A stretch of DNA of 64,000 bases from contig JADHWO010000004.1 of assembly GCA_016783445.1 (NCBI GenBank), positions 11,212-75,211 of the forward strand, in the 5' to 3' direction. Made by a program: the position numbers and the translations under genes. The notes under the pieces were generated by a model. That model had not been told where the DNA came from. It searched no databases and worked only from the letters and a program-made list of their open reading frames with translations. Shown in pieces: positions 1 through 64,000 of the stretch; the stretch's first letter is position 1, and each line of letters begins with the position of its first letter. This stretch comes from Candidatus Aminicenantes bacterium (GTDB lineage: Bacteria; Acidobacteriota; Aminicenantia; Aminicenantales; Aminicenantaceae).

Positions 1-1158
1 GAAGAAGCACGTAATGCTTTAATCGAGGCGACTAACCTCAAAAGAAAAAACAAAGAAAAAATAGCCGTTGCCGTAGGATGTTATGTTGAAAGATATAAAG
101 ACTCCCTTGTAGAAAAATACCCGGAAATCGATATCTGGTTAGGAGTCAAAGATTTCGATAAGATCGTACAGGTAATCGAGGGCAAACCATTTAATAAATC
201 TAAAAATTGCTTCCTCTATGACCATACATCCCCCCGCCTTATTCAGACTCCCCCGGTATGGACATACGTCAAAATATCTGAAGGCTGTTCCCACGAATGT
301 TCCTTCTGCGCCATCCCGCTAATCAAAGGACCTTACCGGTCTCGTCCCATCTCTTCAATCCTTCAGGAAGTCGAAGAGCTCTCCCTCCGGGGAGTCAAAG
401 AAATAAATCTCATCTCTCAGGACACAACTTTTTTTGGCCGTGATCAAGGGCTGGAGGATGGATTGAGCCATCTCCTCCGGCAACTTCTCAAAGTAAAAAA
501 AATCGATTGGATCCGGATCCTCTATGGTTACCCTGAAGAAATAAGCGATTCTCTTTTAGAAATCATGCAGGAGGAAAAAATTTGCTCGTATCTTGATATC
601 CCCTTTCAACATTCAAATCCCCAGATCCTGAAAAAAATGAAAAGAGGAATGGACATGAGGAGGGCTCTAAAATTTATCCAGAAGATAAGGAAAAAGCTGC
701 CTGACGCAACTCTCCGGACATCCCTCGTAGTTGGCTTCCCGGGCGAGGGCAAGAGAGAATTTACCGATTTGAAAAAATTCGTCCATGAAGCAAAATTTAA
801 TCATCTAGGTGTCTTCACTTATTCAAAAGAAGATGGGACATCTTGCTCCTCACTCGGTGACCCTGTCAAAGAGGGTGTAAAAAGAAAAAGAAAAGAGAAA
901 ATCATGGAAATTCAAATGGAAATATCACAGAAGAACAATAAAAAATATCTGAACAAACACATTGATGTCCTGATTGAGGGAACGCTTAAAGAAAACTCAA
1001 ACATATTAATTGGGCGGGGAAAATTCCAGGCTCCTGAAGTTGACGGCAAAATTCTGATGGAAACAAACGGAAAATTATCTGAAGTGGTAAACACTATCCA
1101 AATGGTTGAAATCACAGGTTGGGATGTATATGATTTATACGGAAAATTAGCTCAATGA
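1..1158 (+). CDS. rimO: Ribosomal protein S12 methylthiotransferase RimO (radical SAM MTTase with C-terminal TRAM domain). 5' end lies outside the window; reading frame is open from position 1.
   Basis: Frame-1 translation from nt 1 gives ...CSHECSFCAIPLIKGPYRSRP... (CxxxCxxC radical-SAM motif), then a TRAM-like C-terminus with the RimO-typical APEVDG segment. The listed ORF at 463 is an internal Met. Confidence 0.75.
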   Translation, partial: EEARNALIEATNLKRKNKEKIAVAVGCYVERYKDSLVEKYPEIDIWLGVKDFDKIVQVIEGKPFNKSKNCFLYDHTSPRLIQTPPVWTYVKISEGCSHECSFCAIPLIKGPYRSRPISSILQEVEELSLRGVKEINLISQDTTFFGRDQGLEDGLSHLLRQLLKVKKIDWIRILYGYPEEISDSLLEIMQEEKICSYLDIPFQHSNPQILKKMKRGMDMRRALKFIQKIRKKLPDATLRTSLVVGFPGEGKREFTDLKKFVHEAKFNHLGVFTYSKEDGTSCSSLGDPVKEGVKRKRKEKIMEIQMEISQKNNKKYLNKHIDVLIEGTLKENSNILIGRGKFQAPEVDGKILMETNGKLSEVVNTIQMVEITGWDVYDLYGKLAQ

Positions 1159-1604
1159 AATCCTTGTCAAAAATTATTGCAATTTTTTTTGGTGTGGGCT
1201 ACTTTCCTGTCGCTCCTGGCACTTTAACAAGCCTGCTAGTCGTTGTCCTCTATAAATTCTACCTCTATAAATTAAGCTGGCCTTTTTATCTTCTGCTCGT
1301 TTTTATTCTCTTTTTTGTGGGTGTTTCGGTCTCAACAAAATATTCATTAGAGCTGAAAAAGAAGGACCCTAGAAAAATCGTGATTGATGAGGCAGTTGGC
1401 CAACTTCTTGTTCTCTTCCGGATGAGCGAAGCCTGGTTTCCTATTCTATCCTGCTTCCTCCTCTTCCGTTTCTTTGATATTATTAAACCTTACCCCATAA
1501 GAAAAATCGAAACCCTCCCAGAGGGATGGGGAATCATGATGGATGACATCATTGCTGCGGTGTACGCAGGCGTGATTTTTAATCTTTACTTGATTTTAAA
1601 ATGA
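1155..1604 (+). CDS. pgpA: Phosphatidylglycerophosphatase A
   Basis: 149 aa, N-terminal GVGYFPVAPGTLTS motif typical of PgpA, hydrophobic membrane profile; 4-nt overlap with rimO stop. Confidence 0.75.
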   Translation: MKSLSKIIAIFFGVGYFPVAPGTLTSLLVVVLYKFYLYKLSWPFYLLLVFILFFVGVSVSTKYSLELKKKDPRKIVIDEAVGQLLVLFRMSEAWFPILSCFLLFRFFDIIKPYPIRKIETLPEGWGIMMDDIIAAVYAGVIFNLYLILK

Positions 1605-2875
1605 AGAACAAAAAGGACTATAAAATAGAGATTTTAGCCATTGGCTCTGAGCTTCTTACTCCTTACTACCAAGACACTAATTCTCTCTATTTAACAGAAC
1701 GTTTTAATGACCTGGGAATGGAAGTCTTTTATAAAACAATAGTGGGAGATGACTGGGACAATCTAGTTCTATCTATTAAGCAGGCTTTAGACAAATCAAA
1801 CCTTATTGTTGGCATGGGCGGCCTTGGCCCCACAAAAGACGACAGAACTCGAGAGGCTTTTGCCACTGTGCTTCAGAGAAAGCTCATCTTTAAAAAAACG
1901 ATTCTCAAAAAAATCGAAGAGAGATTTAATCGCAGAAAGCTTTCCATGCCTGCTGTAAACAAAAAGCAGGCCTATATCATAAACGGAGCAGAAGTCCTTG
2001 AAAACAGGAATGGTACGGCTCCTGGCTTATGGCTTGATACAGGGACTAAAATAATCATCCTTCTGCCCGGCCCTCCCCATGAACTTAAGCCCATGTTTGA
2101 ATCCTCAGTCTGGACACGCCTACAAAATTTCAGAACAGATTATTCGGTCCGTAAAATATTAAAAATTACAGGACTGACTGAATCCAAGATCGAAACTCTT
2201 CTCACAGACCTCTATCCCCGGGAGCCAGGTCTCAAGATCACAACCCTTGCCTATCCCGGCCAGATAGAAATCCACATCACCAGCCATTCAAAGCAGAGTC
2301 AGGACCTGGCAGAGAAAAAAACCCAAAAACTGATAAAAAACATACTTAAAAGGCTTAAAGAAAATGTCTTTTCTACCTCAGGTGAAGAGCTTGAGGCTGT
2401 GATTGGGAGGCTTTTAAAGCACAAAACAAAAACCCTGGCTACAGCTGAATCATGTACCGGAGGCTTTCTTGGCCACCGCATCACAAATGTCCCTGGTAGC
2501 TCAAACTATTTCTTACACGGCGTAGTGACCTACAGCAACAATGCAAAAATGAATAACCTGGGAGTTCCCTCTGATTTAATCGAAAAACACGGAGCTGTTA
2601 GCTCCCAGGTCGCCGAGGCCATGGCTAAAGGGATCAGAGAAAAAGCACAAGCAAGTTTTGGCCTTGCCATAACCGGAATAGCAGGTCCAACAGGTGGAAC
2701 CCCGGAAAAACCCGTAGGCCTAGTTTATACTGCCCTTGCCTGGGATAAAGAAACAGAAGTCTCAAAGAACCTTTTTTTAGGGAACCGGGAGACCATAAAA
2801 TTCCAGTCCAGCCAAAAAGCCCTGGACATGTTACGAAGACATCTGTTTAAATTCCACATAAGTAAAGAGGACTGA
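1601..2875 (+). CDS. cinA: CinA-family competence/damage-inducible protein (MocF-like N-domain plus C-terminal CinA/PncC nicotinamide-nucleotide amidohydrolase domain)
   Basis: 424 aa; N-terminal GMGGLGPTKDD molybdopterin-binding-fold motif and C-terminal TAESCTGG...ITGIAGP CinA motif. Confidence 0.85.
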   Translation: MKNKKDYKIEILAIGSELLTPYYQDTNSLYLTERFNDLGMEVFYKTIVGDDWDNLVLSIKQALDKSNLIVGMGGLGPTKDDRTREAFATVLQRKLIFKKTILKKIEERFNRRKLSMPAVNKKQAYIINGAEVLENRNGTAPGLWLDTGTKIIILLPGPPHELKPMFESSVWTRLQNFRTDYSVRKILKITGLTESKIETLLTDLYPREPGLKITTLAYPGQIEIHITSHSKQSQDLAEKKTQKLIKNILKRLKENVFSTSGEELEAVIGRLLKHKTKTLATAESCTGGFLGHRITNVPGSSNYFLHGVVTYSNNAKMNNLGVPSDLIEKHGAVSSQVAEAMAKGIREKAQASFGLAITGIAGPTGGTPEKPVGLVYTALAWDKETEVSKNLFLGNRETIKFQSSQKALDMLRRHLFKFHISKED

Positions 2876-2876
2876 A

Positions 2877-3443
2877 TTGAGAACTTTTATCGCTATCAAC
2901 CTCAGTCAGGAGATAAAAAAAACACTCTCCCACCTTATCGATGAACTTGACATGCTTGATAAAGGGAAGAAAAAAATAAGATGGATAAAACAAGAAGGCA
3001 AACATTTAACTCTTAAATTTTTGGGGGAAATCAGCCAGGAAAAAGCACTTGAAATTAAAAATGTTCTGGAAAGGATTTCAGAAAAATTCAAACCTTTTAT
3101 TCTTAAAATCAAAGGGACCGGCCGCTTCCCTCCAGGAGGAAAAAATCCAAGGGTGCTCTGGGTCGGGATCGAAGAAGAGAAAACCCTGTTTGCACTCCAA
3201 TCTCAATTGGAAGGAGAGATGGAAAAATTGGGCTTTCCAAGAGAACAGCGGAAATTTCGTCCTCATCTCACGCTTGGCAGAGTCAAAACTTTCTCCAGTC
3301 TCAGAGAAACGCTTCTTCTTATTGATAAATACAGGGAAAGAAATCTTGGAGAAATGGATGTGGAAAAAATCACTTTTATCCAGAGTGTTCTCAAACCAAC
3401 AGGAGCAGAATATTCTGTAATTTCTGAGGTCGAACTTAAATGA
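2877..3443 (+). CDS. thpR: RNA 2',3'-cyclic phosphodiesterase (2H phosphoesterase, LigT/ThpR)
   Basis: 188 aa with two H-x-T-L motifs (HLTLKF, HLTLGR); TTG start preceded by AAGAGG. Confidence 0.7.
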   Translation: MRTFIAINLSQEIKKTLSHLIDELDMLDKGKKKIRWIKQEGKHLTLKFLGEISQEKALEIKNVLERISEKFKPFILKIKGTGRFPPGGKNPRVLWVGIEEEKTLFALQSQLEGEMEKLGFPREQRKFRPHLTLGRVKTFSSLRETLLLIDKYRERNLGEMDVEKITFIQSVLKPTGAEYSVISEVELK

Positions 3444-4030
3444 AAATACTTCTAGCCCTCCTATCTTATTTTTTTGGAGCCATCCCTTCGGGATATATCT
3501 TTTTTCATTTGAGCGAAAAAAAGGACATCCGAAACTTTGGGAGCCAAACTACAGGAGCTACTAATGTTCTCCGCCTTAAAGGCTTTAAATATGCTCTTCC
3601 AGTGGGTCTGTTTGATGTTTTCAAAGGGTTCCTGCCAGTTTTTTTGGCTTTAATATTATTTCAAGATAAACTCCTTGCGCTGGCTTGCGCTTCTTTAGCT
3701 GTTTTGGGCCACTGTTTTCCTGTCTTTATTAAGTTTAAAGGAGGAAAAGGCCTGGCGACCACATTTGGTGCTTATGCTGTATTAGCTTTTAAGCCTTTTC
3801 TTCTCAGTGTGGCCATTTTTTTAATTGTTGCTGGAATAAGCCGGTATGTGTCCCTGAGCTCGCTCCTTGCTGCCCTGAGTTATCCCTTCTTTATCTTCCT
3901 TTTTAAAGAAGAAGTTGAAATCGCTTACTTAAGTTTTGCTCTTTTTTTGTTGATTATGTTTATGCATCGGGGCAATATTAAAAGGCTTATTAAAGGCAAA
4001 GAAAGAAAATTAGGAGAGAAAGCCAAATGA
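3440..4030 (+). CDS. plsY: Glycerol-3-phosphate acyltransferase PlsY
   Basis: 196 aa membrane protein; GSQTTGATNVLR matches the PlsY GSGNxGATN signature; overlaps thpR stop. Confidence 0.85.
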   Translation: MKILLALLSYFFGAIPSGYIFFHLSEKKDIRNFGSQTTGATNVLRLKGFKYALPVGLFDVFKGFLPVFLALILFQDKLLALACASLAVLGHCFPVFIKFKGGKGLATTFGAYAVLAFKPFLLSVAIFLIVAGISRYVSLSSLLAALSYPFFIFLFKEEVEIAYLSFALFLLIMFMHRGNIKRLIKGKERKLGEKAK

Positions 4031-5055
4031 AAGCAAGTGTAATTGGTGGAGGCTCTTGGGGAAGCGCTTTTGCACTTCATCTTGGCAAGCTTGATATAAA
4101 AACCCGGCTCTGGATAAGAGAAAAGGATGTTTATGAAGAAACGCTTCAGTTTAAGGAAAACAGAGCTTTTCTGCCCGGATTTGTCTTCCCTCCAACAGTT
4201 ACTTTTTTCCACAACATGGAAGAAGCCGTGGCATCTTCAGATGTCGTTTTTATTGCTGTTCCTTCTAAATTCTGCCGGCAGATTTATGAGAAGCTCGCCG
4301 CCCATCTTTCCTCCAATCATAAAATCGTCAGCCTTACAAAAGGAATTGAAGAAGGTTCTCTAAAAAGAATGAGCGAGGTCATGGAAGAAGTTTTTTCTCC
4401 TTTTTTTACCCCACATATTGCTGTGCTTTCTGGTCCAAGCTTTGCCAAGGAAGTTGTAGAAAACCATCCCACTGCAGTGGTTTTAGCCTCAAAAGAGGAA
4501 GACCTGGCTAAAAAAGCACAACATCTTATCTCATCTCCTACTTTCCGCACTTACACATCAGATGATATAGCTGGGGTAGAACTTGCAGGATCTATAAAAA
4601 ACGTCATCGCAATAGCAGCCGGAATTTCAGATGCCTTTTTATTCGGCAGTAATTCTGTTGCAGCTTTAGTAACAAGAGGGATTGCTGAAATGACAAGATT
4701 AGGGTTAAAATTAGGAGCCAAGATGGAAACTTTTGCCGGATTAGCAGGTATCGGTGACCTTGTGCTCACCTGCACAGGGAAATTAAGCCGTAACCGTTAT
4801 ATCGGTTTAGAAATGGGGAGAGGAAAAAATCTCCCTGAAATAGTCTCCGCCATTAAAATGGTAGCCGAAGGAGTAACCACGACTCTTTCTGTCCACCAAC
4901 TGGCAGAAAGGGAAAAAGTGGAGATGCCTATCTGCGAACAAATATATCAGGTGCTTTATAAAAATAAAGATCCCAGGACTGCTCTTCAAAACCTGATGGC
5001 AAGAAAATTAAAAAGTGAATATACAGCACAACAGGAGGAAATAAATGAGACCTAA
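4027..5055 (+). CDS. gpsA: NAD(P)H-dependent glycerol-3-phosphate dehydrogenase
   Basis: 342 aa; N-terminal VIGGGSWGSAFA Rossmann motif and overall GpsA architecture. Adjacent to plsY as in many bacteria. Confidence 0.9.
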   Translation: MKASVIGGGSWGSAFALHLGKLDIKTRLWIREKDVYEETLQFKENRAFLPGFVFPPTVTFFHNMEEAVASSDVVFIAVPSKFCRQIYEKLAAHLSSNHKIVSLTKGIEEGSLKRMSEVMEEVFSPFFTPHIAVLSGPSFAKEVVENHPTAVVLASKEEDLAKKAQHLISSPTFRTYTSDDIAGVELAGSIKNVIAIAAGISDAFLFGSNSVAALVTRGIAEMTRLGLKLGAKMETFAGLAGIGDLVLTCTGKLSRNRYIGLEMGRGKNLPEIVSAIKMVAEGVTTTLSVHQLAEREKVEMPICEQIYQVLYKNKDPRTALQNLMARKLKSEYTAQQEEINET

Positions 5056-5821
5056 ATTAACCATTATTTTTTTCATCTGTCTGAATATGCTTCTTTGTGC
5101 TTCACCTCAGAAAAAAATTGAAAAAGCGAGGGAGAAAGATCCTCTCCACCAGTGCAACATGGGTTTATTCCATCTGAACGAAGGAAATATCGATGAAGCC
5201 ATTAAATATCTAAATAAAGCTCTCTCGCTTAATCCCCGCTACGATCTCGCTTTAAATGCCCTTGGCTTGGCCCATTCTATGAAAGGAAATTTTGCAGAAT
5301 CTGAGAAGAATTTCCAGAAATGTCTACAAGTTAATCCTTCAATGACTGAAGCTCATAACTATCTTGGAACTGTTTACCAGGAGATGGGATTCATTGATAA
5401 AGCTGAAAGAGAATTCAGAATTGCCGCCTTAGATAGAAACTATAAATCAAGGGAGCTCCCTTATTACAATCTGGCAAGATTATACATTCTGAAGGAAAAG
5501 CTCACGGAAGCCCTCGAGTATGTCAATAGGTCACTCGAAATAAATGACAGTTTCCGTATGGCTTATAACCTCAAGGGAATCATTTTAGAAAGACAATTAA
5601 AATTTGATGAGGCGGTTGAATGCTATAAGGAAGCCCTTAAAAATCTTGAGGTTGGCATTAATCCTAAAGTTTATGTTGATATTAGCTTTAATCTCGGAGT
5701 GGTATATTTTAAAAACAATGAGTTTAAAGAGGCAAAGAAAATTTTTGAAAAGATCTCTTCCTATGTCACAGACCTTGATATGAAGGAAAAGATAGACAAG
5801 TATTTAAAAATGATCAAATAA
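5045..5821 (+). CDS. TPR-repeat protein with N-terminal signal peptide, probable lipoprotein
   Basis: 258 aa; hydrophobic N-terminus ending in Cys (LLCAS), multiple 34-aa TPR-like repeats (ALxLNPxY...); start overlaps gpsA stop. Confidence 0.6.
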   Translation: MRPKLTIIFFICLNMLLCASPQKKIEKAREKDPLHQCNMGLFHLNEGNIDEAIKYLNKALSLNPRYDLALNALGLAHSMKGNFAESEKNFQKCLQVNPSMTEAHNYLGTVYQEMGFIDKAEREFRIAALDRNYKSRELPYYNLARLYILKEKLTEALEYVNRSLEINDSFRMAYNLKGIILERQLKFDEAVECYKEALKNLEVGINPKVYVDISFNLGVVYFKNNEFKEAKKIFEKISSYVTDLDMKEKIDKYLKMIK

Positions 5822-5840
5822 AATGGGGACGGTTCTATTT

Positions 5841-7097
5841 TTATGTTCCTTCCTGCCAACCAGCCAGATATTCCTTCTGCTCTGCGGTAAGCCTGTCAAT
5901 TTTCACGCCAAGAGTCTTCAACTTCATACGGGCTATCTCCTTATCGATCCTTTCTGGAACAGGATAAACTTTTTTCTCAAAATTCTTCCCCTCTCTAAAA
6001 AGATGTAAAACACTGAGTGCCTGATTGGCAAAACTCATATCCATAACTACAGCAGGATGCCCTTCAGCGGCAGCCAGGTTGATTAACCGCCCTTCAGCAA
6101 GAAGACAAATTTTTCTTCCGTTTTTTAAAGTGTACTCTTCAACAAAATCCCTTATCTGTCTTTTTTTCCGGGCAAGGTTCTCCAGGGCCGGAATATCAAT
6201 TTCGACGTTGAAGTGACCGGAATTGGCAACAATAGCACCATCCTTCATCCTTAAAAAATGATCCCGGCTTAAAATGCTTTTATTTCCTGTAGCTGTTACA
6301 AATACATCACCGATCTTAGCAGCATCTTTTATAGACATAACCTGATAACCATCCATAACCGCTTCCAGAGCCCTTAGAGAATCTACTTCGCAAATAATGA
6401 CCTTGGCTCCTGCACCTCCCGCTCTCATAGCTATTCCCCGGCCGCACCATCCGTAACCTACAACAACAAAATTCAATCCAGCAAAAAGAATATTGGTTGC
6501 CCTTATAATCCCATCTACCGTACTCTGTCCTGTTCCGTAGCGGTTATCAAAAAGGTGTTTTGTGTTAGCATCATTGACCGCAATAATCGGATAAAGAAGC
6601 ACCTTATTTTTAGCCATGTTTTTTAATCGAATTACACCGGTAGTCGTCTCTTCGGTTCCTCCAATAACACCTTTAAGGAGATTTTTTCTTTTTGAGTGCA
6701 GGGTCGACACAAGATCCGCTCCATCATCCATGGTTATATGGGGACCATGATCAAGAGATTGATTGATGTGTCTGTAATATGTCTTGTTATCCTCTCCATT
6801 TATAGCAAAAACAGGAATGCCATAGTGCTTTACAAGAGCGGCAGCAACTTCATCCTGGGTACTTAGGGGATTAGAAGCTGTAAGGGCCAATTCCGCTCCT
6901 GCATTCTTCAATACCTTCATCAAGTTTCCAGTTTCGCTCGTTACATGTAGACAGGCGGAAATTCTGACTCGCTTTAAAGGTTTCTCTTTGGTGAATTTTT
7001 CATTTATAAAACCCAGGACAGGCATGTATTTCTGAGCCCATTCCATTTTGAGCTTACCTTTCTCTGCAAGCTTCAAGTCTTTAACGTCGTGTTCCAT
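5841..7097 (-). CDS. ahcY: Adenosylhomocysteinase (S-adenosyl-L-homocysteine hydrolase)
   Basis: 418 aa; full-length similarity to AhcY including the NAD-binding GYGWCGRG motif. Confidence 0.9.
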
Positions 7098-7134
7098 TCT
7101 CCTCTCCTTTTAAGCCTTATTTGCCAACCGCACC

Positions 7135-8301
7135 TTAGAGTCCGGCATCCTTCCTCAGTGCTTCGTCTATATCAAGTCTTTCCCAGGTAAATTCTTTCTC
7201 TGCGCGGCCAAAGTGCCCGAAACAGGCTGTCTCTTTGTAGATGGGACGAAGCAAATTTAATGTCTGGATCATCTCCTTCGGAGAAAGATTAAAATGTTCC
7301 CTTATCATTTTTTTTATTCTATCCTCTGATATTTTTGATGTCCCGAAAGAATCCACCATTATTGAGACTGGATGAGGCACTCCGATAGCATAGGCGATCT
7401 GAACCTCTAATTTATCTGCAATACCGGCTGCAACTAAATTCTTTGCAACATAACGAGCCATATATGAACCTGAGCGGTCCACCTTAGAGGGATCCTTTCC
7501 GGAAAAACACCCTCCTCCATGGCTGCCGACACCTCCGTAAGTATCCACAATTATTTTCCGCCCTGTAACGCCTGAATCTGCAAAAGGCCCACCCCGTTCA
7601 AACCGGCCTGTTTCATTAATATAGACCTTAGTATTTTTATCGTACATTTCAGGCGGGATGATCTCTTTAATAACAATATCCTTGATGTCCTCCCTCAAAT
7701 CGCTCATCTTAACTTCATTGTTATGCTGGGCAGCAATCACAATGGCATCTACTCTTCGGGGTTTATGTCCTTCATATTCAACAGTGACCTGAGATTTCCC
7801 ATCCGGCCTGAGATAATTTAATGTTTTTTCCTTCCGAACCTGGCTCAGCCGCCTCACGAGCTTATGAGCAAGCATAATAGGTATCGGCATGAGTTCCTCT
7901 GTTTCTCTGCACGCATAGCCAAACATCAGGCCCTGGTCTCCAGCTCCTTGTTCACGATCTCCAGTTTCATTAACGCCTATAGCAATGTCAGGAGACTGCT
8001 CATGGATGGAAGAGACAACACAACATGTTTTATAATCAAATCCGTATTCGGCATTCGTGTATCCGATTTGCTTAACTGTGTCTCTGACAACTTTCTGGAA
8101 CTCGCAATAGCCTTCACTAGTTATTTCTCCTGCGATAAGAACAAGTCCAGTGGTTACTAATGTTTCGCAAGCTACTCGACTGTTGGAATCCTGTTTGATA
8201 AGATCGTCAAGTATAGCGTCAGAGACCTGATCACAAATCTTATCCGGATGTCCCTCTGTCACAGATTCAGAAGTAAAAAAATATTTTCCCTCTTTACTCA
8301 T
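7135..8301 (-). CDS. metK: S-adenosylmethionine synthetase
   Basis: 388 aa; N-terminal [24 protein letters not shown] and [16 protein letters not shown] MetK signatures; forms a methyl-cycle pair with ahcY. Confidence 0.95.
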
Positions 8302-8388
8302 ATCTCACCTCATCTGAATTATAGGATGGCAAAATTGCGTAGCAGAAAAATTAACATAAAAAGAACTCATTTTCAATGAAAAAAAGAC

Positions 8389-8926
8389 GGTTCTCTTCTA
8401 TTTTGTGCGGGCAAAACATGTCTTGATAGATTAATAGAAAGTGTTCGGGGATGGATGAAGCGACCTTTGAAGATTTAGCCTCTCTGAATCGCGCTTCGAG
8501 GAAACCCGACAGAGTCGGGCGGCGAGTATGTATAAGCTCAGACCAGTGGATTCAGAAAACACGCAACTTTTGCCCCAGCAATACAAACATTTAAATTTTG
8601 CGAAGGCCAGCAGGTAAAAAAAACCGTTTGAAGGCAAAGCGGGCATGGTTCACAAAATTGGGGACAGTCCCTATAAATACAAAAGGGACAGTCCCCATTT
8701 TGTGAGAGCGAAGCCTGAAACCGAGCAGCTTTTGACTCGCTGGGGCAAAAGTTGCGTGTTTTTGAACCTGCTGACCTGAGCTCTCCTTCAAACGGTTTTT
8801 TCCACCCACTGCCCTTCGCTTATGCGTTGAATAGACTGATGAAGGGATAGCGTGAAAAATCTGAACGGGAGCGAGACCATTCACAAATACTTACTGATTA
8901 ATACCCACACAAAATGGAAGAGAACC
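8389..8926. mobile_element. MITE-like non-coding foldback element, copy 1 (538 bp); 23-bp terminal inverted repeats GGTTCTCTTC(T/C)ATTTTGTG(C/T)GGG; flanked by 8-bp direct duplication AAAAAGAC
   Basis: 5' end ggttctcttctattttgtgcggg at 8389 and 3' end cccacacaaaatggaagagaacc ending at 8926 are reverse complements. aaaaagac is present immediately outside both ends. The interior is a long palindrome (cagaaaacacgcaacttttgcccc / ggggcaaaagttgcgtgtttttg) with no credible ORF. Two more copies in the window. Confidence 0.8.
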
Positions 8927-9073
8927 AAAAAGACTTAGACTACTTTTATTCAACAGGAGGGATCAACGCGCTACTTTCGTAAGAATATTATTTTCTATTT
9001 CCTTTTTACTTTTTTTCTCAATTTGAATTTGTATTTCAATTTATGTTATTTTTAAACCGCTTAAACTTGAGCC

Positions 9074-10417
9074 ATGAATAAAGTTTCTTTATTAAAAAAC
9101 AAGCTTTTAATACTCAGCTTATCCCTTTTTCTTTTTGGGTGGTACTCTTATTCTCAAGCTCAGGATGAAAAAAACCTACCTTTCCCCATAACTCTATTCA
9201 AATTAAAAAACGGGCTGCAGGTTATTCTCTCAGAAGACTCTTCCCTACCTCTTGTTTCGGTTGTTGTTGCTTATAATGTTGGCTCCATGTATGAGGAGCC
9301 TGGAAAGACTGGCTTGGCTTATTTGCTGGAGAATCTGATGTTCCAGGGTTCAGAAAATGTCAGCAGGATGCAGCACTACAGCATTATCCACAACGCTGGA
9401 GGGGAGCTTAATGCCGCTACCTCAGCAGATAAAACCATTTTTTTCCAAACTGTACCTTCCAACCAGCTTGCACGGGTGCTTTGGCTTGAATCGGACAGGA
9501 TGATGTCTCTTGAGATTAACGACTTAAATGTCCAACAGGTCAAAGATATTCTTATTGAAGAGATTCATCACAGGAAAGCAACCAATCCTTACCTGGAAAG
9601 TTATTATAGATTTGACCAGTTTATCTACCCTGATTTTTTTTACAGTCATCCTGTTATAGGAAACGAATCCGACTTAATAAACATAACAGTTGAAGATGTT
9701 AAAAAATTCTATTCCACTTTTTATAAACCTAATAATGCTGTCCTTTCAATTGCCGGAAATATAAACAAAAAGAAAGCAGAAGAGGAAATCAGAAAATATT
9801 TTGAAACTATACCTGAGGGGCAAAACTTCCCTCCTGTCACTTCTCCAAAGCTTCCAGAAAGAAAACCCATAATCAGAACTCATAAAGATCCTTCTGTCCC
9901 CTCTCCGGGTTTTCACCTAGGTTACAGGATGGCTTCTCCATCAACAGATGATTTCTATCCTCTTAGAATTATTGAGTATATTCTTCTACATGGGAAAACA
10001 TCCCGTCTCTACAAAAGGCTGATTAAAAGAGACCGTACTGCCTCCCATCTAAGCGGGAGCATTGAAATAAGGAAAAACCTTGCACGTTTAAAAATATTTG
10101 TTGTTTGCGGCAACACAACAATGATGGAGAGGAGTAAAAGGGCTATAATTTCTGAGATTAACAGGCTTAAAATGAGCCTTATATCTGAAAAAGAGCTACA
10201 AAAATCAAAAAATTTGTTTAAGATGGACTACATCAATCAGTATGCGACCTCTGGAGATAAGGCTCGATTCCTTGCCGAGAGTTTTCTTTCTAAAAAAAGC
10301 CTCGACCATCTAGCCAATGAGCTAAAAAAGTACCTTGCTGTAACTCGTGGTGATATTATAGGAATTATGAGGAAATATTTTACTCATGAAAGTATTACTC
10401 TTAATATAATAAAATGA
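9074..10417 (+). CDS. M16-family (pitrilysin/insulinase-like) peptidase homolog with signal peptide. The zinc-binding HxxEH motif is degenerate (YLLEN), so probably non-catalytic.
   Basis: 447 aa; M16 N- and C-domain architecture. Motif position reads GLAYLLENLMFQGSE instead of HFLEHMLF. Confidence 0.65.
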   Translation: MNKVSLLKNKLLILSLSLFLFGWYSYSQAQDEKNLPFPITLFKLKNGLQVILSEDSSLPLVSVVVAYNVGSMYEEPGKTGLAYLLENLMFQGSENVSRMQHYSIIHNAGGELNAATSADKTIFFQTVPSNQLARVLWLESDRMMSLEINDLNVQQVKDILIEEIHHRKATNPYLESYYRFDQFIYPDFFYSHPVIGNESDLINITVEDVKKFYSTFYKPNNAVLSIAGNINKKKAEEEIRKYFETIPEGQNFPPVTSPKLPERKPIIRTHKDPSVPSPGFHLGYRMASPSTDDFYPLRIIEYILLHGKTSRLYKRLIKRDRTASHLSGSIEIRKNLARLKIFVVCGNTTMMERSKRAIISEINRLKMSLISEKELQKSKNLFKMDYINQYATSGDKARFLAESFLSKKSLDHLANELKKYLAVTRGDIIGIMRKYFTHESITLNIIK

Positions 10418-11889
10418 AAAAAATAAGAAGCCAATTAAAAAACGCCCTTCCCTTATTCCTTCTGATATTTCTATACTGGAATCCCCTTCTCTTCTCTCAG
10501 GAAAGATTTCGTAAATCTCCTCCCAATCCCGAACCGTTTACAGAACTAAGGCTTCCTGAAATAAATTATAAAACCTTCCCTAATAATGGCCTGACTTTAG
10601 CGATAATCCAAAGAGAAAATCTTCCAATCATCAGCCTTAAGGCAATCATTTTCTCAGGAGAAAGCTCCTCTCCGGAAAATCTTCCCGGGATAGCCACTCT
10701 CACGGCTAACATGATCAGCCGTGGGGTCTCTCACCTCACCTCTTCTAGAATTGAAGAAGAAATAGAATCCATAGGCGGAAGATTCTTTACCTCCATCCAT
10801 CCTGACCATTCAGTTTTTACTTTTACTTTTTTAGAAGAATATTTAGATCGAGCCCTCTCACTCCTGAGCAGAATGTTCCTCCAGCCCACGTTCTTAAGTC
10901 ACGAAATAGAGAATGTCAAAAGGTCAATGCAATACGGTATAATTCAGAATAAAACAGACCCGGAATTTCTAGCTAAAAGGCAACTCTTCCGACTTCTTTT
11001 CAGAGACCATCCTTATTACAAAGGCACCTTAAATGAGGATCTTATAAGATACTTAAACCAAAAAGATCTCATTTCTTATTTCAGAAATTATTACAGACCC
11101 AACAATGCACTTATTGTCTTAACAGGCAATCTGAATATCACGGCAACCGAAAGACTGGTAAGCCGCTATTTTTATTCCTGGCGAAAAAAAGAGCTTTTAA
11201 ACTCTCCCTTACCCCCACCTAATCCCTTCACAGAACAAAAAGTCTGCTTGATCGACCTCCCAGGAGCCAAAGATGCCACAATTTACCTTGGAAATGTTGT
11301 TTACCCTGTAACCAGCCAGGATATCTTCCCTTTAATTGCTTTAAATCAAGTCCTTGGCGGCACACCCAAAAGCCGTCTTTTTATGAATCTCAGGGAATCC
11401 AAGGGATATGCTTACTATGCTTTTAGCAATGTGGGCTCCTTTAAGAGCTGCAGCATATTCTTTGTTAATGCAAGAGTAACACCTGAAGTCACATACTCTT
11501 CTATAAACGAAATTCTTAAAGAAATCGAAGGAATCACCAAAAATAAAATACCCATCCCCGAAATTGAACAGGCCAAATCCTATTTGATCGGAAATCTCTC
11601 TCTGCAAATAGAAACTTTTGAGAATCTTTCCTCCAAGGCTTCTGAATTTAATATCCTCAACATAGAAGATGAACTCTGGAGGAAATATTATGAAAACATT
11701 ATGCTAATCGATTCAGAGAGAGTTCTTGAAACAGCCGGCAAATACCCACTTCTTACCCCAGTTATCGTAATTGTTGGAGACAGCAGCATTATCCTCGACA
11801 ATATCAGAGAGTTCGGAGAAGTGGAATTATTCAATAAAAAAGGAGTTTCTCAGGGGATTCTGCATTTGAATAAAGGAGAAAAAAAATGA
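10414..11889 (+). CDS. Second M16-family peptidase homolog (paired subunit), signal peptide, also lacking HxxEH
   Basis: 491 aa; overlaps upstream M16 gene by 4 nt (operon); M16 fold-like pattern, GIATLTANMISRGVSH at motif position. Confidence 0.6.
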   Translation: MKKIRSQLKNALPLFLLIFLYWNPLLFSQERFRKSPPNPEPFTELRLPEINYKTFPNNGLTLAIIQRENLPIISLKAIIFSGESSSPENLPGIATLTANMISRGVSHLTSSRIEEEIESIGGRFFTSIHPDHSVFTFTFLEEYLDRALSLLSRMFLQPTFLSHEIENVKRSMQYGIIQNKTDPEFLAKRQLFRLLFRDHPYYKGTLNEDLIRYLNQKDLISYFRNYYRPNNALIVLTGNLNITATERLVSRYFYSWRKKELLNSPLPPPNPFTEQKVCLIDLPGAKDATIYLGNVVYPVTSQDIFPLIALNQVLGGTPKSRLFMNLRESKGYAYYAFSNVGSFKSCSIFFVNARVTPEVTYSSINEILKEIEGITKNKIPIPEIEQAKSYLIGNLSLQIETFENLSSKASEFNILNIEDELWRKYYENIMLIDSERVLETAGKYPLLTPVIVIVGDSSIILDNIREFGEVELFNKKGVSQGILHLNKGEKK

Positions 11890-13556
11890 AACTTGTTGAA
11901 TGTGTTCCCAATTTCAGCGAAGGGCGAGACCGGGAAAAAATCAACACTATCACTATAGAGATTGAATCCACTCCCCAAGTCACGCTTCTTGACGTAGATC
12001 CCGGAGAATCAACCAACCGAACCGTTGTCACTTTTATTGGTTCTCCTGAAGGAGTGAAAGAAGCAGCGTTTAAAGCTATAAAAAAAGCAGCTGAAGTCCT
12101 GGATATGAGCAAGCACAAAGGGGCTCACAGCCGAATAGGAGCAACAGATGTCTGTCCTTTTGTTCCTGTTTCAGGAGTTACAATGGAAGATTGTATCCAG
12201 CTTGCCCACGAAGTAGGAGAAAGAGTCGGTAAAGAGCTTGGAATTCCGGTTTATCTGTATGAAGAGGCAGCCCAGAAGCCAGAGAGAAGGAATCTGGCAA
12301 ATATAAGAATAGGTGAATATGAAGGTCTTTCAGAAAAATTGAAAGACCCTGATTGGGCACCTGATTACGGCAAACCTGTTTTTAATCCAAAAGCTGGGGC
12401 CACGGTGATCGGAGCGAGAGAATTTTTAATCGCATACAACATAAATTTGAACACAAGCGACCGGAGACTCGCACAAGAAATCGCGCTTAACATAAGAGAG
12501 AGGGGGCGCGCAAAAAGAAATAAAGAAGGAAAGATAATAAGAGATGAGACAGGAAAGGCCATCAAGGTCCAGGGCAAATTCAAAGAAGTTAAGGCCGTAG
12601 GATGGTTTATTGAAGATTATGGAATTGCGCAAATCTCAATAAACTTTACAAACTATAAAATATCTCCGCCTCACATCGTATTTGATGAAGTTATAAAAGA
12701 AGCGGAAAAAATCGGATTAAGGGTTACGGGAAGTGAGCTAGTCGGCTTAATCCCTATGGAAGCTCTTCTTATGGCTGGCAGGTATTACATTGAAAAGCAG
12801 GGAAAAAGCCCGGGGGTCCCGGAAGAAGAGCTCATAAGAACAGCTGTTCTTTCTCTTGGCTTAAACGATGTTGCCCCGTTTGAGGAAAAAAAGAAAATCA
12901 TCGAATACCAGTTCAAAGAAACTGAAAACTCTTTGATTTGTCTCAATCTGCGGGAGTTTGCTAACGAACTTTCCGTGGATTCTCCTGCTCCAGGTGGAGG
13001 AAGTACAGCAGCTTTATGCGGAGCTTTATCCGCTTCTCTCTCCTCAATGGTCTCCAATTTAACAGTTGGCAAAAAAGGATATGAAACTGTCCAGAATGAT
13101 GTAAAAAAAATAGCCGTGAAAGCCCAGGCAATAAAGGATGAATTTTTAAGAGCTATAGATCTAGATGCGATAGCTTTTAACAAGCTTATGGGAGCCTCCA
13201 GGATGCCAAGGAAAACAGACGAGCAAAAACAAGAAAGGGACAAGGCCATAGAAGAAGCATCCAAAGAAGCAACTTTAGTTCCTTTTGAAGTACTGGAAAA
13301 AAGCATAAAGGCTCTAAATCTGGCTAAAGAGATTGCTCAAAAAGGGAATAAAAATTCTCTTAGCGATGCTGGAGTGGCAGGGCTTACAGCCCAGGCAGCC
13401 GCTGAAGGAGCTTATTATAATGTCAAGATAAACCTGCCAGGCATCCAGGATACTGAATTCAAATCAAAAATAAAGAGAAAAGCCACATCTTTAAAGAAAA
13501 AATCTGTAAAACTCGGGGATGAACTGAGAGAAATAATCGAGAAAGAGCTGAAATAG
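11886..13556 (+). CDS. ftcD: Bifunctional glutamate formimidoyltransferase / formimidoyltetrahydrofolate cyclodeaminase
   Basis: 556 aa; N-terminal MKLVECVPNFSEGRD is the canonical formiminotransferase start. C-terminal helical cyclodeaminase domain (ALCGALSASLSSMV). Confidence 0.85.
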   Translation: MKLVECVPNFSEGRDREKINTITIEIESTPQVTLLDVDPGESTNRTVVTFIGSPEGVKEAAFKAIKKAAEVLDMSKHKGAHSRIGATDVCPFVPVSGVTMEDCIQLAHEVGERVGKELGIPVYLYEEAAQKPERRNLANIRIGEYEGLSEKLKDPDWAPDYGKPVFNPKAGATVIGAREFLIAYNINLNTSDRRLAQEIALNIRERGRAKRNKEGKIIRDETGKAIKVQGKFKEVKAVGWFIEDYGIAQISINFTNYKISPPHIVFDEVIKEAEKIGLRVTGSELVGLIPMEALLMAGRYYIEKQGKSPGVPEEELIRTAVLSLGLNDVAPFEEKKKIIEYQFKETENSLICLNLREFANELSVDSPAPGGGSTAALCGALSASLSSMVSNLTVGKKGYETVQNDVKKIAVKAQAIKDEFLRAIDLDAIAFNKLMGASRMPRKTDEQKQERDKAIEEASKEATLVPFEVLEKSIKALNLAKEIAQKGNKNSLSDAGVAGLTAQAAAEGAYYNVKINLPGIQDTEFKSKIKRKATSLKKKSVKLGDELREIIEKELK

Positions 13557-13559
13557 CTT

Positions 13560-14084
13560 TTGAGTAATTTATTGATTACCGGCCCTCCCCGCTGCGGGAA
13601 AACAACCCTGATAAAAAAAATCAGCCAGGATGTTTCTCTCTCAAATAAAGTGGGAGGCTTTATAACCGAGGAATTAAGAGAAAAGGGAGAAAGAGTCGGC
13701 TTCAAAATTACTTCTCTTCCTGATAACAAAGAAGGTATCCTGGCCAGGAAAGATTTTTCTTCTCCTTATCGGGTTGGAAGTTACGGTGTGAACACAAAAG
13801 ACCTGGAAAATATCGGTTGCTCTGCCATCTCAGAAGCCCTGTATTCTGAAAAGATCATCCTTGTGGATGAAATCGGCAAAATGGAGCTATTCTCAAAGAT
13901 ATTTAAGAATATACTTGCCCATGCTTTAGACTCGCCTCAAAAAATGCTGGCTACAATCATGGAACGAAGAAATGAATTTGTTGACAGGATTAAAAATAGA
14001 AAAGATGCAAAACTTGTTCATCTCTCTCGTAACAATTTTAACAATGTATTTACAGAGATTCTGAACTGGTTCAAAATGCCTTAA
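13560..14084 (+). CDS. P-loop NTPase of the THEP1/MJ1559 (COG1618) family
   Basis: 174 aa, TTG start; Walker A GPPRCGKTT and Walker B ILVDEIGKME. Confidence 0.65.
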   Translation: MSNLLITGPPRCGKTTLIKKISQDVSLSNKVGGFITEELREKGERVGFKITSLPDNKEGILARKDFSSPYRVGSYGVNTKDLENIGCSAISEALYSEKIILVDEIGKMELFSKIFKNILAHALDSPQKMLATIMERRNEFVDRIKNRKDAKLVHLSRNNFNNVFTEILNWFKMP

Positions 14085-14093
14085 AAAAATGAG

Positions 14094-14633
14094 ATGAAAT
14101 CAATGAAAGAATATACAATAAAAAAAAGAAAAATTAAGCTTGTAGAGGGGAATATTGTTCTCCTAAATGTTGAAGCTATGGTCAATGCTGCAAATAAAAA
14201 TTTAATCTTAGGAGGCGGTGTTGCAGGAGCAATCCGGAATTACGGCGGGCCTTCTATCCAGGAAGAATGTAACAAAATTGGGCCTATAGAAGTGGGAGAA
14301 GCCGTATTAACAAACGCAGGAAACCTCAAGGCCAAATACGTCATCCATGCTGCTGGCCCTGTTTACGGCGAAGGGCAGGAAGAGGAGAAATTGCTCAATG
14401 CAACTCTGAACAGCCTTAAAATAGCAGAAAAAAATAAAATAAAAAACATGGCTTTCCCTGCCATCAGCTCAGGTATATTCGGCTTCCCCATACAGCAGTG
14501 CAGTGAAATTATGCTCAAAGCTGCCATGGAGTTTCAGGAAAATAATGAATATCCTCAAGAGATAATATTTTGTCTTTTTGGACAGGAAGCCTATTCTGTA
14601 TTCGAAAAGACTCTGGAAAAACTAACCTTGTAG
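14094..14633 (+). CDS. Macro-domain protein (ADP-ribose / O-acetyl-ADP-ribose binding or deacetylase)
   Basis: 179 aa; NAANKNLILGGGVAGAI and HAAGPVY motifs of macro domains. Confidence 0.8.
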   Translation: MKSMKEYTIKKRKIKLVEGNIVLLNVEAMVNAANKNLILGGGVAGAIRNYGGPSIQEECNKIGPIEVGEAVLTNAGNLKAKYVIHAAGPVYGEGQEEEKLLNATLNSLKIAEKNKIKNMAFPAISSGIFGFPIQQCSEIMLKAAMEFQENNEYPQEIIFCLFGQEAYSVFEKTLEKLTL

Positions 14634-14655
14634 GATTTTCTTAAAGAATTTTATT

Positions 14656-15276
14656 CTATTTTTCCCTCGTTTCTTTTACCGGAACAAATAAAAGAGGAAA
14701 TATTATATCACTCAGACAACAAGGAACCCAAACTGCTAGGAATAAAAACAAAAAAATGGGGAAAATTATAATCAAACTTACTGTTTGTCCTATAGCCATA
14801 AGGATATGGAATAAGGATGCCCAGGTGCTGAGTAACACATGTCCAGAATGAGAGAATTTAGTTTTTGGCACTAAAAGAGCTATTAATATACCCAAAAATG
14901 CTGCGCCATTTATTATCAATGGTTCTTCAATAAGGCCAATATGAATTCCTTTATTAGGCAGATTAAGTAACAACTCGCCCAAATATGGAATTAAAGAATC
15001 ACTTAAAGTAGCAATCACAATCGAGCCAGTGTAACCAATTATAATTCCCCATAATAATTTAAAATCCGTCCTATTGAGTTTATACATTGCTGTGGTCGCT
15101 ATTGCACTTAGGACTACATGGGCCGGATGTAAGATGTAAAAAATAATTGAAGAAACCCTGGAAACCTGGGAAAGGACATTAAAAAGAATTATAACAACAA
15201 TTAAAACTATCCCTGTGATCGCTCCAAAAGCGGTGAATGGTGCATGATTTTTAAGTTCCCTAAGTATCTGCCTCAT
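14656..15276 (-). CDS. Hypothetical polytopic membrane protein
   Basis: 206 aa with about 6 hydrophobic spans; no recognisable catalytic motif. Confidence 0.45.
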   Translation of the reverse strand: MRQILRELKNHAPFTAFGAITGIVLIVVIILFNVLSQVSRVSSIIFYILHPAHVVLSAIATTAMYKLNRTDFKLLWGIIIGYTGSIVIATLSDSLIPYLGELLLNLPNKGIHIGLIEEPLIINGAAFLGILIALLVPKTKFSHSGHVLLSTWASLFHILMAIGQTVSLIIIFPIFLFLFLAVWVPCCLSDIIFPLLFVPVKETREK

Positions 15277-15458
15277 TTTTTTACCTTCTAATTAATTTTA
15301 AAACATTTTTAGTATCTCTTGTAAGGGCTTTTGTTTCAACTGATAATTCTTATAATATAAAAAAACGGCTAAAACAATCTTTTTTCCCAAAAGCCCAAAT
15401 TGATGAGAAAAAAGCTTTTTGATCATTCTAAAGGGTAAAGCCTTTCCTTCCACTCGAA

Positions 15459-18038
15459 TTATTTTCCAAATTGAATAATAACTTCTTTTCTCATATACCC
15501 TTCTTCATTCCTTTTAAAACGAATTTTTATCTTTTTCTCTAACTTCTCTGCCTCTTCCATTGTGGCTTCAACAACGGAGTGTACCAGCCTTGTTGTTAAC
15601 AGGCTCAAGCTGTATTCTTTCCCCCCTAATCCTTCAACAAGAATTCCTAGTTGATTGTTCTTATATTGAGCTCTTATTATCTTCAATCCCGTAGTTTTAT
15701 CGCCGATCTGAGGAAAAAAAGGAGGCAAATGGATAAAAATACTTTTTTCTGTCAATATTTCTATACGTGTATTCCCTTTAATCTCACAATCCAGCACAGC
15801 GCGAACTTCTCCGCTGTTCTCCTCTATCAGGAAATCTTTCTCTTTTCCATTGACTTTTACAGCCTTTACTTGGGCTCCATAACCCAGAGAAGGACAGAAA
15901 AAAATACGATACGGAACAAAAGCTTCAGAGTCGATCTGGCAAATCAATTTTTTCTCTGACTGTAATAAATTAAAATGGAAAATATCTTTTCCAATACGAA
16001 AATTTCTGACTTTAACTCTATCCCAGTTTCCGGGAAGGCTCGGCCTGAATTTAATTTCACTCTTCAGGGCATTTCCCCCTAATCCTAAAAGCCCTCTCAC
16101 CAGGCAAGTAATAACAGGAGAAGAAGAAAAAATCTGATGTGGAACTGATGCTTCGATCGGCTTAAAAAACTCCCCTGAAAAAAGCTCAGGACAAAATCCC
16201 AAAGCATCGATAAAAGTGTTAAAAGCCAGACTCATAAGGTGAGAATAACCGGCAAGAGAGCGGCCGTAGTTATACTCTGAAAGACACGCATAACCGGTCA
16301 GAAATGGCCAGACAGTTCCGTAGTTATAATTTAAAGGGTCATAATACGAGCTTTTAGGAGAAAGAGACCTAACGCCCCAGTCAGTGCTCATCTCAGAAGA
16401 AGCAAAAAGATCCAGGATATAATTGGCTCTTTCCTGAGGAAACTGTCTGAAAAAAAGAGGCATGAAGGGCCAAACTGTGGTTTCAGTAAGCGGTTTATCC
16501 TCTACGGTCAAAGCATGAGCATATTTTTTTTCTGCCTCCACCCAGAATTTGTCACGAAGTGTTTCCAAAGCTTTAGTATACGTTTTTTCTGCACCGCGGG
16601 AGAGTTTTTTTTCTCCCATAAGGTTCGCAAGCTCTGACAAGACCCTGTGAGCCTCTACAGATAAGGCTGCTAAATAAATATCCGATTTTGTCTTTTTCAG
16701 AAAAGCTCCTAGCTCCAGAGCAGCTAATCCCGCCACAGTATTTTCCATAAGGCCATCTCCATCTGTATCGGAAGAAAGAACGTACTTGTATGCTTTTTTT
16801 ATGGAAGGCCAGCTTTCCTTTATGAATTCTAAATCACCGGACCATTTGAGATAGTCATTTAAAGAAATGATATAATAGGGAGATGTCTCAGCATGGTAAA
16901 ATCCGTAAGGATATTTTTCAAACCAGGGAATAAACGCAGCACCCTGGGAGAGCTCATGCATGATTTTCCCATCCTCACGCTGATTCTTCCTTATGAAGGC
17001 TAAGCCCTGCCGCGTCACATCAAAATAGCCGTAACTGTTTATAGCCCAGGAATTGAAAAATGTATCCCCGCCAAAGAACCAGGCAAAACCAGGTCTTTCA
17101 CTTCTACCGGAAAGACCATATCCCGCCACAAGCCCGCATCCCAGTTGAGGGTTGCAGACAAAGGCTTTATCCACGGCCACTTTGGCCCACTGGAATGCTT
17201 GATTCAAACTCCTGTCCGGGGTTTGAACTGAGAGATACTCCTTTACCAAACTTTCATAATGATCGAATGTTCCTGAATAAAGCTCTTCAAAATCCCTTCC
17301 CAGCCGAGAATAAATATTTTCTGCTCTTCTTCTTCCGTCAAAACTTGCTGAAATAAATATGGGGATAAAAACCTGTTTTGAAACCTTTGGGTCCACATGA
17401 ATTTTCATCTTCATGTCTCCTTCAGGAAGGGCATGCGCCGGCCCTGAAGAAAACCTTTCACCTCCTGGACTTCCCACCAGAGCCACATTTTTTCCTGTGC
17501 CCTCGGAGATAACAAAATATTTTTTTCCACTATCCCAGTAACTGTACTGCCCGCCTAGCCCTGCAGGCCACATTGGTTTCAAATCAGGTGTGAAGCTCGC
17601 AATAATAGATAGAGGCTTGATGGACTCAACAGATAATAAGATCACAACTCCGGACTCTCTTAAGGGAGAGAAAAAAGTTTCTTTTACCGTAAAGGAAGAA
17701 TGAACATAGCGAAGAGTGGTCTGATGGGGATAAACATCTATTCTGTTTACTACCTCTCGTCCATCTACGATTTTATTATCTTCTTCAATTAAAAAATATA
17801 GTTGAAAATTGTGAAGGACTTTATATGGGTAGATCCAGATCTCTGTATTTCCATCCTCAGTACCCAAAACAGCACTCTTCTGGCCAAGGCTTTCAAAATA
17901 TCGGCCCGGTTGGACAGTACGGGCCAGGTGGAGCTCTCCGGTTTTAAGGGAAAATTTTTCAGGAAAATCTGCTTCACTTCCCCCAGCAGAGAAAAAATGA
18001 AAGAAGAGAATCCAAAAAAACAGCAATACTTTTTTCAT
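15459..18038 (-). CDS. Secreted putative glycoside hydrolase (six-hairpin (alpha/alpha)6-barrel glycosidase-like, glycogen-debranching / GH63-like)
   Basis: 859 aa; signal peptide; long beta-rich N-terminal half then an alpha-helical region with conserved acidic/aromatic clusters (GGDTFFNSWAI, DTDGDGLMEN). Translationally coupled to the upstream galK (4-nt overlap). Family assignment is uncertain. Confidence 0.5.
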   Translation of the reverse strand: MKKVLLFFWILFFHFFSAGGSEADFPEKFSLKTGELHLARTVQPGRYFESLGQKSAVLGTEDGNTEIWIYPYKVLHNFQLYFLIEEDNKIVDGREVVNRIDVYPHQTTLRYVHSSFTVKETFFSPLRESGVVILLSVESIKPLSIIASFTPDLKPMWPAGLGGQYSYWDSGKKYFVISEGTGKNVALVGSPGGERFSSGPAHALPEGDMKMKIHVDPKVSKQVFIPIFISASFDGRRRAENIYSRLGRDFEELYSGTFDHYESLVKEYLSVQTPDRSLNQAFQWAKVAVDKAFVCNPQLGCGLVAGYGLSGRSERPGFAWFFGGDTFFNSWAINSYGYFDVTRQGLAFIRKNQREDGKIMHELSQGAAFIPWFEKYPYGFYHAETSPYYIISLNDYLKWSGDLEFIKESWPSIKKAYKYVLSSDTDGDGLMENTVAGLAALELGAFLKKTKSDIYLAALSVEAHRVLSELANLMGEKKLSRGAEKTYTKALETLRDKFWVEAEKKYAHALTVEDKPLTETTVWPFMPLFFRQFPQERANYILDLFASSEMSTDWGVRSLSPKSSYYDPLNYNYGTVWPFLTGYACLSEYNYGRSLAGYSHLMSLAFNTFIDALGFCPELFSGEFFKPIEASVPHQIFSSSPVITCLVRGLLGLGGNALKSEIKFRPSLPGNWDRVKVRNFRIGKDIFHFNLLQSEKKLICQIDSEAFVPYRIFFCPSLGYGAQVKAVKVNGKEKDFLIEENSGEVRAVLDCEIKGNTRIEILTEKSIFIHLPPFFPQIGDKTTGLKIIRAQYKNNQLGILVEGLGGKEYSLSLLTTRLVHSVVEATMEEAEKLEKKIKIRFKRNEEGYMRKEVIIQFGK

Positions 18039-19210
18039 TCTTTTCCCTCCTTATTCAGGAAATTTGCACGCGCACCTTCTCTGATGTTTACCTCATAGAA
18101 TCCGGGCCGGACAAATCCTCTTTTTCCCGCTTCTTTAAGAAGTATATTTTTGAAAGCATCTGATTTCTCTTTTTTAATAAGGGCAATCCCTGAGCCTCCA
18201 AATCCAGCCCCTGTAAGACGGGCTCCTAAACAGCCGGAAAACTCCTGAGCTGAATCATAAAGCAAGTCAAGCTCTGGACAGGAAACCTCATAATTATCTC
18301 TTAAGCTCTTATGAGATTGGGAAATAAGCTGGCCCAGCATGAGAAAATCACTTTTCTTTATCGCCTCAACAGCCTTCTTTACCCTATTGTTCTCGCTAAT
18401 AACATGCCTGGCTCTCTTCAAAAGGACTTTATTGATTTTGTCTTTTCTCTCCTCAAGCACACTCAACGTAGCATCTTTATAACTATAAATCCCGTATTTT
18501 TTTAGAAGCTCAAGAGCACGAGAAGATTCCAGGCACCTCTTATTGTATTCTGAAGAGGACAATTCCCGACGGACGCCACTGTCAAAGACAAGGATTTGGA
18601 GCCCAGCTTTTTCCAGGTCGAGCGGAATGAGCTGATATTTAAGTATCTCACAATCCAAAAATAAAGCCTTGTTTTTCTGGCCAAAAATTGAAATAAACTG
18701 GTCCATAAGGCCGCACTTCACACCGACAAAATCGTTCTCTGCCCTGCGCGCAATCTCAGCCATCCGTTTGGGTTCAAGATCTAGCTTAAAAAGTGTGTTT
18801 AAACCCTGGACAATACTCACCTCAAGAGCCGCAGAAGAACTAAGCCCAGCCTCCAGAGGAATATCCCCCCATACAAGGCCATTTATTCCCTGAAGGTTAA
18901 AACCTTCTTCCTCCAGCGCCCAGAAAACACCCTTAACATAATTGACCCATTTATTCTGTTCTGAGTAACAGATTTTTTGGAGAGAAAACGTATCCTTCTT
19001 CTTAAAATTTTCTGCCCAGAGATAAACTTTTTTATCACTCCTTCTGGAGAGGAAAAAACAACTCCGGAGATCAATCGCCGCAGGCAAAACATAACCCAAA
19101 TTGTAATCGGTGTGCTCACCAATGATATTTATCCGCCCTGGTGCAGAAGAGAAAACTTCTGGATATGAATTGAAGATATCTTGAAAAACAAGGCCCAATG
19201 ATTTTTTCAT
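18035..19210 (-). CDS. galK: Galactokinase (GHMP kinase family)
   Basis: GalK signature PGRINIIGEHTDYNLGYVLPAAID near the N-terminus, GHMP ATP-binding motif. Start placed at MKKSLG (19210) rather than the upstream in-frame Met at 19270. Confidence 0.85.
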   Translation of the reverse strand: MKKSLGLVFQDIFNSYPEVFSSAPGRINIIGEHTDYNLGYVLPAAIDLRSCFFLSRRSDKKVYLWAENFKKKDTFSLQKICYSEQNKWVNYVKGVFWALEEEGFNLQGINGLVWGDIPLEAGLSSSAALEVSIVQGLNTLFKLDLEPKRMAEIARRAENDFVGVKCGLMDQFISIFGQKNKALFLDCEILKYQLIPLDLEKAGLQILVFDSGVRRELSSSEYNKRCLESSRALELLKKYGIYSYKDATLSVLEERKDKINKVLLKRARHVISENNRVKKAVEAIKKSDFLMLGQLISQSHKSLRDNYEVSCPELDLLYDSAQEFSGCLGARLTGAGFGGSGIALIKKEKSDAFKNILLKEAGKRGFVRPGFYEVNIREGARANFLNKEGKE

Positions 19211-19367
19211 AAGGAGGTATATGAATTTTAAAGAAAACAAAAAAGAAAAGTCAAATGTAAAAATCAGCAATGAGAAGATTTAACAATTCTCTTGAATCTG
19301 TATAATTTTTATGTCATTATTCCACCTAATTTTTTAATAATATCTTTTATGTACCAGGAGGAATAAT

Positions 19368-20822
19368 ATGTCATTTATCTTTGAAGGATTCAAACCACTT
19401 CTTCTCTGGAAGCATTTTGAGCAAATCATGAAAATCCCTCACTGTTCAGGAAACGAGACGGGCCTGGGCGATTATATTATATCAGAGGCAAAACGTCTGG
19501 ATCTGGTTTGGAAAAGGGATAAAGTCGGAAATGTTATTGTTGCAAAAAAAGCATCTCCAGGTCACGAAAATGCGGAAACAATTATTTTCCAGGGACATAT
19601 GGATATGGTCGGTGAAAAAAACTCTGATGTTGCTCACGATTTTGCCAAAGATGCTATACAAGCTGAAGTCCAAGGAGAATGGGTTCAAGCTAAAGGAACC
19701 ACTCTTGGCTCAGACAACGGGATAGGCGTAGCCGCCTCCCTTGCCATTATGGAAGAAAACAGCTTAAAACACGGCCCCCTGGAATTCCTTTTTACTGTGG
19801 ATGAAGAGACAGGCCTCACCGGTGCTACTAAAATAGGACCTGGTTTTCTAACAGGAAAAAAACTCCTCAATCTGGACAGCGAAGATGAAGGAGCCTTTAC
19901 AATTGGCTGTGCTGGCGGAGCTGATTCAGAAATCACCTATCAATTAAAGAGGCAGACAAGTAAAGGCGGCGAGCTCTACAGGCTCAAAGTTTTCGGTTTT
20001 AGAGGTGGACATTCAGGGATTGATATCGACCAGGGGCGTGGAAATGCAATAAAACTCCTTACCCGTTTGTTATGGCAGACCAAAAAAGAATTCCCATTTG
20101 AATTAGTAATAATAGAAGGCGGGAATAAAAGAAATGCTATCGCAAGAGAAGCATGGGCTGATGTTCTCCTTGACCCTGCCCAGAGTCAGGAGTTTTCCTC
20201 TTCCCTACAAAAAGCTTTTGAAAAAATAATAATTGAATATAAAACCATAGAGAAAGACGCAAACTTCTCTTTTGAAAAATCAGAAGAGGAAAAAGAAGAT
20301 CCCTTGACTGACGAATCCCAGAAGGTTCTTATAAACCTCCTCTTTACTCTCCCCCACGGAGTGATTGCCAAACACCCTGAAATGAAAGACCTTGTAGAAA
20401 CCTCTACCAATATGGCAATTGTTAAAACTTTTCAAGACCATGCCCAGATTATCTGCAGCAGCCGGAGCTCTGTGGCATCAGCCCTGGAAGCAACACGAAA
20501 TTCGATCGAAGCTATATGTGAACTTGCCGGAGCAGACATTGTGCAACCTGATGGCTATCCTGGCTGGGCTCCCAACCTTCAGTCCTCTCTCCTTAAGATT
20601 TTTAAAGAATTATACCAGAGAACATTTCAAAAAGAGCCAGAAGTTGCTGCTGTTCATGCAGGCCTTGAATGTGGAATTATAGGAGAAAAATTTCCAGGCA
20701 TGGATATGATTTCTTTTGGGCCCACTATTGAACATCCTCATTCTCCGGAAGAAAGGGTTCACATAGGATCTGTAGAAAAATTCTGGACTTTTTTAACCGC
20801 TGTACTCGCTGAGCTGGCCTAG
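19368..20822 (+). CDS. pepD: Aminoacyl-histidine dipeptidase (Xaa-His dipeptidase, M20 family)
   Basis: 484 aa; N-terminal LWKHFEQIMKIPHCSGNE and HMDMV metal-binding motifs characteristic of PepD. Confidence 0.85.
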   Translation: MSFIFEGFKPLLLWKHFEQIMKIPHCSGNETGLGDYIISEAKRLDLVWKRDKVGNVIVAKKASPGHENAETIIFQGHMDMVGEKNSDVAHDFAKDAIQAEVQGEWVQAKGTTLGSDNGIGVAASLAIMEENSLKHGPLEFLFTVDEETGLTGATKIGPGFLTGKKLLNLDSEDEGAFTIGCAGGADSEITYQLKRQTSKGGELYRLKVFGFRGGHSGIDIDQGRGNAIKLLTRLLWQTKKEFPFELVIIEGGNKRNAIAREAWADVLLDPAQSQEFSSSLQKAFEKIIIEYKTIEKDANFSFEKSEEEKEDPLTDESQKVLINLLFTLPHGVIAKHPEMKDLVETSTNMAIVKTFQDHAQIICSSRSSVASALEATRNSIEAICELAGADIVQPDGYPGWAPNLQSSLLKIFKELYQRTFQKEPEVAAVHAGLECGIIGEKFPGMDMISFGPTIEHPHSPEERVHIGSVEKFWTFLTAVLAELA

Positions 20823-20824
20823 GC

Positions 20825-21580
20825 TCAGATAATACCTAGCTCGCTGAACTGAGGAAATCCTGAATGAGATATCCCCCAGCAGGCGAAAAGAATAAGACTT
20901 AATAAAAAGACACCCAGGAAAAATATAAGAAAGGGATACTTCCCTCTTTCTTTTTGTCTTCGAAAATAAAGAAAAAGAGCAAGGAGAAAGCCAGCTCCTG
21001 CGGCGGGAAAAGCAAAAACAACTGACTGGCCTTCTATTGCTTCCACTGTAAAAGTAAAACCAAATAAAACTGCCCCGACTGAAAGAAGAATAATGTTTTT
21101 CCAGGAGATAGACTTGATAAAAAACTGGGAAGCTATAATGACCAAGCCTACAGAAATTAGAAAAACTCCTCCGTGCCATATAAGATGGCTGATTGTCTCA
21201 TCAAAAAGATATGTGGCCCGGTATAATTCCGAATCTTTCATGTTCTGAACAAGCCTGGCAAGAGAATTCGAAGAGAGATGGATACCATGACCACTCACAT
21301 AACAAAGAAATCCAATAGCTAAAAAGATCCGCGCCGAAATCCTTAAATTATCAAGCGAGGGCAACTGCCCTTGGATGGAATATAGAGTTTTATTGGTACG
21401 TGAATAAAAAATGTAAGCTAAAGGAATAACGGCAAAGGGAGTTATAAAATCAAGTGTATCTCCCCCAGTTAAAGGCCATTTAAGATAGCTCGTAAGGAGA
21501 GCTGGCAGGATATGAAAAAAAGCGAAGGAAAAACAGAAGGCAAAAAACCAGAAATATAGCCTATTACTATCTTCTTTCAT
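20825..21580 (-). CDS. Hypothetical integral membrane protein
   Basis: 251 aa with about 7 hydrophobic segments; convergent with pepD. Confidence 0.45.
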   Translation of the reverse strand: MKEDSNRLYFWFFAFCFSFAFFHILPALLTSYLKWPLTGGDTLDFITPFAVIPLAYIFYSRTNKTLYSIQGQLPSLDNLRISARIFLAIGFLCYVSGHGIHLSSNSLARLVQNMKDSELYRATYLFDETISHLIWHGGVFLISVGLVIIASQFFIKSISWKNIILLSVGAVLFGFTFTVEAIEGQSVVFAFPAAGAGFLLALFLYFRRQKERGKYPFLIFFLGVFLLSLILFACWGISHSGFPQFSELGII

Positions 21581-21809
21581 TCAAATCTCCGTCAAAAGAC
21601 ATGATAGAAATTGAAATTAATTCCTAAACCCTCGTCAATAAGAGCAATGTCAAACCGAACAACAAAGTTTTGAAGATAATATCTCAATCCTCAGTCAATA
21701 TCAACAACAGCTTTATTGAGCCTTATTCCTGAGAAGGATGGCCAAACGTTTCCCCAGTCTAAAAAAATGTTGCCTCTTTTGTTTTTTTTCTAATGGAAGT
21801 TCTTGAGAA

Positions 21810-21849
21810 TATCAATTTAAAAAGTTGACTAACCCGAGTTAGTCAGCTT
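21810..21849 (-). terminator. Rho-independent terminator downstream of the beta-barrel gene
   Basis: Inverted repeat aagttgactaac-ccga-gttagtcagctt (11/12 bp stem) directly after the stop at 21851, followed on the minus strand by a T-rich tract. Confidence 0.6.
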
Positions 21850-21850
21850 T

Positions 21851-23305
21851 TTAAAAATGTAATCCAAAATTTATCCCAAATCCAAAACCGCCAAAACTTA
21901 CTCTTTTTTCAGGAAAATTTAGTATCATTGAACTATAAATCATATTAAATTGTTCATCATAGTCCCCAACATAATAACCGGTTAATTGAAAATCTTCGAT
22001 TTTTACAGGAATATATTTGTAATCGATATTCACTCCCACTGACCAATGCCTATTGAAAAAGTAATCATATTCTCCAAAAGCAATAAAAGTTAAGCCATTT
22101 TTTGAAAAATTGATATTATCGCCTTTCCCTCCTGAGAATCTCCATTCAGATGTTCTAAAATCTAGATTAAGATTACTTATTCCTATTCCAGCTCCTAGTT
22201 TAAAAGATGACTTCCTGAGAAAAGCATCTGGAATAGGCATCCACGCGCCTGTAATATAGTAAACACTTCCCGAATAATTTCCCAAGAGATAAAGGTCTGT
22301 GTAGTATTGTCTTCCTTCTTTATAGACTGTAACGTACTTATAACCATGAATTTCATGCTCTCCTAAAGGAAAATATCCAACACCCAAGGCAAATTTTTGG
22401 CTGATTGAATATTCAATTCTTATATTTTTAAAAAAAATAACAGGATCTTTTGCTACTTGCGGGAAATCTGTTGGTCCATATGAACCAAATGAAACAAAGA
22501 ATAGCATGAGCTCTCCACCTGGCTTTGTATCTCCAAAACCCCAATCTTTAAAATATCCTGAATAATTTTTAACTCCGTGAGAATTAAAATAACCAGGATT
22601 AAAAGTGAAATGAAAGCGGCTGAACTTACTAGATCTAGGTTTTTGATAATGTCTCTCATTAAATCTAATATGCTTTTTTTGAATTACATTTTTTTCAACA
22701 GGATTTCGAACTTTTTTCTTCATTAAAGAATTTGTCATTTTGTAACTATGAGGCAATTCTAGGGGAAACCGTGATTTAGAATTCAACTTTTTCAGAATGC
22801 TATCTACTTCTTCATTTGGCCTTCCTTCCAAAATTATCGACTCATCAATACCTTTGATAGCGCCCCAAATACCGCCAATTGGCGCTGATAAAATTGCCAA
22901 TCCTAATCCTCCTATCAAAGCCTTCTGACCGGCTGTCATACTGAACCAACCAGGCGGATCATCGCCGCTTAAAAGACCCAGCAATGCACCACTTCCTCCG
23001 CCAATCAATAATCCAGCTCCAAGACCTTTTAATAACTTTGATTTCTTCAAAATTCGGATACTTCTCAATTCATATATATCCGTTGTAATCCCAGATAAAG
23101 ATAAATCATCCATAAGAATAAGCTTGCTCCCTTTTACTGCTAGAAGTTCTGCCTTGATAATTTGGCCATCTAATGTCTGAATTAGAAGCTTAGCACCGTG
23201 TTTTTTTTCTTTAGCGTAAGAATCAGTCGCAAAAGTAATAACTGCAAAAAGTGTAATTAAAAATATTAGCTTCTTCCCCATTGATTTAAATTTTTTCTCT
23301 TTCAT
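21851..23305 (-). CDS. Outer-membrane beta-barrel protein with a glycine-zipper-rich periplasmic region (first transcription unit of the proposed regulon)
   Basis: Start placed at MKEKKFKS (GGGAGG 7 nt upstream); signal peptide ...TDSYA. Central GxxxG glycine-zipper tract; C-terminal half has alternating aromatic/hydrophobic beta-strand pattern ending ...GINFGLHF (terminal Phe typical of OMPs). The listed ORF start at 23368 overlaps the promoter motif and is unlikely. Confidence 0.6.
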   Translation of the reverse strand: MKEKKFKSMGKKLIFLITLFAVITFATDSYAKEKKHGAKLLIQTLDGQIIKAELLAVKGSKLILMDDLSLSGITTDIYELRSIRILKKSKLLKGLGAGLLIGGGSGALLGLLSGDDPPGWFSMTAGQKALIGGLGLAILSAPIGGIWGAIKGIDESIILEGRPNEEVDSILKKLNSKSRFPLELPHSYKMTNSLMKKKVRNPVEKNVIQKKHIRFNERHYQKPRSSKFSRFHFTFNPGYFNSHGVKNYSGYFKDWGFGDTKPGGELMLFFVSFGSYGPTDFPQVAKDPVIFFKNIRIEYSISQKFALGVGYFPLGEHEIHGYKYVTVYKEGRQYYTDLYLLGNYSGSVYYITGAWMPIPDAFLRKSSFKLGAGIGISNLNLDFRTSEWRFSGGKGDNINFSKNGLTFIAFGEYDYFFNRHWSVGVNIDYKYIPVKIEDFQLTGYYVGDYDEQFNMIYSSMILNFPEKRVSFGGFGFGINFGLHF

Positions 23306-23360
23306 CTCATTCCTCCCTAATCTTCTTTCTCTACATAATTTAGGCATATTGGGGAAAAGA

Positions 23361-23405
23361 GTTGTCAAAGAGATGTTAAAAGTTTGTTAAAAGTTTGTTA
23401 AAAAA
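23361..23405 (-). promoter_or_regulatory. Promoter-operator motif A: four direct half-sites (TTAACAAAC / TTAACAAAC / TTAACATCT / TTGACAACT) at 11-bp phasing; the last is a -35-like TTGACA
   Basis: Minus-strand reading TTTTTAACAAACTTTTAACAAACTTTTAACATCTCTTTGACAAC. Near-identical copies at 25776-25820 and 30358-30401, each just upstream of a minus-strand transcription unit. Confidence 0.6.
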
Positions 23406-23416
23406 GCAGAAATATC

Positions 23417-23458
23417 GAAAAAAAGGGGACTGTTCCTTAAAAAATAGGAACAATCCCC
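23417..23458 (-). terminator. Rho-independent terminator after the radical SAM gene
   Basis: ggggactgttcct-taaaaaat-aggaacaatcccc hairpin followed (minus strand) by TTTTTTTCG, between the stop at 23486 and promoter motif A. Confidence 0.6.
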
Positions 23459-23485
23459 AATATTTGCTGCTAGCAGAGGCTATTT

Positions 23486-24853
23486 TTACGAACCGGTAAT
23501 TGTATACACTTTTTTCTGAGCATGGTCTCTCTGGAAAATGGATAATCTAAAGAATACTGAGGAAATAATCAAAGAACGGAATATCCGTTTCAGTATATTC
23601 CCTTTAGTTGACATTGTGGAGATAAATCTCCACCACCTTTTAACAATACTTTTCCAGGAATAGAAGTATTTATTGATTCTGCGATAGGCTTTAAAAACAT
23701 CTTCCGAAGAAACTCGTTTTGGTGTAAAGACAAGATGGTCACCTTCATAATGTGAAAGGTCTTTATCAAAAATCCTCCCTTCTGACTCTACTTCTTTATG
23801 GAATGGTGTCCCGGGAATTGGGATGGAAATAGAGGTAAGTATTGAGCTCGGGTCAATATCATCAAGCCTCTCAGGCAGACTCTCGTAATAGGAAGGAGTA
23901 TCCTCATCAAGAGCCAGCATCAAACCTGTAAATGTCAAAATCCCACGCTTCTTAAGCTTCTCAAACAGCTCCTTGTATTCCTCCACTTTGTTCTGCCTCT
24001 TATGGACTGATGAAAGGCTTGGCTCATTTAATGACTCCAATCCAATAAAAGCCATTCCGCACCGCGCCTCGACTAACAGGTCTATATATTCATCATCATG
24101 AAGGCAGTCAAAGCTGAACTGGGCTCCTAATCCCCATAGTTTCAATTTGGCGATCTCTTTTAAAAGTTCTTTGGCATAACCCATATCTCCACCGAGATTA
24201 TTGTCAAGGAGCATTGCCATTTTGCGTTTATGGAATGGAAGTTTAGAGGTAGCGGTTAAATCACGGATCACATCCTCTATCGGCCTGCAGCGGTACGGAG
24301 TAGGTTTAACCGTAAGCTGACAGAAACTGCACTTGTATTTACATCCCCTCGTAGCCTCAGTCACAACAGGAACCGCAAAATCTGACTCAATCAGGTCATA
24401 TCGTGGAGGAGGTATATTGTCTAAAGATGGAGCAAGAGGTGCCTCATAAACCTTCTTCAATTTTCCATTTACCATATCCTCAACCACCTGGGCCCAAACA
24501 GGCTCTGCCTCCCCCACAACTACTGAATCCATGTGGGGAATAACCTCTTCAGGAAAAGTGGAAGGATATTTCCCACCTGCTACGACTGTTTTCCCAAGCT
24601 TTCTAAACTTATCCGCTACTTCAAAAGCATGGGGTGCACAGTAATCCATAAAGCTGAGCCCAATAAAATCTGCATCTGTGTTGTAATCGATAGGACGAAC
24701 CATCTCATGGAGAAGATCTACATCAACTATAGGTGGAGTCAAGCCAGCTACTAGAGCACCTGCGAGGGGTGGAGCTGGAGACCTGGCAAAATAAGTCTTT
24801 TCATCTCCCAGATTTTGGAAAAGTACAATAATTTGTAATTTTGGTTTATTCAT
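23486..24853 (-). CDS. B12-binding-domain radical SAM enzyme
   Basis: 455 aa; N-terminal cobalamin-binding-like Rossmann region then CKYKCSFCQ (CxxxCxxC); 8-nt overlap with the upstream SDR gene. Confidence 0.75.
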   Translation of the reverse strand: MNKPKLQIIVLFQNLGDEKTYFARSPAPPLAGALVAGLTPPIVDVDLLHEMVRPIDYNTDADFIGLSFMDYCAPHAFEVADKFRKLGKTVVAGGKYPSTFPEEVIPHMDSVVVGEAEPVWAQVVEDMVNGKLKKVYEAPLAPSLDNIPPPRYDLIESDFAVPVVTEATRGCKYKCSFCQLTVKPTPYRCRPIEDVIRDLTATSKLPFHKRKMAMLLDNNLGGDMGYAKELLKEIAKLKLWGLGAQFSFDCLHDDEYIDLLVEARCGMAFIGLESLNEPSLSSVHKRQNKVEEYKELFEKLKKRGILTFTGLMLALDEDTPSYYESLPERLDDIDPSSILTSISIPIPGTPFHKEVESEGRIFDKDLSHYEGDHLVFTPKRVSSEDVFKAYRRINKYFYSWKSIVKRWWRFISTMSTKGNILKRIFRSLIISSVFFRLSIFQRDHAQKKVYTITGS

Positions 24854-25667
24854 TAAATTCCTCCTTTTTATTTCGTAATTTATTCGCGATTCTTTTCATA
24901 ACCCTTATAACAAGCCAGGGCAGGAAACTTCGAGACAGTGCCAGCATCTTACCTCCAAGGGAAAGAATTAACTCCTGTTTTTCTTTTTTTATGGCTCTAA
25001 CAATAGTTTTTGCAACTCTCTGGGGAGAAACATAGGGGCCAGGAGGCCGGTGTGCCCCTCCCACATTCTTCTCTTTTTCGAAAAAGCCAGTCTGAGTATA
25101 GCCTGGATAAACGTTCATTATTGAGACACCGCTCCCTGCCAGCTCGGCACGCAAACTCTGGCCAAGGGCAACAAGCGCGGCTTTACTGGCACTATAAGCA
25201 CCCAGATAAGGAACGCCGTACATGGCTGCAACAGAGGAAATATTTACAATTAGCCCGCTACCATTTTTTTTCAGAAGAGGCAGGACTCTTAGAATACAAT
25301 GAACAGCCCCAAAAAAATTGACCTCCATTACTGAGCGGAAGTCCTCTAATGCCGTCATCTCACTATACCCATAAACTCCTGTGCCAGCATTGTTGATTAA
25401 GATGTCGATGCCCCCTAACTGGTCTTCACATCTTTTAATAAGCTGGTTGACCTTCTCCCTATTTGCTACATCACAGGCAACGGCAAGGGGAGCTTGAATC
25501 CCTGGGAAAGTATCTTCTAATTCATCAGCGACCTTCCTCAGAGAGCCAAAGCTACGGGATGTTATAGCTAGTTTTGCTCCTTTATTTGCAAATTCAAAGG
25601 CAAGCGCTTTGCCGATTCCAGAAGATGCTCCTGTTATAAGCACTCTCAAATCCCTGATTTCTGACAT
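24846..25667 (-). CDS. Short-chain dehydrogenase/reductase (SDR)
   Basis: 273 aa; TGASSGIG cofactor motif, NNAG, and YxxxK (YSASK) catalytic motif. Confidence 0.85.
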   Translation of the reverse strand: MSEIRDLRVLITGASSGIGKALAFEFANKGAKLAITSRSFGSLRKVADELEDTFPGIQAPLAVACDVANREKVNQLIKRCEDQLGGIDILINNAGTGVYGYSEMTALEDFRSVMEVNFFGAVHCILRVLPLLKKNGSGLIVNISSVAAMYGVPYLGAYSASKAALVALGQSLRAELAGSGVSIMNVYPGYTQTGFFEKEKNVGGAHRPPGPYVSPQRVAKTIVRAIKKEKQELILSLGGKMLALSRSFLPWLVIRVMKRIANKLRNKKEEFNE

Positions 25668-25775
25668 TTTTTATCCTAGTGACCGAAGTTTTGTAAAATG
25701 GAGACTGTCTCCATTTTTCGCAATTTTTTAATTTATTTATCCTCTTTCTATAATGTAACTCTCCCCTGAGATAAA

Positions 25776-25820
25776 GTTGTCAAAGAGATGTTAAGAGTTT
25801 GTTAAAAGTTTGTTAAAAAA
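25776..25820 (-). promoter_or_regulatory. Promoter-operator motif B (same 4 x 11-bp direct-repeat array ending in TTGACA)
   Basis: Minus strand TTTTTAACAAACTTTTAACAAACTCTTAACATCTCTTTGACAAC, about 110 nt upstream of the SDR start codon. Confidence 0.6.
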
Positions 25821-25842
25821 GGCAGGGAAATAAAAAAATGTA

Positions 25843-25889
25843 GGAAAAAGGGGGCAGGCTACTTTTTTTTAAAAAAGTAGCCTATCCCC
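25843..25889 (-). terminator. Rho-independent terminator closing the five-gene unit
   Basis: gggggcaggctac-(AT loop)-gtagcctatcccc hairpin with T-runs on both strands, immediately downstream of the stop of 25906..26334. Confidence 0.55.
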
Positions 25890-25905
25890 TTTTTTGCTTT
25901 TTTAG

Positions 25906-26334
25906 TTAATTAGTTCTATTTTTCCAGATTGCCAGAACAAGAAAAATACCTCCACCAAGACAGAGAAGGTTTATTAATATATTCAAAATACCTTCTCCAA
26001 CTCCTGTGAGATAGATTCCATGTTGGATATTAAACGAGATATCCAGAAGCCCAAGAAAGATAAGAGAAGCTCCCCCCATTAGGGAAAACAGACTGCCGTA
26101 AGACTTCTTTTTCAATAAGCCAATTCCACCGATAGTTAAAACTAAAGACAGATAGATATCAGGCACAGGAAAAGCTGATTCAAAAGCCAAATAGATCTCT
26201 TTCAATTGTGGGTCATTAAAACTTATTAAGTCCGTAGTAAAAAAAGCGATCCAGAAAAATACAATTCCAACTGCCAGTGCCAGCTCCAAAATGGCAGCAG
26301 TTTTAATCACTCCCGTCAATTTGACCTTTTTCAT
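25906..26334 (-). CDS. Small 4-TM membrane protein, last gene of the five-gene unit
   Basis: 142 aa, four hydrophobic helices; no recognisable family. Confidence 0.5.
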   Translation of the reverse strand: MKKVKLTGVIKTAAILELALAVGIVFFWIAFFTTDLISFNDPQLKEIYLAFESAFPVPDIYLSLVLTIGGIGLLKKKSYGSLFSLMGGASLIFLGLLDISFNIQHGIYLTGVGEGILNILINLLCLGGGIFLVLAIWKNRTN

Positions 26335-26376
26335 GTCAAATCCAATAATTGTTTAAAATATTATATAAAGTCTTTA

Positions 26377-27216
26377 TTATTCGCCTGTTTGCATTTTTTT
26401 CTTCTTTTCACGTCTTTTTCTTATCGTACTGCTTCCAATCTTCTCCAGGAGCGGCAAAAGCAAGAAGTAAAACTTGGGAAAAGCCATTCCAATCCGGCAG
26501 AAAACTCCCATTCCGGACGGAACCAGTATTTCCGCCTTATTCTTACGCACTGCTTTGATTATTCCTTTAGCAACCTTTTCAGGTTTTAAGGGTTCCCCTA
26601 TAAAGGAAAGCACAGCCTCGTCATATAAAAGTTCATAATCAAGCTGTGGAGTATCTACAGAATCAGGACAAACTACAGCTATTCCCACGGGAGATTTACG
26701 CAATTCAGCATATAGCGAAAAAGAATAGCCTCGAATGGCGAATTTAGTAGCGCTATAGATAGCTTCACCCGGCATCGGAACAATACCTCCCAATGAGGCA
26801 ACATTGACAATTTTACCAGAATTCTGCTCTTTCATAAGAGGCAAAACTGCCCGGCATCCATTAATAGTTCCTAAAAAGTTTACTGAAACCTGATGATGGA
26901 CTTTCTCTAAGGCAATTTTTTCAGTTGCTCCTGGGTGAATAACGCCTGCATTGTTAACAAGAATATCAATTTTGCCGTACTTTTGCCTGACATTCTCTAT
27001 AAGCGACTGCCAGGATTCAGGGTTTGTGACATCATGTTCAATAACCATGGTCTCTGTTCCCAGATCCTTCAAGGCCACACTTAATTCTTCTAATTCTTTC
27101 TTTCGAATATCTGTCAGGACTAAAACAGCACCTTGTTTGGCAAAAATATGTGCTGTAGCTGAGCCTATACCACCAGCTGCACCGGTAATGATTGTTACTT
27201 TTTCCTTAAGCATCAA
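26377..27216 (-). CDS. Short-chain dehydrogenase/reductase (SDR)
   Basis: 279 aa; TGAAGGIG, NNAG and YSATK motifs. Confidence 0.85.
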   Translation of the reverse strand: MMLKEKVTIITGAAGGIGSATAHIFAKQGAVLVLTDIRKKELEELSVALKDLGTETMVIEHDVTNPESWQSLIENVRQKYGKIDILVNNAGVIHPGATEKIALEKVHHQVSVNFLGTINGCRAVLPLMKEQNSGKIVNVASLGGIVPMPGEAIYSATKFAIRGYSFSLYAELRKSPVGIAVVCPDSVDTPQLDYELLYDEAVLSFIGEPLKPEKVAKGIIKAVRKNKAEILVPSGMGVFCRIGMAFPKFYFLLLPLLEKIGSSTIRKRREKKKKMQTGE

Positions 27217-27252
27217 ATTTCTCCTGGTAATGTTTAAAATGTTTAGATTACA

Positions 27253-28299
27253 CTACCAAATTCCAGCTTCTAGTGCAATGTGAAGTAATTCTGTTATATA
27301 GCCTTGAGGATCAGAACCAGCCGTCTCAGACAAGTTTCTAATCAATGTAGTATTAAGAGGGATTAGCTGTTCTTGAGTCTTGATGCTTACTCCTTCTCCG
27401 CTGGCCACCTCACCAATTAAGATAGGCATCCAACCGTTTAGGGCGGCCCTTTGAAGAAATTTTTTTTCATTCTGAGGGCTTATGGTAAAACAAAGCTCAA
27501 ATTCTCCATGAACCGCTGCCAGAGCCAACCACGGCGGAAGATTTTGAGCTCTGCACACCTGTTGTACAACCGGATGCAAGATACGCTCCCAATCATTATT
27601 AAGAATGAATTTGTTATGATTCAGCCGCATAAGTGTATCTAAAGTATGTAAAAGACCATCACTTGTATCCATGCAACAACTGGCAAATTCCCTGACTATT
27701 ATTCCCTCTGCGATTCTTGCGGCTGGTTTGTAGAAAAACTCCAGCATTTTATAATCCTGCCCGGACAGCCGCAAAAAAGCAAAAATGCTTCCCAGGCCTC
27801 CTGGACCGGAAAGGTATAACTTATCCTTTGGTTTTGCTCCTATTCTGGTAATGGCTGATTTTTTTGGAACAAGTCCAACAGCACACCCGGAAAGAAATAA
27901 TTCTTTTCCCTGGTTAGTATCTCCACCAAGAACAAATGTATTCAGCCGCTTGCAGGCATCAGAAATTCCCTCTGTCAGTCTCGCCATAAATGCCTCATCC
28001 TGAGTTGAGGGGAAGCTAATTGACACGAGCAGTCCCAGGGGTTCAGCTCCAACCGCAGCCAGATCTGAAAAATTAACCATAGCCAGCATCCAGCCAATAA
28101 GATATGGATCATCATATAAGCCAGTGGATACCTCTTCCACCAAAGCATCCGTTGTTATTGCTAGATATTTTTCACTTTCCTTTCCAAAATCTATCAACTC
28201 TGCATCTGCTTCGTGAATCTCATTTTTTTTATGTGGAGCTTTGAGATAATTTTTAGTTATCTTCTCGATTTTTAAGTTTTCTAAAATATCTTTTTTCAT
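27253..28299 (-). CDS. ThiL-like PurM-superfamily ATP-dependent enzyme (AIR-synthase-related kinase)
   Basis: 348 aa; segment DDPYLIGWMLAMVNFSDLAAVGAEPLGLLVSISFP matches the ThiL/PurM N-domain signature (AVNLSDLAAMGA...). The genomic context is not thiamine biosynthesis. Confidence 0.65.
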   Translation of the reverse strand: MKKDILENLKIEKITKNYLKAPHKKNEIHEADAELIDFGKESEKYLAITTDALVEEVSTGLYDDPYLIGWMLAMVNFSDLAAVGAEPLGLLVSISFPSTQDEAFMARLTEGISDACKRLNTFVLGGDTNQGKELFLSGCAVGLVPKKSAITRIGAKPKDKLYLSGPGGLGSIFAFLRLSGQDYKMLEFFYKPAARIAEGIIVREFASCCMDTSDGLLHTLDTLMRLNHNKFILNNDWERILHPVVQQVCRAQNLPPWLALAAVHGEFELCFTISPQNEKKFLQRAALNGWMPILIGEVASGEGVSIKTQEQLIPLNTTLIRNLSETAGSDPQGYITELLHIALEAGIW

Positions 28300-29225
28300 T
28301 GGCTTACTTTTAAGATTCCCTGCAGTAATTTGATCTTAATGTCACGAGCAAGGCATACTTCTCCATCAAGCTCCAGCGGTGTAAGAGAAACCGGGTAAAT
28401 ATCAATTCTATCCGTCTTCCAGCTCCTCGTTTTTGGCAGTCCTGAAAATTTAGATCGTGCAAGAGAGAAAATCGTCCTTAATCTGGCCAGGACTCCCATC
28501 TTCTCACAAAGAGCAACACCAAAAAAATCGCTTTGAGGAGAAATATTAAAATCGTAACAGAGATTCCCGCTGATATGAGGATTAATAACAACGCTCAAAC
28601 TGGAAACATCCGTTGAATAGCGTTTATTCCCAATTTTGATCTCTGTTGGAATATTCTTAGCTGAGAATAATGTCTTTAATGCAGAATACCAGATGGTTCC
28701 CTCAACCCACTTGGATTTCATCAATTTTATGATTTTCTCTTTTGAATTGAACAGAAAATTGGCTTGAGCTATAACTCCAATACTGCAATTTATGATGAAA
28801 TACCTTCTCTGCCATTTTCCATTTTCATCCTCAAAATCAACCTGCCCAACATTATGCTGAACAGCATTTTTATAATCCAATTTTAACGGCACTTTACCAT
28901 TATTGTTATTATTTTCAGAGGAAGACTTGTGAAAATCATTGCTCGAACCCAAACCAATAGCTCCCATAATTACTTTCCTGCGTTCCACCTTTCTCATATT
29001 CATTATTTGATTGAGTAAAAAATTAATCGTCCCATCCCCTCCAGCCGACACTAATAATCTTTCTCCTCTGCCATACTCCTGACGCAGGCTCTTGTGGAAT
29101 TCTTCTAAATCAGAAATGAGGATATAATTATTTTTGATATACTTTTTTTCCAGCTCAGGTCTGTACTTTTCCCATTTTTGAAACCCTTTGCCATTATTGG
29201 AATATTTGTTTAATAAAATAAGCAT
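28296..29225 (-). CDS. DAGK_cat-domain lipid kinase (YegS/BmrU/sphingosine-kinase-like)
   Basis: 309 aa; LLVSAGGDGTINF matches the diacylglycerol-kinase catalytic-domain GGDGT motif; overlaps the neighbouring genes. Confidence 0.7.
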   Translation of the reverse strand: MLILLNKYSNNGKGFQKWEKYRPELEKKYIKNNYILISDLEEFHKSLRQEYGRGERLLVSAGGDGTINFLLNQIMNMRKVERRKVIMGAIGLGSSNDFHKSSSENNNNNGKVPLKLDYKNAVQHNVGQVDFEDENGKWQRRYFIINCSIGVIAQANFLFNSKEKIIKLMKSKWVEGTIWYSALKTLFSAKNIPTEIKIGNKRYSTDVSSLSVVINPHISGNLCYDFNISPQSDFFGVALCEKMGVLARLRTIFSLARSKFSGLPKTRSWKTDRIDIYPVSLTPLELDGEVCLARDIKIKLLQGILKVSQ

Positions 29226-29229
29226 TGTC

Positions 29230-30285
29230 TCACACCTGCCTTTTTTCTGGTCTAAGTTTTAAAGTCAGTTCAAAGAATAAATAAAAGGCCACAATAAAAA
29301 CCAGCCAATTTATCTTCAGAGTTACAGTTATCGCTGCACAGTAAAGAATAAAAGAACGAACCACATTAGCTATCGCACCGTGAGCTTTGTTTTCATCCCT
29401 GGTTTGATGGATCTTGATCTGGGCATAAAGGTTTACAGCTACTGCTATAAAAAATATGGAAATTCCAAGTATGTTTTGCTCTCTGAACAAAATCAGTACC
29501 CAGCCGGTAAGCACAGCGGCTAAGAGAGCAATAACATCGCTGTATACAGCAGCTGCCTTCCAGCCAAAAACTACAGGAAAAGTCTTATAACCGGTCTTTC
29601 TATCAGCTGAAATATCTTTGAAATAACCCATCACAACAAAATTAGCATAACCGAAAAAAATCGCTAACACTGCTAAAAGGAAGGCCAAAGAATGTAAGTC
29701 TCCCAGCCGAATGATTTCCTTGACTGAATAATCTCTATCTACAAATCTCCCCATAACTGGCAGCAAAGCAACTATCCATGAATTCCAGAATGGCCCACCC
29801 CACCAGGTTCTTTTTAACGGAGTGTAAGTGAGCAAACCTATAACTGCAATAACACCAAAGACTAAAATTACAGGATTTAAATAAACCATGATTAAAATCG
29901 CCAGTGTTAATCCAGCAAGGCTGACACTTAAAACCTGCCAGCGGGAAATTATACCTTTTATCAAGGGACGATATGGGGAGGAGAGAGCATCTGTATCCAT
30001 TTGAAAACAATCTGTAAGAGCCTGTCCTAATCCGTAGGATAAGAACAGAGGGATAAAAGCAAGTGCAATTCTTACATCTCCCAGCTCTTTTATAAAAACA
30101 AGCCCTACCAATCCAGCACTTCCAGAGACAAAAAAAAGATATGGTCTCATTGTTGACCAAAAAGCCTTCCAAAAAGTTAAACTTAAGATATCCGCATACC
30201 GATAATTGGGCATGAAACATCCCCTCAGGAGATTTAATAAAATGAGCCCGGTACTTATTTTTATATTTTTACTTACTGCTAACAT
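29230..30285 (-). CDS. UbiA-family aromatic/polyprenyl prenyltransferase (integral membrane)
   Basis: About 8-9 TM helices. Asp-rich motifs TDCFQMDTD (NDxxDxxxD-like) and YFKDISADRKTG (DxxxD) fit the UbiA superfamily. True start may be the internal MPNYRY (30213). Confidence 0.7.
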   Translation of the reverse strand: MLAVSKNIKISTGLILLNLLRGCFMPNYRYADILSLTFWKAFWSTMRPYLFFVSGSAGLVGLVFIKELGDVRIALAFIPLFLSYGLGQALTDCFQMDTDALSSPYRPLIKGIISRWQVLSVSLAGLTLAILIMVYLNPVILVFGVIAVIGLLTYTPLKRTWWGGPFWNSWIVALLPVMGRFVDRDYSVKEIIRLGDLHSLAFLLAVLAIFFGYANFVVMGYFKDISADRKTGYKTFPVVFGWKAAAVYSDVIALLAAVLTGWVLILFREQNILGISIFFIAVAVNLYAQIKIHQTRDENKAHGAIANVVRSFILYCAAITVTLKINWLVFIVAFYLFFELTLKLRPEKRQV

Positions 30286-30357
30286 TATGCCTCCTGGAGT
30301 TTATTAATCTTCAATTTCTCCATTTCTATAAATAATCTAACTTCCCCTGGATCTAAA

Positions 30358-30401
30358 GTTGTCAAAAAGATGTTAAGAGTTTGTTAAAAGTTTGTTAAAA
30401 A
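30358..30401 (-). promoter_or_regulatory. Promoter-operator motif C (same direct-repeat array), upstream of the UbiA-led unit and directly downstream of the response-regulator gene
   Basis: Minus strand TTTTTAACAAACTTTTAACAAACTCTTAACATCTTTTTGACAAC. Confidence 0.6.
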
Positions 30402-30584
30402 TGGAAAATTTGTAGGAAAATTAGAGAAAGACAGATATAGCCTTTAATTCTTTTATTGATACAATTAATGAAGAAAATGAGTACATACCCAAATTTGCAG
30501 AGATAGGTCACAATATTTTATTGGGTCTGCCCCCATTTTAATTAACAGGAATAAAACAGGAAGGCTGGAAAAGTGTAAGATTTG

Positions 30585-31268
30585 TTATTTTTGAAATTTA
30601 TAACCGGACCAGGGTATAGTGATAAGATGTGAAGGTTTGGCTGGATTTCCCTCTATTTTTTGCCTTAAATGGTGGATAAAAGTATCAATCGTCCTTGTTG
30701 TGGGGAATTTATCGTAACCCCAGACTTCATTAAGAATTGTCTCCCGGCTTACAACTTCTCCCTCATGGGAAACGAGGAGCTTAAGAAGGCCATACTCTTT
30801 GGCTGTAAGGTAAATGTCTTTTTTTCCTTTTGAGGCGATTTGTTTTTTAAAATTAATGTAAACATTCCCAAAAGAATACTCCTCAACTTCTGGCGCTTCA
30901 GGTTTAGAGCGGCGGAGCACAGCTCTAATCCTGGCAAGAAGTTCTTTTGTCCCAAAAGGTTTTGTGATGTAATCATCCGCTCCAAACTCAAGCCCTAAAA
31001 CTTTATCAATTTCTTCTTTCTTCTCCCCTGTCAGCATGATAATAGGCGTTTTAATTTTTTTTGTCCGCAACCTCTTACAAACTTCCAGTCCATTTAAAGA
31101 AGGGAGTAAAAAATCGAGTATTATCAAATCAACTGTTTCCTGGCTTGCCAGCTGAAATCCCTTCTCTCCATCAGCAGCCGTGATAACTTTAAAACCTTCT
31201 ATTTCCATATAAACTTTTAATGTTTCAAGTAAAACTTTATCATCGTCGATAATTAATATTTTTTTCAT
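30585..31268 (-). CDS. OmpR/PhoB-family response regulator (receiver plus winged-helix DNA-binding domain)
   Basis: 227 aa; receiver with DD...D...K pattern (IIDDD, ILDFLLP, T...K); C-terminal wHTH (LTAKEYGLLKLL..., TIDTFIHHLRQKIE). Confidence 0.9.
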   Translation of the reverse strand: MKKILIIDDDKVLLETLKVYMEIEGFKVITAADGEKGFQLASQETVDLIILDFLLPSLNGLEVCKRLRTKKIKTPIIMLTGEKKEEIDKVLGLEFGADDYITKPFGTKELLARIRAVLRRSKPEAPEVEEYSFGNVYINFKKQIASKGKKDIYLTAKEYGLLKLLVSHEGEVVSRETILNEVWGYDKFPTTRTIDTFIHHLRQKIEGNPAKPSHLITIPWSGYKFQK

Positions 31269-33643
31269 GGCTTTGGAAAAATCAGAATAAAAGTGCTGCC
31301 TTTATTGGCTTGACTTTCAACTTTGACCTCCCCCTTATGAGCTTCCATAATGTGTTTGACAATTTTTAATCCCAGGCCTACTCCTTTTGGATTGTGTTGG
31401 CTCGCCTCAGCATGCCGGTAAAACTCCTCGAATATCCTCTTTATATCTCTGGAAGGAATGCCAATCCCCTTATCTTTAACATGAATCTCCGCCAGTTTTT
31501 CTCTCTCGATAAGCTGGATCACGATTTCTCTCTTATCTGACGAATATTTAATAGCATTATCAATAAGATTAGTCAAAGCCTGCTTAACAGCATCCTGGTC
31601 TATCTCTAAAAAAATAGGACCCTCCGCTAAATCAACAGTGAAAACAAATCCATCTGATTCTAACTTTTGTAAAAACAGTTGTGCTACTTCTATAATGATA
31701 GACTGTATTTTAACTTTTTGAAAATTATAAGTTTTTACTTGTTGTTCAATTTTTCCAAAATCAAGGATATTGTGCAGGAATCGGGAAAGTCGGCTGCTTT
31801 CGCTGGCCACAAGGTTTATGAGCTCATCCTGCTTTGTTTTCTCCTTTATCTTCCCTCCCTGAAGAATTTCCGCCAGACCTTGGATGGAACTCATGGGAGT
31901 TCGAAGCTCGTGGGATACAGATGAAATAAACTCAGTTTTAAGGCGGTTAAGCTCATTCAATTTTTCTCTTTCCACTCTTTCATAAATCACTTCTTCCTGA
32001 AGCCTGATCCTTTCAAGGTTTAAAGCCAGTTCCCTGGCCATGGTAAGTAAAAGCTCTATGTCATCCCGGCTGAATTTCTCCCCTGATTTTTTCTTTCCCA
32101 GAGACAATAATCCAGCAAGGTCAGATGACTTAAAAGACAGAGGAAAAATTAACTCAATTTTTTTCTCTTCAAGTTCTTCCTCCAGTGAAAAATCCATATG
32201 TTCTTCCGTACGAACAGCCCTTTTCCTGGCAATTATATTATCTGAATCCATACAAAGAGAAACCAAAAAGTTGAGGTTTTTTTCGCCATTTTTTCCAATT
32301 AAAAGCTTAGGCTTTCCGGACCTCACAGAAAATATGTAGACTCCGATATGTTCTAGAGGCAAGGTGTTTTTCATCTTTTGTAAGAAAAATTCTACAAGCT
32401 GGCCGCGGTTTACCATCTCATAAGCTCTCTCACTGAAACTGAGGATGCTTTTTTTATAGTCAAAACTCATCCGGAAAAATGCCTTATCAACTATCTCTTG
32501 GATTTTCTTCCTCGCAGGATGAAAAACTACTGCAGCCGCAAGAGCCCCAATAACAGATACAGCTGTTTTATTGACAGAAAAGAAATTTGAAAAGATATTT
32601 TGAAAAAGAGCAACGGAAAAGAGATAAATACTGACAGTGAACACAGTTAGTAAAAAATAGACCAAGCTTCGGTTGATGACCAGTTCGACTTCCATCAGTT
32701 TAAACTTCACAATGGAAAAAGCGAACGCAAGAGGTATAAAAATAAAAAACAACAGGGAAAATTCCTCTGTCATCAGAGGTTTATTTCTTATTACCTGGGG
32801 TAATTCATATAAAAGAATAAACGGTCCCAAACCGACAAAAAGACCGTAAAAGATCCATTTTATCTGGGCTCGTTCTTCCTCCATGGCAACTTTTCGATAG
32901 CTGAAAATAAGGAAAAAAACTGCTAAAAGGACAAAGAAAATTAGGTAACAACGAAGAGCATAAAGAACGATTTGGTAGTACTTGTTTATTTCGATCGAAG
33001 ATTTTAAGCTTGACAAGAGAAATAACACCTCAAGAACCCCAGCAAAAATTAGAGCCGGACAGTAAATAAAAAACCTGCTTATCTTGAGTTTTTTCTTTGA
33101 GAAAAAAAGAGAAAAACGAAGTAGAAGAGCAGGTGCCAGAGGATAGAGAATATAGAACAAGATCCCCGGAGCATAAGAGAGCCAGTCTTTCCGCAAACAG
33201 AAAAATCCGCTGTTTATGATAAGGGAAGAAAAGAGTGCCAAAGAAGCCCAATAATAGATGCGAGCCCTTGAATCTTCGGCACGCAGGAAAAAAACTAAAA
33301 TTGCTACGGCAAGGCAGAAGAGAGCTATAAGGAAATAAATTAAGGGATAAGCAGCCTGGGGCCCAGAGTAATATGGAATGATTTGACCCTCTCTTTTTTT
33401 TATTGTGTCATTAACTTTGATATGGAAGGTTACCTGTTCTCCGATTGTTTTCCGGCTAAGCATAAATTCACGGTCTAATTTCCCTTCGGTTTTTACGCCG
33501 TCTATTTGCTCAACAAAACCATAGTCTACTCCCGTAGGAAGAGGAAGGCCGGGGCGCTGACGGAGCAAAAAGAATCCGTAAATACTTATAAGAAAAATGA
33601 CAAAGCCCACAAACAAATAAAAGAAAAACAGGGCTTTTTTCAT
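31265..33643 (-). CDS. Multi-TM sensor histidine kinase (short periplasmic loop, about 7 TM helices, cytoplasmic linker/GAF-like region, HisKA plus HATPase_c)
   Basis: 792 aa; H-box SHELRTPMSSI, N-box NLIDNAIKYS, G-boxes DKGIGIP and GVGLGL; 4-nt overlap with the response-regulator gene. Confidence 0.9.
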   Translation of the reverse strand: MKKALFFFYLFVGFVIFLISIYGFFLLRQRPGLPLPTGVDYGFVEQIDGVKTEGKLDREFMLSRKTIGEQVTFHIKVNDTIKKREGQIIPYYSGPQAAYPLIYFLIALFCLAVAILVFFLRAEDSRARIYYWASLALFSSLIINSGFFCLRKDWLSYAPGILFYILYPLAPALLLRFSLFFSKKKLKISRFFIYCPALIFAGVLEVLFLLSSLKSSIEINKYYQIVLYALRCYLIFFVLLAVFFLIFSYRKVAMEEERAQIKWIFYGLFVGLGPFILLYELPQVIRNKPLMTEEFSLLFFIFIPLAFAFSIVKFKLMEVELVINRSLVYFLLTVFTVSIYLFSVALFQNIFSNFFSVNKTAVSVIGALAAAVVFHPARKKIQEIVDKAFFRMSFDYKKSILSFSERAYEMVNRGQLVEFFLQKMKNTLPLEHIGVYIFSVRSGKPKLLIGKNGEKNLNFLVSLCMDSDNIIARKRAVRTEEHMDFSLEEELEEKKIELIFPLSFKSSDLAGLLSLGKKKSGEKFSRDDIELLLTMARELALNLERIRLQEEVIYERVEREKLNELNRLKTEFISSVSHELRTPMSSIQGLAEILQGGKIKEKTKQDELINLVASESSRLSRFLHNILDFGKIEQQVKTYNFQKVKIQSIIIEVAQLFLQKLESDGFVFTVDLAEGPIFLEIDQDAVKQALTNLIDNAIKYSSDKREIVIQLIEREKLAEIHVKDKGIGIPSRDIKRIFEEFYRHAEASQHNPKGVGLGLKIVKHIMEAHKGEVKVESQANKGSTFILIFPKP

Positions 33644-33846
33644 GCTTTGATATTCCCTTCCTGCTGGGCAAAATATAACACCTTGCTATGTTTATTGTCA
33701 AACAGAGGTCGTTGAGTAATAAATTGGAGCAGTAAAAAAATCTATTCAGGATAAAAAATCACATTTTTTACGGAAAATAAATGTGATTTTATTTTTATTT
33801 TGGGAGGATTTAAAGTAAAAATCTCAGAGTAAATTCTGGTTTGTAT

Positions 33847-34440
33847 CTATCTCGTTATTTTATTCTGTTCTTCTGCAAATTTTATCAGCTCTTTTTCGTA
33901 GGACCTAATGGTTTTGCTCCTTTTAATAGCATCATTGACTAACACTGCACTAAGTACACAAGAGAGTATTCCACCAAAAAGTGACATTCTTCTTGCCACG
34001 GATGTATTTTGCTGTGATCCAACCAGCGCTTCTACGTCTTCCACTTGGTCTGTCCTTTCTGCTTCTTCATAAGTGGCAAACACATAAATAAGAGTACTCC
34101 CCAATCCGAGAAATCCTACTGATGCAATCAGAGATGACGTCTTTTTCTTCTTCTGAATTTTAATCTCTTGTCTGATTGATTCGGGGTCAGAAAACTTCTT
34201 GGTTCCTCTTCTGGCTTGTGCAAGTTCACTCGTTGTTTTTTCAAAGTCAAAAAACGGAGTGTTTATTGTAGCTATTTCATAATTTTTCATTAATGAAAAT
34301 TCTTCATTTAATTTACTGACCGAAAAAGCACTTGACTTTGAAAGTGTCAATTGGTTTGAGGGCATTTCACTCGGGTAAGCATTAATTGACACAAAAAGAA
34401 TAAATATCACAGATATTAGAGTTACTGCCTTTTTTTTCAT
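33847..34440 (-). CDS. Hypothetical exported protein (signal peptide, C-terminal hydrophobic anchor), upstream of the histidine kinase
   Basis: 197 aa; N-terminal MKKKAVTLISVIFILFVSINA signal; a second hydrophobic span near residue 120-140. Confidence 0.45.
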   Translation of the reverse strand: MKKKAVTLISVIFILFVSINAYPSEMPSNQLTLSKSSAFSVSKLNEEFSLMKNYEIATINTPFFDFEKTTSELAQARRGTKKFSDPESIRQEIKIQKKKKTSSLIASVGFLGLGSTLIYVFATYEEAERTDQVEDVEALVGSQQNTSVARRMSLFGGILSCVLSAVLVNDAIKRSKTIRSYEKELIKFAEEQNKITR

Positions 34441-34783
34441 TTGTCCTCTCCACGATGAGTTTTTTTGGATTTCTTGTCCTTTTTGTTTTTCATATCTCTG
34501 TATTTTTTTTGTCTATTTTCTCTTCTATTTAAAAACTACCACAAAATATTATTTTATGTCAACATTTCAAATTTTTTTTAAATTCTCTATTTTAAAAAAT
34601 GCTTAATTTAACTCAATCCCTGGCATTTCTACTCTCTAAGCTTATAATTCATCCCATATAATAAATTAAAGAGTTGATTTGCCTTAACCATCTCTCTTTT
34701 TATAGATATCAAATGGAAGCAGATCACTTTAATTTCTTGCATATATTTGAATCTGCTTAATCTGACAAAATAAAAAAGAAGTC

Positions 34784-35286
34784 GGTTCTCTTCCATTTTG
34801 TGCGGGTAAAACATGTCTTGATAGATCAAAAGTAAGTATTCTGGGATGGATGAAGCGACCTTTGAAGATTTAGCCTCCCTGAATCGCTTTTCGAGGAGGC
34901 CCGACAGAGTCGGGCGGCGAGTATGTTTGAACTCAGGCCACTGGATTCAGAAAACACGCAACTTTTGCCCCAGCTATTCAAATATTTAAATTTTGCGAAG
35001 GCCAGCAGGTAAAAAAAACCGTTTGAAGGCAAAGCGGGCATGGTTCCTCTCCTTGAGGGAGAGGAGAGCGAAGCCTGAAACCGAGCAGCTTTTGCCTCGC
35101 TGGGGCAAAAGCTGCGTGTTTTTGAACCTGCTGACCTGAGCTTTCCTTCAAACGGTTTTTTTCACCCACTGCCCTTCGTTTATGCGTTGAATAGACTGAT
35201 GAAGGGATGGCGTGAAAAATCTGAATGGAAGCGAGACCATTCACGAATACTTACCTATTATTACCCACACAAAATAGAAGAGAACC
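34784..35286. mobile_element. MITE-like foldback element, copy 2 (503 bp) with 23-bp TIRs and 8-bp target duplication AAGAAGTC
   Basis: ggttctcttccattttgtgcggg ... cccacacaaaatagaagagaacc; aagaagtc on both flanks; about 90% identical to copy 1 outside a short variable central hairpin tip. Confidence 0.8.
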
Positions 35287-35342
35287 AAGAAGTCAATGAT
35301 CAATGCAGGCTTTTTATTCGAGGATGAGGTTAAATGAAAAAA

Positions 35343-36443
35343 TTATCTCACTTTTAGAAAAGATTCTAGTTTTTCCTTTTTTAGATTAAAAAGTTCGGAT
35401 AGTTTTTCTACAGTGATTATCTTCTTCTGATAAGCTTCAAGAGCTACTCTTTTAAACCGGGAAGAGAAGAGAATCCCTCCTTTCCCTTTTATCAGTTCCT
35501 TCTCCTCAGAAAACTTCCCAAAAAAAGCCTCCCCATGAGTAGATGAGGCAAGCTTCTGGAACTCCTCAAATTTTGTCGGGGAAATGAATTCTAAATCCTT
35601 AAGCACTTGAATTATTGCGAGAGTTCCAACACCAAAATAATTCCTGAGATAAAGAACATCCGCAAAATTTAACTTTTTTTTAAACAGATCTTTGTTAATT
35701 ATTTCTTTAACCTTTGATGGGGGGACTAAAAAACGAAGAACAAATGTCTGGGCAAACTTTTCGCGAGGATGGTAAAGAGATACATACTCATTTATGAATA
35801 TATCCGGATTATCGATAACAGGGCCAATATTTCTATCCTTGAGAAAATGGCAGTATTCATGAGCTGCTGTGAAGATTTGTTGTCCAAGAGACTGGATGCT
35901 GTTTACCAGAGCAAAAGCAGCTCCCTCTATTTCAAAATAGATAAATACACCTGAGATTTTGGATTTCTCCGGAATGGGCTGTCTCACAATATGTAAGCCA
36001 TTAAGTTCAAGCACCGAGAAAACATCCCTGATAGGCCCATTTCCAAATCCAAGCCTGTTTCTTTCTTCATCTGCCATTCTCTCAGCCGATGTGTGTGTGT
36101 AAAGCGGGGCAAGCTCAAGACGGCGTCCGGTCAATTCCTCAAGATTGCTGTACTCTTCACAAAACTTTTTGAACTTCCTCAACTCCCCTCTCGCTTTTTT
36201 ATCCAGGCTCTCTTCCTGAAGAAGCACATTAAAAGCCTCCTCTTTTTCTTTTAAAAAGTAAGAGGCATCTTTTTTAAAGTAATTAGCAAGAGTGGTTAAA
36301 GTGTCAAGGCTTGGCATTCTTTTTCCCAGCTCCAGGAGTGAGATGAATTTGCTTGATAAGCCTACGGCCTTGGCAAGAGCTTCCTGTGTAAGGCCAATAT
36401 CCTCTCTTTCTCTTCTAAGTTTTGTTCCCAGGATTCCAGGCAT
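35343..36443 (-). CDS. XRE-family HTH transcriptional regulator fused to an ImmA/IrrE-family (DUF955) metallopeptidase domain
   Basis: 366 aa; N-terminal LRREREDIGLTQEALAKAVGLSSKFISLLELGKRMPS (Cro/C1 HTH); central HEYCHFL HExxH motif in an ImmA/IrrE-like region. Confidence 0.75.
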   Translation of the reverse strand: MPGILGTKLRREREDIGLTQEALAKAVGLSSKFISLLELGKRMPSLDTLTTLANYFKKDASYFLKEKEEAFNVLLQEESLDKKARGELRKFKKFCEEYSNLEELTGRRLELAPLYTHTSAERMADEERNRLGFGNGPIRDVFSVLELNGLHIVRQPIPEKSKISGVFIYFEIEGAAFALVNSIQSLGQQIFTAAHEYCHFLKDRNIGPVIDNPDIFINEYVSLYHPREKFAQTFVLRFLVPPSKVKEIINKDLFKKKLNFADVLYLRNYFGVGTLAIIQVLKDLEFISPTKFEEFQKLASSTHGEAFFGKFSEEKELIKGKGGILFSSRFKRVALEAYQKKIITVEKLSELFNLKKEKLESFLKVR

Positions 36444-36576
36444 TTTATACTCCCTTAAGTTCTTGTTTCCATTAAATATAACCCTGAGTTAGATAATTGT
36501 CAACATCCGTCGTTTTTTATGACCTGTAGTTGGAATTTTCTGGGAAACATATTAATTCAAACACATAAACCGATAA

Positions 36577-36950
36577 ATCTCTTCCATTTTGTGTGGGTAA
36601 AACATGTCTTGATAAATATTCTGGGATGGATGAAGCGACCTTTGAAGATTTAGCCTCCCTGAATCGCTCTTCGAGGAAATCCGACAGAGTCGGGCGGCGA
36701 GTATGTTTAAGCTCAGGACAGTGGATTCAGAAAACACGCAACTTTTGCCCCAGCGAGTCAAAAGCTGCTCGGTTTCAGGCTTCGCTCCCCTCTCCATCCC
36801 GGAGAGGAACCATGCCCGCTCTGCCTTCAAACGGTTTTTTCCACCCACTGCCCTTCGCTTATGCGTTTAAAAAATTGATGAAGGGATGGCGTGAAAAATC
36901 TGAAGGGGAGCGAGACCATTCACGAATATTTTCTGATAATTACCTACGCT
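36577..36950. mobile_element. MITE-like element, copy 3 (about 374 bp), a single-pass degenerate version
   Basis: Left end tctcttccattttgtgtggg and shared internal blocks (cagaaaacacgcaacttttgcccc..., ccttcaaacggttttttccacccactgccc...). The central segment is in inverted orientation relative to copies 1 and 2; the 3' TIR is eroded and there is no clean duplication. Confidence 0.65.
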
Positions 36951-37064
36951 AAAAGGAAGAAAACTTATACGTTAAATTTTTTGGCTAGACTTTATATGAA
37001 ATCTTCCAATATACTTTAAATATATTTTAAAAATGGCCATTCAAGACTTATTTAAGGAGGCATT

Positions 37065-40000
37065 ATGAGAAAAACAACTTTATTAATTTTTTTATGCCTT
37101 GGTATAGTCACGTCAAATTTTGCTATCGATGATGCTCGGCTGCTGAGGTTCCCTGACATAAATAAAGACCTGATCGTTTTTGTCTATGCCGGAGACATCT
37201 GGTCTGTTCAAGCAGCAGGAGGAGCAGCAAAAAAACTCACGTCTCACGAAGGGATGGAGCTATTTCCTAAAATATCACCAGACAGCAGGTGGATAGCATT
37301 TTCTGCTGAATATTCAGGTTCCCGGCAGGTCTTTATCATGCCCATCACAGGTGGAATCCCAACACAGCTCACCTACTACAATGATGTAGGAATGATGCCG
37401 CCAAGAGGTGGTTTTGACTATCAGGTTCTTGACTGGACGCCTGACAGCCAGAAAATTCTGGTCAGGGCAAACAGGACTCCATACGGACAAAGAAGAGGAA
37501 AATATTTTCTTGTGAGTATTGATGGTGGATTTGAGACTCCCCTTCAGATACCAGAGGGAGGAGGAGGAACCTTTTCTTCGGACGGGAAAAAAATCACTTA
37601 CACTCCAATTGGCAGAGAATTCAGAACCTGGAAGAGATACCAGGGAGGAATGGCCCAGGATATATGGACTTATGATCTTGAAAAAGCCGTATCAAAAAGA
37701 TTGACGACATTCCCTGGAACCGACCAGCATCCCATGTGGTATAAGGATAAAATTTACTTTGTTTCGGATAGAGACTTAACCTTAAATATTTATTCTTATG
37801 ATCTGGCTACAGAAAAGATCGAAAAAATTACAGGTCACTCAGAATACGATGTTCTCTGGCCTTCGGGTGAAAACGGGCTTGTTGTTTATGAGAATGGAGG
37901 TTACATCTACAAATTAAATATCCATACAAACGAGAATCAAAGGATACAGGTCAACATCAATTATGACAGCCCTTATGTTATGCCCTATTTTAAAAATGTT
38001 AAGGAAAATATAACAAGCTTTGACATATCCCCTTCTGGAAAAAGAGCAGTATTCGAAACTAGAGGGGATATATTCACAGTTCCTGCAAAGGAAGGAATTA
38101 CATACAATCTGACTGACACTCAAGGAGTAAGGGAAATTTTCCCTGCATGGTCCCCTGACGGGCAATTTTTAACGTACTACTCGGATAAAACCGGTGAATA
38201 CGAGATTTACCTCATGGACAGGAGTAAGGATAATGCTGTCACTCAACTCACAGAAGGAAGCGAGATATGGCGGTATCCCCTTGTGTGGTCTCCTGACAAC
38301 TCAAAGGTTCTTTTCTCAGACAGGAATCAGGATTTACAGATCCTGGATATCAAAACTAAAAACATTACATATGTGGATAAAGCCCGCCGTTTTGATATCA
38401 CAGATTATGACTGGTCTCCTGATTCCAAGTGGGTAGTTTATACAAAATACAGTGATAACACTCAAGATGCGGTTTGGGCTTATTCCTTGGACAAGGGAAA
38501 AACCTTCCAGCTAACGAATGATATGTTCATAGATTTTTCCCCTGTCTTTTCAACTTGTGGAAAATACATATTTTTCCTCTCAGACAGGAGCTTCAACCTG
38601 AATTTTTCAAGCTTTGAATTCGATTATATTTTCAGGGAATCAACTAATATTTATGCTGTCCCCTTAACAGAAGCCGTGCCTCCTCTCTTTAAAGATAAAA
38701 ATGACCAGGAGGAGGTCAAAAAGGAAAAAGCAGAAAAAGAAACAAACTCCAAAAAAGAAGCGAAAAAAACATCCAAGACAGAGGAAGAAAAGGCACCTTC
38801 AGTCCGGATAAATTTTGAAGGAATAAACGAAAGGATCGTATCCTTCCCCTTAAAACCCGGGGACTACAGAAATCTTACTGCTGTAGAGGGTGGGGTTCTT
38901 TATGTCAAAGATGGCGAATTACACATGTTTAAGATCGAAGATAAGAAAGATTCAGTGATCATAAAGGGAATATCTGGTGGAGCACTTTCGGCAAATAGAA
39001 AAAAGATTCTTTACCGTGCCAGGCAAAAATATGGAATCATCGATTTAAAACCCGATCAGAAGGTTGGAGCCGGAGAGCTAAATCTTTCCGACTTAACAAT
39101 GAAGATAGAACCTCTAAAAGAATGGAAACAGCTTTTTAATGACGGATGGAGAATCTATAGAGACTGGTTCTACGTAAAAAATCTACATGGAGTTGACTGG
39201 CAGAAGATGAAAGTAAAATACGGCCAGCTGGTTCCTTACTTAAGTCACAGGGCTGACCTCGATTTTATTTTTGGAGAGCTTGTCGGAGAGCTGAATACCG
39301 GACACTGCTACATCAACTGGGGAGACTTTCCAAGAGTTAAAAGGGTTGAAGGAGGACTTTTAGGTGCCGAGCTTAAAGTTGACGAGAAATCCTTAAGATA
39401 CATCATCAGCAAAATTTACAAAGGAGAAAACTGGAACGAAAGAACAAGGTCTCCCTTAACCGAACAGGGAATCAATGTGAAGGAGGGCGATTACCTCATC
39501 AGTCTCAACGGCCAAAATATCACCACAAAAGACAATCCTTACAAATTTCTTGAAAACACAGTCGGAAAAAGGATACCTATCGTTGTGAATTCTAAGCCTG
39601 TTGAGAAAGGAGCAAGAGAGTTCCTGATAAAGCCAATCCAGAGCGAGCTGAACCTTTTTTACATGGATTGGGTGAATTCAAGAAGAGAAATGGTGGATAA
39701 ACTCTCAAAAGGGAAAATAGGCTACTTCCATGTTCCCAATACCTCTGTTGAGGGAAACAGGGAACTGTTTAAAGGCTTTTATGCTTTTAGAAACAAGGAT
39801 GCACTGATCATTGACGAAAGATATAACGGAGGCGGTTTTATTCCTGATGTCATGACAGAACTCCTGACAAGAAAAATCTTAAGTTACTGGGGAAGGAGAG
39901 GTTTGATTCCAAGCCAGACTCCAGGTGCAGCTCACGAGGGGCCAAAAGTCATGCTCATCAATCACTATTCTGCTTCTGGCGGCGACGCTTTCCCCTACTA

Positions 40001-40331
40001 CTTCAAAAAGAACAAACTGGGAACTCTTATCGGGACTAGAACCTGGGGAGGACTTGTCGGATTGTCAGGCAATCCGGCCCTGGCTGATGGAGGTTATACT
40101 GCAGTTCCTACATTTGGTTTTATAAACACAGAAGGAAATTGGGCAGTAGAAGGAGTTGGAGTCTATCCGGATATAGAAGTGTATGACCGGCCAGAGCTTG
40201 TGGCCAAAGGAGAAGATCCATGTATAAAAAAAGCTGTCGAAGTCCTTCTTGAAGAGCTTAAAAAGAATCCTCCGAAAAAAATAAAAAAGCCCGAAGATCC
40301 TGACCGCTCGAAGCGGATAAAGAAAAAGTAA
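37065..40331 (+). CDS. Tricorn protease homolog (beta-propeller domains plus PDZ plus S41 C-terminal peptidase), secreted
   Basis: 1088 aa; signal peptide; repeated WSPD propeller motifs; charged KE-rich linker; C-terminal region with tricorn/S41 hallmarks (HVPNTSVEGN, IDERYNGGG, SASGGDAF). Confidence 0.8.
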   Translation: MRKTTLLIFLCLGIVTSNFAIDDARLLRFPDINKDLIVFVYAGDIWSVQAAGGAAKKLTSHEGMELFPKISPDSRWIAFSAEYSGSRQVFIMPITGGIPTQLTYYNDVGMMPPRGGFDYQVLDWTPDSQKILVRANRTPYGQRRGKYFLVSIDGGFETPLQIPEGGGGTFSSDGKKITYTPIGREFRTWKRYQGGMAQDIWTYDLEKAVSKRLTTFPGTDQHPMWYKDKIYFVSDRDLTLNIYSYDLATEKIEKITGHSEYDVLWPSGENGLVVYENGGYIYKLNIHTNENQRIQVNINYDSPYVMPYFKNVKENITSFDISPSGKRAVFETRGDIFTVPAKEGITYNLTDTQGVREIFPAWSPDGQFLTYYSDKTGEYEIYLMDRSKDNAVTQLTEGSEIWRYPLVWSPDNSKVLFSDRNQDLQILDIKTKNITYVDKARRFDITDYDWSPDSKWVVYTKYSDNTQDAVWAYSLDKGKTFQLTNDMFIDFSPVFSTCGKYIFFLSDRSFNLNFSSFEFDYIFRESTNIYAVPLTEAVPPLFKDKNDQEEVKKEKAEKETNSKKEAKKTSKTEEEKAPSVRINFEGINERIVSFPLKPGDYRNLTAVEGGVLYVKDGELHMFKIEDKKDSVIIKGISGGALSANRKKILYRARQKYGIIDLKPDQKVGAGELNLSDLTMKIEPLKEWKQLFNDGWRIYRDWFYVKNLHGVDWQKMKVKYGQLVPYLSHRADLDFIFGELVGELNTGHCYINWGDFPRVKRVEGGLLGAELKVDEKSLRYIISKIYKGENWNERTRSPLTEQGINVKEGDYLISLNGQNITTKDNPYKFLENTVGKRIPIVVNSKPVEKGAREFLIKPIQSELNLFYMDWVNSRREMVDKLSKGKIGYFHVPNTSVEGNRELFKGFYAFRNKDALIIDERYNGGGFIPDVMTELLTRKILSYWGRRGLIPSQTPGAAHEGPKVMLINHYSASGGDAFPYYFKKNKLGTLIGTRTWGGLVGLSGNPALADGGYTAVPTFGFINTEGNWAVEGVGVYPDIEVYDRPELVAKGEDPCIKKAVEVLLEELKKNPPKKIKKPEDPDRSKRIKKK

Positions 40332-40446
40332 CCAGCGACTCATAAATAAGATAACTTACATGGATAATCGCCAAAGGCCAGGGTAAAACGTAGATAAGTT
40401 ACTGTTCTTAAATTAAGCTGAAAGAGAAAATTCCAAGGAAAGTCTT

Positions 40447-41439
40447 TTACATTTCCACATTGAAGCCAAGGTCTAGGCTTTTTGCGCGGCGCAGTACGAG
40501 CTCGGCAACAGCCACATCCTGAACAGCCAATCCCACTGATTTGAAGAACGTTGATTCTCCTTCTGACTCACGACCCGGAATTTTTCCTGCTGCCACCTCT
40601 CCAATTTCTCCGTAAATATGCTGCTCTGAAATAAGTCCTCCTTCTATAGAAATAATCAAATCTCCTGCTTCAGCAAGACTTGCCTCACGAGAATCCACAA
40701 CTACCTTGGAGCGAACTACAGTCCGGGCAGGAATTTCCTGCATTTCCGGTGTATAAGAGCCGATACCATTTATATGAACACCTGGTTTGAGGTCTTCATC
40801 ATTAAACACAGGTTTACTAGAGGTCGTAGCTGCACAAATAACATCAGCCTCACAGACAGCCTGTTTTGGTGTTTTTGCTATAAAAATATTTTCAGGAATT
40901 GGGTTGCCTCGAGTTTTCATCTCTTTAACATAAGCCAGTGCGGTTTTTAGCTCCACATCATAGACCCAAACCTCTTCTATAGGTCTAACCGTACAAATTG
41001 CTTCTAACTGAGTTCGGGATTGAGTCCCTGCTCCAAAAATAGCTGCTACCCGGGAATCCTGGCGCGACAAAAGATCCGTTGCAACACCAGATGCAGCTCC
41101 TGTACGTAGCGCTGTAAGATATGTTCCATCCATAATAGACAGTGGTCGACCGGTTTCTGTTTCCACTACAATCACAACAGCATGAATTGTAGGCAGTCTT
41201 TTACTCTGATTATTGGGAAAAATCGAGACAATTTTAGCTCCCATTGCCTCACTTTCAGCTAAATAGGCGGGCATAAAAAGGGTCACTCCGCTTTGCTTCT
41301 TCACCTGAATCTGCGTCCTTAACGGCACGTCTGCTTTGCCACTTGAAAGCTGTATAAACGCTTTTTTTACAGTTTTTATGGCTTCGGCCATATTTACAGC
41401 TTGAGCCACATCATTTCTGGATAGTATTTTTAGTCTCAT
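40447..41439 (-). CDS. Ornithine cyclodeaminase / mu-crystallin family enzyme (possible ketimine or delta1-pyrroline-2-carboxylate reductase)
   Basis: 330 aa; OCD/mu-crystallin Rossmann fold (IFGAGTQSR). Confidence 0.75.
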   Translation of the reverse strand: MRLKILSRNDVAQAVNMAEAIKTVKKAFIQLSSGKADVPLRTQIQVKKQSGVTLFMPAYLAESEAMGAKIVSIFPNNQSKRLPTIHAVVIVVETETGRPLSIMDGTYLTALRTGAASGVATDLLSRQDSRVAAIFGAGTQSRTQLEAICTVRPIEEVWVYDVELKTALAYVKEMKTRGNPIPENIFIAKTPKQAVCEADVICAATTSSKPVFNDEDLKPGVHINGIGSYTPEMQEIPARTVVRSKVVVDSREASLAEAGDLIISIEGGLISEQHIYGEIGEVAAGKIPGRESEGESTFFKSVGLAVQDVAVAELVLRRAKSLDLGFNVEM

Positions 41440-41443
41440 TGGC

Positions 41444-42598
41444 TTACACCACCCTTTTTTCTCCTTTATGTTTTATGTCTCTTTGCCTTCTAAAAGTAAA
41501 CGGTTTTAAATCAAAATCAGTACGACCATCAAGGATGAGCTCAGAAAGGATAATACCTACTGCAGGCCCTTGTTGAAAACCATGACCCGAAAAACCAATA
41601 GCACAAAAGAATCCATCGAAACCAGGAATCGCTCCAATAAACGGATTTCCATCAGGAGTGATTGAGTATAGTCCTCCCCAACCTCGAAGGATTTCAGCTT
41701 TTTCCAGGATAGAGGCCCGGTGAATTGCAGCCTCAATAACTTCCTCCAGGAACTCTCGGTCCACATGGAGATTAAAGCTTGAAGGCTCATTTTGGTCACT
41801 CATGCCCATAAGAAGACCCGGATCTTCACCCCGGAAGTAAAATGTAACATCCTGGTCAATAATCATTGGTACAGGCTTTGGAATCACATCAAAGGATTTT
41901 GTCATAAAGACTTGGCGGCGGTAGGGTTTTACTGGAATGTTTATTCCAGCCATCCCTGCAACTTCACTTCCCCAGGGCCCGGCTACATTAACGACAATAG
42001 ACGAAGAGATGGCCCCCTTACTTGTCTCAACTCCTTGAACTCTGCCGTTTTTTATCTTGATGCCGGTCACCTCTGTTTTTTCTTCAATCCGGACACCAAG
42101 CTTCCTGGCACAATTAGCAAATCCCATCGCAACAAGATAAGGATCTGCATAGCCATCTTCTGGACCAAGAGTTCCACCTTTTAAATCTTCAACATTTAAG
42201 TAAGGCCATCGGTGTTTGATCTCCTTTGGGGATAGCACCTCCACAGGAACGCCATACTGGCGCTGTGTTTCAACATCGGATAAAAAATTTCTCCAGGTCT
42301 CTTCCTTCTGGGCAAGAAAAAGATAGCCTACCTGGCGGAAGTTTATATCAACACCAAATTCCTCTTTAAAATGCTCAAACAGCTGTACAGACTTTTGTAC
42401 CAAACGAATATTCGCAGGATGAGAGAATTGCTGGCGAATACCCCCAACACTCAATCCCGTTGAAGCCTGGGCCAAAAGCTCTTTTTCCAGGATAACGACA
42501 TCCGAGACACCACTTTTAGCCAGATAATAAGCTGTGCATACTCCCATTATGCCGCCGCCGATGATGGCTACCTCGGCTGTATTTTTCCAGTCTATCAT
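41444..42598 (-). CDS. FAD-dependent oxidoreductase of the D-amino-acid oxidase / sarcosine oxidase beta (DAO) family
   Basis: 384 aa; N-terminal VAIIGGGIMGVCTAYYLAK FAD-binding motif; DAO-family length and layout. Confidence 0.75.
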   Translation of the reverse strand: MIDWKNTAEVAIIGGGIMGVCTAYYLAKSGVSDVVILEKELLAQASTGLSVGGIRQQFSHPANIRLVQKSVQLFEHFKEEFGVDINFRQVGYLFLAQKEETWRNFLSDVETQRQYGVPVEVLSPKEIKHRWPYLNVEDLKGGTLGPEDGYADPYLVAMGFANCARKLGVRIEEKTEVTGIKIKNGRVQGVETSKGAISSSIVVNVAGPWGSEVAGMAGINIPVKPYRRQVFMTKSFDVIPKPVPMIIDQDVTFYFRGEDPGLLMGMSDQNEPSSFNLHVDREFLEEVIEAAIHRASILEKAEILRGWGGLYSITPDGNPFIGAIPGFDGFFCAIGFSGHGFQQGPAVGIILSELILDGRTDFDLKPFTFRRQRDIKHKGEKRVV

Positions 42599-42656
42599 CT
42601 TAAATATAATTCACAAGCCGTTCTCGAACAGCCTGTATTGATCCCAGCTTTTTCGA

Positions 42657-44918
42657 TTACGTTTTTGAGCGGACCATGAGGACAGAGGCAGAAGCCTGAT
42701 TGGCTACCTTGTCAGGAATTGAACCAAAAAGCCACCGTCGGAGTATCCACTCCTCTGATGCACCCATTACAATAAGATCATGCTCTCCAGAGATACGGAC
42801 AATTGCCCGGGCAATATCTGTATCAATAACAACACATATATCAGCCGGAACTCCAGCCTCGGTGAGTCTATCACGGACAAAGTCTTCGGCTTCCCCTTGA
42901 AAGAGCCGGATGCTTTCCCTGTCAAAATCAGAGCTGGCAGCTGATGGACCCCGTCCAACCTGCACATTTAATGCTGTGATTGAAGCCTTCCACTCAGAAG
43001 CTAAATCATTGGCCAGCTGAAGTCCAAGCCGCGCATGCGAACCTCCACTGATAGGAACCAGAATGCGTCGGACATTCTGTAAACCTCGATCTTTAAGAAC
43101 CAGTACATTTCCCTTTGCAATCTTCAGCACGCCTGCAACACAGGTCCGTTGGGTTCTGAGCATACGAACTTCACCCCGCCAGCCCATTACAATAAGGTCA
43201 GGCTGCTCCACATCAGCTATGCTGAGGATAGCCGAGGTAACACTGTGAGCCACTATAGCAGTGGCTCGAGCTTTAACTCCTTTTTCGGAGGCATGATAGG
43301 ATGCGGTATCCAGAAGTGTTTTCTTCTCCCATCGCCTTTTCTCATATTCTATCCGCCCCGCTTCAAGAGGTGTTTGTGCCGGGACATTCACAACGTGAAT
43401 CAATTGAAGATGAGCTCTGCGTTTTTTAGCCAATGCAGTGCTCAGCATCAGCAACGAATGCTCGGTATCCGGATTAGCCAAAGGAACAAGAATCACCGGA
43501 AGCTCTTCGCGACGTGAGACAAGGTATTCCTTAGCTCTTACTACAAGAGGTTTAACAACTTTTTTTTGCCATAATATATTCGAGGCACCAACCAGTTGTG
43601 TTCCTTTACGTAAGAAAATTATATACCAGAGAAAACTCGCAGCAATAATCATATATCCAATGATCAGAGAAACTCGACTTGTATTAACGATGACAAAAAT
43701 GCATCCCAGCAATCCCAAAACCGGAACAAGCGGATATCCAGGGGTCCGAAAACTGGGTTTATACCAATCCAGCTTAGCGTATCTCATAATCATACATGCT
43801 AAAGTTATAAGGGAATAGAGTACAAGGCTCAGGAAACCGGCGACTTCAGCCAGAAGCTCAAGATGACCCCCGAGAAACACCAGTACAAGCATGGTCAGGC
43901 CACCGGTCACTGCGATCGACCGGTAAGGTGTCCTGAAGCGGGAGTGAATCCGATTGAGCCAGTCAGGCATGAGCTGGTCTCTACCCATGGCAAAAGAAAT
44001 TCTCGACGCTGCCATTACACTGGCATTTGCTGAAGATACTGTAGCCAGAATACCCCCGACAAGCACCAGAATATACCCTCCTCTGCCCATGAGATTCCTG
44101 GCAAGATCCATAAGCACAGTTTCATTGGCCATACTCGGATCGTTGTACTGCCTTAATCCCAGCATACAAAACACAACAGCACAATAGACAATAGTTACAA
44201 TCACAACAGAACCAACCAGAGCAAGAGGGAGATTTCTGTCTGGATTTCGGATTTCTTCAGAAATGGCAGAAATTTCAGCAAATCCCATAAAAGTGATGAA
44301 GAGAATCGGCAGGGTTATCAGCACACCAGAGAATCCAATCTCTGGAGGAATAAAGGGAGTTAATCTTTCAGGCTCTACAGAGAATAGTGCCCGTACAACA
44401 AATACCATCAGCACAAATAAAAGCATCGCGACAATAACGGTTTGAGTACGCCCTGTTTCTCTCGCTCCAATAAAGTTAAGCAGGCCGAGCAACGCTGTTA
44501 CAACAAGGGCAATCATAACAGGTGAAACACCTAAAGCATCACTCACATAGTGACCGAATCCAATCATATAGAAGGCGGATGCGAATATAAGGCTCAGCCA
44601 TAAAGCCCAGCCCATAATTGTGCCAATCAAAGGCCCAAATGCTCGGACCATGAATAAGTAGCCACCCCCAGCATAAGGCATTCCTGTGGACAACTCGGCC
44701 ATACAGAGAGCAACCAAGACTGAAACAAAGCCGCAGATGATAAATGATAATAATACGGCTGGTCCTGCTTTGCCTGCGACTATTCCAGGCAAAACAAATA
44801 TGCCTGCCCCGATCATCGTACCAACACCAACAGACAATGCCGCGCCAAAACCCAGGTCGCGAGCAAGCTTTATTTTAGAGTTCTCACTCGAGTTTCCGGC
44901 TTTACTGTTTTTCTTCAT
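42657..44918 (-). CDS. APC-superfamily amino-acid permease fused to two C-terminal universal stress protein (UspA) domains
   Basis: 753 aa; about 12 TM N-terminal region (GAGIFVLPG); C-terminal roughly 280 aa with two USP-like alpha/beta units (...LIVMGWRGE... and ...LIVMGASEE...). Confidence 0.75.
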   Translation of the reverse strand: MKKNSKAGNSSENSKIKLARDLGFGAALSVGVGTMIGAGIFVLPGIVAGKAGPAVLLSFIICGFVSVLVALCMAELSTGMPYAGGGYLFMVRAFGPLIGTIMGWALWLSLIFASAFYMIGFGHYVSDALGVSPVMIALVVTALLGLLNFIGARETGRTQTVIVAMLLFVLMVFVVRALFSVEPERLTPFIPPEIGFSGVLITLPILFITFMGFAEISAISEEIRNPDRNLPLALVGSVVIVTIVYCAVVFCMLGLRQYNDPSMANETVLMDLARNLMGRGGYILVLVGGILATVSSANASVMAASRISFAMGRDQLMPDWLNRIHSRFRTPYRSIAVTGGLTMLVLVFLGGHLELLAEVAGFLSLVLYSLITLACMIMRYAKLDWYKPSFRTPGYPLVPVLGLLGCIFVIVNTSRVSLIIGYMIIAASFLWYIIFLRKGTQLVGASNILWQKKVVKPLVVRAKEYLVSRREELPVILVPLANPDTEHSLLMLSTALAKKRRAHLQLIHVVNVPAQTPLEAGRIEYEKRRWEKKTLLDTASYHASEKGVKARATAIVAHSVTSAILSIADVEQPDLIVMGWRGEVRMLRTQRTCVAGVLKIAKGNVLVLKDRGLQNVRRILVPISGGSHARLGLQLANDLASEWKASITALNVQVGRGPSAASSDFDRESIRLFQGEAEDFVRDRLTEAGVPADICVVIDTDIARAIVRISGEHDLIVMGASEEWILRRWLFGSIPDKVANQASASVLMVRSKT

Positions 44919-45064
44919 GATAATAATTTTTGTTATCTATAAACTGCCCAACTCGTGAATTATTCAGGTTAATTAATCTGATTTATTATACATTTACGAA
45001 AAGATAAATTAACTCCTCGATATTTATCTGCAAGTGCAGAGTTACAACATCACTGAGTTTTTTA

Positions 45065-48000
45065 TTACCTGATTCTTATAGGGTAAGGAGGTCGCTTTAA
45101 TTTTATAGGTGGATTCTTCTTGAGCTCTTCCATAATAACTTCAATAGCCTTTTCCAGTTGAGGATCTCGTCCGGCAATCACATCAGCAGGCCACTGTTCA
45201 ACTTCAATATCCGGAGGAACTCCTACATTCTCAACGACCCAACCATTCTCTGTCCATATAGCCAGGTTTGGAGCAGAGACATAGCCGCCATCCATCAGGA
45301 TTGGAAATCCAAGGGTTCCTACCAGGCCGCCCCACGTTCTTTTTCCGATCAGTTTGCCAAGCTTGAATTTCCGGAACATCCAGGGAAGCAGATCACCTCC
45401 GGAACCGGCTGTCTCATCAATAAGCATAACCTTAGGACCTTGAATGGATGCACCTGGCGTTTTAAGATCAGCCCCATAACGCATGTGCCAGTAGCAGGTT
45501 AAAGGACGCCGCAAAATATCTATATAGTAGTCTGCAACTGAGCCGCCACCGTTAAACCTCTCATCAACAATGATGGCATCTTTGTTCACCTGGGGAAAGA
45601 AATACCGTTTGAAATAGGTGTGTCCCGTTGTTGTTGTATTTGGCACATAAACATAAGCCACCCGGCCATTTGTAGCCTTATCAACTTTTTTGAGGTTCCC
45701 CTCCACCCAGTCACGATTCCGTAGAGAGCTCTCGTCGCGAACAGGGACAACAAATACAGTACGTGAGCCTGCGCTGTTTGGATCCGGACCAACAGTTATT
45801 TCAATAAGTTTTCCCGCAGAATTTTCAAATAAACTGAAAATATTCTGCGGGGGGCGAAGTTCCTTCCCGCGTACAGCCAGGAGATATTCTCCCTTTTTAA
45901 CATCTACGCCTGGCTCAGTTAAGGGAGAACGAAGCTGGGGATTCCAGTTGAGACCGCCATAGACCTTTTTAAACCTGTAGCGGCCATTTTCTATAGAATA
46001 ATCGGCACCGAGCAAACCTCCGGGAACCTGTTTGGACAACGCAGGTGTGTCTCCACCTCCTACTCGATGGTGCCCTACAGCCAGTTCACTACACATCCAT
46101 TGAATCACCCGGTTGAGGTCTCCACGAGTTGCAACATGAGGAAGGAACACAGCGTATTTCTTTTGCATGGCCTCCCAGTCTGCACCGTGCATGTTTGTAG
46201 CATAGAAAAAATCGCGGTTAATTCGCCAGGCTTCATAAAAAATCTGTTGCCATTCAGCCCTTGGGTCTATACGTACTTCAATGGCATTAGTGTCGATCTT
46301 TCCCTGACCGGGCTTTATCTTTCCGGCTGCAGGTGCAATTCCCAGGGAATCACTGGAAATGTAGAGTATCTTTTTCTTATCGGCTGAAATTTCATACCCA
46401 TTAACTCCTGATAAAACAACTTCATCTTTACGTTTATTGAGGTCGTACATATGCAGCTTGGTTTCCCTTGCATAGGGTCCCCGGCTTCCCGAAGGTGCTT
46501 CAAGATAATAGAATTCTCCTGCCTTGCCGGCCTGAAGACTAAAATAGGCGCCAGCAGAAAGAGATAGAGCAAGTATTCGCTGATTGAGGCCATCAAAGTC
46601 TACAGAGAAAGCCTTTTCCGGCTTTGCTTTTTTCTTTTCAGGCTCTATCTTCTTTTCAGGTTTTTCTTTCTTTATCATCCCCTCTTCCTCGTCACTCTCC
46701 TTGGTAAGAGGTGATGGAACGTCCTTTTGCAGCACAGCAAGATAAATGGAACGTGTCATGCGCGTATCAGCATTTGACATGGCAAACCACTGTTTGACCG
46801 GCCCGGCATCAGTGGATGCAAAAAAGTAGAGATATTTACCGCTCTCATCAAAAGCAGGATCGCTGACATCACTCAGGCCATCTGTAACCACATAGGATTT
46901 ATCTTTTTCAAGAGAGTAGAGATAAACCTTCGAGATATAAGCTGCGGTATTCAGCGTGTAAACAATCCATTTGGAATCAGGGGACCAGGTAGACGTGATC
47001 GTCTTTGCACGTCTTGGCCCGAAGAGGTATTCAGACCCGATTTTCTTCGAGATCCCTGTTTTTAAATCTATCCAGTAGAGAGTCCAGGAGTTATCTGCAA
47101 AAGAAATTTTCTGGCTGTCTGGCGACCAGACCGGGGTGTCATAAAATCCAGTGCCTGTCAGCTTGAACTTTTTCACATCTCCCTTGCCGTCCTGGGTACT
47201 AACATGGAGCTCGTATTCACCAGACTCGTCTGAAAAGTAAGCAATGTTTTTTCCGTCAGGTGACCAGACTGGACTCCGTTCATGAGTGCCTGTTGTGTTT
47301 GTCAGGTTCCGGGGGTCTCCTTTTTCAGCCGGAACCGTGATTATCTCCCCACGAAATCCTAAAACAGCTCTTGCTCCGGAGGGAGAAATCGAAGCACCCC
47401 TTATATAACGGAATCCACTGACATAGCGGGGACGAACCTCAATCAAGTCGGCTGCTACACCAACAGTTAATTTCGTGCTCCGTGCATATGAGGGATTGAA
47501 GATGTGGAGATGCCCAGCCTGTTCGTAGATAATTTTCTCATTACCTGAAGAAGCACTAAGAACAGGAAAATCTTTATGGGAGGTGAGCTGCTTGATTTCT
47601 TTCGATTTTGTATCGAATGAAAAAATATTAAATTCTCCATTTCGATCTGAAAGAAAATATATCTTCTCCCCTATCCACATAGGATCAGTATCATTACAGC
47701 GGCCTTCAGGCTGAGGAATCTTTTCTACTGAGTAATCGCTAAAAGTGATAATCCAAATTGTGGAAACCGTTCCTCCTCGATAATTTTTCCACTGGCGAAA
47801 GCGTTCAGAGAGTGGAGTGTAAGCCATTTTACTGCCGTCAGGTGAGTATGTTGCCTTGTAAGCATTGGGAATTTTTAGGGATGTGGGAAGCCCGCCTTTA
47901 AGAGGCACAGTAAAAAGCTGCGTATACCGCCTTGTAAAAACATAACGGGGAGATATAAACAGCACTGAGGAGCCGTCCGGTGTAAAGCCGCGAACAATAT

Positions 48001-48346
48001 CATATCCCGGATGCCAGGTGAGCCGCCTCGGGACTCCACCATCAACAGGAACGACATAAACATCTGTGTTGCCATCATACTGGGCACTAAAAGCAATAAG
48101 TTTCCCGTCCAGTGAAAAAACAGGATTAGATTCTAAGCCTTGAGCTGTGGTCAAGCGCCGGACTCCTTTCCCATCAATATTAGCCACCCAGAGGTCTCCT
48201 GCATAACCAAAAGCTATATGGGTTTTGCTAATAGCGGGTTGACTTAAAAGTTTGGTATCGTTGATATTGATTTTACCAGCCAGGAAAACAGGCATGGCAA
48301 TTGTAAATACCAACACAAAAAAGATGAGATAAAAACTTCTTTTCAT
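45065..48346 (-). CDS. Second tricorn protease homolog (secreted), paralogous to 37065..40331
   Basis: 1093 aa; same architecture and motifs (WSPD repeats, KE-rich linker, YVPNTTTTGH, VDERFNGGG, TAGSGGDLLP), ends ...PYPIRIR. Confidence 0.8.
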   Translation of the reverse strand: MKRSFYLIFFVLVFTIAMPVFLAGKININDTKLLSQPAISKTHIAFGYAGDLWVANIDGKGVRRLTTAQGLESNPVFSLDGKLIAFSAQYDGNTDVYVVPVDGGVPRRLTWHPGYDIVRGFTPDGSSVLFISPRYVFTRRYTQLFTVPLKGGLPTSLKIPNAYKATYSPDGSKMAYTPLSERFRQWKNYRGGTVSTIWIITFSDYSVEKIPQPEGRCNDTDPMWIGEKIYFLSDRNGEFNIFSFDTKSKEIKQLTSHKDFPVLSASSGNEKIIYEQAGHLHIFNPSYARSTKLTVGVAADLIEVRPRYVSGFRYIRGASISPSGARAVLGFRGEIITVPAEKGDPRNLTNTTGTHERSPVWSPDGKNIAYFSDESGEYELHVSTQDGKGDVKKFKLTGTGFYDTPVWSPDSQKISFADNSWTLYWIDLKTGISKKIGSEYLFGPRRAKTITSTWSPDSKWIVYTLNTAAYISKVYLYSLEKDKSYVVTDGLSDVSDPAFDESGKYLYFFASTDAGPVKQWFAMSNADTRMTRSIYLAVLQKDVPSPLTKESDEEEGMIKKEKPEKKIEPEKKKAKPEKAFSVDFDGLNQRILALSLSAGAYFSLQAGKAGEFYYLEAPSGSRGPYARETKLHMYDLNKRKDEVVLSGVNGYEISADKKKILYISSDSLGIAPAAGKIKPGQGKIDTNAIEVRIDPRAEWQQIFYEAWRINRDFFYATNMHGADWEAMQKKYAVFLPHVATRGDLNRVIQWMCSELAVGHHRVGGGDTPALSKQVPGGLLGADYSIENGRYRFKKVYGGLNWNPQLRSPLTEPGVDVKKGEYLLAVRGKELRPPQNIFSLFENSAGKLIEITVGPDPNSAGSRTVFVVPVRDESSLRNRDWVEGNLKKVDKATNGRVAYVYVPNTTTTGHTYFKRYFFPQVNKDAIIVDERFNGGGSVADYYIDILRRPLTCYWHMRYGADLKTPGASIQGPKVMLIDETAGSGGDLLPWMFRKFKLGKLIGKRTWGGLVGTLGFPILMDGGYVSAPNLAIWTENGWVVENVGVPPDIEVEQWPADVIAGRDPQLEKAIEVIMEELKKNPPIKLKRPPYPIRIR

Positions 48347-48698
48347 AACAACCTCCTAATTTATAAATAAAGTGCAAAAAGAATAGCTTAATACATAATA
48401 TTTATAAAATGCAAAAAAAACTACTTCTTCGGAAGCATCTCTATTTCCGTGATAAAGAAACAGTCAGGCAAACTGATTTGATTGTTGAATATCATAAAAT
48501 CCCCTTCATTGTTCTTTTAAATAATGAATTTTAATATACAGAGTTTACTTAGGAATAACAACAATTTTTCTTTTTCTGGACTCTTGAGTTTGGTTATTAT
48601 AGAATTATTTTCCGTGCCAGGATGGGAAGGTAAAAGAAAAAGAGCTGTCACGTTATAATTATTGTTTTTTCATTAATCCTTTAAAAGGAGAGCTTAAG

Positions 48699-49163
48699 AT
48701 GAAAAGAAGAAACGCTCTGCTCACCTTAAGCTGTTTGGCCTTAGCAGGTCCAAATCTGTTTTCTTGTAAAAGAAGGAGTAAACAAATGAAAAAAGAAATC
48801 AAAACAGATAAAGCTCCAAAGGCAATCGGCCCCTATTCACAGGCTATAATGGCTAATGGTCTTATCTTTGCTTCAGGTCAAATCGCGATTAATCCCTCTA
48901 CAGGAGAGCTAATCGCAGGAACTATTGAAGAAGAGACCCGGCTTGTGTTGAATAATCTCAAAGCAGTTCTTGAAGCCGCAGGAAGTTCCTTCGATAAAGT
49001 CATTAAATGCACGGTATTTCTCCAGAACATGGATGACTTCAGCCGTATGAATGCAGTGTACGGCGAATTCTTCAAACCTCCATATCCTGCCCGTGCAGCC
49101 GTTCAAGTAGCCCGCTTGCCCAAAGATGTCAAAGTAGAAATTGAAGCGATTGCTATACAATAA
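48699..49163 (+). CDS. RidA/YjgF-family enamine-imine deaminase with an N-terminal signal or lipoprotein-like peptide
   Basis: 154 aa; strong SD (AAAGGAGAG) before the first Met; residues about 40-154 match the RidA fold (KAPKAIGPYSQA..., ...ARAAVQVARLP). N-terminal MKRRNALLTLSCLALAGPNLFSC is signal-peptide-like. Confidence 0.7.
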   Translation: MKRRNALLTLSCLALAGPNLFSCKRRSKQMKKEIKTDKAPKAIGPYSQAIMANGLIFASGQIAINPSTGELIAGTIEEETRLVLNNLKAVLEAAGSSFDKVIKCTVFLQNMDDFSRMNAVYGEFFKPPYPARAAVQVARLPKDVKVEIEAIAIQ

Positions 49164-49207
49164 TCCGGATTGTCCTAAGAGATAAAATGTTTTAAAATAA
49201 CAGTATC

Positions 49208-49426
49208 ATGCCTATTTATGAGTTTATCTGTAAAAAATGTGGGAAGCATTTTGAGAGCCTCGTTTCAATGGGAGGAGAAAATAATGTTTCCTGCGCTTCT
49301 TGCGGGAGCAAAGACATAGAAAAATTACTCTCTTCTTTTGGAATTGGTGGAGGCGGAAGCCGTCTCAGCTCTTCCTCTGAAGCCTGCACGACATGCTCGA
49401 CAAATACGTGCAGCACATGCAAATAA
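49208..49426 (+). CDS. FmdB-family zinc-ribbon protein with Cys/Ser/Thr-rich tail
   Basis: 72 aa; MPIYEFICKKCGKHFE...CASCGS CxxC...CxxC zinc ribbon; extra C-terminal CTTCSTNTCSTCK. Confidence 0.65.
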   Translation: MPIYEFICKKCGKHFESLVSMGGENNVSCASCGSKDIEKLLSSFGIGGGGSRLSSSSEACTTCSTNTCSTCK

Positions 49427-49701
49427 ACTCTAAGTTCGCCCTGCTCGCTTTAACAACGGGATTATAATTCTACATATGGAGGATTCTATTTTCTTCTGAT
49501 CACTTAAATTCATTTAAACAATATATTCTTAATCAAAAAAAATAGAACCTTCCCCATTTTATGCATTTTAATTTGACTCTCCCCTTTTTAATTGTTAATC
49601 TTTTGCCAAAAAATAACGGGAAAAGAACTAATAGAGAGGCCTTCTCAAATTTCTTTTAAATAACAGAAAATTAATCACATCAATCTATACCGGCAAACTT
49701 A

Positions 49702-50550
49702 ATGAAATTAAAAAAAAGACTACCCAAAGATCAAAACTTTGAACAGGTGAGAAAACATTATGAAATAGAAAAGTCTATTGCAGAGAAACTAAAAAAGGCT
49801 ACTAGAGAAGAGAGAAAAAAAATTTTCCCTATTATGTATCATGAGCTCTTTGCCAATGTTCCCGACCATCCTCGGCTTATGGCAAAAAAGGGTGCTGATA
49901 AAATCCAGTCTTCTAATAGACAGAAATTCCAGCTTGTCAAAGAATACCTAAATAATTCAATTGTTTTTGTTGAATTTGGTCCTGGCGATTGCCATTTCGC
50001 CTCCAGTGTTTGTAAATATGTAAAAAAAGCATATGCTGTAGACATTTCTGACCAAAGAGAAAAAAACAGCCATTTCCCATCAAATTTTGAATTGATAATC
50101 TATGATGGATATAACTTAAATATAGAAAGAGGTTCAGTTAATGTTGTGTTTAGTGATCAGTTTATAGAGCATCTTCATCCTGAAGATGTCGAATATCATT
50201 TTTTATTGGTAAAAAGGATTCTTCGCGATGGTGGTCTGTACATATTCAGAACACCCCATGCTTTTTTTGGGCCTCATGATATATCTAAGTACTTCTCAGA
50301 CGAGCCAGAAGGATTCCACCTGAAAGAATGGACTTATTCAGAAATAGGAGAGATAATAAAAAAACTGAATTTTTCTTCCTGGAGTGGATTTTGGCGAATA
50401 AATAGTAAGTTAAATAAGAATTATAAAAAATTCCCTTTTTGTTATTTTAAAACAGCAGAAACAATACTTAAAGGTATGCCAAAAAATTCCAAAAGGTATC
50501 TCTCAAGACTTTTTCTTCCTCTAAAACTGTTCATGATCGCAGTTAAATAA
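49702..50550 (+). CDS. Class I SAM-dependent methyltransferase (putative)
   Basis: 282 aa; VEFGPGDCHF (motif I-like GxGxG) and acidic motif II (AVDISD); otherwise unassigned. Confidence 0.5.
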   Translation: MKLKKRLPKDQNFEQVRKHYEIEKSIAEKLKKATREERKKIFPIMYHELFANVPDHPRLMAKKGADKIQSSNRQKFQLVKEYLNNSIVFVEFGPGDCHFASSVCKYVKKAYAVDISDQREKNSHFPSNFELIIYDGYNLNIERGSVNVVFSDQFIEHLHPEDVEYHFLLVKRILRDGGLYIFRTPHAFFGPHDISKYFSDEPEGFHLKEWTYSEIGEIIKKLNFSSWSGFWRINSKLNKNYKKFPFCYFKTAETILKGMPKNSKRYLSRLFLPLKLFMIAVK

Positions 50551-50810
50551 AATTTATACACTGATGTTTGGAAAAAAAATATGATGTACATATGGGAACT
50601 GTTCTATTTTCCTCTAATTTTTTGAATTCAATTTAACAATATAATTTTAACTAAAAACAATGGAACCGTCCCTAATTTTTATAAATAAAAAACAGAGTTG
50701 TGCCCATTTTTTTGCCACACTGCCATATTCTAACCTTTTGAAGTGTTGAAAGTCTGATCCCGCTGAATTTTCTTGACTTTGTTCTACCCTTGAAGAAAAA
50801 TATATCTTTG

Positions 50811-52811
50811 ATGAAGAATGAAGTGCGGATTGGAGTTGACACAGGGGGAACATTCACTGATTTTACTATCTCCATCAACGGAAAAATCGAAATAAAAAAA
50901 ATCCCTTCCACTCCAAAAAATCCTTCTCTGGCTATTCTTGAAGGTATAGATGAATTCCTGAGAAAAGAACTATCTCCTGTGGTAATTCACGGGACAACCG
51001 TTGCAACAAATTCTCTCCTCGAAAGGAAAGGAGTACGAATTGCCCTGATCACAACCAGGGGCTTCGAGGATATTCTGTTTATCGGGCGCCAGACGAGGCG
51101 AGAACTCTACAGCTTGAGAGGAGAGCGCAGAACACCACTCCTCCCCCGCCGTCTTTGTTTCGGGCTTGAGGAGAGAATCTCAGCATCAGGAAAAATCGAA
51201 ACAAAAATCTCCCTTTCCGAACTCCAAGAAATCCTCGAAAAAATAATAAAATTAAAAACCGAAGCCGTGGCTGTTTCCCTTATCAATTCTTACGCAAATA
51301 ATTCTCACGAAAAAACCATCTCCAGAGAATTAAAAAAGAAAAAAATCCTGGCTTCTGTCTCAAGCGAGATACTCCCGGAACATCGTGAATACGAAAGAAC
51401 AGCCATAACCGCTGTTAATGCTTATCTCATGCCTGTTGTAAGCCAGTATTTAGCGGACCTAGAGAAAAAAATGCAGCATGTTGAACTTCGAATCATGCAG
51501 TCTAATGAAGGATATATCACTCCGGCGAGGGCAAAATCAGAACCTATAAGAACAGCTCTCTCAGGCCCTGCAGGAGGAGTAGTTGGAGCATTTCACCTGG
51601 CAAGAGCGGCTGGATTTCAAAATATCATCTCTTTTGATATGGGAGGGACTTCCTCTGATGTTTCCCTTATAGACGGTAAGATCAGAAGAACAAATGAAAG
51701 TAAAATCGGAGATTTTCCCATCCGAATCCCTATTATCGATATTCACTCGGTCGGGGCTGGAGGTGGCTCCATTGCCTATGTAGACAGAGGTGGCTCTCTC
51801 AGAGTTGGGCCTAAGAGTGCAGGAGCTGAACCAGGGCCGGCTTGTTACGGGCACGGAAACTTCCCGACTGTCACAGATGCCAATCTGGTTTTAGGCCGGC
51901 TGGTCCCGGAGTTTTTCCTTGGTGGCAAAATGAAAATCCTTCCAAAAAGGAGCCATGAGGTCCTGGAGAGGCTTGCTAAAAAAATCAACAAATCTTTTCT
52001 TGAAACAGCTGCAGGTATCATCAAAATTGCCAATGCAAACATGGAAAAAGCCATCCGGGTGATTTCAATTGAAAGGGGTTTTGACCCAAGAAATTTCGCT
52101 CTCTTCTCCTTTGGAGGAGCCGGGGGGATGCACGCAGTTGATATTGCCTCTCACCTTAAAATACCCAGAGTGATTGTTCCTAAAAACGCTGGAGTACTCT
52201 CTTCCCTCGGGCTTCTTATGGCCGATTCTATCAAGGACTATTCTAAATCCATATTGAAGACAGCAGAGAAATTAAAAAAAGAGGAACTCGAAAAGTTTTT
52301 TGTCGAATTAGGAGAAAGAGGCGTCAGAAATATGAAAGAGGAGGGTTTCAGTAAGGAGGAAACTTTTATCTATCCTTTCCTGGACCTCAGGTATCTCGGT
52401 CAATCCTATGAAATAACCATTCCTTACAGGTACACAAAGAGCCCCGGCTTATCCTTTGTATCCGATTTTCATAAGGCTCACAAAAAACTCTATTCTTACC
52501 AGCACGACCAAAGACCTGTAGAGATCGTCAATATTCGGATCAAAGCTGTGGGAAAAAGTAAAAAAATCAGGCTTAAAAAGCTTCCCCTCAAAGGTGCCAA
52601 ACCTGAAAAGGCTTTTCTAAAAAAACAATCCATCTATTACAACGGGAAAAGCTACCAAGCCTCAGTGTTTAATAGATCTCTTCTCTCCCCCGGGAACAAA
52701 ATGAACGGCCCAGCTCTTATCGCAGATATAGAGTCAACAATATTCCTTCCCCCTTCCTGCACATCTAAAGTTGACGGCTTGCTCAATTTGCTTATCCAAA
52801 AGGTGGAGTAA
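50811..52811 (+). CDS. hyuA: Hydantoinase/oxoprolinase family protein, A subunit (HyuA)
   Basis: N-terminal RIGVDTGGTFTDF motif and overall HyuA architecture. Start set at the ATG (MKNEV...) rather than the upstream TTG at 50790. Confidence 0.8.
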   Translation: MKNEVRIGVDTGGTFTDFTISINGKIEIKKIPSTPKNPSLAILEGIDEFLRKELSPVVIHGTTVATNSLLERKGVRIALITTRGFEDILFIGRQTRRELYSLRGERRTPLLPRRLCFGLEERISASGKIETKISLSELQEILEKIIKLKTEAVAVSLINSYANNSHEKTISRELKKKKILASVSSEILPEHREYERTAITAVNAYLMPVVSQYLADLEKKMQHVELRIMQSNEGYITPARAKSEPIRTALSGPAGGVVGAFHLARAAGFQNIISFDMGGTSSDVSLIDGKIRRTNESKIGDFPIRIPIIDIHSVGAGGGSIAYVDRGGSLRVGPKSAGAEPGPACYGHGNFPTVTDANLVLGRLVPEFFLGGKMKILPKRSHEVLERLAKKINKSFLETAAGIIKIANANMEKAIRVISIERGFDPRNFALFSFGGAGGMHAVDIASHLKIPRVIVPKNAGVLSSLGLLMADSIKDYSKSILKTAEKLKKEELEKFFVELGERGVRNMKEEGFSKEETFIYPFLDLRYLGQSYEITIPYRYTKSPGLSFVSDFHKAHKKLYSYQHDQRPVEIVNIRIKAVGKSKKIRLKKLPLKGAKPEKAFLKKQSIYYNGKSYQASVFNRSLLSPGNKMNGPALIADIESTIFLPPSCTSKVDGLLNLLIQKVE

Positions 52812-52815
52812 CTAT

Positions 52816-54390
52816 ATGGTAAACATGGTTAAATTCGACCCTATCGAGCTTGAACTGTTTAAGAACATCTTTATTTCTATATCTGAGGAAATGGGCGCTG
52901 TCCTTGGGCGAACCTCCCTCTCTCCTAACATTAAAGAGAGAAAAGACTTCTCCTGTGCTCTTTTTAATAAAAAAGGAGAGACATTCGCCCAGGGTTCTCA
53001 TATCCCAGTCCATTTAGGAGCTATGCCTCTCTCTGTTCAAGCATCCCTCAAAACAGTCCATTTTGAAGAGGGCGACTTGGTGATTCTCAATGATCCTTAT
53101 AAAGGAGGAACCCACCTCCCCGATATAACCTGTATTTCTCCTGTTTTTATCGAAAAAAACCTGAGCTTTTTTGTAGCAAACCGTGCCCATCACTCTGACG
53201 TAGGAGGAAAAACTCCCGGCTCCATGCCGCTCGCTACAGAAATCTATCAAGAAGGATTGATTATCCCCCCCTTAAAACTGATACAAAAAGGTTTATTAAA
53301 CTCTGATATTTTCAATCTGATTCTCGCTAATGTCAGAACTCCAGAAGAACGAAAAGGAGACCTCCTGGCCCAGATAGCTGCCAATGAAAAAGGAAAACAA
53401 AGGTTAGAAGAAATAATAAAAAAATATGGTTTAAAAAAACTCCTTCGTTACACCTATCTCATCCAGCTCTACACGGAAAAGATTTTAAGAAAAACCATAA
53501 AAGACATTCCTAACGGCACTTATGTTTTCACTGACTATATGGATGACGACGGGATCAAGGAGAAACCCATAAAAATTGGCGTAAAACTGACAATAAGAAA
53601 TGACGAGGCCCTGATTGATTTCAGCTCATCATCACCTCAAGTTGAAGGTAATGTCAATGCTAATTTTGCGGTAACTTATTCCGCAGTACTCTACGTTTTC
53701 CGCTGCCTCGTAGAGGAAGACATTCCATTTAATACAGGCTTGATGAGGCCGCTAAAAATCAAAGCTCCTGAAGGTTCAATTCTTAATGCTTTGCATCCGG
53801 CAGCAACTGCAGGAGGGAATGTAGAGACATCCCAGAGAATCGTTGACGTTCTTCTTGGGGCTCTCTCCAAGGCGATACCTGATAATATTCCAGCTGCAAG
53901 CTCAGGTACTATGAATAATATCGCCTTTGGCGGTTATGACCCATCAAGAAAAAGAAACTTTGCCTATTATGAGACCATTGGAGGAGGCATGGGCGGAAGC
54001 TCTGATTTCCCAGGTCTCAGTGGAGTCCACACTCACATGACTAATTCTCTCAACACTCCCTTGGAAGCTCTTGAGAATTACTTCCCTCTGAAAATTAAAA
54101 AATACTGCCTTCGGCAGGGCTCTGGCGGTAAAGGACAGAATACTGGAGGGGATGGGATCATACGCGAATATGAATTTGCTGTTCCCGTTCAATTGACTAT
54201 CATCTCTGAAAGGCGGAAATTTGCCCCTTATGGAGCTCAGGGAGGAAAAGATGGGAAAAAGGGAAAGAACATCCTTTTCTCTAAAGGTAAAAAAATACAC
54301 CTGAAATCCAAGGTCAACAGAAAGGTCCAACCCGGAGATGTGCTGCGCATAGAAACTCCCGGGGGCGGAGGTTATGGCAGTAAAAAATAA
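52816..54390 (+). CDS. hyuB: Hydantoinase B/oxoprolinase family protein (HyuB)
   Basis: Start at MVNMVKF preceded by GGTGGAG. Hydantoinase_B-type motifs (DPYKGGTHLPD, ...GGMGG...); a few nt downstream of the hyuA stop. Confidence 0.8.
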   Translation: MVNMVKFDPIELELFKNIFISISEEMGAVLGRTSLSPNIKERKDFSCALFNKKGETFAQGSHIPVHLGAMPLSVQASLKTVHFEEGDLVILNDPYKGGTHLPDITCISPVFIEKNLSFFVANRAHHSDVGGKTPGSMPLATEIYQEGLIIPPLKLIQKGLLNSDIFNLILANVRTPEERKGDLLAQIAANEKGKQRLEEIIKKYGLKKLLRYTYLIQLYTEKILRKTIKDIPNGTYVFTDYMDDDGIKEKPIKIGVKLTIRNDEALIDFSSSSPQVEGNVNANFAVTYSAVLYVFRCLVEEDIPFNTGLMRPLKIKAPEGSILNALHPAATAGGNVETSQRIVDVLLGALSKAIPDNIPAASSGTMNNIAFGGYDPSRKRNFAYYETIGGGMGGSSDFPGLSGVHTHMTNSLNTPLEALENYFPLKIKKYCLRQGSGGKGQNTGGDGIIREYEFAVPVQLTIISERRKFAPYGAQGGKDGKKGKNILFSKGKKIHLKSKVNRKVQPGDVLRIETPGGGGYGSKK

Positions 54391-55582
54391 AAAATCTACT
54401 TTTGGTCCAGGCTTTCTGGTAACGGCAGCTTTTATCGGACCCGGGACTGTGACTTCCTGCTCCATGGCAGGTGCACAGTTTGGCTATGCACTGATTTTTA
54501 CTCTGGTCTTTGCCACACTAACCACTCTTATTCTCCAGGGAATGACAGGAAGACTCAGTCTGGGCTCTGGTCGTGACCTTGCTCAATCTTTAAGAGAATT
54601 CCCTCAAAATCGCCTGACAAGAGGTTTGTTTGTTTTCCTCACCCTTTCCTCTATTACATTTGGCTGCGCCGCTTATGAAGCCGGAAATATCATTGGAGGC
54701 TCAATCGGTCTTGAAATGATCACCTCAATTCCCCAAAAACTCTGGGTTGTTTTAATATCCTTAATAGCTATTTTTTTTATGAGCCTGGGTAAATACAGAT
54801 TAGTGGAGAAGTTTTTAATATTTCTGGTTTTCCTGATGAGTTTCTCTTTCCTAACGACTCTTGTGATAATTAAACCAAATTTGCTCTTTATTTTTAAGGG
54901 GATGATTCCTTCTTTTCCAAAAAATTCACTCTATCTCATCCTTGCTCTTGTTGGAACCACTGTTGTGCCTTATAACCTATTTCTCCACTCCTCAGCTGTT
55001 AAGGAAAAATGGCGCTCCCCAGCTCATCTTAAAGATGTTAAAAAAGACCTGCTTCTCTCTATCTCATTAGGAGGAATCATTTCAGCCTCAATTGTAATAA
55101 CTTCAGCTGTTGCTTTTTATGAGAAAGGGATTGTCCTGGAAAACGGGATGCAGCTGGCTCAACAGCTCAAACCTCTTTTCGGTTCCTTCACCAATTTCCT
55201 CTTTGGCCTTGGTTTTTTTGCCGCAGGCTTGAGTTCAGCCCTGACTGCTCCGTATGCGGCTGCATTCGCCTCCTCAGGTGTTCTTGGCTGGAAAGGAGGT
55301 TTTCGTTCTAAAGGATTTAGAGGGGTCTGGTTAGGGGTAATCCTGATAGGTTTTGTCGTATCCTGTTTTAATCTTAAACCTATTGTTGTTATTATATCTG
55401 CCCAGGTTGCTAATGGGCTGGTTCTGCCGCTTGCCACTGTATTTCTGCTTATTGTGCTAAATAACCGTCAAAAAATGGGAAAATGGGTCAACAACATCAA
55501 ACAGAACATACTGGGAAGCTTGATCATCCTTATCGTCACCTGCCTTGGCCTGTGGAATATTATTAAGCTCTTCTTAAAGTAA
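54374..55582 (+). CDS. NRAMP-family transporter (MntH-like divalent-metal/H+ symporter fold)
   Basis: 402 aa; N-terminal GPGFLVTAAFIGPGTV and about 11 TM helices typical of NRAMP; overlaps hyuB stop by 17 nt (translational coupling). Confidence 0.7.
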   Translation: MAVKNKKSTFGPGFLVTAAFIGPGTVTSCSMAGAQFGYALIFTLVFATLTTLILQGMTGRLSLGSGRDLAQSLREFPQNRLTRGLFVFLTLSSITFGCAAYEAGNIIGGSIGLEMITSIPQKLWVVLISLIAIFFMSLGKYRLVEKFLIFLVFLMSFSFLTTLVIIKPNLLFIFKGMIPSFPKNSLYLILALVGTTVVPYNLFLHSSAVKEKWRSPAHLKDVKKDLLLSISLGGIISASIVITSAVAFYEKGIVLENGMQLAQQLKPLFGSFTNFLFGLGFFAAGLSSALTAPYAAAFASSGVLGWKGGFRSKGFRGVWLGVILIGFVVSCFNLKPIVVIISAQVANGLVLPLATVFLLIVLNNRQKMGKWVNNIKQNILGSLIILIVTCLGLWNIIKLFLK

Positions 55583-55592
55583 GGGAAAAAAT

Positions 55593-56234
55593 CTACTCTA
55601 TTACAACAAATGTAATTCGGCGGTTCATCGCACGATTCTCAGGAGTGTCGTTCTCAACAAGAGGTTTTGACTCACCATAGGAAAAAGTACTCATGTGGTG
55701 AAGAGATACTCCGTGCTGCGTGTAGAGATAGTTCCTGACTGACTCCGCACGGACCTGGCCTAGCCATAAGTTATACTCCTCTGTCCCGATGCTATCTGTA
55801 TGCCCTTGTATCTCAATATGGACATTCTTGTTTTGTGCTTTTATGCGCGCTGCAAAATTGCTGAGAACAATTTTGTCCTCATCAGTAAGATCACCTTTAT
55901 CAAAGTCAAACTGTACTGAATCATCCGAGAACGTCACTTCAAAAAGAAATTTGCCTGTGGCTAACTTACCTACCTCTTCGGCCTGATCAAACGCTTCCAT
56001 AGCACGTGCAACTGCCTCCTGATTCGTCTCTGAAAGCTTCTGTTGCTGCTGGGTTTGCTGTTCAGTAGTCTTTTTTAACGTTTCGATTTCCGTTTTGTTC
56101 GCCTCAGCTTGCGCCTTGACAGGATCCATAACTTGAGAAATCTGTTCCTGGACAAAACCTTTAGTGGCACATCCGCTTAACCCAATCAAAAAAATCACCG
56201 CCAAAGCTACCAAAGCATAAAAAGTTTTTTTCAT
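55593..56234 (-). CDS. OmpA/MotB-domain peptidoglycan-associated lipoprotein with coiled-coil linker
   Basis: Start at MKKTFY (GGGAGGAA upstream); lipobox LIGLSGC; Q-rich coiled coil. C-terminal OmpA-like domain (GHTDSIGTEEYNLWLGQVRAESVRNYL..., NRRITFVV). Confidence 0.75.
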   Translation of the reverse strand: MKKTFYALVALAVIFLIGLSGCATKGFVQEQISQVMDPVKAQAEANKTEIETLKKTTEQQTQQQQKLSETNQEAVARAMEAFDQAEEVGKLATGKFLFEVTFSDDSVQFDFDKGDLTDEDKIVLSNFAARIKAQNKNVHIEIQGHTDSIGTEEYNLWLGQVRAESVRNYLYTQHGVSLHHMSTFSYGESKPLVENDTPENRAMNRRITFVVIE

Positions 56235-56311
56235 AAGAGTTCCTCCCTTGTTTTTAGCTTTTTTGTGGCAATATTTTCTCATTTATAAGGCAAAATGTAA
56301 AGCAAGTTGTT

Positions 56312-57022
56312 TTATATCTTATTATTGTCTCCTTTAAGAGCATATTCCACGGCGAATCTGGCATGAATCCTTGTTGTATCAAAAAGAGGGACTTCACAGT
56401 CTTCCTGGCTTATCAATAAGGGTATTTCTGTGCATCCTAAAATGACTCCCTCTGCCCCGCTGGCAGCAAGGTTCTTTATAATTCTTATAAACTTTTCCTT
56501 TGATTGGCTTTTTATCTCCCCCAAACAAAGCTCGCTATATAGTATATTGTGAATGAGTTGTCTTTCTTCTTCATTTGGGATAATAACTTTTAAGCCAAAC
56601 TTTTCGCTCAATCTGCCCTTATAAAAATCCTCCTCCATGGTAAATTTAGTGCCCAGCAGGCCCAATTTTTTTAGCCCTTGTTTCTTTATCTCTTCTGCAG
56701 TTGCATCCGCAATATGCAGCAAAGGGATTTTTATACTCTTCTGGACCTCATCTGCCATCTTATGCATTGTATTAGTGCAGATAATGATAAGATCTGCCCC
56801 TCCTTTTTCTACTCTTTGAGCAGCATTTATCATGAGTTCGGTTGCTTTATCCCATTTTCCTTGATGCTGTAATATTTCAATTTCTTCAAAATCAACAGAA
56901 TACATAAGACTCTTAGCAGAATGGAATCTGCCCAGCTTTTCTTTCACAGTCTCATTAATGATTCGGTAGTATTCAAGAGATGACTCCCAGCTCATGCCTC
57001 CAATTAGACCGATAACTTTCAT
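56312..57022 (-). CDS. Asp/Glu/hydantoin racemase-family protein (EutA-like)
   Basis: 236 aa; two-Cys racemase family layout (…IICTNTMH… and …ILGCTEIP…). Confidence 0.7.
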   Translation of the reverse strand: MKVIGLIGGMSWESSLEYYRIINETVKEKLGRFHSAKSLMYSVDFEEIEILQHQGKWDKATELMINAAQRVEKGGADLIIICTNTMHKMADEVQKSIKIPLLHIADATAEEIKKQGLKKLGLLGTKFTMEEDFYKGRLSEKFGLKVIIPNEEERQLIHNILYSELCLGEIKSQSKEKFIRIIKNLAASGAEGVILGCTEIPLLISQEDCEVPLFDTTRIHARFAVEYALKGDNNKI

Positions 57023-57195
57023 TCTCTCTCTCCATTAATTTTGATTATTTTAATAACAATTAAAATAGCAGAATTTAATAATAATTTCTATCTGAAAAAA
57101 GTGACAGGAATTTTTCTTCCCGGGCTAATCCTTTCCAGTCATTATATTCAAAAGCGGTGGATTTGATGAATCAAGCCCCTACAGATTTAAAACCA

Positions 57196-57283
57196 ACAAA
57201 ATATGGGGCCTGCTCCCTTTTTCTGTCCCCTTTTTCTTTCATGAAAAAAGCGATACAAAATATGGGGCCTGCCCCCTTTTTTC
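57196..57283 (+). repeat. Two direct copies (28 bp each, 59 bp apart) of ACAAAATATGGGGCCTGC(T/C)CCCTTTTT(C/T), each a short GC hairpin plus T-run, in the leader of the threonine-dehydratase-like gene
   Basis: 57196-57223 and 57255-57283 are near-identical; each has GGGG(C)CTG(C)CCCC followed by five or more T. Confidence 0.6.
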
Positions 57284-57389
57284 TATTTTTTTTTCAAAAG
57301 GGCTTGATAAGAATTGCGAATCTTGTAATACTTTTCCTGGATGAAGCACGATAAACAATTCTAATCACAACCGGTAAAACTATAAACTA

Positions 57390-58382
57390 ATGAACAGTAA
57401 AGTCCAAACAAAGAGTTTAGACATAAAAAAAGAGGCTTTAGAAGCGGAAAATAGAATAAGGAAACATATCAGAGAAACTCCTGTTGAATACTCCCCCTAT
57501 CTCAGTAAAGCAGGAAACTGCAAGGTAAATCTCAAGCTTGAAAACATACAGTTCTCCGGTTCTTTCAAGTTTCGAGGCGCCATGAACAAACTCCTCTCCT
57601 TATCAAAAAAGGAGAAGGAGAAAGATGCCATCACAGCTTCATCCGGAAACCACGGCGCAGCGTTTGCTTATGCTTGTAATAAACTAGGATTAAAGGGGAC
57701 GATTTATTTACCTGAAATTGCTACTCAGACAAAAATTGAAGCTCTTCGCTCTTACGACGCAGACTTAAAACTCTACGGGCAAGACTGTATCCAGACAGAA
57801 GTTTATGCCAGAAAAACAGCAAAAAATAACAATCTTGTATACATCCCTCCTTACAATGACATAAAGATAATCGGTGGTCAGGCCACAATCGGTATCGAAT
57901 TACAAAGGCAAATAAAAAAAATAGATGCCGTGTTCGTGGGAGTTGGTGGAGGAGGGCTAATCTCTGGAATCGCCGGATATTTAAAATCCATAAACACAAA
58001 TATCAAAATAATCGGCTGCCAGCCAAAAAACTCCGCGGTTATGTATGAATCCATCAAAGCCGGGAAAATTGTAGAAATGGAGTCAAAACCCACAATCTCT
58101 GACGGTTCTGCTGGTGGAATCGAACAGGGCTCCATCACTTTAGATATATGCAAAAACCTTGTTGACGAATTTATTTTAGTTACAGAGGAAGAAATCAAAG
58201 AAGCTATTAGACTTCTAGTGGAAAAACACTCCATGCTCATTGAGGGTGCAGGCGCCCTTTCTGTTGCATCTTTTATCAAGGTTAAAAAAAGATTTAAAAA
58301 TAAAAATGTCGTTTTAATCATAAGCGGAGCAAAAATAAGCATGGACCAGCTGAAAGAAGTCTTCTGCCAAGGATATAACTAA
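57390..58382 (+). CDS. PLP-dependent threonine/serine dehydratase-family enzyme (EutB-like)
   Basis: 330 aa; PLP-lysine motif SGSFKFRGA, GNHG, and the glycine-rich GVGGGGLISG loop of fold-type II PLP enzymes. Confidence 0.8.
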   Translation: MNSKVQTKSLDIKKEALEAENRIRKHIRETPVEYSPYLSKAGNCKVNLKLENIQFSGSFKFRGAMNKLLSLSKKEKEKDAITASSGNHGAAFAYACNKLGLKGTIYLPEIATQTKIEALRSYDADLKLYGQDCIQTEVYARKTAKNNNLVYIPPYNDIKIIGGQATIGIELQRQIKKIDAVFVGVGGGGLISGIAGYLKSINTNIKIIGCQPKNSAVMYESIKAGKIVEMESKPTISDGSAGGIEQGSITLDICKNLVDEFILVTEEEIKEAIRLLVEKHSMLIEGAGALSVASFIKVKKRFKNKNVVLIISGAKISMDQLKEVFCQGYN

Positions 58383-58383
58383 A

Positions 58384-59343
58384 ATGACAAAGATATTTAA
58401 CCTGAGCCAGATCAAGGAAGCCTTAAAAAACATCGATCCTATTCAAGCCATTGAAAAGGGATTTATCGCTTACTCTCAAGGAAAAGTGGTTGTGCCCCCG
58501 GTTGGAGAGATGATTTTTAAACACCCTCCCGGAGACGTTCACATAAAATATGGCTATATAATCGGCGATGAATATTATGTTATTAAAATCGCTTCAGGCT
58601 TTTATGAAAATATTAAGTCAAACCTTCTAACTTCCTCTGGATTAATGTTGGTCTTCAAACAGAAAACAGGAGAGGTAGCCTGTATCCTTCTTGATGAGGG
58701 ATATCTCACCAATGTGCGAACAGCAGCAGCGGGAGCAGTTGTTGCCAAATATTTGGCCCCAAAAGTTGTTCACAAAATCGGCATTATAGGTGCGGGTGCT
58801 CAAGGCAGGATGCAGCTTGAAAGCTTAAAATCAATTATCAATTGTAACGATGTTTTTGTGTGGGGAATAAACCGTCAGGAATTAGACGCCTACAAAGAAG
58901 AAATGGAACCGCAAGGGTATAATATACAAACCACACTGGAGGCCGAAAATATTGCCGCAGCCTGCAACCTTATCGTTATGGCAACACCATCAAAGTCTCC
59001 GCTTCTGATGGCTGATAAAATTCGGGAAGGAACACATATTACCGCTATGGGTTCTGACACGCCTGAAAAAAATGAATTAGATCCTGAAATCCTTCAAAAA
59101 GCGGATATTGTTGTTGCTGACAGCATCAGCCAGTGCCTATCCCGTGGAGAAATCTTTCAGGCAATAAAAGCGGTTAAAATCAAAAAAGAAAACCTTGTCG
59201 AGCTAGGAAATGTCATTATTGATAAAAAACTTCAAAGATCCTCTGATGAACAGATAACAATTGCAGATTTAACAGGTGTTGCCGTCCAGGATATTCAGAT
59301 TGCAAAGGCTGTGTATGAAGCTCTGCTTGGCAAGAAGATATAA
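58384..59343 (+). CDS. Ornithine cyclodeaminase / mu-crystallin family protein (EutC-like), second OCD homolog in the window
   Basis: 319 aa; OCD-family Rossmann segment IGIIGAGAQGR; starts 2 nt after the dehydratase stop. Confidence 0.75.
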   Translation: MTKIFNLSQIKEALKNIDPIQAIEKGFIAYSQGKVVVPPVGEMIFKHPPGDVHIKYGYIIGDEYYVIKIASGFYENIKSNLLTSSGLMLVFKQKTGEVACILLDEGYLTNVRTAAAGAVVAKYLAPKVVHKIGIIGAGAQGRMQLESLKSIINCNDVFVWGINRQELDAYKEEMEPQGYNIQTTLEAENIAAACNLIVMATPSKSPLLMADKIREGTHITAMGSDTPEKNELDPEILQKADIVVADSISQCLSRGEIFQAIKAVKIKKENLVELGNVIIDKKLQRSSDEQITIADLTGVAVQDIQIAKAVYEALLGKKI

Positions 59344-59387
59344 AAAAATAAGATAAGAGCAAAGAACGGCTATAAGGAGAGGTCATT

Positions 59388-60515
59388 ATGAAAATTGAGA
59401 TTTTTGAACTGGAAAGGACTCAATCTCAATGGGAAAACAGAGTAAAATACAACCTCACGGAAAGCGGTATTCATCCCTACTCTCTCAATGAAATTCTCGA
59501 CAAGGAAGAAATAAAAGATCTGATTTCCCTGCGGCTTGGCTACGGTCAAACAAATGGCTCTATAGAGCTGAGAGAAGCAATCAGCCGCCTCTATCCGGGA
59601 ACAGACCTGGATAATGTTCTCGTGACAAACGGCTCTGCAGAAGCAAACTTTATAACCATCTGGACTAATCTTGAGCCAGGCGATGAGCTTATTTTAATGC
59701 TCCCGAATTACATGCAAATCTGGGGAATTGCCCGTTCTTTTGGCGTTACAGTCAAACCTTTTTATCTCAGAGAAGACCTAAACTGGGGACCAGACCTTGA
59801 CGAACTGAAAAGCTTGATATCACCCCGGACAAAAATGATAGCCGTCTGTAATCCCAATAATCCTACAGGTGCTGTTCTCAGCAAGGAAGAAATGAAGGAA
59901 ATTGTTCACATCGCCATGGAAGCCGGTGCTTGGATCTATTCTGATGAAGTATACTGCGGTGCTGAATTAAATGGAGAAGAAACACCTTCTTTTTTTGGCC
60001 TCTATGATAAAGTGATTGTATGCCATGGACTCTCAAAAGCCTATGCTCTTCCTGGTCTCAGGTTGGGCTGGCTAGTCGGGCCAAAAGAAACTATCGAAAA
60101 AAGCTGGGCTTCACACGACTATACATCTATTGCTTCAGGAATTCTCAGCAATCATGTGGCAGCTTTGGTGCTTCAGCCTGATAGGAGAAAAAAAGTTTTA
60201 AATCGTAACAGAAAAATTCTGAAAAAAAATTTAGTAGAACTTGAAAAATGGATCGATAAACACAAAACTCTCTTTAACCTGATCCCTCCCAAAGCAGGAG
60301 GCATAGCTTTTCCGCGATACAGTTTGGAAATCAATTCCACAGAACTCGCCACTAAACTCATGAAAGAAAAAAGTGTCTTTATCGTGGCTGGGGACTTGTT
60401 CGGAATGGACCACTATTTGCGTATTGGGATTGGCTCGGAAAAGAATTATTTTTTAGCTGGTTTAAGCTTGTTTGACGAGACATTACAGGAAATCAGCGGA
60501 AATTCTTCTGTCTAA
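59388..60515 (+). CDS. Class I/II PLP-dependent aminotransferase
   Basis: 375 aa; fold-type I aminotransferase layout with SKAY (Schiff-base Lys) and conserved N/D/Y/R positions; good SD (AAGGAGAGG). Confidence 0.7.
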   Translation: MKIEIFELERTQSQWENRVKYNLTESGIHPYSLNEILDKEEIKDLISLRLGYGQTNGSIELREAISRLYPGTDLDNVLVTNGSAEANFITIWTNLEPGDELILMLPNYMQIWGIARSFGVTVKPFYLREDLNWGPDLDELKSLISPRTKMIAVCNPNNPTGAVLSKEEMKEIVHIAMEAGAWIYSDEVYCGAELNGEETPSFFGLYDKVIVCHGLSKAYALPGLRLGWLVGPKETIEKSWASHDYTSIASGILSNHVAALVLQPDRRKKVLNRNRKILKKNLVELEKWIDKHKTLFNLIPPKAGGIAFPRYSLEINSTELATKLMKEKSVFIVAGDLFGMDHYLRIGIGSEKNYFLAGLSLFDETLQEISGNSSV

Positions 60516-60558
60516 CTCAATGGGCTCATACAAAAATGGGCTGTCAGTATATCCCCAA

Positions 60559-62373
60559 TTAATCCACAGTAAGTGTCTTGCTGATATTGCGGGGCTGGTC
60601 AGGATTTATACCTTTTTCCTGGCTTACATAATAGGCAAGTTGCTGGGCAACAACAACCGCAAGGAGAGGAACGATGAAGTAGTTCTGAGAAGGCAAAGGA
60701 ATGAGCTCATCTGAATTGATAGAAAGAGAATCCAAATAAGGTGCAATCGTGCAGATTTTTCCCCAGCGGCAGCTTACTTCATTAATATGGGAAAGCGTCA
60801 TATAGGAGTCCTCAAGAGTGGAGAGAAATAAGACCCAATCGCCCTTCTTTATAATTGCTAGGGGACCATGTTTGAACTCAGAAGAATACATCCCTTCACA
60901 GGGAATATAAGTAATCTCCTTCATTTTTAAAGCTGCTTCCAAACATGCACTATAGCTTACTCCATAACCAAGATAATAGAGATAGTTTTTCTTTGCTAAA
61001 AAGCGGGCAATCTGCCTGCACTTCTCCACAGTCTGGGATAATGTCTTTTTAATGAGAGAAGGAAGGTTTCCAAACTCATCCTCCAGGGCGGTATTTTTCC
61101 CGTCTTTAATCTCCCCCAATTTCATCGATAAATACAGAAAGACAATCACTTGATTTGTGAATGTTTTTGTAGCGGGCACACTGATTTCAATATTAGAGAG
61201 AAGAGGCAAACAATTTTTAATCCTGAGCTGGAGTGAGGAACCAAGAACATTCACTAAAGCAAAAATTTTCTTCGCTTTTTTCTCTTCTAAAAAATTCAAA
61301 ACACTTACAACATCTTTAGTCTCTCCACTTTGAGAAACAAGGATGTAAGCCCCCTGGGAAAGGTCTCCATGGCCTAAAAACTCTTTAAACGCACCGGCAA
61401 TAACAGGGACTGCTTCGATGCCAGCGATTTTATTCAGATAATATGCACCGAGAACACAGGCATTATAAGACGAGCCAGAACCAACAAGATAAATCTTTCT
61501 CTCTCGCTTCAATCCACTATAGAATTCACCCACCTGACCAGAGTCTTTTAAGAAATTGATCAAGGCTTGGGCTTTTTCTGGCTGTTCATAAATCTCCTTG
61601 AGCATAAAATGAGGAAATTTTCCCTTTTGTGCATCTTCAATATTCAGAGTACATTGATAAGGGCTCCTCTTGATCTCCTCTCCTGAAGAGAGTTTTCTGA
61701 TCTGATATGTATCCCAACTGTATTCAACGTACTCGTCGTCATAAATCGAAACGATGGAATCCGTGAATTGAATAATCGACGGCAGATCAGAAGAGCAGCA
61801 GATAAAATCCCTGCCAATTCCAAGATAAAGAGAGGAATATTTCTTGACACAATACATCTTATGGGACTCTTTCCGGGTTGCTACATAGGCATAATCGCCC
61901 TTAAGAATTGTATCTGCTTCCTGGATAGCTGCGTTCATGTCTTTGCTTTGCTTGAATCCCTCCTCAATGACATGGACAATAACTTCACCGTCATTTTCGC
62001 CCTGGAAAACATGGCTTTTTTCCCCGTATTCCTTAATGAGCTCTTTTGTGTTGACAATATTTCCGTTGTGAGCACCTACCATTTCCTTTAAACAATCATA
62101 GTGGGGCTGTGAATTCTCCTTAGAAGGGGGACCAAAAGTTGCCCACCGAAGCTGCACTATTCCTTTGTACCCTTTAAGTTTTTCAAAATTATATTTTTTA
62201 TTGACATCTTCAATTCCCCCAACATCCTTTTTCAACTCAATAGAATCGCTACTGAAAGCCGCCATTCCAACAGAATCATAGCCCCTGTAGGTGAGCTTTC
62301 TTCCAGCTTGAAGAAGAATCTTTCCTAAATCTTCCTTAAAATCCTTAAAAATAATTCCAAATATTCCGCACAT
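60559..62373 (-). CDS. glmS: Glutamine--fructose-6-phosphate aminotransferase (isomerizing)
   Basis: 604 aa; N-terminal MCGIFGI class-II glutaminase nucleophile; two SIS domains (…GSGSSYNA…, …GYGVSYSAC…). Confidence 0.8.
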   Translation of the reverse strand: MCGIFGIIFKDFKEDLGKILLQAGRKLTYRGYDSVGMAAFSSDSIELKKDVGGIEDVNKKYNFEKLKGYKGIVQLRWATFGPPSKENSQPHYDCLKEMVGAHNGNIVNTKELIKEYGEKSHVFQGENDGEVIVHVIEEGFKQSKDMNAAIQEADTILKGDYAYVATRKESHKMYCVKKYSSLYLGIGRDFICCSSDLPSIIQFTDSIVSIYDDEYVEYSWDTYQIRKLSSGEEIKRSPYQCTLNIEDAQKGKFPHFMLKEIYEQPEKAQALINFLKDSGQVGEFYSGLKRERKIYLVGSGSSYNACVLGAYYLNKIAGIEAVPVIAGAFKEFLGHGDLSQGAYILVSQSGETKDVVSVLNFLEEKKAKKIFALVNVLGSSLQLRIKNCLPLLSNIEISVPATKTFTNQVIVFLYLSMKLGEIKDGKNTALEDEFGNLPSLIKKTLSQTVEKCRQIARFLAKKNYLYYLGYGVSYSACLEAALKMKEITYIPCEGMYSSEFKHGPLAIIKKGDWVLFLSTLEDSYMTLSHINEVSCRWGKICTIAPYLDSLSINSDELIPLPSQNYFIVPLLAVVVAQQLAYYVSQEKGINPDQPRNISKTLTVD

Positions 62374-62390
62374 TCTTTTAGAAGCTCACT

Positions 62391-63563
62391 TTATGATTTA
62401 TAAAATGCACTGATGGAAGTAACGACGTAATCTTGCTGCTCCGAAGTTAATTCCGGATAGACAGGTATAGCAAGAACTTCATGAGTCGCTTTTTCCGCAA
62501 CAGGAAAATCTCCTTCCTTGTACCCGAGATAAGAAAAGCATTTCTGAAGATGGAGCGGCAAAGGATAATAAACAGCTGTCCCCACGCCCTTTCCTTTCAA
62601 GAATTCCAACAATTTGTCTCTTTCTTTTGCTCTTAAAACATATTGATGGTAAATATGATAATTCTTAACACCACTATCCTTATACAAAGGCTCTGGAATC
62701 TGAATTTTTCCTTCTTCCACCAATCCTGATTCCTGGAATATCTTGTTGTAATACAAAGCTTTTTCTCTCCTCTTCTGATGCCATGTTTCTAAATATTTGA
62801 GCTTGACTCTGAGGATTGAAGCCTGGAGCGCATCAAGCCGGAAATTACCGCCAAGAATATCATAGAAATATTTATTTCTCGATCCGTGTCCTCTCAACAA
62901 CTTCAGTTTCTGCGCCAATTCTTCCTCGTCAGTGAGAACCATACCCCCATCTCCAAACCCTCCTAGATTTTTCGAAGGGAAAAAGGACAAGATCCCAAGG
63001 TTCCCTAATGTACATGCTTTCTTTATGCCTTCAGGAGTTGGATATTCCGCCCCGACAGCCTGAGCTGAATCTTCAACCACGAACAAATCATATTTTTTTG
63101 CACAATCCATAATTGGAGTCATATCAACACACTGCCCATAAAGATGAACAGGTATCACCGCTTTAATTGCTGAAATCCCCTCTTTCCTGAGCTGAGATTC
63201 AAGAACTCCTTCTAGCTTGGCTGGGTCAATGTTAAAGCTTTTCTTTTCAATATCGCAAAAAACAGGCTTTGCTTTAAGTCTGGCTATTGCACCTACAGTT
63301 GCAAAAAATGTAAATGGGGTTGTAACCACAGCATCCCCTTCTCCCACACCAAGAGCCATTAAAGAGATAATCAGAGCATCAGATCCGGAAGAAACTCCTA
63401 CAGCAAATTCTGCCCCACTGTATGCAGCCATTTCTTTTTCAAACTCCTCAACCTCTGGCCCTAAAATAAACCTCTGCGATGAGACAACTTCTAAAATTTT
63501 CTGATCGATTTCTTCCTGTATACTCAGGTATTGAGCTCTTAAATCTAAAAGTGGAATATTCAT
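62391..63563 (-). CDS. DegT/DnrJ/EryC1/StrS-family sugar aminotransferase
   Basis: Start at MNIPLLDL (AGGTGAAAGGAAAG upstream); DegT-family motifs and Lys-containing active-site region; typical of amino-sugar / O-antigen loci. Confidence 0.8.
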   Translation of the reverse strand: MNIPLLDLRAQYLSIQEEIDQKILEVVSSQRFILGPEVEEFEKEMAAYSGAEFAVGVSSGSDALIISLMALGVGEGDAVVTTPFTFFATVGAIARLKAKPVFCDIEKKSFNIDPAKLEGVLESQLRKEGISAIKAVIPVHLYGQCVDMTPIMDCAKKYDLFVVEDSAQAVGAEYPTPEGIKKACTLGNLGILSFFPSKNLGGFGDGGMVLTDEEELAQKLKLLRGHGSRNKYFYDILGGNFRLDALQASILRVKLKYLETWHQKRREKALYYNKIFQESGLVEEGKIQIPEPLYKDSGVKNYHIYHQYVLRAKERDKLLEFLKGKGVGTAVYYPLPLHLQKCFSYLGYKEGDFPVAEKATHEVLAIPVYPELTSEQQDYVVTSISAFYKS

Positions 63564-63635
63564 ATCTTTCCTTTCACCTTTTAATTTTAAATGAGCACTG
63601 TATTTAAATATAATAAAATTGTCAACACACAACTC

Positions 63636-64000
63636 TTATTTATAAACCTTCTTTAATTTTTCCTTCTCGATTATTAATTGGCCTTGATAAGTTACATAAT
63701 TCAGTAAAATAAGAACTCTTTCCTTTGCAGTGAGTTCTTTCTTAAATATTCCCCTTAATCCCTTCAATGGCCCTTTCACAACTTCAATCTCATCTCCAAC
63801 CTCAGGCTCCTCCCCGTATTTATCAATCTCAATGAGACCGTTTACTTCTCTGGATTTAATCTCAAGGATAATATCTTCCAGAATTGGCGTAGGAAGGATC
63901 TTGCTTCCGACCACTCTTTTTACCCCTCTTGTGTATCTCACAAGCTGGTATTGGGCTGGAAAATCAAAGTAGATGAATTCATAGCCTGGGAAGAAAGGTC
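63636..64000 (-). CDS. NusG/UpxY-family transcription antiterminator (KOW domain present; NGN domain continues past the window end)
   Basis: Minus-strand frame is open to position 64000 (...PFFPGYEFIYFD...). Listed ORF starts at an internal GTG. KOW-like GDEIEVVKGPLKGLRGIFKK; the FPGY motif is typical of the NusG N-domain. Confidence 0.6.
   Translation of the reverse strand, partial: PFFPGYEFIYFDFPAQYQLVRYTRGVKRVVGSKILPTPILEDIILEIKSREVNGLIEIDKYGEEPEVGDEIEVVKGPLKGLRGIFKKELTAKERVLILLNYVTYQGQLIIEKEKLKKVYK

Follow-up and report, generated by a model that had tools for sequence, protein, structure and literature searches.

An ISL3-family MITE of Candidatus Aminicenantes and the strand-specific structured module nested within it

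Three repeats in the window (the whole stretch of 64,000 nucleotides of Candidatus Aminicenantes DNA that was analysed) belong to one non-autonomous, ISL3-family MITE, and each holds at its centre a module, here called M, that exists independently of the MITE and shows both covariation and a bias towards one strand. M is a separate, unannotated element of ~155 nt that is dispersed among the genomes of Aminicenantes from sediments. Copies 1 and 2 contain two of these modules, one of them lying inverted inside a truncated resident M. The explanation that we consider probable is an ISL3 MITE shell carrying M as cargo, with M folding on one strand and likely doing so as RNA. The MITE alone would amount to one more ISL3 MITE family. 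M, on the other hand, is abundant and unannotated, its covariation signal is unusually clean, and a strand bias distinguishes it from the foldback that carries it.

The MITE shell and its ISL3 ends

Copy 1, a composite ISL3-type MITE of 538 bp, occupies positions 8389..8926 on the + strand, and copy 2, of 503 bp, occupies 34784..35286, also on the + strand. Copy 3 (36575..36965, +) is a simple form of ~391 bp with a single M, degenerate ends, and no target-site duplication. A first-pass annotation of this DNA had proposed three copies at these positions, and that proposal is borne out once the span of copy 3 is adjusted to the one given here. It had also described clean 8-bp duplications that differ from copy to copy, and at copies 1 and 2 they are exact: AAAAAGAC lies to the left (8381-8388) and to the right (8927-8934) of copy 1, and a different sequence, AAGAAGTC, lies at 34776-34783 and again at 35287-35294. 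A duplication was sought in the flanks of copy 3 as well and is absent (AAACCGAT versus TATACGTT).

The left terminal inverted repeat of copy 1, GGTTCTCTTCTATTTTGTGCGGG, is found at 8389-8411 on the + strand, with its right partner at 8904-8926, and the terminal repeats of copy 2 are found at 34784-34806 and 35264-35286. Both copies start with GGTTCTCTTC(T/C)ATTTTGTGCGGG and end with its complement. These repeats had been called perfect, but within copy 1, and likewise within copy 2, they are complementary at 21 of 23 positions. The 19-nt core of the terminal repeat has five matches in the window, as against 0.09 expected by chance; the left repeat of copy 3 carries three mismatches to this core, and its right repeat is degenerate. 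Identity between the arms of copies 1 and 2 is 92-94%, and copy 3 has its core in the opposite orientation to that of copy 2 (128 nt, 91% complementary). There is no credible open reading frame within the repeats, as had been said before: the longest are of 97 aa in copy 1 and 119 aa in copy 3, and none is common to several copies. The folding of the unit that had been suggested as a check gives, for copy 1, an RNA fold of -215.5 kcal/mol (z = -11.4); the corresponding z for copy 3 is -4.1.

The 23-bp terminal repeat has exact matches at more than 104 MAG loci among the matches listed, in records labelled Aminicenantes, Auribacterota, PVC, and 'Eubacteriales'. The elements bounded by paired repeats measure 84-561 bp, with the addition of one of 1329 bp. 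This long element, at positions 159-1487 of locus L086, is an IS. It lies in a related MAG (77-78% nucleotide identity to window positions 60561-63998), is flanked by the duplication GATAAATC, and has both 23-bp repeats without a mismatch to GGTTCTCTTCCATTTTGTGTGGG, the same repeats that bound copy 1. Its single ORF matches DDE_Tnp_ISL3 at 1.6e-71 and also HTH_Tnp_ISL3 and Zn_ribbon_ISL3. The sequence common to this IS and the MITE extends 25-31 bp. A second ISL3 transposase, 40% identical to the first, adjoins the same repeat in L048. Thus the link to ISL3 that the first-pass annotation offered as speculation is correct, and the autonomous IS with matching repeats that it proposed to look for exists in a related MAG. 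The IS256 alternative that it also named finds no support, as the transposases found beside these repeats are of ISL3 only (L086 and L048). No transposase was found in the 64-kb window itself, including by tblastn with the ISL3 transposase.

Duplications of 8 bp are a general property of these elements. Among 60 that are bounded by the repeat, 29 have a perfect duplication and 9 have one with a single mismatch, compared with 0.56 in shuffled pairings, and the duplicated sites are 84% A+T. The three repeats of the window therefore have what one looks for in an ISL3 MITE: they are small (391-538 bp) and without a transposase ORF, they stand in unrelated flanks (three in the window, dozens in related MAGs and metagenomes), they have ends like those of an autonomous ISL3 IS (L086), and copies 1 and 2, though not copy 3, have the 8-bp duplication.

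MITEs of this kind are known. Microcystis aeruginosa carries a 187-nt MITE mobilised by ISL3, with 8-nt direct repeats (PMC11448079), and so the word "new", as applied to the repeats earlier, holds for this member of the family but not for the kind of element. The two MITEs are alike in being short and non-coding, in having terminal inverted repeats that match those of ISL3, in their 8-nt direct repeats, and in their stem-loop foldback. They differ in the terminal repeat itself (GGTTCTCTTCC... in the Aminicenantes MITE, GGCTCTTCG... in that of Microcystis) and in host phylum, and the Aminicenantes MITE, which reaches 561 bp, has, unlike its counterpart, a central cargo slot with an unrelated, independently dispersed structured module. 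The L086 IS resembles other IS of the ISL3 family (ISAtc1, ISTfe1, and others) in its DDE_Tnp_ISL3, HTH, and zinc-ribbon domains and in its 8-bp duplication, but its transposase has only ~41-44% identity to the nearest ISL3 transposases annotated on plasmids. Since ISL3 MITEs have already been described, the MITE part of the repeats is ordinary.

Module M, its nesting, and its distribution

The interior of the copies had been described as a nested palindrome. Its arms are in fact interleaved, running in copy 1 as A (8556-8587), B (8600-8634), A' (8731-8762), and B' (8785-8819), and the centre of the MITE is the independent module M, whose stems P1, P2, and P3 are those of the consensus fold described below. 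The complete inner M of copy 1 lies at 8596..8787 on the + strand, which is its functional strand, and is matched over its full length by model R1 (145.3 bits, E = 8e-40). The hairpin at the tip of its P2 holds an extra insert of 42 nt with two GGGACAGTCCC palindromes (8661-8671 and 8685-8695). A hypervariable tip had been noted here, of 56 bp with the two palindromes in copy 1 and of 21 bp in copy 2; both are real, but the tip is the apical hairpin of M. Around the inner M are the two parts of a truncated outer M on the - strand. The 3' part, previously the A arm, lies at 8531..8587 and consists of a remnant of the 3' strand of P3 and the 3' arm of P1; the 5' part, previously the B' arm, lies at 8785..8823 and extends from the 5' arm of P1 through CCGUUUGAAGG. 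R1 gives a partial match to this outer M at 8702-8823 on the - strand. After the A arm comes an AT-rich spacer of 20 nt (8580-8599).

Copy 2 is built in the same way. Its complete inner M lies at 34991..35147 on the + (functional) strand (R1, 170.7 bits, E = 4e-47), within a truncated outer M shell at 34925..35183 on the - strand (52.8 bits, E = 3e-13). The P1 arms and the 3' half of P3 of the outer M enclose the inverted inner M, and the interior of the model is replaced by an insert of 131 nt. On the + strand, then, copies 1 and 2 both read: left arm, 44 nt of the resident M, the 20-nt AT-rich spacer, a complete M of opposite orientation and of another P1 subtype, 35 nt of the resident M, and right arm. 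Because the same composite is found within different duplications in the two copies, it must have transposed as a unit after it was formed. Similar nested central regions occur in metagenome contigs L122, L165, and L168. Copy 3 has only one M, complete, at 36705..36862 on the - (functional) strand (R1, 167 bits, E = 5e-46).

Simpler arrangements are also found. A base MITE without M exists (L030, 266 bp), and the MITE shell occurs with unrelated cargo as well. One M of ~155 nt at the centre of the foldback is the arrangement of copy 3 and also of L021, L077, and more than 10 metagenome contigs. In L085, which comes from the same MAG as L030, M is at another position in the base MITE.

A 24-nt probe from M, CTTTTGCCCCAGCGAGNCAAAAGC, matches more than 120 metagenome contigs among the matches listed, and 105 of 123 copies of M have no ISL3 repeat within 600 bp. 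When flanks were compared by BLAST, 51 of the 93 copies with full flanks had no flank resembling the base MITE (a few of these 51 lie in diverged MITE variants), leaving about half of the copies of M in a base-MITE context. Clean solo copies are found at L146 959-1115, L148 7356-7512, and L230 637-792. The 666 kb of MAG loci that were picked for the ISL3 repeat contain only four copies of M. One of the four, at L013 in a GC-rich Aminicenantes MAG, is diverged and has kept its fold (84 bits). M is absent from viral contigs, and plasmids contain no match to the MITE of copy 3 together with its M.

M is intergenic. All four arrangements of the orientations of flanking genes are about equally common, and M shows no orientation bias relative to those genes. 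There is no recurrent neighbouring protein, nor is there a recurrent multi-copy transposase-like ORF among 1323 ORFs (~1.4 Mb of loci). Units bounded by P1 are all of 100-300 nt, too short to encode a protein, and none exceeds 300 nt. M belongs to no Rfam family: the whole window has no match at the gathering score, and a scan of the copy 3 region to E <= 10 gave one match, at chance level (E = 5). A search of the literature found no paper on M or on an Aminicenantes RNA motif.

Nesting of M within M is inverted in 24 cases and direct in one. The junctions recur at GGAAGG| and |(GC)UGGGGCAAAAGC, the first coming after ...CCGU(A/U)UGGAAGG of the outer M and the second before (GC)UGGGGCAAAAGC in the loop of the outer P3. 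At both junctions there is short homology to the ends of M. Composites in which the outer and the inner M differ in P1 subtype are found in different flanks, and therefore they have spread as units. Some derivatives, such as L186, are rearranged and joined through the palindromic P3. In two sets of orthologous intergenic regions, those between pyrR and ribF (L172, L185, and L205) and those upstream of gap (L186 and L196), related genomes contain different M-bearing elements, an observation that would fit hot spots as well as turnover.

Solo copies of M have no consistent duplication, and their longest flank repeats follow the distribution expected by chance; the exceptions are three flank repeats of 7-10 bp at inconsistent offsets. 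There is no conserved target motif beside either end of M. Ends of the form TG...CA and a TA target were considered and rejected on inspection. M, we infer, can or formerly could move independently, in a way that creates no long duplication.

Fold and possible nature of M

The structure of M was analysed in 74 distinct copies, collected with a probe that lies inside P3. The consensus has 45 pairs arranged about a three-way junction, with a long closing stem (P1), a hairpin with a variable tip (P2), and a second hairpin (P3) whose loop is CUCGCUGGGG. Of the cells at paired positions, 97.0% are paired, compared with 88.2% in shuffles and 37-54% when the partners are slid. Changes on both sides are found in 22 of the 45 pairs (332 cells versus 98 in shuffles), and the covariation score is 0.306 versus 0.135, with none of 500 shuffles scoring as high. 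The covariation is carried by P1, the base of P3, and the tip of P2. Since the probe sits inside P3, the invariance of that hairpin is in part a product of how the copies were gathered. The unpaired sequences of the junction and loop are highly conserved, even in the diverged copy of L013.

The fold belongs to one strand, the + strand in copies 1 and 2 and the - strand in copy 3. The consensus has a fold energy of -52 kcal/mol on that strand and -20 on the other. Cells with G·U outnumber those with A·C by 393 to 30, and still do so by 132 to 30 when the count is made on a strand-unbiased set, that is, on pairs taken from both strands and limited to those that are mostly Watson-Crick. G·U is dominant at four positions (73/74, 74/74, 68/74, and 46/74 copies). 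The arms of the base MITE also keep their complementarity through compensatory changes, but they do so with no strand bias, and the same test applied to them gives 64 G·U to 48 A·C. From these counts it follows that the shell behaves as a symmetric DNA palindrome and the cargo is constrained on one strand. The comparison of G·U with A·C, made here between shell and cargo, can be reused as a test that separates DNA palindromes from strand-specific structures. The choice posed by the first-pass annotation between a mobile element and a structured ncRNA does not arise: the shell behaves like mobile DNA and the cargo has strong strand-specific covariation. No conserved promoter or terminator for M was found, and the -10-like hexamers upstream of the inner M in composites are not consistent.

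According to the explanation that we favour, the MITE would be moved by an ISL3 DDE transposase that is encoded elsewhere, recognises the terminal inverted repeats of ~23 bp, and inserts the element at AT-rich sites through an 8-bp staggered cut, giving rise to the duplications. Copies 1 and 2 look as though they may still be competent, and copy 3 would be old and decayed. The MITE itself would be a DNA foldback whose centre serves as a cargo slot, the cargo in this subfamily being M. The ancestor of copies 1 and 2 would have gained a further M, differing in P1 subtype, which entered the resident M in inverted orientation and took the place of P2 and of the 5' half of P3 there. The composite MITE would then have moved as a unit, producing the interleaved repeats and the apparent hypervariable tip. 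Selection would maintain the fold of M on only one strand, and M most likely acts as RNA by way of read-through transcription. Since M has no orientation bias, read-through would yield the folding strand in only about half of cases.

Constraint at the level of RNA is the most likely reading of M, one to which we give somewhat better than even chances, and it is favoured because G·U pairs dominate at some positions and the junctions of the three-way fold are conserved. However, single-stranded DNA tolerates G·T wobble as well, and for that reason the data presented here do not separate the two; that M is RNA rather than single-stranded DNA is, like its function, something that we infer. If M is RNA, then it represents a new multi-copy family of structured RNA in an uncultured phylum.

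The reading that comes next, and that we consider unlikely, is that M is a non-autonomous transposon of single-stranded DNA, of the REPIN type or a miniature of the IS200/IS605 type, whose folded top strand is recognised by a single-copy HUH tyrosine transposase encoded elsewhere. Such an element might well have a strand-specific fold with compensatory changes, no consistent duplication, intergenic copies in random orientation, and no linked gene, all of which are true of M. REPINs, which are REP doublets that form hairpins and are mobilised by RAYT, are hairpins of the same kind: they have compensatory changes and no adjacent transposase, the transposase being a single-copy gene elsewhere (PMC3116915). 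They are the closest precedent for hairpins of this kind. Like M, they are short intergenic repeats that form a long single-strand hairpin without a duplication, and higher-order arrangements of them occur.

The resemblance does not extend to the features that define these elements. REPINs have conserved inverted ends and a variable spacer, and M has the reverse, variable ends and a conserved interior with a three-way junction. Its four dominant G·U positions set it apart from REPINs and are more typical of functional RNA, and neither a REP-like end motif nor a RAYT gene was seen. The missing duplication would fit an IS200/IS605 miniature, but M is flanked by no conserved tetranucleotide, and indeed by no conserved target of 4-5 nt beside either end, and its ends pair together rather than forming separate subterminal hairpins. 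Furthermore, insertion into the same template strand predicts direct nesting, and the nesting is inverted in 24 of 25 cases. Even so, the reading as a single-stranded DNA transposon ranks directly after constraint at the RNA level, and if M does move as single-stranded DNA, then it would be a hairpin transposon of a new kind, one that nests by targeting itself.

ERIC, Correia, and similar MITE-like repeats of bacteria are likewise intergenic, occur in either orientation, and form long hairpins when they are co-transcribed with their neighbours. They are simple hairpins with TA duplications. M shares with them its intergenic location and either orientation, but it differs in having no consistent duplication, a branched fold, and inverted self-nesting at a fixed site. 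Perhaps, and we put this forward as tentative, M stands for an undescribed class of small mobile element of Aminicenantes: an RNA (or single-stranded intermediate) of ~155 nt with a three-way junction, selected for folding on one strand, that spreads without a long duplication, hitch-hikes in ISL3 MITEs, and homes by preference into the antisense strand of the P2-P3 region of another M, to give inverted "Russian-doll" composites that propagate as units.

One might suppose instead that the repeats have no functional part other than a foldback MITE, the covariation of M having arisen through DNA-level correction of a quasi-palindrome (by template switching between the arms of the hairpin) together with subfamily ancestry. 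The entire MITE is after all a long foldback, the arms of the base MITE have stayed complementary through compensatory changes with no bias towards a strand, and rearrangements through the palindromic P3 do occur, as in L186. We nevertheless judge this improbable. Correction at the DNA level is strand-symmetric, yet M shows 132 to 30 where the MITE arms show 64 to 48, a bias that palindrome correction alone does not explain. The conservation of the unpaired junction and loop, even in L013, also counts against it, as does the wide occurrence of M outside any foldback MITE.

More doubtful still is the notion of M as a stand-alone guide or scaffold RNA for a transposon nuclease or recombinase encoded in trans, in the manner of the omega RNA of TnpB/IscB or the bridge RNA of IS110. 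Its appeal is that targeting would explain self-nesting at the P3 loop: M is mobile and yet constrained at the RNA level, and the nesting, which is nearly always in inverted orientation and uses a fixed site within or beside the invariant loop of P3, is what pairing of the loop of M with an antisense M would produce. But no nuclease or recombinase gene lies beside any of ~120 copies of M, the P1-bounded units (100-300 nt) have no room for a protein, and no match to Rfam families of the omega-RNA type was found. A trans-acting guide RNA is thus possible but without support.

That the repeats form a family of immobile genes for structured ncRNA, as the first-pass annotation imagined for the case of its being wrong, is scarcely credible: it would suit the strong covariation of the central module but not the different perfect 8-bp duplications of two copies and of 29 of 60 relatives, nor terminal repeats identical to those of an ISL3 IS, nor a MITE shell that exists without M (L030) and with unrelated cargo.

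Genomic setting of the copies

The product of metK in the window is identical to MBL7082285.1 (Candidatus Aminicenantes bacterium), and ENA contig NODE_531 of ERZ24794671 contains the window. All three copies are intergenic, as previously described, and their neighbours are housekeeping genes; the XRE and peptidase M78 regulator and two tricorn proteases were confirmed by Pfam. Copy 1 separates metK from a divergent gene for a peptidase M16, copy 2 follows the 3' end of the XRE/M78 gene and precedes the 5' end of an ORF of 197 aa, and copy 3 is found between the divergent genes for the XRE/M78 regulator and a tricorn protease. The suggestion that the copies might supply promoters or terminators gets no backing from simple consensus scans: the region 8250-9100 has no promoter-like sites, and its two terminator-like sites are weak and no more than are seen in shuffles.

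A clean empty site was not found for the copies in the window. The contigs with identical flanking genes, obtained by exact-protein look-ups with MetK and XRE/M78, are either filled or broken at the repeat. L189 was considered as a candidate and rejected, as its M sits elsewhere on the contig. In the syntenic relative L136, the orthologue of the copy 3 site is without the MITE, in a region too diverged to place the junction. The repeats explain the assembly breaks at these sites in Aminicenantes.

Terminal repeats and the elements they bound

The 23-bp terminal repeats that bound both the MITEs and the 1329-bp ISL3 insertion sequence of L086 (159-1487) also adjoin a second ISL3 transposase, at L048 163-1125, in a MAG labelled Syntrophotalea. 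The repeat is the same in the two loci, but the transposases of L048 and L086 share only 40% identity, and this disparity indicates that the repeat is far more conserved than the enzyme.

The same terminal repeats, with 8-bp duplications, delimit short MITEs of 84-162 bp in a GC-rich MAG (L010 3041-3202, L010 4938-5099 and L047 7445-7528), much below the other MITEs in length. Two of them bracket an outer-membrane-efflux-like gene; together they make a 2-kb unit resembling a composite transposon, but the sequences flanking it on the left and on the right are unrelated. In the base MITE (the form without the structured module M), the left arm contains a small hairpin, CCCGACAGAGTCGGG (e.g., window 8505-8522), whose stem shows compensatory changes across relatives (CCGGCGTAGCCGG, GCCGATGAAATCGGC, GTCGACAGAGTCGAC).

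Orthologous sites and the labels of related genomes

At two orthologous intergenic regions, the M-bearing element differs from one related genome to the next: between pyrR and ribF (L172 2260-2700, L185 4140-4620 and L205 7900-8400) and 5' of gap (L186 3240-3370 versus L196 7830-8070). The occupant may be a truncated MITE, of type 1 or of type 2, or else a bare composite M (one M inside another). This suggests either that such regions are hot spots of insertion or that one element has replaced another.

L030 2429-5845, from a MAG whose record reads 'uncultured Eubacteriales bacterium', matches window 60561-63998 with 77-78% nucleotide identity across 3.4 kb, and the window carries an Aminicenantes protein. 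Several MAG records of this set therefore probably bear the wrong taxonomic label.

Palindromes and other repeats in the window

A lineage-specific family of GC-rich palindromes with A/T runs on either side (GGGGACAGTCCCC, GGGGCAGGCCCC, GGGGACGTTCCCC) occurs at window 8661-8695, 25832-25869 and 57257-57294; its members have the look of REP-like units or of terminators that work in both directions. At the first of these locations, two such palindromes make up the additional insert that MITE copy 1 has in its M tip. A cluster of them (L136, about 1500-1800) also occupies the ortholog of the copy 3 site in a diverged relative.

Three 80-nt direct repeats (window 23328-23407, 25743-25822 and 30325-30404) share 76-85% identity. 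Each lies immediately 5' of the point where a gene or operon on the minus strand begins. Read on the minus strand, they give TTTTTAACAAACTTTTAACAAACTCTTAACATCTCTTTGACAAC, and because this includes the tandem motif TTAACAAAC plus TTGACA, the repeats may serve the three genes or operons as a common promoter and operator.

The window also encodes two paralogous tricorn proteases, one of 1088 amino acids (37065-40331) and one of 1093 (45065-48346), on opposite strands and about 5 kb apart.

Follow-up and report, generated by a model that had tools for sequence, protein, structure and literature searches.

A candidate two-component regulon of envelope lipid and outer-membrane genes headed by a four-half-site repeat element in uncultured Aminicenantes bacteria

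Background

Among described regulatory sites, those closest to the promoters reported here include the Pho boxes bound by PhoB in E. coli and PhoP in B. subtilis, which are class-II activation sites. The core PhoP site of B. subtilis consists of four TT(A/T/C)ACA repeats with an 11-bp periodicity in place of the -35 hexamer. Other OmpR-family systems, PhoPQ and PmrAB, control dispersed envelope-lipid-modification operons and outer-membrane proteins via direct-repeat boxes. In the case of ArcA, also of the OmpR/PhoB family, two to five direct repeats are recognized at an 11-bp centre-to-centre distance (PMC3798270). Comparators for the genes are the bacterial sphingolipid loci (Caulobacter spt-acp-cerR-bcerS with cpgABC, including the ceramide kinase CpgB, and Bacteroidota Spt with dihydrosphingosine kinase), the products of which are envelope lipids. 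The bacterial ceramide and dihydrosphingosine kinases are DAGK_cat-type kinases (bioRxiv 10.1101/2023.05.01.538943).

We analyzed a 64 kb stretch of Candidatus Aminicenantes DNA (the window), in which a repeat element heads three gene units next to a two-component system. The explanation we favor, with a probability of about 0.7, is that this adjacent system controls a regulon of envelope lipid and outer-membrane genes through the element's four half-sites.

Results and discussion

The repeat element and its gene units

Three copies of TTAACAAACTTTTAACAAACTYTTAACATCTYTTTGACAAC are found on the minus strand (23361-23401, 25776-25816 and 30358-30398) with no mismatches among them. The number of copies expected by chance was 0 (100 shuffles) and there is no fourth copy in the window. 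The whole element is 41-45 nt long, near-identical in all three copies, and contains four TTAACA/TTGACA hexamers at 11-bp spacing. When 11-bp phased hexamer pairs were counted, 10 matches were observed against 0.54 expected, nine of them within the three elements (A-C). An earlier sequence-only reading of this DNA had described one ~45-bp four-half-site element shared by three transcription units, and this is confirmed.

Element A (30358..30401, minus strand) has TTAACA half-sites at 30398-30393, 30387-30382 and 30376-30371 and a TTGACA half-site at 30365-30360, and the -10-like hexamer TAGATT (30334..30339, minus strand) lies 20 nt past half-site 4. It is kept at the orthologous position in relatives. 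The half-sites of element B (25776..25820, minus strand) run from 25816-25811 to 25783-25778 with a -10-like TACATT at 25757-25752 (minus strand), and those of element C (23361..23405, minus strand), which lies within a strain-variable cassette, run from 23401-23396 to 23368-23363 with TAAATT at 23342-23337 (minus strand). Each element heads a gene unit, element A being located 3' of the regulator gene and elements B and C directly 3' of a terminator hairpin. As had been proposed, every unit is closed by a terminator-like hairpin on the minus strand: 25855..25884 for unit 1 (13 pairs), 23425..23458 for unit 2 (13 pairs, 7 GC, T-run) and a weaker one at 21826..21845, 3' of the outer-membrane protein gene (8 pairs, weaker T-tail).

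All genes of the three units lie on the minus strand. Unit 1 starts with a UbiA-superfamily transferase (351 aa; 29230..30285; Pfam) in which both Asp-rich motifs are invariant in the homologue alignment (D92, D97, D99, D224 and D228) and whose relationship to chlorophyll synthase and DGGGP synthase is only a distant one (E about 1e-6). It is followed by a DAGK_cat / YegS-type lipid kinase with a GGDG motif (309 aa; 28296..29225; Pfam and NCBIfam), an AIRS/PurM-superfamily ATP enzyme (348 aa; 27253..28299) closest to thiamine-monophosphate kinase (ThiL; NCBIfam 171.6 bits, under the cut-off of 184.15; E 4e-31 to solved ThiL structures), the short-chain dehydrogenase SDR1 (279 aa; 26377..27216; Pfam) and a small polytopic membrane protein (142 aa; 25906..26334) with about 4 TM helices in a hydropathy scan. 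The last of these showed no Pfam match and only a weak precomputed DUF8058 match. Unit 2 contains a second short-chain dehydrogenase, SDR2 (273 aa; 24846..25667; Pfam), located directly 5' of the radical SAM gene wherever it was detected, and the B12-binding radical SAM enzyme itself (455 aa; 23486..24853; Pfam), which shares 56-89% identity with its homologues in almost every related locus, whatever the phylum. The gene annotations first made from the sequence alone are correct.

The third unit encodes an outer-membrane protein (484 aa; 21851..23305). Its start is the ATG at 23305; the TTG at 23368 sits inside the promoter and was rejected. In the AlphaFold model (pLDDT 78.6) a signal peptide, a small beta domain, a Gly-rich helical (Gly-zipper) hairpin and a C-terminal beta-barrel were observed. 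No Pfam match was obtained for the protein; in Foldseek, OmpA, OmpW, Ail and OprG were recovered as structural matches to the barrel (probability 1.0; target-normalised TM-score about 0.5-0.6). Promoter, gene and terminator form a cassette of ~1.7 kb that is missing in otherwise near-identical strains. The expected beta-barrel with a glycine zipper is supported by the model; the dedicated exporter that had been suggested is not a fixed one, as the cassette varies between strains. Next to the cassette, also on the minus strand, are a remnant of an Omp85-like gene (its last 60 codons; 21595..21774) and p251, a polytopic membrane protein without a family match (20825..21580). Relatives have this Omp85-like gene intact, with the radical SAM gene on one side and the p251 homologue on the other. 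Wherever the Omp85-like gene belongs to the radical SAM unit p251 comes after it, and in a complete genome a p251-type gene comes after the Omp85 gene that trails the regulator.

The two-component system

The sensor histidine kinase (792 aa; 31265..33643, minus strand; Pfam HisKA/HATPase) consists, in the AlphaFold model (pLDDT 75), of TM1, a small PDZ-like extracytoplasmic beta domain, about 8 TM helices, a GAF-like domain, HisKA and HATPase. The PrsK model TIGR02916 was aligned over positions 5-679 of 679 (117.5 bits; cut-off 300). The family defined by the sensor region has 247 members and, among the best 120 of 247, every protein with a named source is from Aminicenantes. The gene for the OmpR/PhoB-family response regulator (227 aa; 30585..31268, minus strand; Pfam Response_reg and Trans_reg_C) begins before the kinase gene ends, with an overlap of 4 nt. 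Its orthologues share 69-83% identity in Aminicenantes, and the regulator or the kinase-regulator pair stands immediately 5' of the element in many Aminicenantes contigs. In Ignavibacteria/Bacteroidota the regulator orthologues adjoining the cluster share 49-56% identity and have the wHTH signature PTTRTVD.Y in common, and an orthologous kinase gene also flanks the cluster. The pairing of an OmpR/PhoB-type regulator and a multi-TM kinase with the element, first noted in this window, recurs across phyla. The recognition-helix differences between the two lineages run parallel to a shift of the half-site from TTAACA to TGACA. The locus of L013-type genomes also encodes another receiver protein, in which REC is fused to a Ser/Thr kinase and TPR.

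Promoter geometry

TAnATT is the sole conserved -10-like hexamer and is found 20 nt downstream of the array in 106 of the 134 distinct instances. The fourth half-site had been taken for a consensus -35 TTGACA; at this distance it is not a canonical one. The kinase-regulator operon has a near-consensus sigma-70-type promoter of its own (33672..33701, minus strand; TTGACA-18-TATATT with TG, 11/12 matches), from which the cognate kinase would be made. This promoter lacks the repeat element, and the phased-hexamer scan upstream of the kinase gene was empty. With TAnATT placed at -12 to -7 of a sigma-70-type promoter, the array would cover about -72 to -33, a class-II, Pho-box-like arrangement. Because the -10-like hexamer is kept without a properly spaced -35, the promoter is probably activator-dependent and would need the bound regulator for transcription; it is from this geometry that we infer activation rather than repression. 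The regulatory mechanism would be of a classical type.

Conservation of the element

The orthologous promoters of about 20 related Aminicenantes genomes have the element as well, and it is still at matching sites in relatives whose UbiA is just 46-77% identical. These sites are 5' of the first gene (UbiA, DAGK or SPT-like, whichever leads) and 5' of SDR2. The hexamers, a trailing ACT and the TAnATT 20 nt downstream are conserved and the spacers vary. When a relaxed three-half-site pattern was applied to 80 genome loci (2.38 Mb), 41 matches were obtained against about 0.07 expected (arithmetic from the pattern degeneracy, assuming equal base frequencies), and 41/41 are 5' of cluster genes in the same orientation. 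A metagenome scan gave at least 119 contigs with 122 further sites among the matches listed. A co-oriented ORF starts 28-249 nt away at 104/104 of the listed sites with at least 400 nt downstream, and one of the 122 is inside a long open frame; random positions satisfy both (a co-oriented ORF, outside a long frame) in 12%. The element is thus oriented and close to genes, as a promoter element would be, and is not a scattered repeat.

CP070750.1, a complete genome, has two element-marked loci 740 kb apart. At one the element starts 70 nt 3' of the regulator gene, ahead of Omp85-p248, and at the other it precedes the UbiA cluster. The cluster promoters of Ignavibacteria/Bacteroidota contain a diverged form of the element with unchanged geometry, in which two to three (T/G)TGAC(A/G) repeats are spaced by 11 bp and TAnnnT follows after 20 nt. 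In WOR-3, Eisenbacteria, Cloacimonadota and others there is no adjacent two-component system and single TTGAC-17-TAnnnT promoters drive the cluster.

These comparisons make it well supported that the element is part of a larger, previously undescribed regulon in uncultured Aminicenantes bacteria. The three units initially proposed are far too few, as the element heads many further genes in relatives and metagenomes. In the window the regulon would comprise UbiA-lipid kinase-ThiL-like-SDR-4TM, SDR-B12 radical SAM and the strain-specific OmpA/OmpW-like outer-membrane protein. In relatives it would also include the SPT-like enzyme, Omp85-like proteins with p251, an HpnA-like epimerase/reductase, a carbamoyltransferase, a 5'-nucleotidase, an EEP phosphoesterase, many small outer-membrane barrels and, judged from a sequence pattern only, S1/P1-nuclease- or phospholipase-C-like phosphoesterases.

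The lipid gene cluster

Across more than 10 phyla, UbiA-DAGK-AIRS synteny was observed in 67-75 of the 80 loci. An SPT-like alpha-oxoamine synthase, whose best NCBIfam match is serine palmitoyltransferase (474 bits; cut-off 640), adjoins the cluster in 46 of the 80, and genes for an acyl ligase, SDR2 and the radical SAM enzyme also recur. None of the SPT-like, ThiL-like and KDSR-like matches reaches its curated cut-off. Neither an SPT-like gene nor an acyl ligase was found in the window, so the sphingoid link depends on the other genomes. The conserved core (SPT-like enzyme, UbiA, lipid kinase, ThiL-like kinase, acyl ligase, SDR and B12 radical SAM enzyme) suggests a modified sphingoid-type lipid. 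The label of a prenyl-lipid pathway, given from the window's genes, is too narrow, as most other phyla add the SPT-like enzyme and an acyl-AMP ligase. That the gene combination is not a described pathway is supported, as none was found; judged by its genes, the cluster is a widespread, sphingolipid-like and previously uncharacterised one.

Every chemical step of the pathway is predicted. The acyl-AMP ligase, SPT-like enzyme and SDR would produce a long-chain amino-alcohol (sphingoid-type) base, and the DAGK_cat kinase and ThiL-like kinase would phosphorylate a lipid alcohol stepwise; in thiamine metabolism ThiL itself turns a phosphate into a diphosphate. For UbiA, the coupling of a lipid diphosphate to an acceptor is predicted. 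A non-allylic lipid diphosphate would be an unusual donor for UbiA, which counts against this coupling. The B12 radical SAM enzyme may modify an unactivated carbon.

For the control of these genes, the 45-nt element would offer four tandem half-sites to the phosphorylated adjacent regulator, presumably as two head-to-tail dimers with one half-site per helical turn. The kinase would sense its signal via the small extracytoplasmic beta domain, the ~8-TM block and the GAF-like domain, an architecture that suggests a membrane or envelope cue.

Alternative explanations

The alternative we take most seriously, although it is unlikely, is a Pho-type phosphate-starvation regulon with a PhoR/PhoP-like pair and Pho boxes, in which a low-phosphorus sphingoid/amino lipid replaces phospholipids while phosphate is scavenged. 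It would refine the main explanation and not exclude it. The element resembles the B. subtilis PhoP core site, the kinase core has PnpS and PhoR as its best NCBIfam matches, and the regulator's top matches include PhoB; all matches to Pho families, however, are well under the cut-offs. In relatives the element leads a 5'-nucleotidase and an EEP phosphoesterase (Pfam) and an S1/P1-nuclease- or phospholipase-C-like protein, recognized from an N-terminal WG..TH pattern only (no Pfam or NCBIfam match). On the other hand, the kinase lacks a PAS domain and the PhoR architecture, no pst/phoU genes are in the window or beside the two-component system at the loci examined, and no PstS, PhoU or alkaline phosphatase lookalike was found among the first ORFs of the 122 listed metagenome sites (cluster representatives judged by sequence, 10 scanned against Pfam, architectures matched to the query set only). 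Less probable than this is that the adjacent regulator binds the array and represses, its occupancy of about -72 to -33 occluding RNA polymerase. The array does overlap the -35 region, and ArcA multi-repeat sites serve mostly for repression (PMC3798270). However, a properly spaced -35 is missing from the element promoters but present in the kinase promoter and in those that drive the cluster in other phyla, which is a signature of activator dependence, and the fixed register between array and TAnATT is typical for class-II activation.

We give still less credence to another factor, an OmpR-family paralogue or an unrelated protein, as the one that binds the element, with the adjacency of the two-component system coincidental or only partly related. 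No kinase or regulator was found within 10 kb of the element-bearing cluster in several genomes (L020, L021 and L056), and L013-type genomes have the additional receiver. Half-sites are similar between OmpR-family paralogues, and since the one here is of this generic kind its sequence alone cannot assign the element to the adjacent regulator over a paralogue. Nevertheless, regulator/kinase adjacency and repeat element coincide in two distant lineages and are jointly absent elsewhere, the recognition helix varies with the half-site, and in CP070750.1 the element directly trails the regulator gene. It is very improbable that the enzymes belong to a known pathway, that is archaeal-type ether lipids (DGGGP synthase), ubiquinone/menaquinone prenylation or thiamine. 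JGI auto-annotations do name homologues DGGGP synthase or 4-hydroxybenzoate polyprenyltransferase, the AIRS protein is nearest to ThiL, and DGGGP synthase homologues are reported in FCB-group bacteria (PMC7852524). Yet UbiA is far under all NCBIfam cut-offs, no GGGP synthase, quinone or thiamine genes were seen among the annotated loci, in all these phyla the ThiL-like gene keeps its place within the cluster, and its constant partners are the SPT-like enzyme, lipid kinase and B12 radical SAM enzyme. Finally, a generic intergenic repeat or mobile element without a regulatory role is effectively refuted. The window's copies are nearly identical and one moves with an insertion/deletion cassette, but orientation and distance to genes are strict, orthologous positions are held among diverged genomes, conservation is limited to the hexamers and the -10-like hexamer, and the element has neither terminal repeats nor a transposase.

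Comparison with known systems

The kinase resembles PrsK of the XrtA/PEP-CTERM system PrsK/PrsR in its polytopic N-terminus, GAF-like domain and kinase core. It differs in its score, well below the PrsK cut-off, in the exosortase context, none of which was seen, and in its OmpR-type partner; PrsR is NtrC-type. With the Pho boxes the element shares tandem direct repeats of one-helical-turn periodicity that fill the -35 region, a -10 that is kept and a usable -35 that is missing, and, like PhoB and PhoP, the regulator has a co-transcribed histidine kinase as its partner. The system differs from Pho in its polytopic kinase (~9 TM helices plus GAF-like), the missing pst/phoU linkage, the sub-threshold family matches and a regulon of lipid and outer-membrane genes. 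The ArcA repeat is TGTTAA-like, and the half-site here is its reverse complement, although the string TGTTA was not found in the ArcA paper. ArcA sites are alike in their multiple 11-bp direct repeats bound by OmpR/PhoB-family dimers, a binding that is predicted here, and differ in that their position and orientation vary and they mostly repress, whereas position, orientation and -10 register are fixed in the element (PMC3798270). The regulon logic would be like that of PhoPQ/PmrAB, although nothing in the sensor, the box sequence, the target enzymes or the phyla is related. Compared with the known sphingolipid loci, no bCerS-type acyltransferase was identified in the cluster, the family matches are all under the cut-offs, and the cluster has a constant set of UbiA, ThiL-like kinase and B12 radical SAM enzyme that none of the described sphingolipid pathways we found includes. 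The two nevertheless have in common a clustered SPT-type alpha-oxoamine synthase, acyl-activating ligase, NAD(P) reductase and DAGK_cat-type kinase.

Promoter element in the window

Three zero-mismatch copies of the pattern TTAACAAACTTTTAACAAACTYTTAACATCTYTTTGACAAC were found on the minus strand of the 64 kb window (23361-23401, 25776-25816 and 30358-30398), with no further copy in the window and 0 expected from 100 shuffles. This exact triplicate confirms that the three elements described in the sequence-only reading are real. Their four TTAACA/TTGACA hexamers stand at exactly 11 bp in all three window copies and in 134 distinct instances. Hexamer pairs with 11-bp phasing were observed 10 times in the window against 0.54 expected, and nine of the ten lie inside the three elements. 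The direct repeats thus have the ~10-11 bp periodicity that characterizes OmpR/PhoB-type sites, and multi-repeat sites at 11-bp spacing are documented for this family (PMC3798270).

What comes before every element is either the end of the regulator gene or a terminator that closes the preceding unit. The terminator scan gave terminator-like hairpins on the minus strand at 25884-25855 and 23458-23425 and a weaker one at 21845-21826. A small hairpin in the SDR2 leader (~25717-25690) was rejected, as it has no T-run, is not kept in relatives and is absent from the terminator scan. Neither Rfam, at its gathering thresholds, nor a tRNA scan gave any match in the window.

When the promoters were aligned, the four hexamers, a trailing ACT, a G-rich run and a TAnATT hexamer were conserved and the rest was variable. 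TAnnnT starts 20 nt past the fourth hexamer in 106 of the 134 distinct instances, and 19 or 21 nt past it in 26 more. The TTGACA of half-site 4 had been taken as a consensus -35. Because the sole conserved -10-like hexamer lies mostly 20 nt downstream, this TTGACA is not a -35 at canonical spacing and the assignment was abandoned; at a 17-nt spacer, the -35 position of the element promoters is ACAACT. The predicted geometry is of the activator-dependent type, in which the proximal putative regulator site replaces the -35. Within the 20-nt spacer, the G-rich run GGGGA/G is kept in the window (30341-30350 and 25761-25770) and in relatives, and the OMP promoter has CCCC in its place.

The element in relatives and the size of the predicted regulon

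The exact UbiA protein was found on 18 public contigs, from which the six with the most flanking DNA were taken. UbiA homologues with 60-77 % identity occur in Aminicenantes, WOR-3, Cloacimonadota and other candidate phyla. In ~20 Aminicenantes genome loci the element occupies the same two places, always on the coding strand. One lies ahead of unit 1, whose leading gene is UbiA, DAGK (in loci with swapped order) or the serine-palmitoyltransferase (SPT)-like synthase (where present), and the other is upstream of SDR2. A relaxed three-half-site pattern gave 41 matches in 2.38 Mb of genome loci, all before cluster genes, against a chance expectation of ~0.07 by our own arithmetic with equal base frequencies.

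A metagenome scan with a degenerate 25-base pattern gave at least 122 sites on at least 119 contigs. Among the matches listed, a co-oriented ORF begins 28-249 nt downstream (median ~60 nt) at all 104 sites with enough sequence, and one of the 122 listed sites lies inside a long open frame. Random positions show both features, a co-oriented ORF downstream and a place outside a long frame, in 12 % of cases. The position and orientation of the listed sites relative to genes led to the rejection of a generic repeat or MITE, and the motif search bears out the proposal that this is a promoter element and not a scattered repeat.

The putative regulon had been described as three units, which proved too few, as many more gene families lie downstream of the element among the metagenome matches listed. 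Besides the families of the window (UbiA, DAGK, SDR2-radical SAM and OMP-like proteins), the element leads an SPT-like alpha-oxoamine synthase heading a UbiA-DAGK-AIRS operon, an HpnA-like epimerase/reductase (element-led in relatives), a carbamoyltransferase, a small secreted protein followed by a 5'-nucleotidase, an EEP-Omp85 fusion, another radical SAM enzyme, a 310-aa protein and many small barrel proteins. A further element-led protein is putatively S1/P1-nuclease- or phospholipase-C-like by its N-terminal WG..TH pattern alone, with no Pfam or NCBIfam match. The 310-aa protein has no Pfam or NCBIfam family and a 169-aa protein has no Pfam family.

The adjacent two-component system

The sensor kinase gene (31265-33643, minus strand; HisKA/HATPase by Pfam) overlaps the start of the regulator gene by 4 nt. 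The regulator has a PF00072 receiver (E 8e-30) and a PF00486 Trans_reg_C winged helix (E 4e-25), so that the features of the OmpR/PhoB family, a receiver plus winged-helix regulator and a cognate HisKA/HATPase kinase with overlapping genes, are present. The pair is kept in relatives, and in many Aminicenantes contigs the regulator, or the whole pair, lies directly 5' of the element. The family of the kinase sensor region comprises 247 proteins; among the best 120 of the 247, all those with a named source are from Aminicenantes. In the complete genome CP070750.1, the chromosomal surroundings of the pair match those in the window; next come the element, an Omp85 gene and a p251 homologue. The UbiA cluster, which has an element of its own, is found 740 kb from this locus. 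The predicted regulon is dispersed within this one genome.

In Ignavibacteria/Bacteroidota, the same cluster is flanked by a regulator with 49-56 % identity and a kinase of unchanged architecture, both encoded on the opposite strand. In the promoters of these bacteria, two or three (T/G)TGAC(A/G) repeats spaced 11 bp apart are followed, after 20 nt, by TAnnnT; such repeats also occur before a 5'-nucleotidase and in a promoter that diverges toward the putative S1/P1-like gene. The regulators adjoining the cluster have a common wHTH signature; those of Aminicenantes and Ignavibacteria/Bacteroidota differ at four recognition-helix positions, paralleling the shift in the half-site. In WOR-3, Stahlbacteria, Eisenbacteria and Cloacimonadota, no kinase or regulator was seen in the fetched flanks (up to 10 kb on each side), and the cluster promoters have a single TTGAC-17-TAnnnT. 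On the basis of co-occurrence, the adjacent regulator is the putative controller of the element-bearing promoters.

The kinase gene itself is preceded by a near-consensus sigma-70-type promoter (33672-33701, minus strand; TTGACA-18-TATATT with TG). No repeat element is present in this region, and therefore there is no sign of autoregulation through the element. Further upstream, p197 (33847-34440, minus strand; 197 aa) belongs to no Pfam or NCBIfam family; its N-terminus is hydrophobic and signal-peptide-like, and two more hydrophobic segments follow. Its gene is kept immediately 5' of the kinase gene in close relatives and, with 34 % identity, in the Aminicenantes locus L013, and p197 may act as an accessory part of the sensor.

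Some Aminicenantes encode a protein of 900 aa between the sensor kinase and the OmpR-type regulator (L013, 6378-9080). Its translation, judged by eye, has a receiver, a Ser/Thr protein kinase and TPR repeats, which suggests a branched signalling pathway. Three Eisenbacteria loci (L028, L032 and L038) have another conserved box 5' of the SPT-like gene, ACTATGCTG(A/C)AACGGATA(A/T)GGCTTGACG, which suggests another regulator over the same cluster there.

The outer-membrane protein and strain variation

The OMP gene starts at ATG 23305 behind a GGGAGG ribosome-binding site; TTG 23368 lies inside the promoter. A model built from 41 homologues (pLDDT 78.6) predicts a C-terminal barrel in addition to a signal peptide, a small beta domain and a Gly-rich helical hairpin. 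This barrel (pLDDT 84-96 in 10-residue block means) resembles OmpA, OmpW, Ail and OprG with a Foldseek probability of 1.0, and the C-terminus is ...GLHF. This predicted model agrees with the earlier identification of an outer-membrane beta-barrel; the signal peptide, antiparallel barrel fold and C-terminal aromatic residue are those of OmpA/OmpW/OmpX-like small barrels. Neither the OMP nor p251, a polytopic membrane protein (20825-21580), has a Pfam or NCBIfam family.

The whole OMP transcription unit, from element C through the gene to the terminator, forms an insertion/deletion cassette of ~1.7 kb (~23414-21717). The window, L002 and L005 carry this cassette; L001, L003 and L004, which are loci with the identical UbiA protein, lack it and have ~70 nt in its stead (compared with L001 17110-17374). 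The OMP had been proposed as a dedicated exporter, which is contradicted by these absences; it is an accessory member of the regulon and not a fixed exporter. Between the OMP gene and p251, the 3' end (60 codons) of an Omp85-like gene remains (21595-21774, minus strand), 42 % identical to the C-terminus of an EEP-Omp85 protein. In relatives, an intact Omp85-like gene lies between the radical SAM gene and p251, giving the unit 2 order SDR2-radical SAM-Omp85-like-p251. The outer-membrane barrel beside p251 is read as a conserved slot with a changing occupant, because the OMP cassette is strain-variable and the Omp85-like gene, intact in relatives, is a remnant here.

The gap between SDR1 and the 4-TM gene is ~310 nt longer in L001 (14001-14228), L003 (8782-9009) and L004 (8724-8951) and contains an ORF of 75 aa in the opposite orientation. 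The strains with this additional DNA are those without the OMP cassette.

Enzyme genes of the cluster

Pfam and NCBIfam upheld the gene calls made from the sequence alone (kinase, OmpR/PhoB-type regulator, UbiA, DAGK_cat, ThiL-like AIRS, SDRs and radical SAM). Unit 1 ends with an SDR and a small protein with ~4 TM helices, and in unit 2 the SDR2 gene overlaps the B12-binding radical SAM gene. UbiA-DAGK-AIRS synteny is kept in 67-75 of 80 genome loci from more than 10 phyla. The conserved set was found in Aminicenantes, WOR-3, Cloacimonadota, Eisenbacteria, Zixibacteria, Ignavibacteria, Bacteroidota, Gemmatimonadota, Calditrichia and others. In WOR-3, Stahlbacteria, Eisenbacteria and others, the operon consists of the SPT-like synthase, UbiA, DAGK, AIRS, a long-chain acyl ligase, SDR2 and radical SAM. 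That of Ignavibacteria/Bacteroidota has UbiA, DAGK, AIRS, synthase and radical SAM, and the metagenome contig L209 (UbiA 67 % identical) has synthase, radical SAM, UbiA, DAGK, AIRS and ligase.

The synthase adjoins UbiA in 46 of the 80 loci; neither it nor the acyl ligase is encoded in the window. Its best NCBIfam match is serine palmitoyltransferase (474 and 440 bits, below the cut-off of 640). The SDRs score 134-151 bits against the KDSR model (cut-off 400), and none of the genes was recognised as bCerS-like. The ceramide and dihydrosphingosine kinases known from bacteria are of the DAGK_cat type (bioRxiv 10.1101/2023.05.01.538943).

Three further observations were made on gene content. In L052 (8878-13000), the synthase-UbiA-DAGK-AIRS set lies in a MAG labelled as a Thermoplasmatota archaeon, through either horizontal transfer or misbinning. 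In the complete WOR-3 genome CP070834.1 (L208), the lipid kinase is cut to 173 aa (11016-11535), its surroundings lack the ThiL-like, SDR and radical SAM genes, and the cluster appears decayed. Adjacent SAM synthetase and SAH hydrolase genes in the window (5841-8301, minus strand), ~15 kb from the radical SAM unit and without the element, are probably housekeeping genes.

Alternative readings of the regulon and its enzymes

The regulon could be a response to phosphate starvation (Pho), which we hold as a minority reading. It is kept alive by the phosphoesterases, as the element leads a 5'-nucleotidase and an EEP enzyme (both by Pfam) and a putative S1/P1-like enzyme by sequence pattern only. 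However, the kinase has ~9 TM helices and a GAF-like domain, and not the two TM helices and PAS of the PhoR type. No pst or phoU genes are present in the window or annotated loci, and no PstS-, PhoU- or PhoA-like proteins were recognised among the first ORFs of the listed matches, most of which were judged by eye. The regulon is not a demonstrable Pho system because the kinase architecture is wrong, pst/phoU linkage is absent in the window and annotated loci and the Pho family scores are below cut-offs.

In the case of the enzymes, an archaeal-type ether lipid made by GGGPS and DGGGPS was considered. UbiA retains both Asp-rich motifs; DGGGP synthase and chlorophyll synthase are only remotely similar, with an E-value of only 4e-6 against the solved DGGGP synthase and 56-63 bits against NCBIfam models with cut-offs of 296-353. 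This reading was rejected since these scores are too low and no PcrB/GGGPS gene, the GGGP synthase partner, was seen in the annotated loci. ThiL converts a monophosphate to a diphosphate, and the AIRS protein is closest to ThiL (171.6 bits; TIGR01379 cut-off 184.15). Its gene is fixed between the lipid kinase and an SDR or acyl ligase in 67 of 80 loci, and the score above cut-off together with thiamine context that defines ThiL was not found. Scores and genomic context also speak against thiamine and quinone readings, which were rejected, and the enzymes probably belong to no already characterised pathway.

Proposed product

A sphingoid-type lipid is therefore what we infer as the cluster product from the synthase, DAGK_cat, AIRS/ThiL and UbiA matches. 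A lipid alcohol on it would be phosphorylated twice and would then serve in, or be altered by, a transfer of the UbiA type; one more modification would come from the radical SAM enzyme. In its full form, to which we give a probability of roughly one in three, our reading is that the gene set (SPT-like, UbiA, DAGK_cat, ThiL-like, acyl-AMP ligase, SDR and B12 radical SAM) makes an undescribed class of envelope lipid, a (di)phosphorylated sphingoid-type base with C-methylation and with either alkylation or prenylation. Uncultured sediment bacteria would widely share this class. Aminicenantes and Ignavibacteria/Bacteroidota would make it on demand, with outer-membrane proteins alongside, under the control of a dedicated sensor kinase embedded in the membrane.

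We know of no cultured model for the Aminicenantes phylum, and the analysis gives it a concrete and testable regulon, in which a cis-element and a candidate sensor and regulator are joined to target gene families numbering more than 15. The enzyme set, kept in at least 10 mostly uncultured phyla, is tied together by two independent lines, an operon in some and a common promoter element in others. If a new envelope lipid is indeed made, it could account for orphan lipids of anoxic sediments and reveal how these bacteria remodel their outer membrane.

Comparison with known systems

Full-text searches turned up no paper on such a gene combination or element. The regulatory design corresponds to the textbook OmpR/PhoB-type arrangement, and its mechanism is conventional. 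The enzyme set is closest to bacterial sphingolipid loci, from which it differs in that UbiA, the ThiL-like kinase and the B12 radical SAM enzyme are constant partners in it.

Follow-up and report, generated by a model that had tools for sequence, protein, structure and literature searches.

A radical SAM gene coupled to a short-chain dehydrogenase in a conserved, probably co-regulated gene set for putative lipid-type biosynthesis in uncultured anaerobes

The window that we analyzed is a stretch of 64 kb from a Candidatus Aminicenantes bacterium, and all of the features described below lie on its minus strand. The radical SAM gene (23486-24853) encodes a protein of 455 aa, and directly upstream of it is the gene for a 273-aa classical short-chain dehydrogenase/reductase, SDR1 (24846-25667). 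The reading frames share 8 nt (ATGAATAA), and a ribosome-binding site, AAGGAGG, sits inside the SDR1 gene. A terminator-like hairpin of 13 pairs with a T-run ends the unit (23425-23458), and another terminator-like hairpin, which ends the five-gene UbiA operon, lies upstream of the promoter of the pair (25855-25884). SDR1 and the radical SAM gene, rightly paired in the initial annotation, form one translationally coupled transcription unit that has a promoter and a terminator to itself. On other contigs, gene calls made independently gave the same 273-aa and 455-aa products. SDR1 scored above the cut-off for adh_short (PF00106) at 184.6 bits and has the features of a classical SDR, with TGASSGIG (TGxxxGxG), NNAG, and YSASK (YxxxK) readable in its sequence. 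Wherever a member of the SDR1 orthogroup occurs, it immediately precedes the radical SAM gene, and the pairing is kept in several phyla.

The surrounding genes were compared with those of 77 related loci from Aminicenantes, WOR-3, Eisenbacteria, Gemmatimonadota, Ignavibacteria, and Bacteroidota, and the hosts of the cassette loci were all metagenome-assembled genomes. The UbiA-family prenyltransferase (29230-30285), present in 50 loci, matched Pfam UbiA at 97.6 bits with both Asp-rich motifs intact. Its nearest solved structures were chlorophyll synthase (7e-7) and DGGGP synthase (4e-6), both of them O-prenylating UbiA enzymes, and it did not reach the NCBIfam DGGGP synthase equivalogs (62.8 bits versus a cut-off of 353 and 55.7 versus 296). 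The orthologues are often automatically named DGGGP synthase by JGI pipelines. The DAGK_cat-type lipid kinase (28296-29225; 47 loci) carries a GGDGT motif and has the diacylglycerol kinase DgkB as its closest solved relative; DAGK_cat is the superfamily of sphingosine and ceramide kinases. The ThiL-like protein of the AIR-synthase (PurM) superfamily (27253-28299; 53 loci) matched ThiL structures at 4e-31 but scored just under the cut-off of the thiL family TIGR01379 (171.6 bits versus 184.15). Its place in the cassette fits a specialized paralogue, and the protein would be a kinase that turns a phosphate monoester into a diphosphate. The window also holds SDR2 (26377-27216), of an orthogroup separate from that of SDR1, and TM4 (25906-26334; 23 loci), a small membrane protein of 142 aa that belongs to no known family. 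Downstream of the radical SAM gene, a 484-aa protein with a signal-peptide-like N terminus and no known family (21851-23305) has no detectable homology to the Omp85-type barrels encoded at the equivalent position in other loci. Neither an alpha-oxoamine synthase nor a FadD-type acyl-CoA ligase is encoded in the window.

The upstream region of the SDR1-radical SAM unit contains an operator of four TT(A/G)ACA direct repeats spaced by 11 bp (25773-25816; TTAACAAACTT, TTAACAAACTC, TTAACATCTCT, and TTGACAACTTT). The same four repeats precede the UbiA operon (30355-30398), and a third copy, with one mismatch, stands before the gene for the 484-aa secreted protein (23358-23401). The 28-mer TTAACAAACTTTTAACAAACTCTTAACA is exact at 30371-30398 and 25789-25816 and has one mismatch at 23374-23401; the 64 kb contain no further copy, and shuffled sequences predict none. 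The initial annotation had proposed that the pair and the prenyltransferase unit share a promoter motif, and the exact 28-mer bears this out; the motif is also conserved in related loci. An element of the form TAnATTAT downstream of the repeats (25750-25757, TACATTAT), aligned in the three promoter copies, is probably the -10 region. The distance from the TTGACA of the fourth repeat to this element is 19 to 22 nt, which exceeds the standard -35/-10 spacing, and a canonical sigma-70 promoter was rejected on this ground. Because the gap is too wide for a -35/-10 pair, an activator-dependent promoter is more likely.

The operator is kept upstream of the SDR1-radical SAM unit in six related loci (L001, L002, L005, L006, L024, and L069). 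Across the 1.08 Mb of the 77 loci, the motif had 58 matches compared with approximately 3 expected, and 46 of the 58 lay no more than 350 bp upstream of cassette genes, namely those for UbiA (15), SDR (13), alpha-oxoamine synthase (10), DAGK (3), a phosphoesterase (3), the ThiL-like protein (1), and the radical SAM protein (1). This distribution points to co-regulation of the pair with the neighboring units. The likely regulator is encoded next to the UbiA operon: an OmpR/PhoB-family response regulator (30585-31268; Response_reg and Trans_reg_C), of a family with a member next to the cassette in 20 loci, together with a 792-aa histidine kinase with a long hydrophobic N-terminal half (31265-33643; HisKA and HATPase_c), found in 13 loci, for which Pfam returned HisKA and HATPase families only. 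The best NCBIfam matches of the regulator were YycF, RpaB, MtrA, OmpR, and PhoB, every one of them below its cut-off. We infer that this regulator binds the four-repeat operator, and all of the cassette units are probably switched on together. Like the cassette operator, the PHO boxes bound by PhoB/OmpR-type regulators are head-to-tail 11-nt direct repeats, each with a conserved core, at the -35 position (PMC4415409). The regulator differs from PhoB itself, with a score of 194 bits against a cut-off of 296. Several loci encode a secreted phosphoesterase close to the cassette, and in two of them (L063 and L072) its gene is immediately preceded by a copy of the motif; no pst or phoU gene was found among the window genes examined. 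The pattern recognized by Bacillus subtilis PhoP consists of four TT(A/T/C)ACA units.

The gene neighborhood is conserved across at least six phyla, in which the radical SAM gene occurs with UbiA, the DAGK-type lipid kinase, and the ThiL-like kinase. Among the 32 well-flanked loci, with at least 5 kb on each side, UbiA, DAGK, and ThiL-like genes were found together within 10 kb in 25, and an SDR or an alpha-oxoamine synthase was present in 31. This synteny strongly supports the earlier proposal that the radical SAM enzyme is a candidate step toward the product of the UbiA unit, but the word "tailoring" used there undersells the gene, since no other cassette member is as conserved or as constant as the radical SAM protein (58 to 85% identity across phyla). 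The repeat operator and the OmpR-type two-component system also recur across loci. The pairing with an SDR holds in some lineages and fails in Ignavibacteria and Bacteroidota, where the gene immediately preceding it encodes an alpha-oxoamine synthase and no SDR1 orthologue stands alongside the radical SAM gene. An alpha-oxoamine synthase is encoded in most of the non-Aminicenantes loci; its best NCBIfam match was the CFB-group serine palmitoyltransferase (366 to 437 bits versus a cut-off of 640), with almost equal scores for BioF and KBL. WOR-3 and Eisenbacteria loci additionally carry a FadD-type ligase, and one locus (L019) has the cassette as a compact operon of six genes. A full-text literature search found no description of this gene combination. 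Taken together, these data support the conclusion that the radical SAM gene belongs to an undescribed, probably co-regulated gene set for putative lipid-type biosynthesis in many uncultured anaerobes.

The radical SAM protein has more than 1,700 homologues, the closest with 98% identity, and it is a member of the superfamily by its score against PF04055 (51.7 bits versus a cut-off of 29.5) and by the CxxxCxxC motif C171/C175/C178, which is invariant across 57 orthologues. Its layout consists of an N-terminal Rossmann domain of the B12 type (approximately residues 1 to 140), the CxxxCxxC motif (171 to 178), a partial TIM barrel to approximately residue 345, and a helical, DUF4070-like C terminus (22.1 bits versus a cut-off of 22). 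None of the curated NCBIfam equivalogs was attained by the protein or by its nearest paralogues (30 to 39% identity): it scored 64 bits against BchE TIGR02026 (cut-off, 481; residues 163 to 437 only), 30.3 against HpnR (650), 64.1 against HpnJ (577.6), 42.1 against MgmA/QCMT (360), 59.6 against PhpK (600), 42 against the ladderane radical SAM family (360), and 67.1 against TIGR04013 (251). GrsA/GrsB, Gmm, HpnP, and Cds were not named by any NCBIfam match at an E value of 0.01 or less. The protein is a member of an uncharacterized orthogroup in a new pathway context, outside BchE and every other curated housekeeping or cofactor family, and neither the orthogroup nor its nearest paralogues include a characterized member. 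Database entries sometimes name the orthologues bacteriochlorophyllide d C-12(1)-methyltransferase. One apparent fusion, an 817-aa protein (P0123) with 430 extra residues, was rejected as a Rosetta-stone case; it most likely represents two genes merged by a missed stop, because a lipoprotein-type signal peptide opens the extra stretch, for which no family match exists.

The initial annotation had also called the enzyme B12 binding, a label that stands on a sub-threshold Pfam match and a Rossmann-type fold. The score against B12-binding PF02310 was 25.7 bits, below the cut-off of 32.1; among 28 family members, 20 had a B12-binding match at an E value of 1e-3 or less, the best being 4.6e-7. A structural model of moderate confidence (pLDDT, 68.7; low near residues 13 to 31 and 142 to 187) has a beta-alpha Rossmann domain at residues 5 to 137, and its best fold matches were MgmA, AprD4, CysS, and TsrM. 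The best matches in a sequence-profile search of the PDB (2e-5 to 4e-3) were all cobalamin radical SAM enzymes, namely MgmA/QCMT (9CCB), TsrM (6WTE), CysS (9N1B-D), and TokK (7KDX). These are class I cobalamin-dependent enzymes with solved structures, and they share with the cassette protein the order of N-terminal Rossmann domain, CxxxCxxC partial TIM barrel, and C-terminal extension (PMC12931638). MgmA, CysS, and TsrM matched the model at 6e-12 to 1e-8. However, identity to the class I enzymes is 15 to 18%, with similarity confined to the radical SAM core (residues 162 to 356), and none of these enzymes acts on a lipid, their substrates being peptides or small molecules. The model also matched the folds of MiaB and RimO, which reflects shared architecture only, because C72, conserved in 53% of the orthologues, is the one cysteine of the N-terminal domain; a methylthiotransferase assignment was rejected, as the triad of N-terminal cysteines that serves a second cluster in those enzymes is missing. 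The three cluster cysteines are the only invariant cysteines of the orthologues.

Mean identity was the same in the N-terminal domain as in the catalytic core (0.72 and 0.72), with 35 invariant residues, and a domain conserved like the core would fit a cofactor-binding role. No cobalt ligand is conserved among cobalamin radical SAM enzymes, which bind the cofactor base-off and supply no ligand from the protein; therefore, cobalamin binding is not readable from the sequence (PMC12931638). No RNA element reached the gathering score in the window, with chance-level matches only around the cassette, and no cobalamin riboswitch was present in the 64 kb. Use of cobalamin by the cassette enzyme is plausible.

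We somewhat favor the interpretation that the SDR1-radical SAM unit serves the same lipid pathway as the UbiA, DAGK-type, and ThiL-like enzymes, is switched on together with them, and contributes a radical SAM enzyme that acts on a hydrophobic intermediate. In other phyla the pathway would also take in the alpha-oxoamine synthase and the acyl-CoA ligase. The response regulator would bind the four 11-bp repeats before each unit and switch the units on jointly. The first product may be a long-chain alcohol or amino-alcohol; where an alpha-oxoamine synthase is present, it would give an amino-ketone that an SDR reduces. The lipid kinase would then phosphorylate the alcohol, the ThiL-like enzyme would extend the phosphate to a diphosphate, and UbiA would couple an isoprenoid or alkyl group to the backbone, giving an amphiphilic, membrane-type product. 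Working with SAM and its [4Fe-4S] cluster, the radical SAM enzyme would remove a hydrogen at an unactivated carbon in a hydrophobic intermediate, and SDR1 would act on an adjacent carbonyl or hydroxyl. That the product is a lipid is suggested by UbiA, a membrane prenyltransferase, by the relatedness of the lipid kinase to DgkB, and, in other loci, by the serine palmitoyltransferase match of the alpha-oxoamine synthase and by the FadD-type ligase. In this organism the substrate is less clear, since the window lacks both the alpha-oxoamine synthase and the acyl-CoA ligase.

The succession of a lipid kinase and a phosphate kinase mirrors the feed of O-prenylating UbiA enzymes from alcohol to monophosphate to diphosphate. 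Plant VTE5 and VTE6 are two-step prenol salvage kinases, but the families of the cassette kinases, DAGK_cat and PurM/ThiL, are unrelated. The diphosphate donor of a UbiA enzyme is normally allylic or cation-stabilized in some other way, and a saturated alkyl diphosphate would have no known precedent in this role. GGGP synthase and G1P dehydrogenase were not seen in the window or the loci examined. Bacterial sphingolipid and sulfonolipid synthesis starts with a serine palmitoyltransferase or cysteate acyltransferase and a ketoreductase, which the cassette resembles in the best match of its alpha-oxoamine synthase and in the accompanying SDRs and, in some loci, FadD ligases. In contrast, the cassette SDRs scored 134 to 151 bits (SDR1, 134.4; SDR2, 151.2) against the 3-ketodihydrosphingosine reductase family NF049977, below its cut-off of 400, and a ceramide synthase was absent from the loci examined. 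Among radical SAM enzymes with a B12-type domain, those known to modify lipids include HpnP, HpnR, Gmm, and GrsA/GrsB (PMC13459092); these and HpnJ share the enzyme class, work on unactivated carbons of isoprenoid lipids, and occur in lipid gene clusters. The cassette differs from the hopanoid and tetraether systems in that no hopanoid or tetraether genes lie near it, and its DAGK, ThiL-like, and alpha-oxoamine synthase partners are missing from the published catalogue of lipid radical SAM enzymes (PMC13459092).

The chemistry of the radical SAM step can be read in several ways. By class precedent, cobalamin-mediated C-methylation is the leading guess and the most likely one, and the C-terminal similarity to BchE and to HpnJ (of the DUF4070 type) counts against it, since the reaction of BchE is known, and that of HpnJ proposed, to be something other than methylation (PMC12931638, PMC13459092). 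A cyclase or other enzyme that forms carbon-carbon bonds, comparable to the GDGT ring synthases GrsA/B (with a B12-type domain) or more loosely to Tes/Mss, would cyclize or cross-link the prenyl or alkyl chain that UbiA attaches. GrsA/B have the layout of the model, with a Rossmann domain, a partial TIM barrel, and a helix at the C terminus (PMC13459092), and both the relatedness of the prenyltransferase to DGGGP synthase and the C-terminal resemblance to BchE, itself a cyclase, would suit such an enzyme. We nevertheless regard this reading as quite unlikely, as the auxiliary-cluster cysteine motif of the Tes type is absent and the BchE match is far under its cut-off. A radical dehydratase or lyase that works together with a reductase is rather unlikely, too. 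From a vicinal diol or amino-alcohol, such as a sphingoid-type backbone, the enzyme would abstract a hydrogen next to the hydroxyl or amino function, and after loss of water or ammonia SDR1 would reduce the resulting ketone with NAD(P)H to leave a deoxygenated or deaminated backbone; the Rossmann domain would be structural and hold no cobalamin. AprD4, a dehydratase that is not known to use cobalamin despite its B12-like domain, was the second-best fold match with the highest TM-scores (0.48 to 0.49). This diol dehydratase (AprD4/AprD3, 6FD2) works with a dedicated NADPH-dependent reductase, AprD3 (PMC5461906), with which the suggested coupling of SDR1 and the radical SAM enzyme may be compared. 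The translational coupling, the retention of the pair in several phyla, and the sub-threshold B12 match all agree with such an assignment, and an alpha-oxoamine synthase with an SDR would yield exactly an amino-alcohol substrate. On the other hand, the sequence search found MgmA, TsrM, CysS, and TokK and missed AprD4, to which similarity is undetectable and whose substrate is an aminoglycoside; the radical SAM gene lacks an SDR1 orthologue in Ignavibacteria and Bacteroidota; and the conservation of the N-terminal domain fits cofactor binding.

Other alternatives concern the product itself. A low-abundance hydrophobic signal or secondary metabolite, sensed by the multi-pass histidine kinase in an autoinduction loop, could be a prenylated and modified amino-ketone or hydroxy-ketone derivative of the CqsA type. 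The membrane-embedded kinase and regulator that adjoin the cassette in many loci and the operator before every unit are compatible with this, and an alpha-oxoamine synthase with an SDR also follows the logic of alpha-hydroxyketone autoinducers, whose synthase family the cassette enzyme matches at 189 to 217 bits. Yet that score is far from the cut-off of 428 and is exceeded by those for serine palmitoyltransferase, BioF, and KBL, the window has no such synthase, and the outer-membrane barrels and lipid kinase better match envelope lipid biology, which makes a signal improbable. Hardly credible is housekeeping tetrapyrrole or cofactor biosynthesis, with a BchE/BchQ/BchR-type radical SAM enzyme, a chlorophyll-synthase-like UbiA, and an ALA-synthase-like alpha-oxoamine synthase. 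The methyltransferase name carried by some orthologues, chlorophyll synthase as the top solved relative of UbiA, and the place of BchE among the best NCBIfam matches would favor it, but the scores fall far short (BchE as given above; ChlG, 52.8 bits versus 313; ALA synthase, 248 to 261 bits versus 338 and outranked by serine palmitoyltransferase, BioF, and KBL), and no other bch, chl, or hem genes occur in the examined parts of the window and loci. A tetrapyrrole assignment from database names was rejected on these scores and the gene context. The host groups, such as Aminicenantes, WOR-3, and Ignavibacteria, are not known to be phototrophic.

Returning to the shared lipid pathway, a more specific form of it is possible but on balance doubtful: the cassette would make an undescribed class of envelope lipid, in which a twice-phosphorylated alcohol or amino-alcohol backbone is joined by UbiA to a chain and altered at an unactivated carbon by the radical SAM enzyme, with synthesis under the control of the two-component system. 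The backbone may be a sphingoid-type long-chain amino-alcohol or an alcohol, the chain may be isoprenoid or alkyl, and the lipid would possibly be made on demand under phosphate or envelope stress. Some of the most difficult lipid modifications known are the work of radical SAM enzymes with B12-type domains, and each characterized one has explained a geochemical biomarker (PMC13459092). DGGGP-synthase-like genes of unexplained use have been noted in all FCB phyla (PMC6431249). Because the UbiA orthologues are often automatically annotated as DGGGP synthase, the cassette provides a concrete, testable context for at least some of these genes and, if our interpretation is true, could explain the purpose of the DGGGP synthase homologues in FCB-group bacteria. 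The compact six-gene operon of L019 directly suits heterologous expression. The cassette hosts are abundant uncultured anaerobes; if the interpretation holds, the cassette lipid occurs in widespread uncultured anaerobes of sediments and the subsurface and could be a source of orphan sedimentary biomarkers.

Both genes of the pair were found exactly where the initial annotation had placed them, on the minus strand, as a 273-aa SDR (SDR1; 24846-25667) and a 455-aa radical SAM protein (23486-24853), and gene calls on independent contigs yielded the same two products. SDR1 scored 184.6 bits against adh_short, with the motifs TGASSGIG, NNAG, and YSASK all intact in its sequence; the radical SAM protein scored 51.7 bits against PF04055 (cut-off, 29.5 bits) and carried CKYKCSFC at residues 171 to 178. 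The two genes overlap by 8 nt (ATGAATAA), and the ribosome-binding site of the radical SAM gene (AAGGAGG) is located within the SDR1 gene. Downstream of the stop codon of the radical SAM gene lies a strong terminator-like hairpin (23425-23458), and another (25855-25884) closes the operon upstream of the pair, which, read from the sequence, is clearly predicted to be co-transcribed. The 5' untranslated region of this unit also contains a 7-bp hairpin (ATGGAGA-CAG-TCTCCAT) followed by TTT (25698-25714, minus strand) that may act as an attenuator or have a stabilising role.

The label "B12-binding" was less firm than the radical SAM assignment: the protein scored 25.7 bits against PF02310, below the gathering score of 32.1, although 20 of 28 family members matched PF02310 at an E value of ≤1e-3 (best, 4.6e-7), and its DUF4070 match was at threshold. 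An AlphaFold model (28 sequences) was of moderate quality (pLDDT 68.7, pTM 0.68), with low confidence at residues 13-31 and 142-187, and predicted an N-terminal beta-alpha Rossmann domain (residues 5-137), a partial barrel, and long C-terminal helices. In a Foldseek comparison of this model with the PDB, the matches were the cobalamin radical SAM methylases MgmA/QCMT (E value, 5.9e-12), CysS (9.1e-11), and TsrM (8.3e-09), the radical SAM enzyme AprD4, a diol dehydratase (3.9e-11, with the best TM-score, 0.48-0.49), and the methylthiotransferases MiaB and RimO (2.4e-08 and weaker). The likeness to MiaB and RimO is architectural only, as the N-terminal domain has a single, poorly conserved cysteine. 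The only invariant cysteines of the orthologues are the three cluster cysteines. Searched against PDB sequences, the family profile matched only cobalamin radical SAM enzymes (MgmA, TsrM, CysS, and TokK), with the similarity restricted to core residues 162-356. The N-terminal domain, with 35 invariant residues, is conserved as strongly as the catalytic core (mean identity, 0.72 versus 0.72) and is thus functional; most simply, it would be a cofactor-binding domain. Cobalamin radical SAM enzymes bind cobalamin base-off with no conserved protein ligand, so cobalamin binding is not readable from sequence (PMC12931638). All NCBIfam scores were far under their cut-offs, namely, TIGR04013 (67 bits; cut-off, 251), HpnJ (64; 578), BchE (64; 481), PhpK (60; 600), MgmA (42; 360), the ladderane radical SAM family (42; 360), and HpnR (30; 650). 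A housekeeping role in tetrapyrrole or cofactor synthesis is ruled out by family scores, the gene context in the window genes and loci examined, and the hosts.

A near-identical 45-bp block, followed by a conserved TAnATTAT element, precedes SDR1, the UbiA gene, and the next gene downstream. This operator consists of four head-to-tail 11-bp units (TTAACAAACTT, TTAACAAACTC, TTAACATCTCT, and TTGACAACTTT), and its 28-mer core occurs in three copies in the window and nowhere else there, with shuffles expecting zero. Operators of the PhoB/OmpR family of regulators are of this type, with 11-nucleotide direct repeats that are bound head-to-tail (PMC4415409). Directly upstream of the UbiA operon, a regulator of the OmpR/PhoB family is encoded at 30585-31268 and a histidine kinase of 792 aa at 31265-33643, and we infer that this regulator pairs with the four-repeat operator. 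The distance from the TTGACA of the last repeat unit to the TAnATTAT element is 19-22 nt, so an activator-dependent promoter fits better than a plain sigma-70 promoter. In the window, the operator stands before three units. The first (30285 down to 25906) comprises UbiA, a DAGK-type kinase, a ThiL-like protein, a second SDR (SDR2), and a small membrane protein; the second is the SDR1-radical SAM pair; and the third (23305 down to 21851) encodes a 484-aa secreted protein that belongs to no known family. The window UbiA (29230-30285, minus strand) has many orthologues of 326-327 aa, which align with it starting at about its residue 25, so Met25 could be an alternative start, although a strong AGGAGG before the first ATG counts against it. 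A 161-aa ORF inside the UbiA gene (29735-30220, same strand, other frame) is probably spurious.

The 484-aa protein (21851-23305, minus strand; operator at 23358-23401) has a signal-peptide-like N terminus and a C terminus ending in GLHF, had no Pfam or NCBIfam match, and is not conserved at its window position in related loci. In seven of these (L001, L002, L005, L006, L049, L069, and L070), an Omp85-superfamily outer-membrane barrel gene directly follows the radical SAM gene (e.g., L001:11506-12672 and L049:11447-12352), and this barrel is unrelated to the 484-aa protein at the same position (BLASTP E = 0.35). A 251-aa multi-pass membrane protein (20825-21580, minus strand), with no family match and no operator copy, is kept downstream of the cassette in the Aminicenantes loci L001, L002, L006, L024, L069, and L070.

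The radical SAM protein had more than 1,700 homologues, and the best 120 of these (75-98% identity) all carried generic or automatic names. A scan of species-representative genomes gave 77 loci, every one from a metagenome-assembled genome, with 78-85% identity to the window copy in Aminicenantes and 58-71% in WOR-3, Eisenbacteria, Gemmatimonadota, Ignavibacteria, Kapaibacteria, and Bacteroidota. Clustering at 50% identity reduced the orthogroup to essentially one full-length representative; beyond it, in the 50%-clustered library, scores dropped sharply to a large set of paralogues at 30-39% identity, likewise without an NCBIfam assignment.

Using tblastn and all-against-all ORF clustering across the related loci, we found the radical SAM family in 70 loci, ThiL-like in 53, UbiA in 50, the DAGK-type kinase in 47, SDR in 46, alpha-oxoamine synthase (AOS) in 35, the small membrane protein in 23, the response regulator in 20, the histidine kinase in 13, and a FadD-type ligase in 5. 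In the 32 loci where the radical SAM gene has 5 kb or more of sequence on each side, 25 had the full trio of UbiA, DAGK-type kinase, and ThiL-like genes within 10 kb and 3 more had a partial trio (28/32), and an SDR or AOS was present in 31. The exceptions were Gemmatimonadota, of which L023, L034, and L052 retain only SDR2 and the small membrane protein and L066 retains neither. Gene order was UbiA-DAGK-ThiL-like-SDR2-small membrane protein, then SDR1-radical SAM, in Aminicenantes, including the window, where neither AOS nor FadD was found; AOS-UbiA-DAGK-ThiL-like-FadD-SDR1-radical SAM in WOR-3 and Eisenbacteria; and (SDR2)-UbiA-DAGK-ThiL-like, then AOS-radical SAM, in Ignavibacteria and Bacteroidota. 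In a Cyclobacteriaceae metagenome-assembled genome (L019), six genes are packed into one compact operon in the order SDR-radical SAM-ThiL-like-AOS-DAGK-UbiA. Two orthogroups of SDRs can be distinguished: SDR1 genes invariably lie immediately upstream of the radical SAM gene, whereas SDR2 genes are found at other positions. The linkage of the radical SAM gene to UbiA, the DAGK-type kinase, ThiL-like, SDR, and AOS genes is tight and spans multiple phyla. Conservation within the cassette is highest for the radical SAM protein; between an Ignavibacteriaceae locus (L028) and the window its identity is 62%, versus 42% for ThiL-like, 42% for UbiA, and 29% for DAGK.

Just downstream of the radical SAM gene of L028, a gene for a 99-aa 2x[4Fe-4S] ferredoxin (L028:11460-11759, minus strand) could encode an electron donor. 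On either side of the L019 cassette, a gene for a PadR-type regulator is paired with one for an 866-aa MacB/FtsX-type permease (L019:5782-8717 and L019:16144-19079); the two pairs are paralogous and in inverted orientation. Elsewhere in the window, genes for two paralogous proteases of the tricorn type, each about 1,090 aa long (PD40, PDZ_Tricorn, Peptidase_S41; 37065-40331, plus strand, and 45065-48346, minus strand), enclose those for an amino-acid permease-Usp fusion, an FAD oxidoreductase of the DAO family, and an ornithine cyclodeaminase. This neighbourhood is one of protein and amino-acid catabolism and has no relation to the cassette.

In the 1.08 Mb of the 77 loci, a search for three TT[AGT]ACA cores at 11-bp spacing, with two mismatches allowed, gave 58 matches versus about 3 in composition-matched shuffles. 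Of the 58 matches, 46 preceded a same-strand cassette gene by no more than 350 bp (UbiA, 15; SDR, 13; AOS, 10; DAGK, 3; phosphoesterase, 3; ThiL-like, 1; radical SAM, 1); thus, the design of two units under one operator is conserved across phyla, with either SDR1 or AOS leading the radical SAM unit. Co-regulation with the neighbouring units, which the initial annotation had named as a test, is supported comparatively by these 46 upstream matches. These data do not establish a true Pho regulon: the window regulator scored below the cut-off of the PhoB model, and the window genes examined included neither pst nor phoU. Near the cassette, loci of Ignavibacteria, Bacteroidota, and Kapaibacteria carry genes for secreted 5'-nucleotidases/metallophosphoesterases, one of them with a T9SS sorting domain (L063:16203-18083, L072:3339-5249, L055:2356-4500, and L061:3658-7506), and in L063 and L072 the gene has its own repeat-motif copy directly upstream, which hints at a phosphate-related regulon.

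A plausible pathway can be proposed from the enzyme families. The DAGK_cat kinase, with DgkB as its nearest solved relative, would phosphorylate a lipid alcohol. ThiL converts thiamine phosphate monoester to the diphosphate, and the ThiL-like protein (E value of 4e-31 against ThiL structures; 171.6 bits versus a cut-off of 184) may likewise convert a phosphate monoester to a diphosphate. The UbiA protein, closest to chlorophyll synthase and DGGGP synthase, would attach a prenyl or alkyl group to a backbone oxygen or nitrogen. AOS scored best as CFB-group serine palmitoyltransferase (366-437 bits versus a cut-off of 640), with only slightly lower scores for BioF and KBL, and, where present, it could provide a long-chain amino-alcohol together with an SDR. 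The radical SAM enzyme would then functionalise an unactivated carbon. Class precedent places C-methylation first among the possible reactions, as a tentative choice; elimination and reduction like that of AprD4/AprD3 (PMC5461906) ranks next, and cyclisation or coupling third.

Within the literature library covered by the search, no paper united the genes of the cassette. A review from 2026 on radical SAM enzymes that modify lipids treats Tes, Mss, Gms, GrsA/B, Gmm, Cds, HpnH/J/P/R, Jaw5, and the ladderane enzymes; neither its section list nor searches of it by keyword turned up any enzyme accompanied by the cassette's partner genes (PMC13459092). Genes resembling DGGGP synthase, with no known use, were noted across FCB phyla in earlier surveys (PMC6431249, PMC7852524); orthologues of the window UbiA are often automatically named DGGGP synthase and may be among these genes. 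The shared operator and the multi-phylum linkage support the overall reading of the initial annotation, in which the radical SAM enzyme is a candidate tailoring step for the product of the UbiA unit. Overall, the enzyme has class-B architecture and belongs to an undescribed, widely distributed cassette that is probably under two-component regulation, given the proposed pairing with its regulator.
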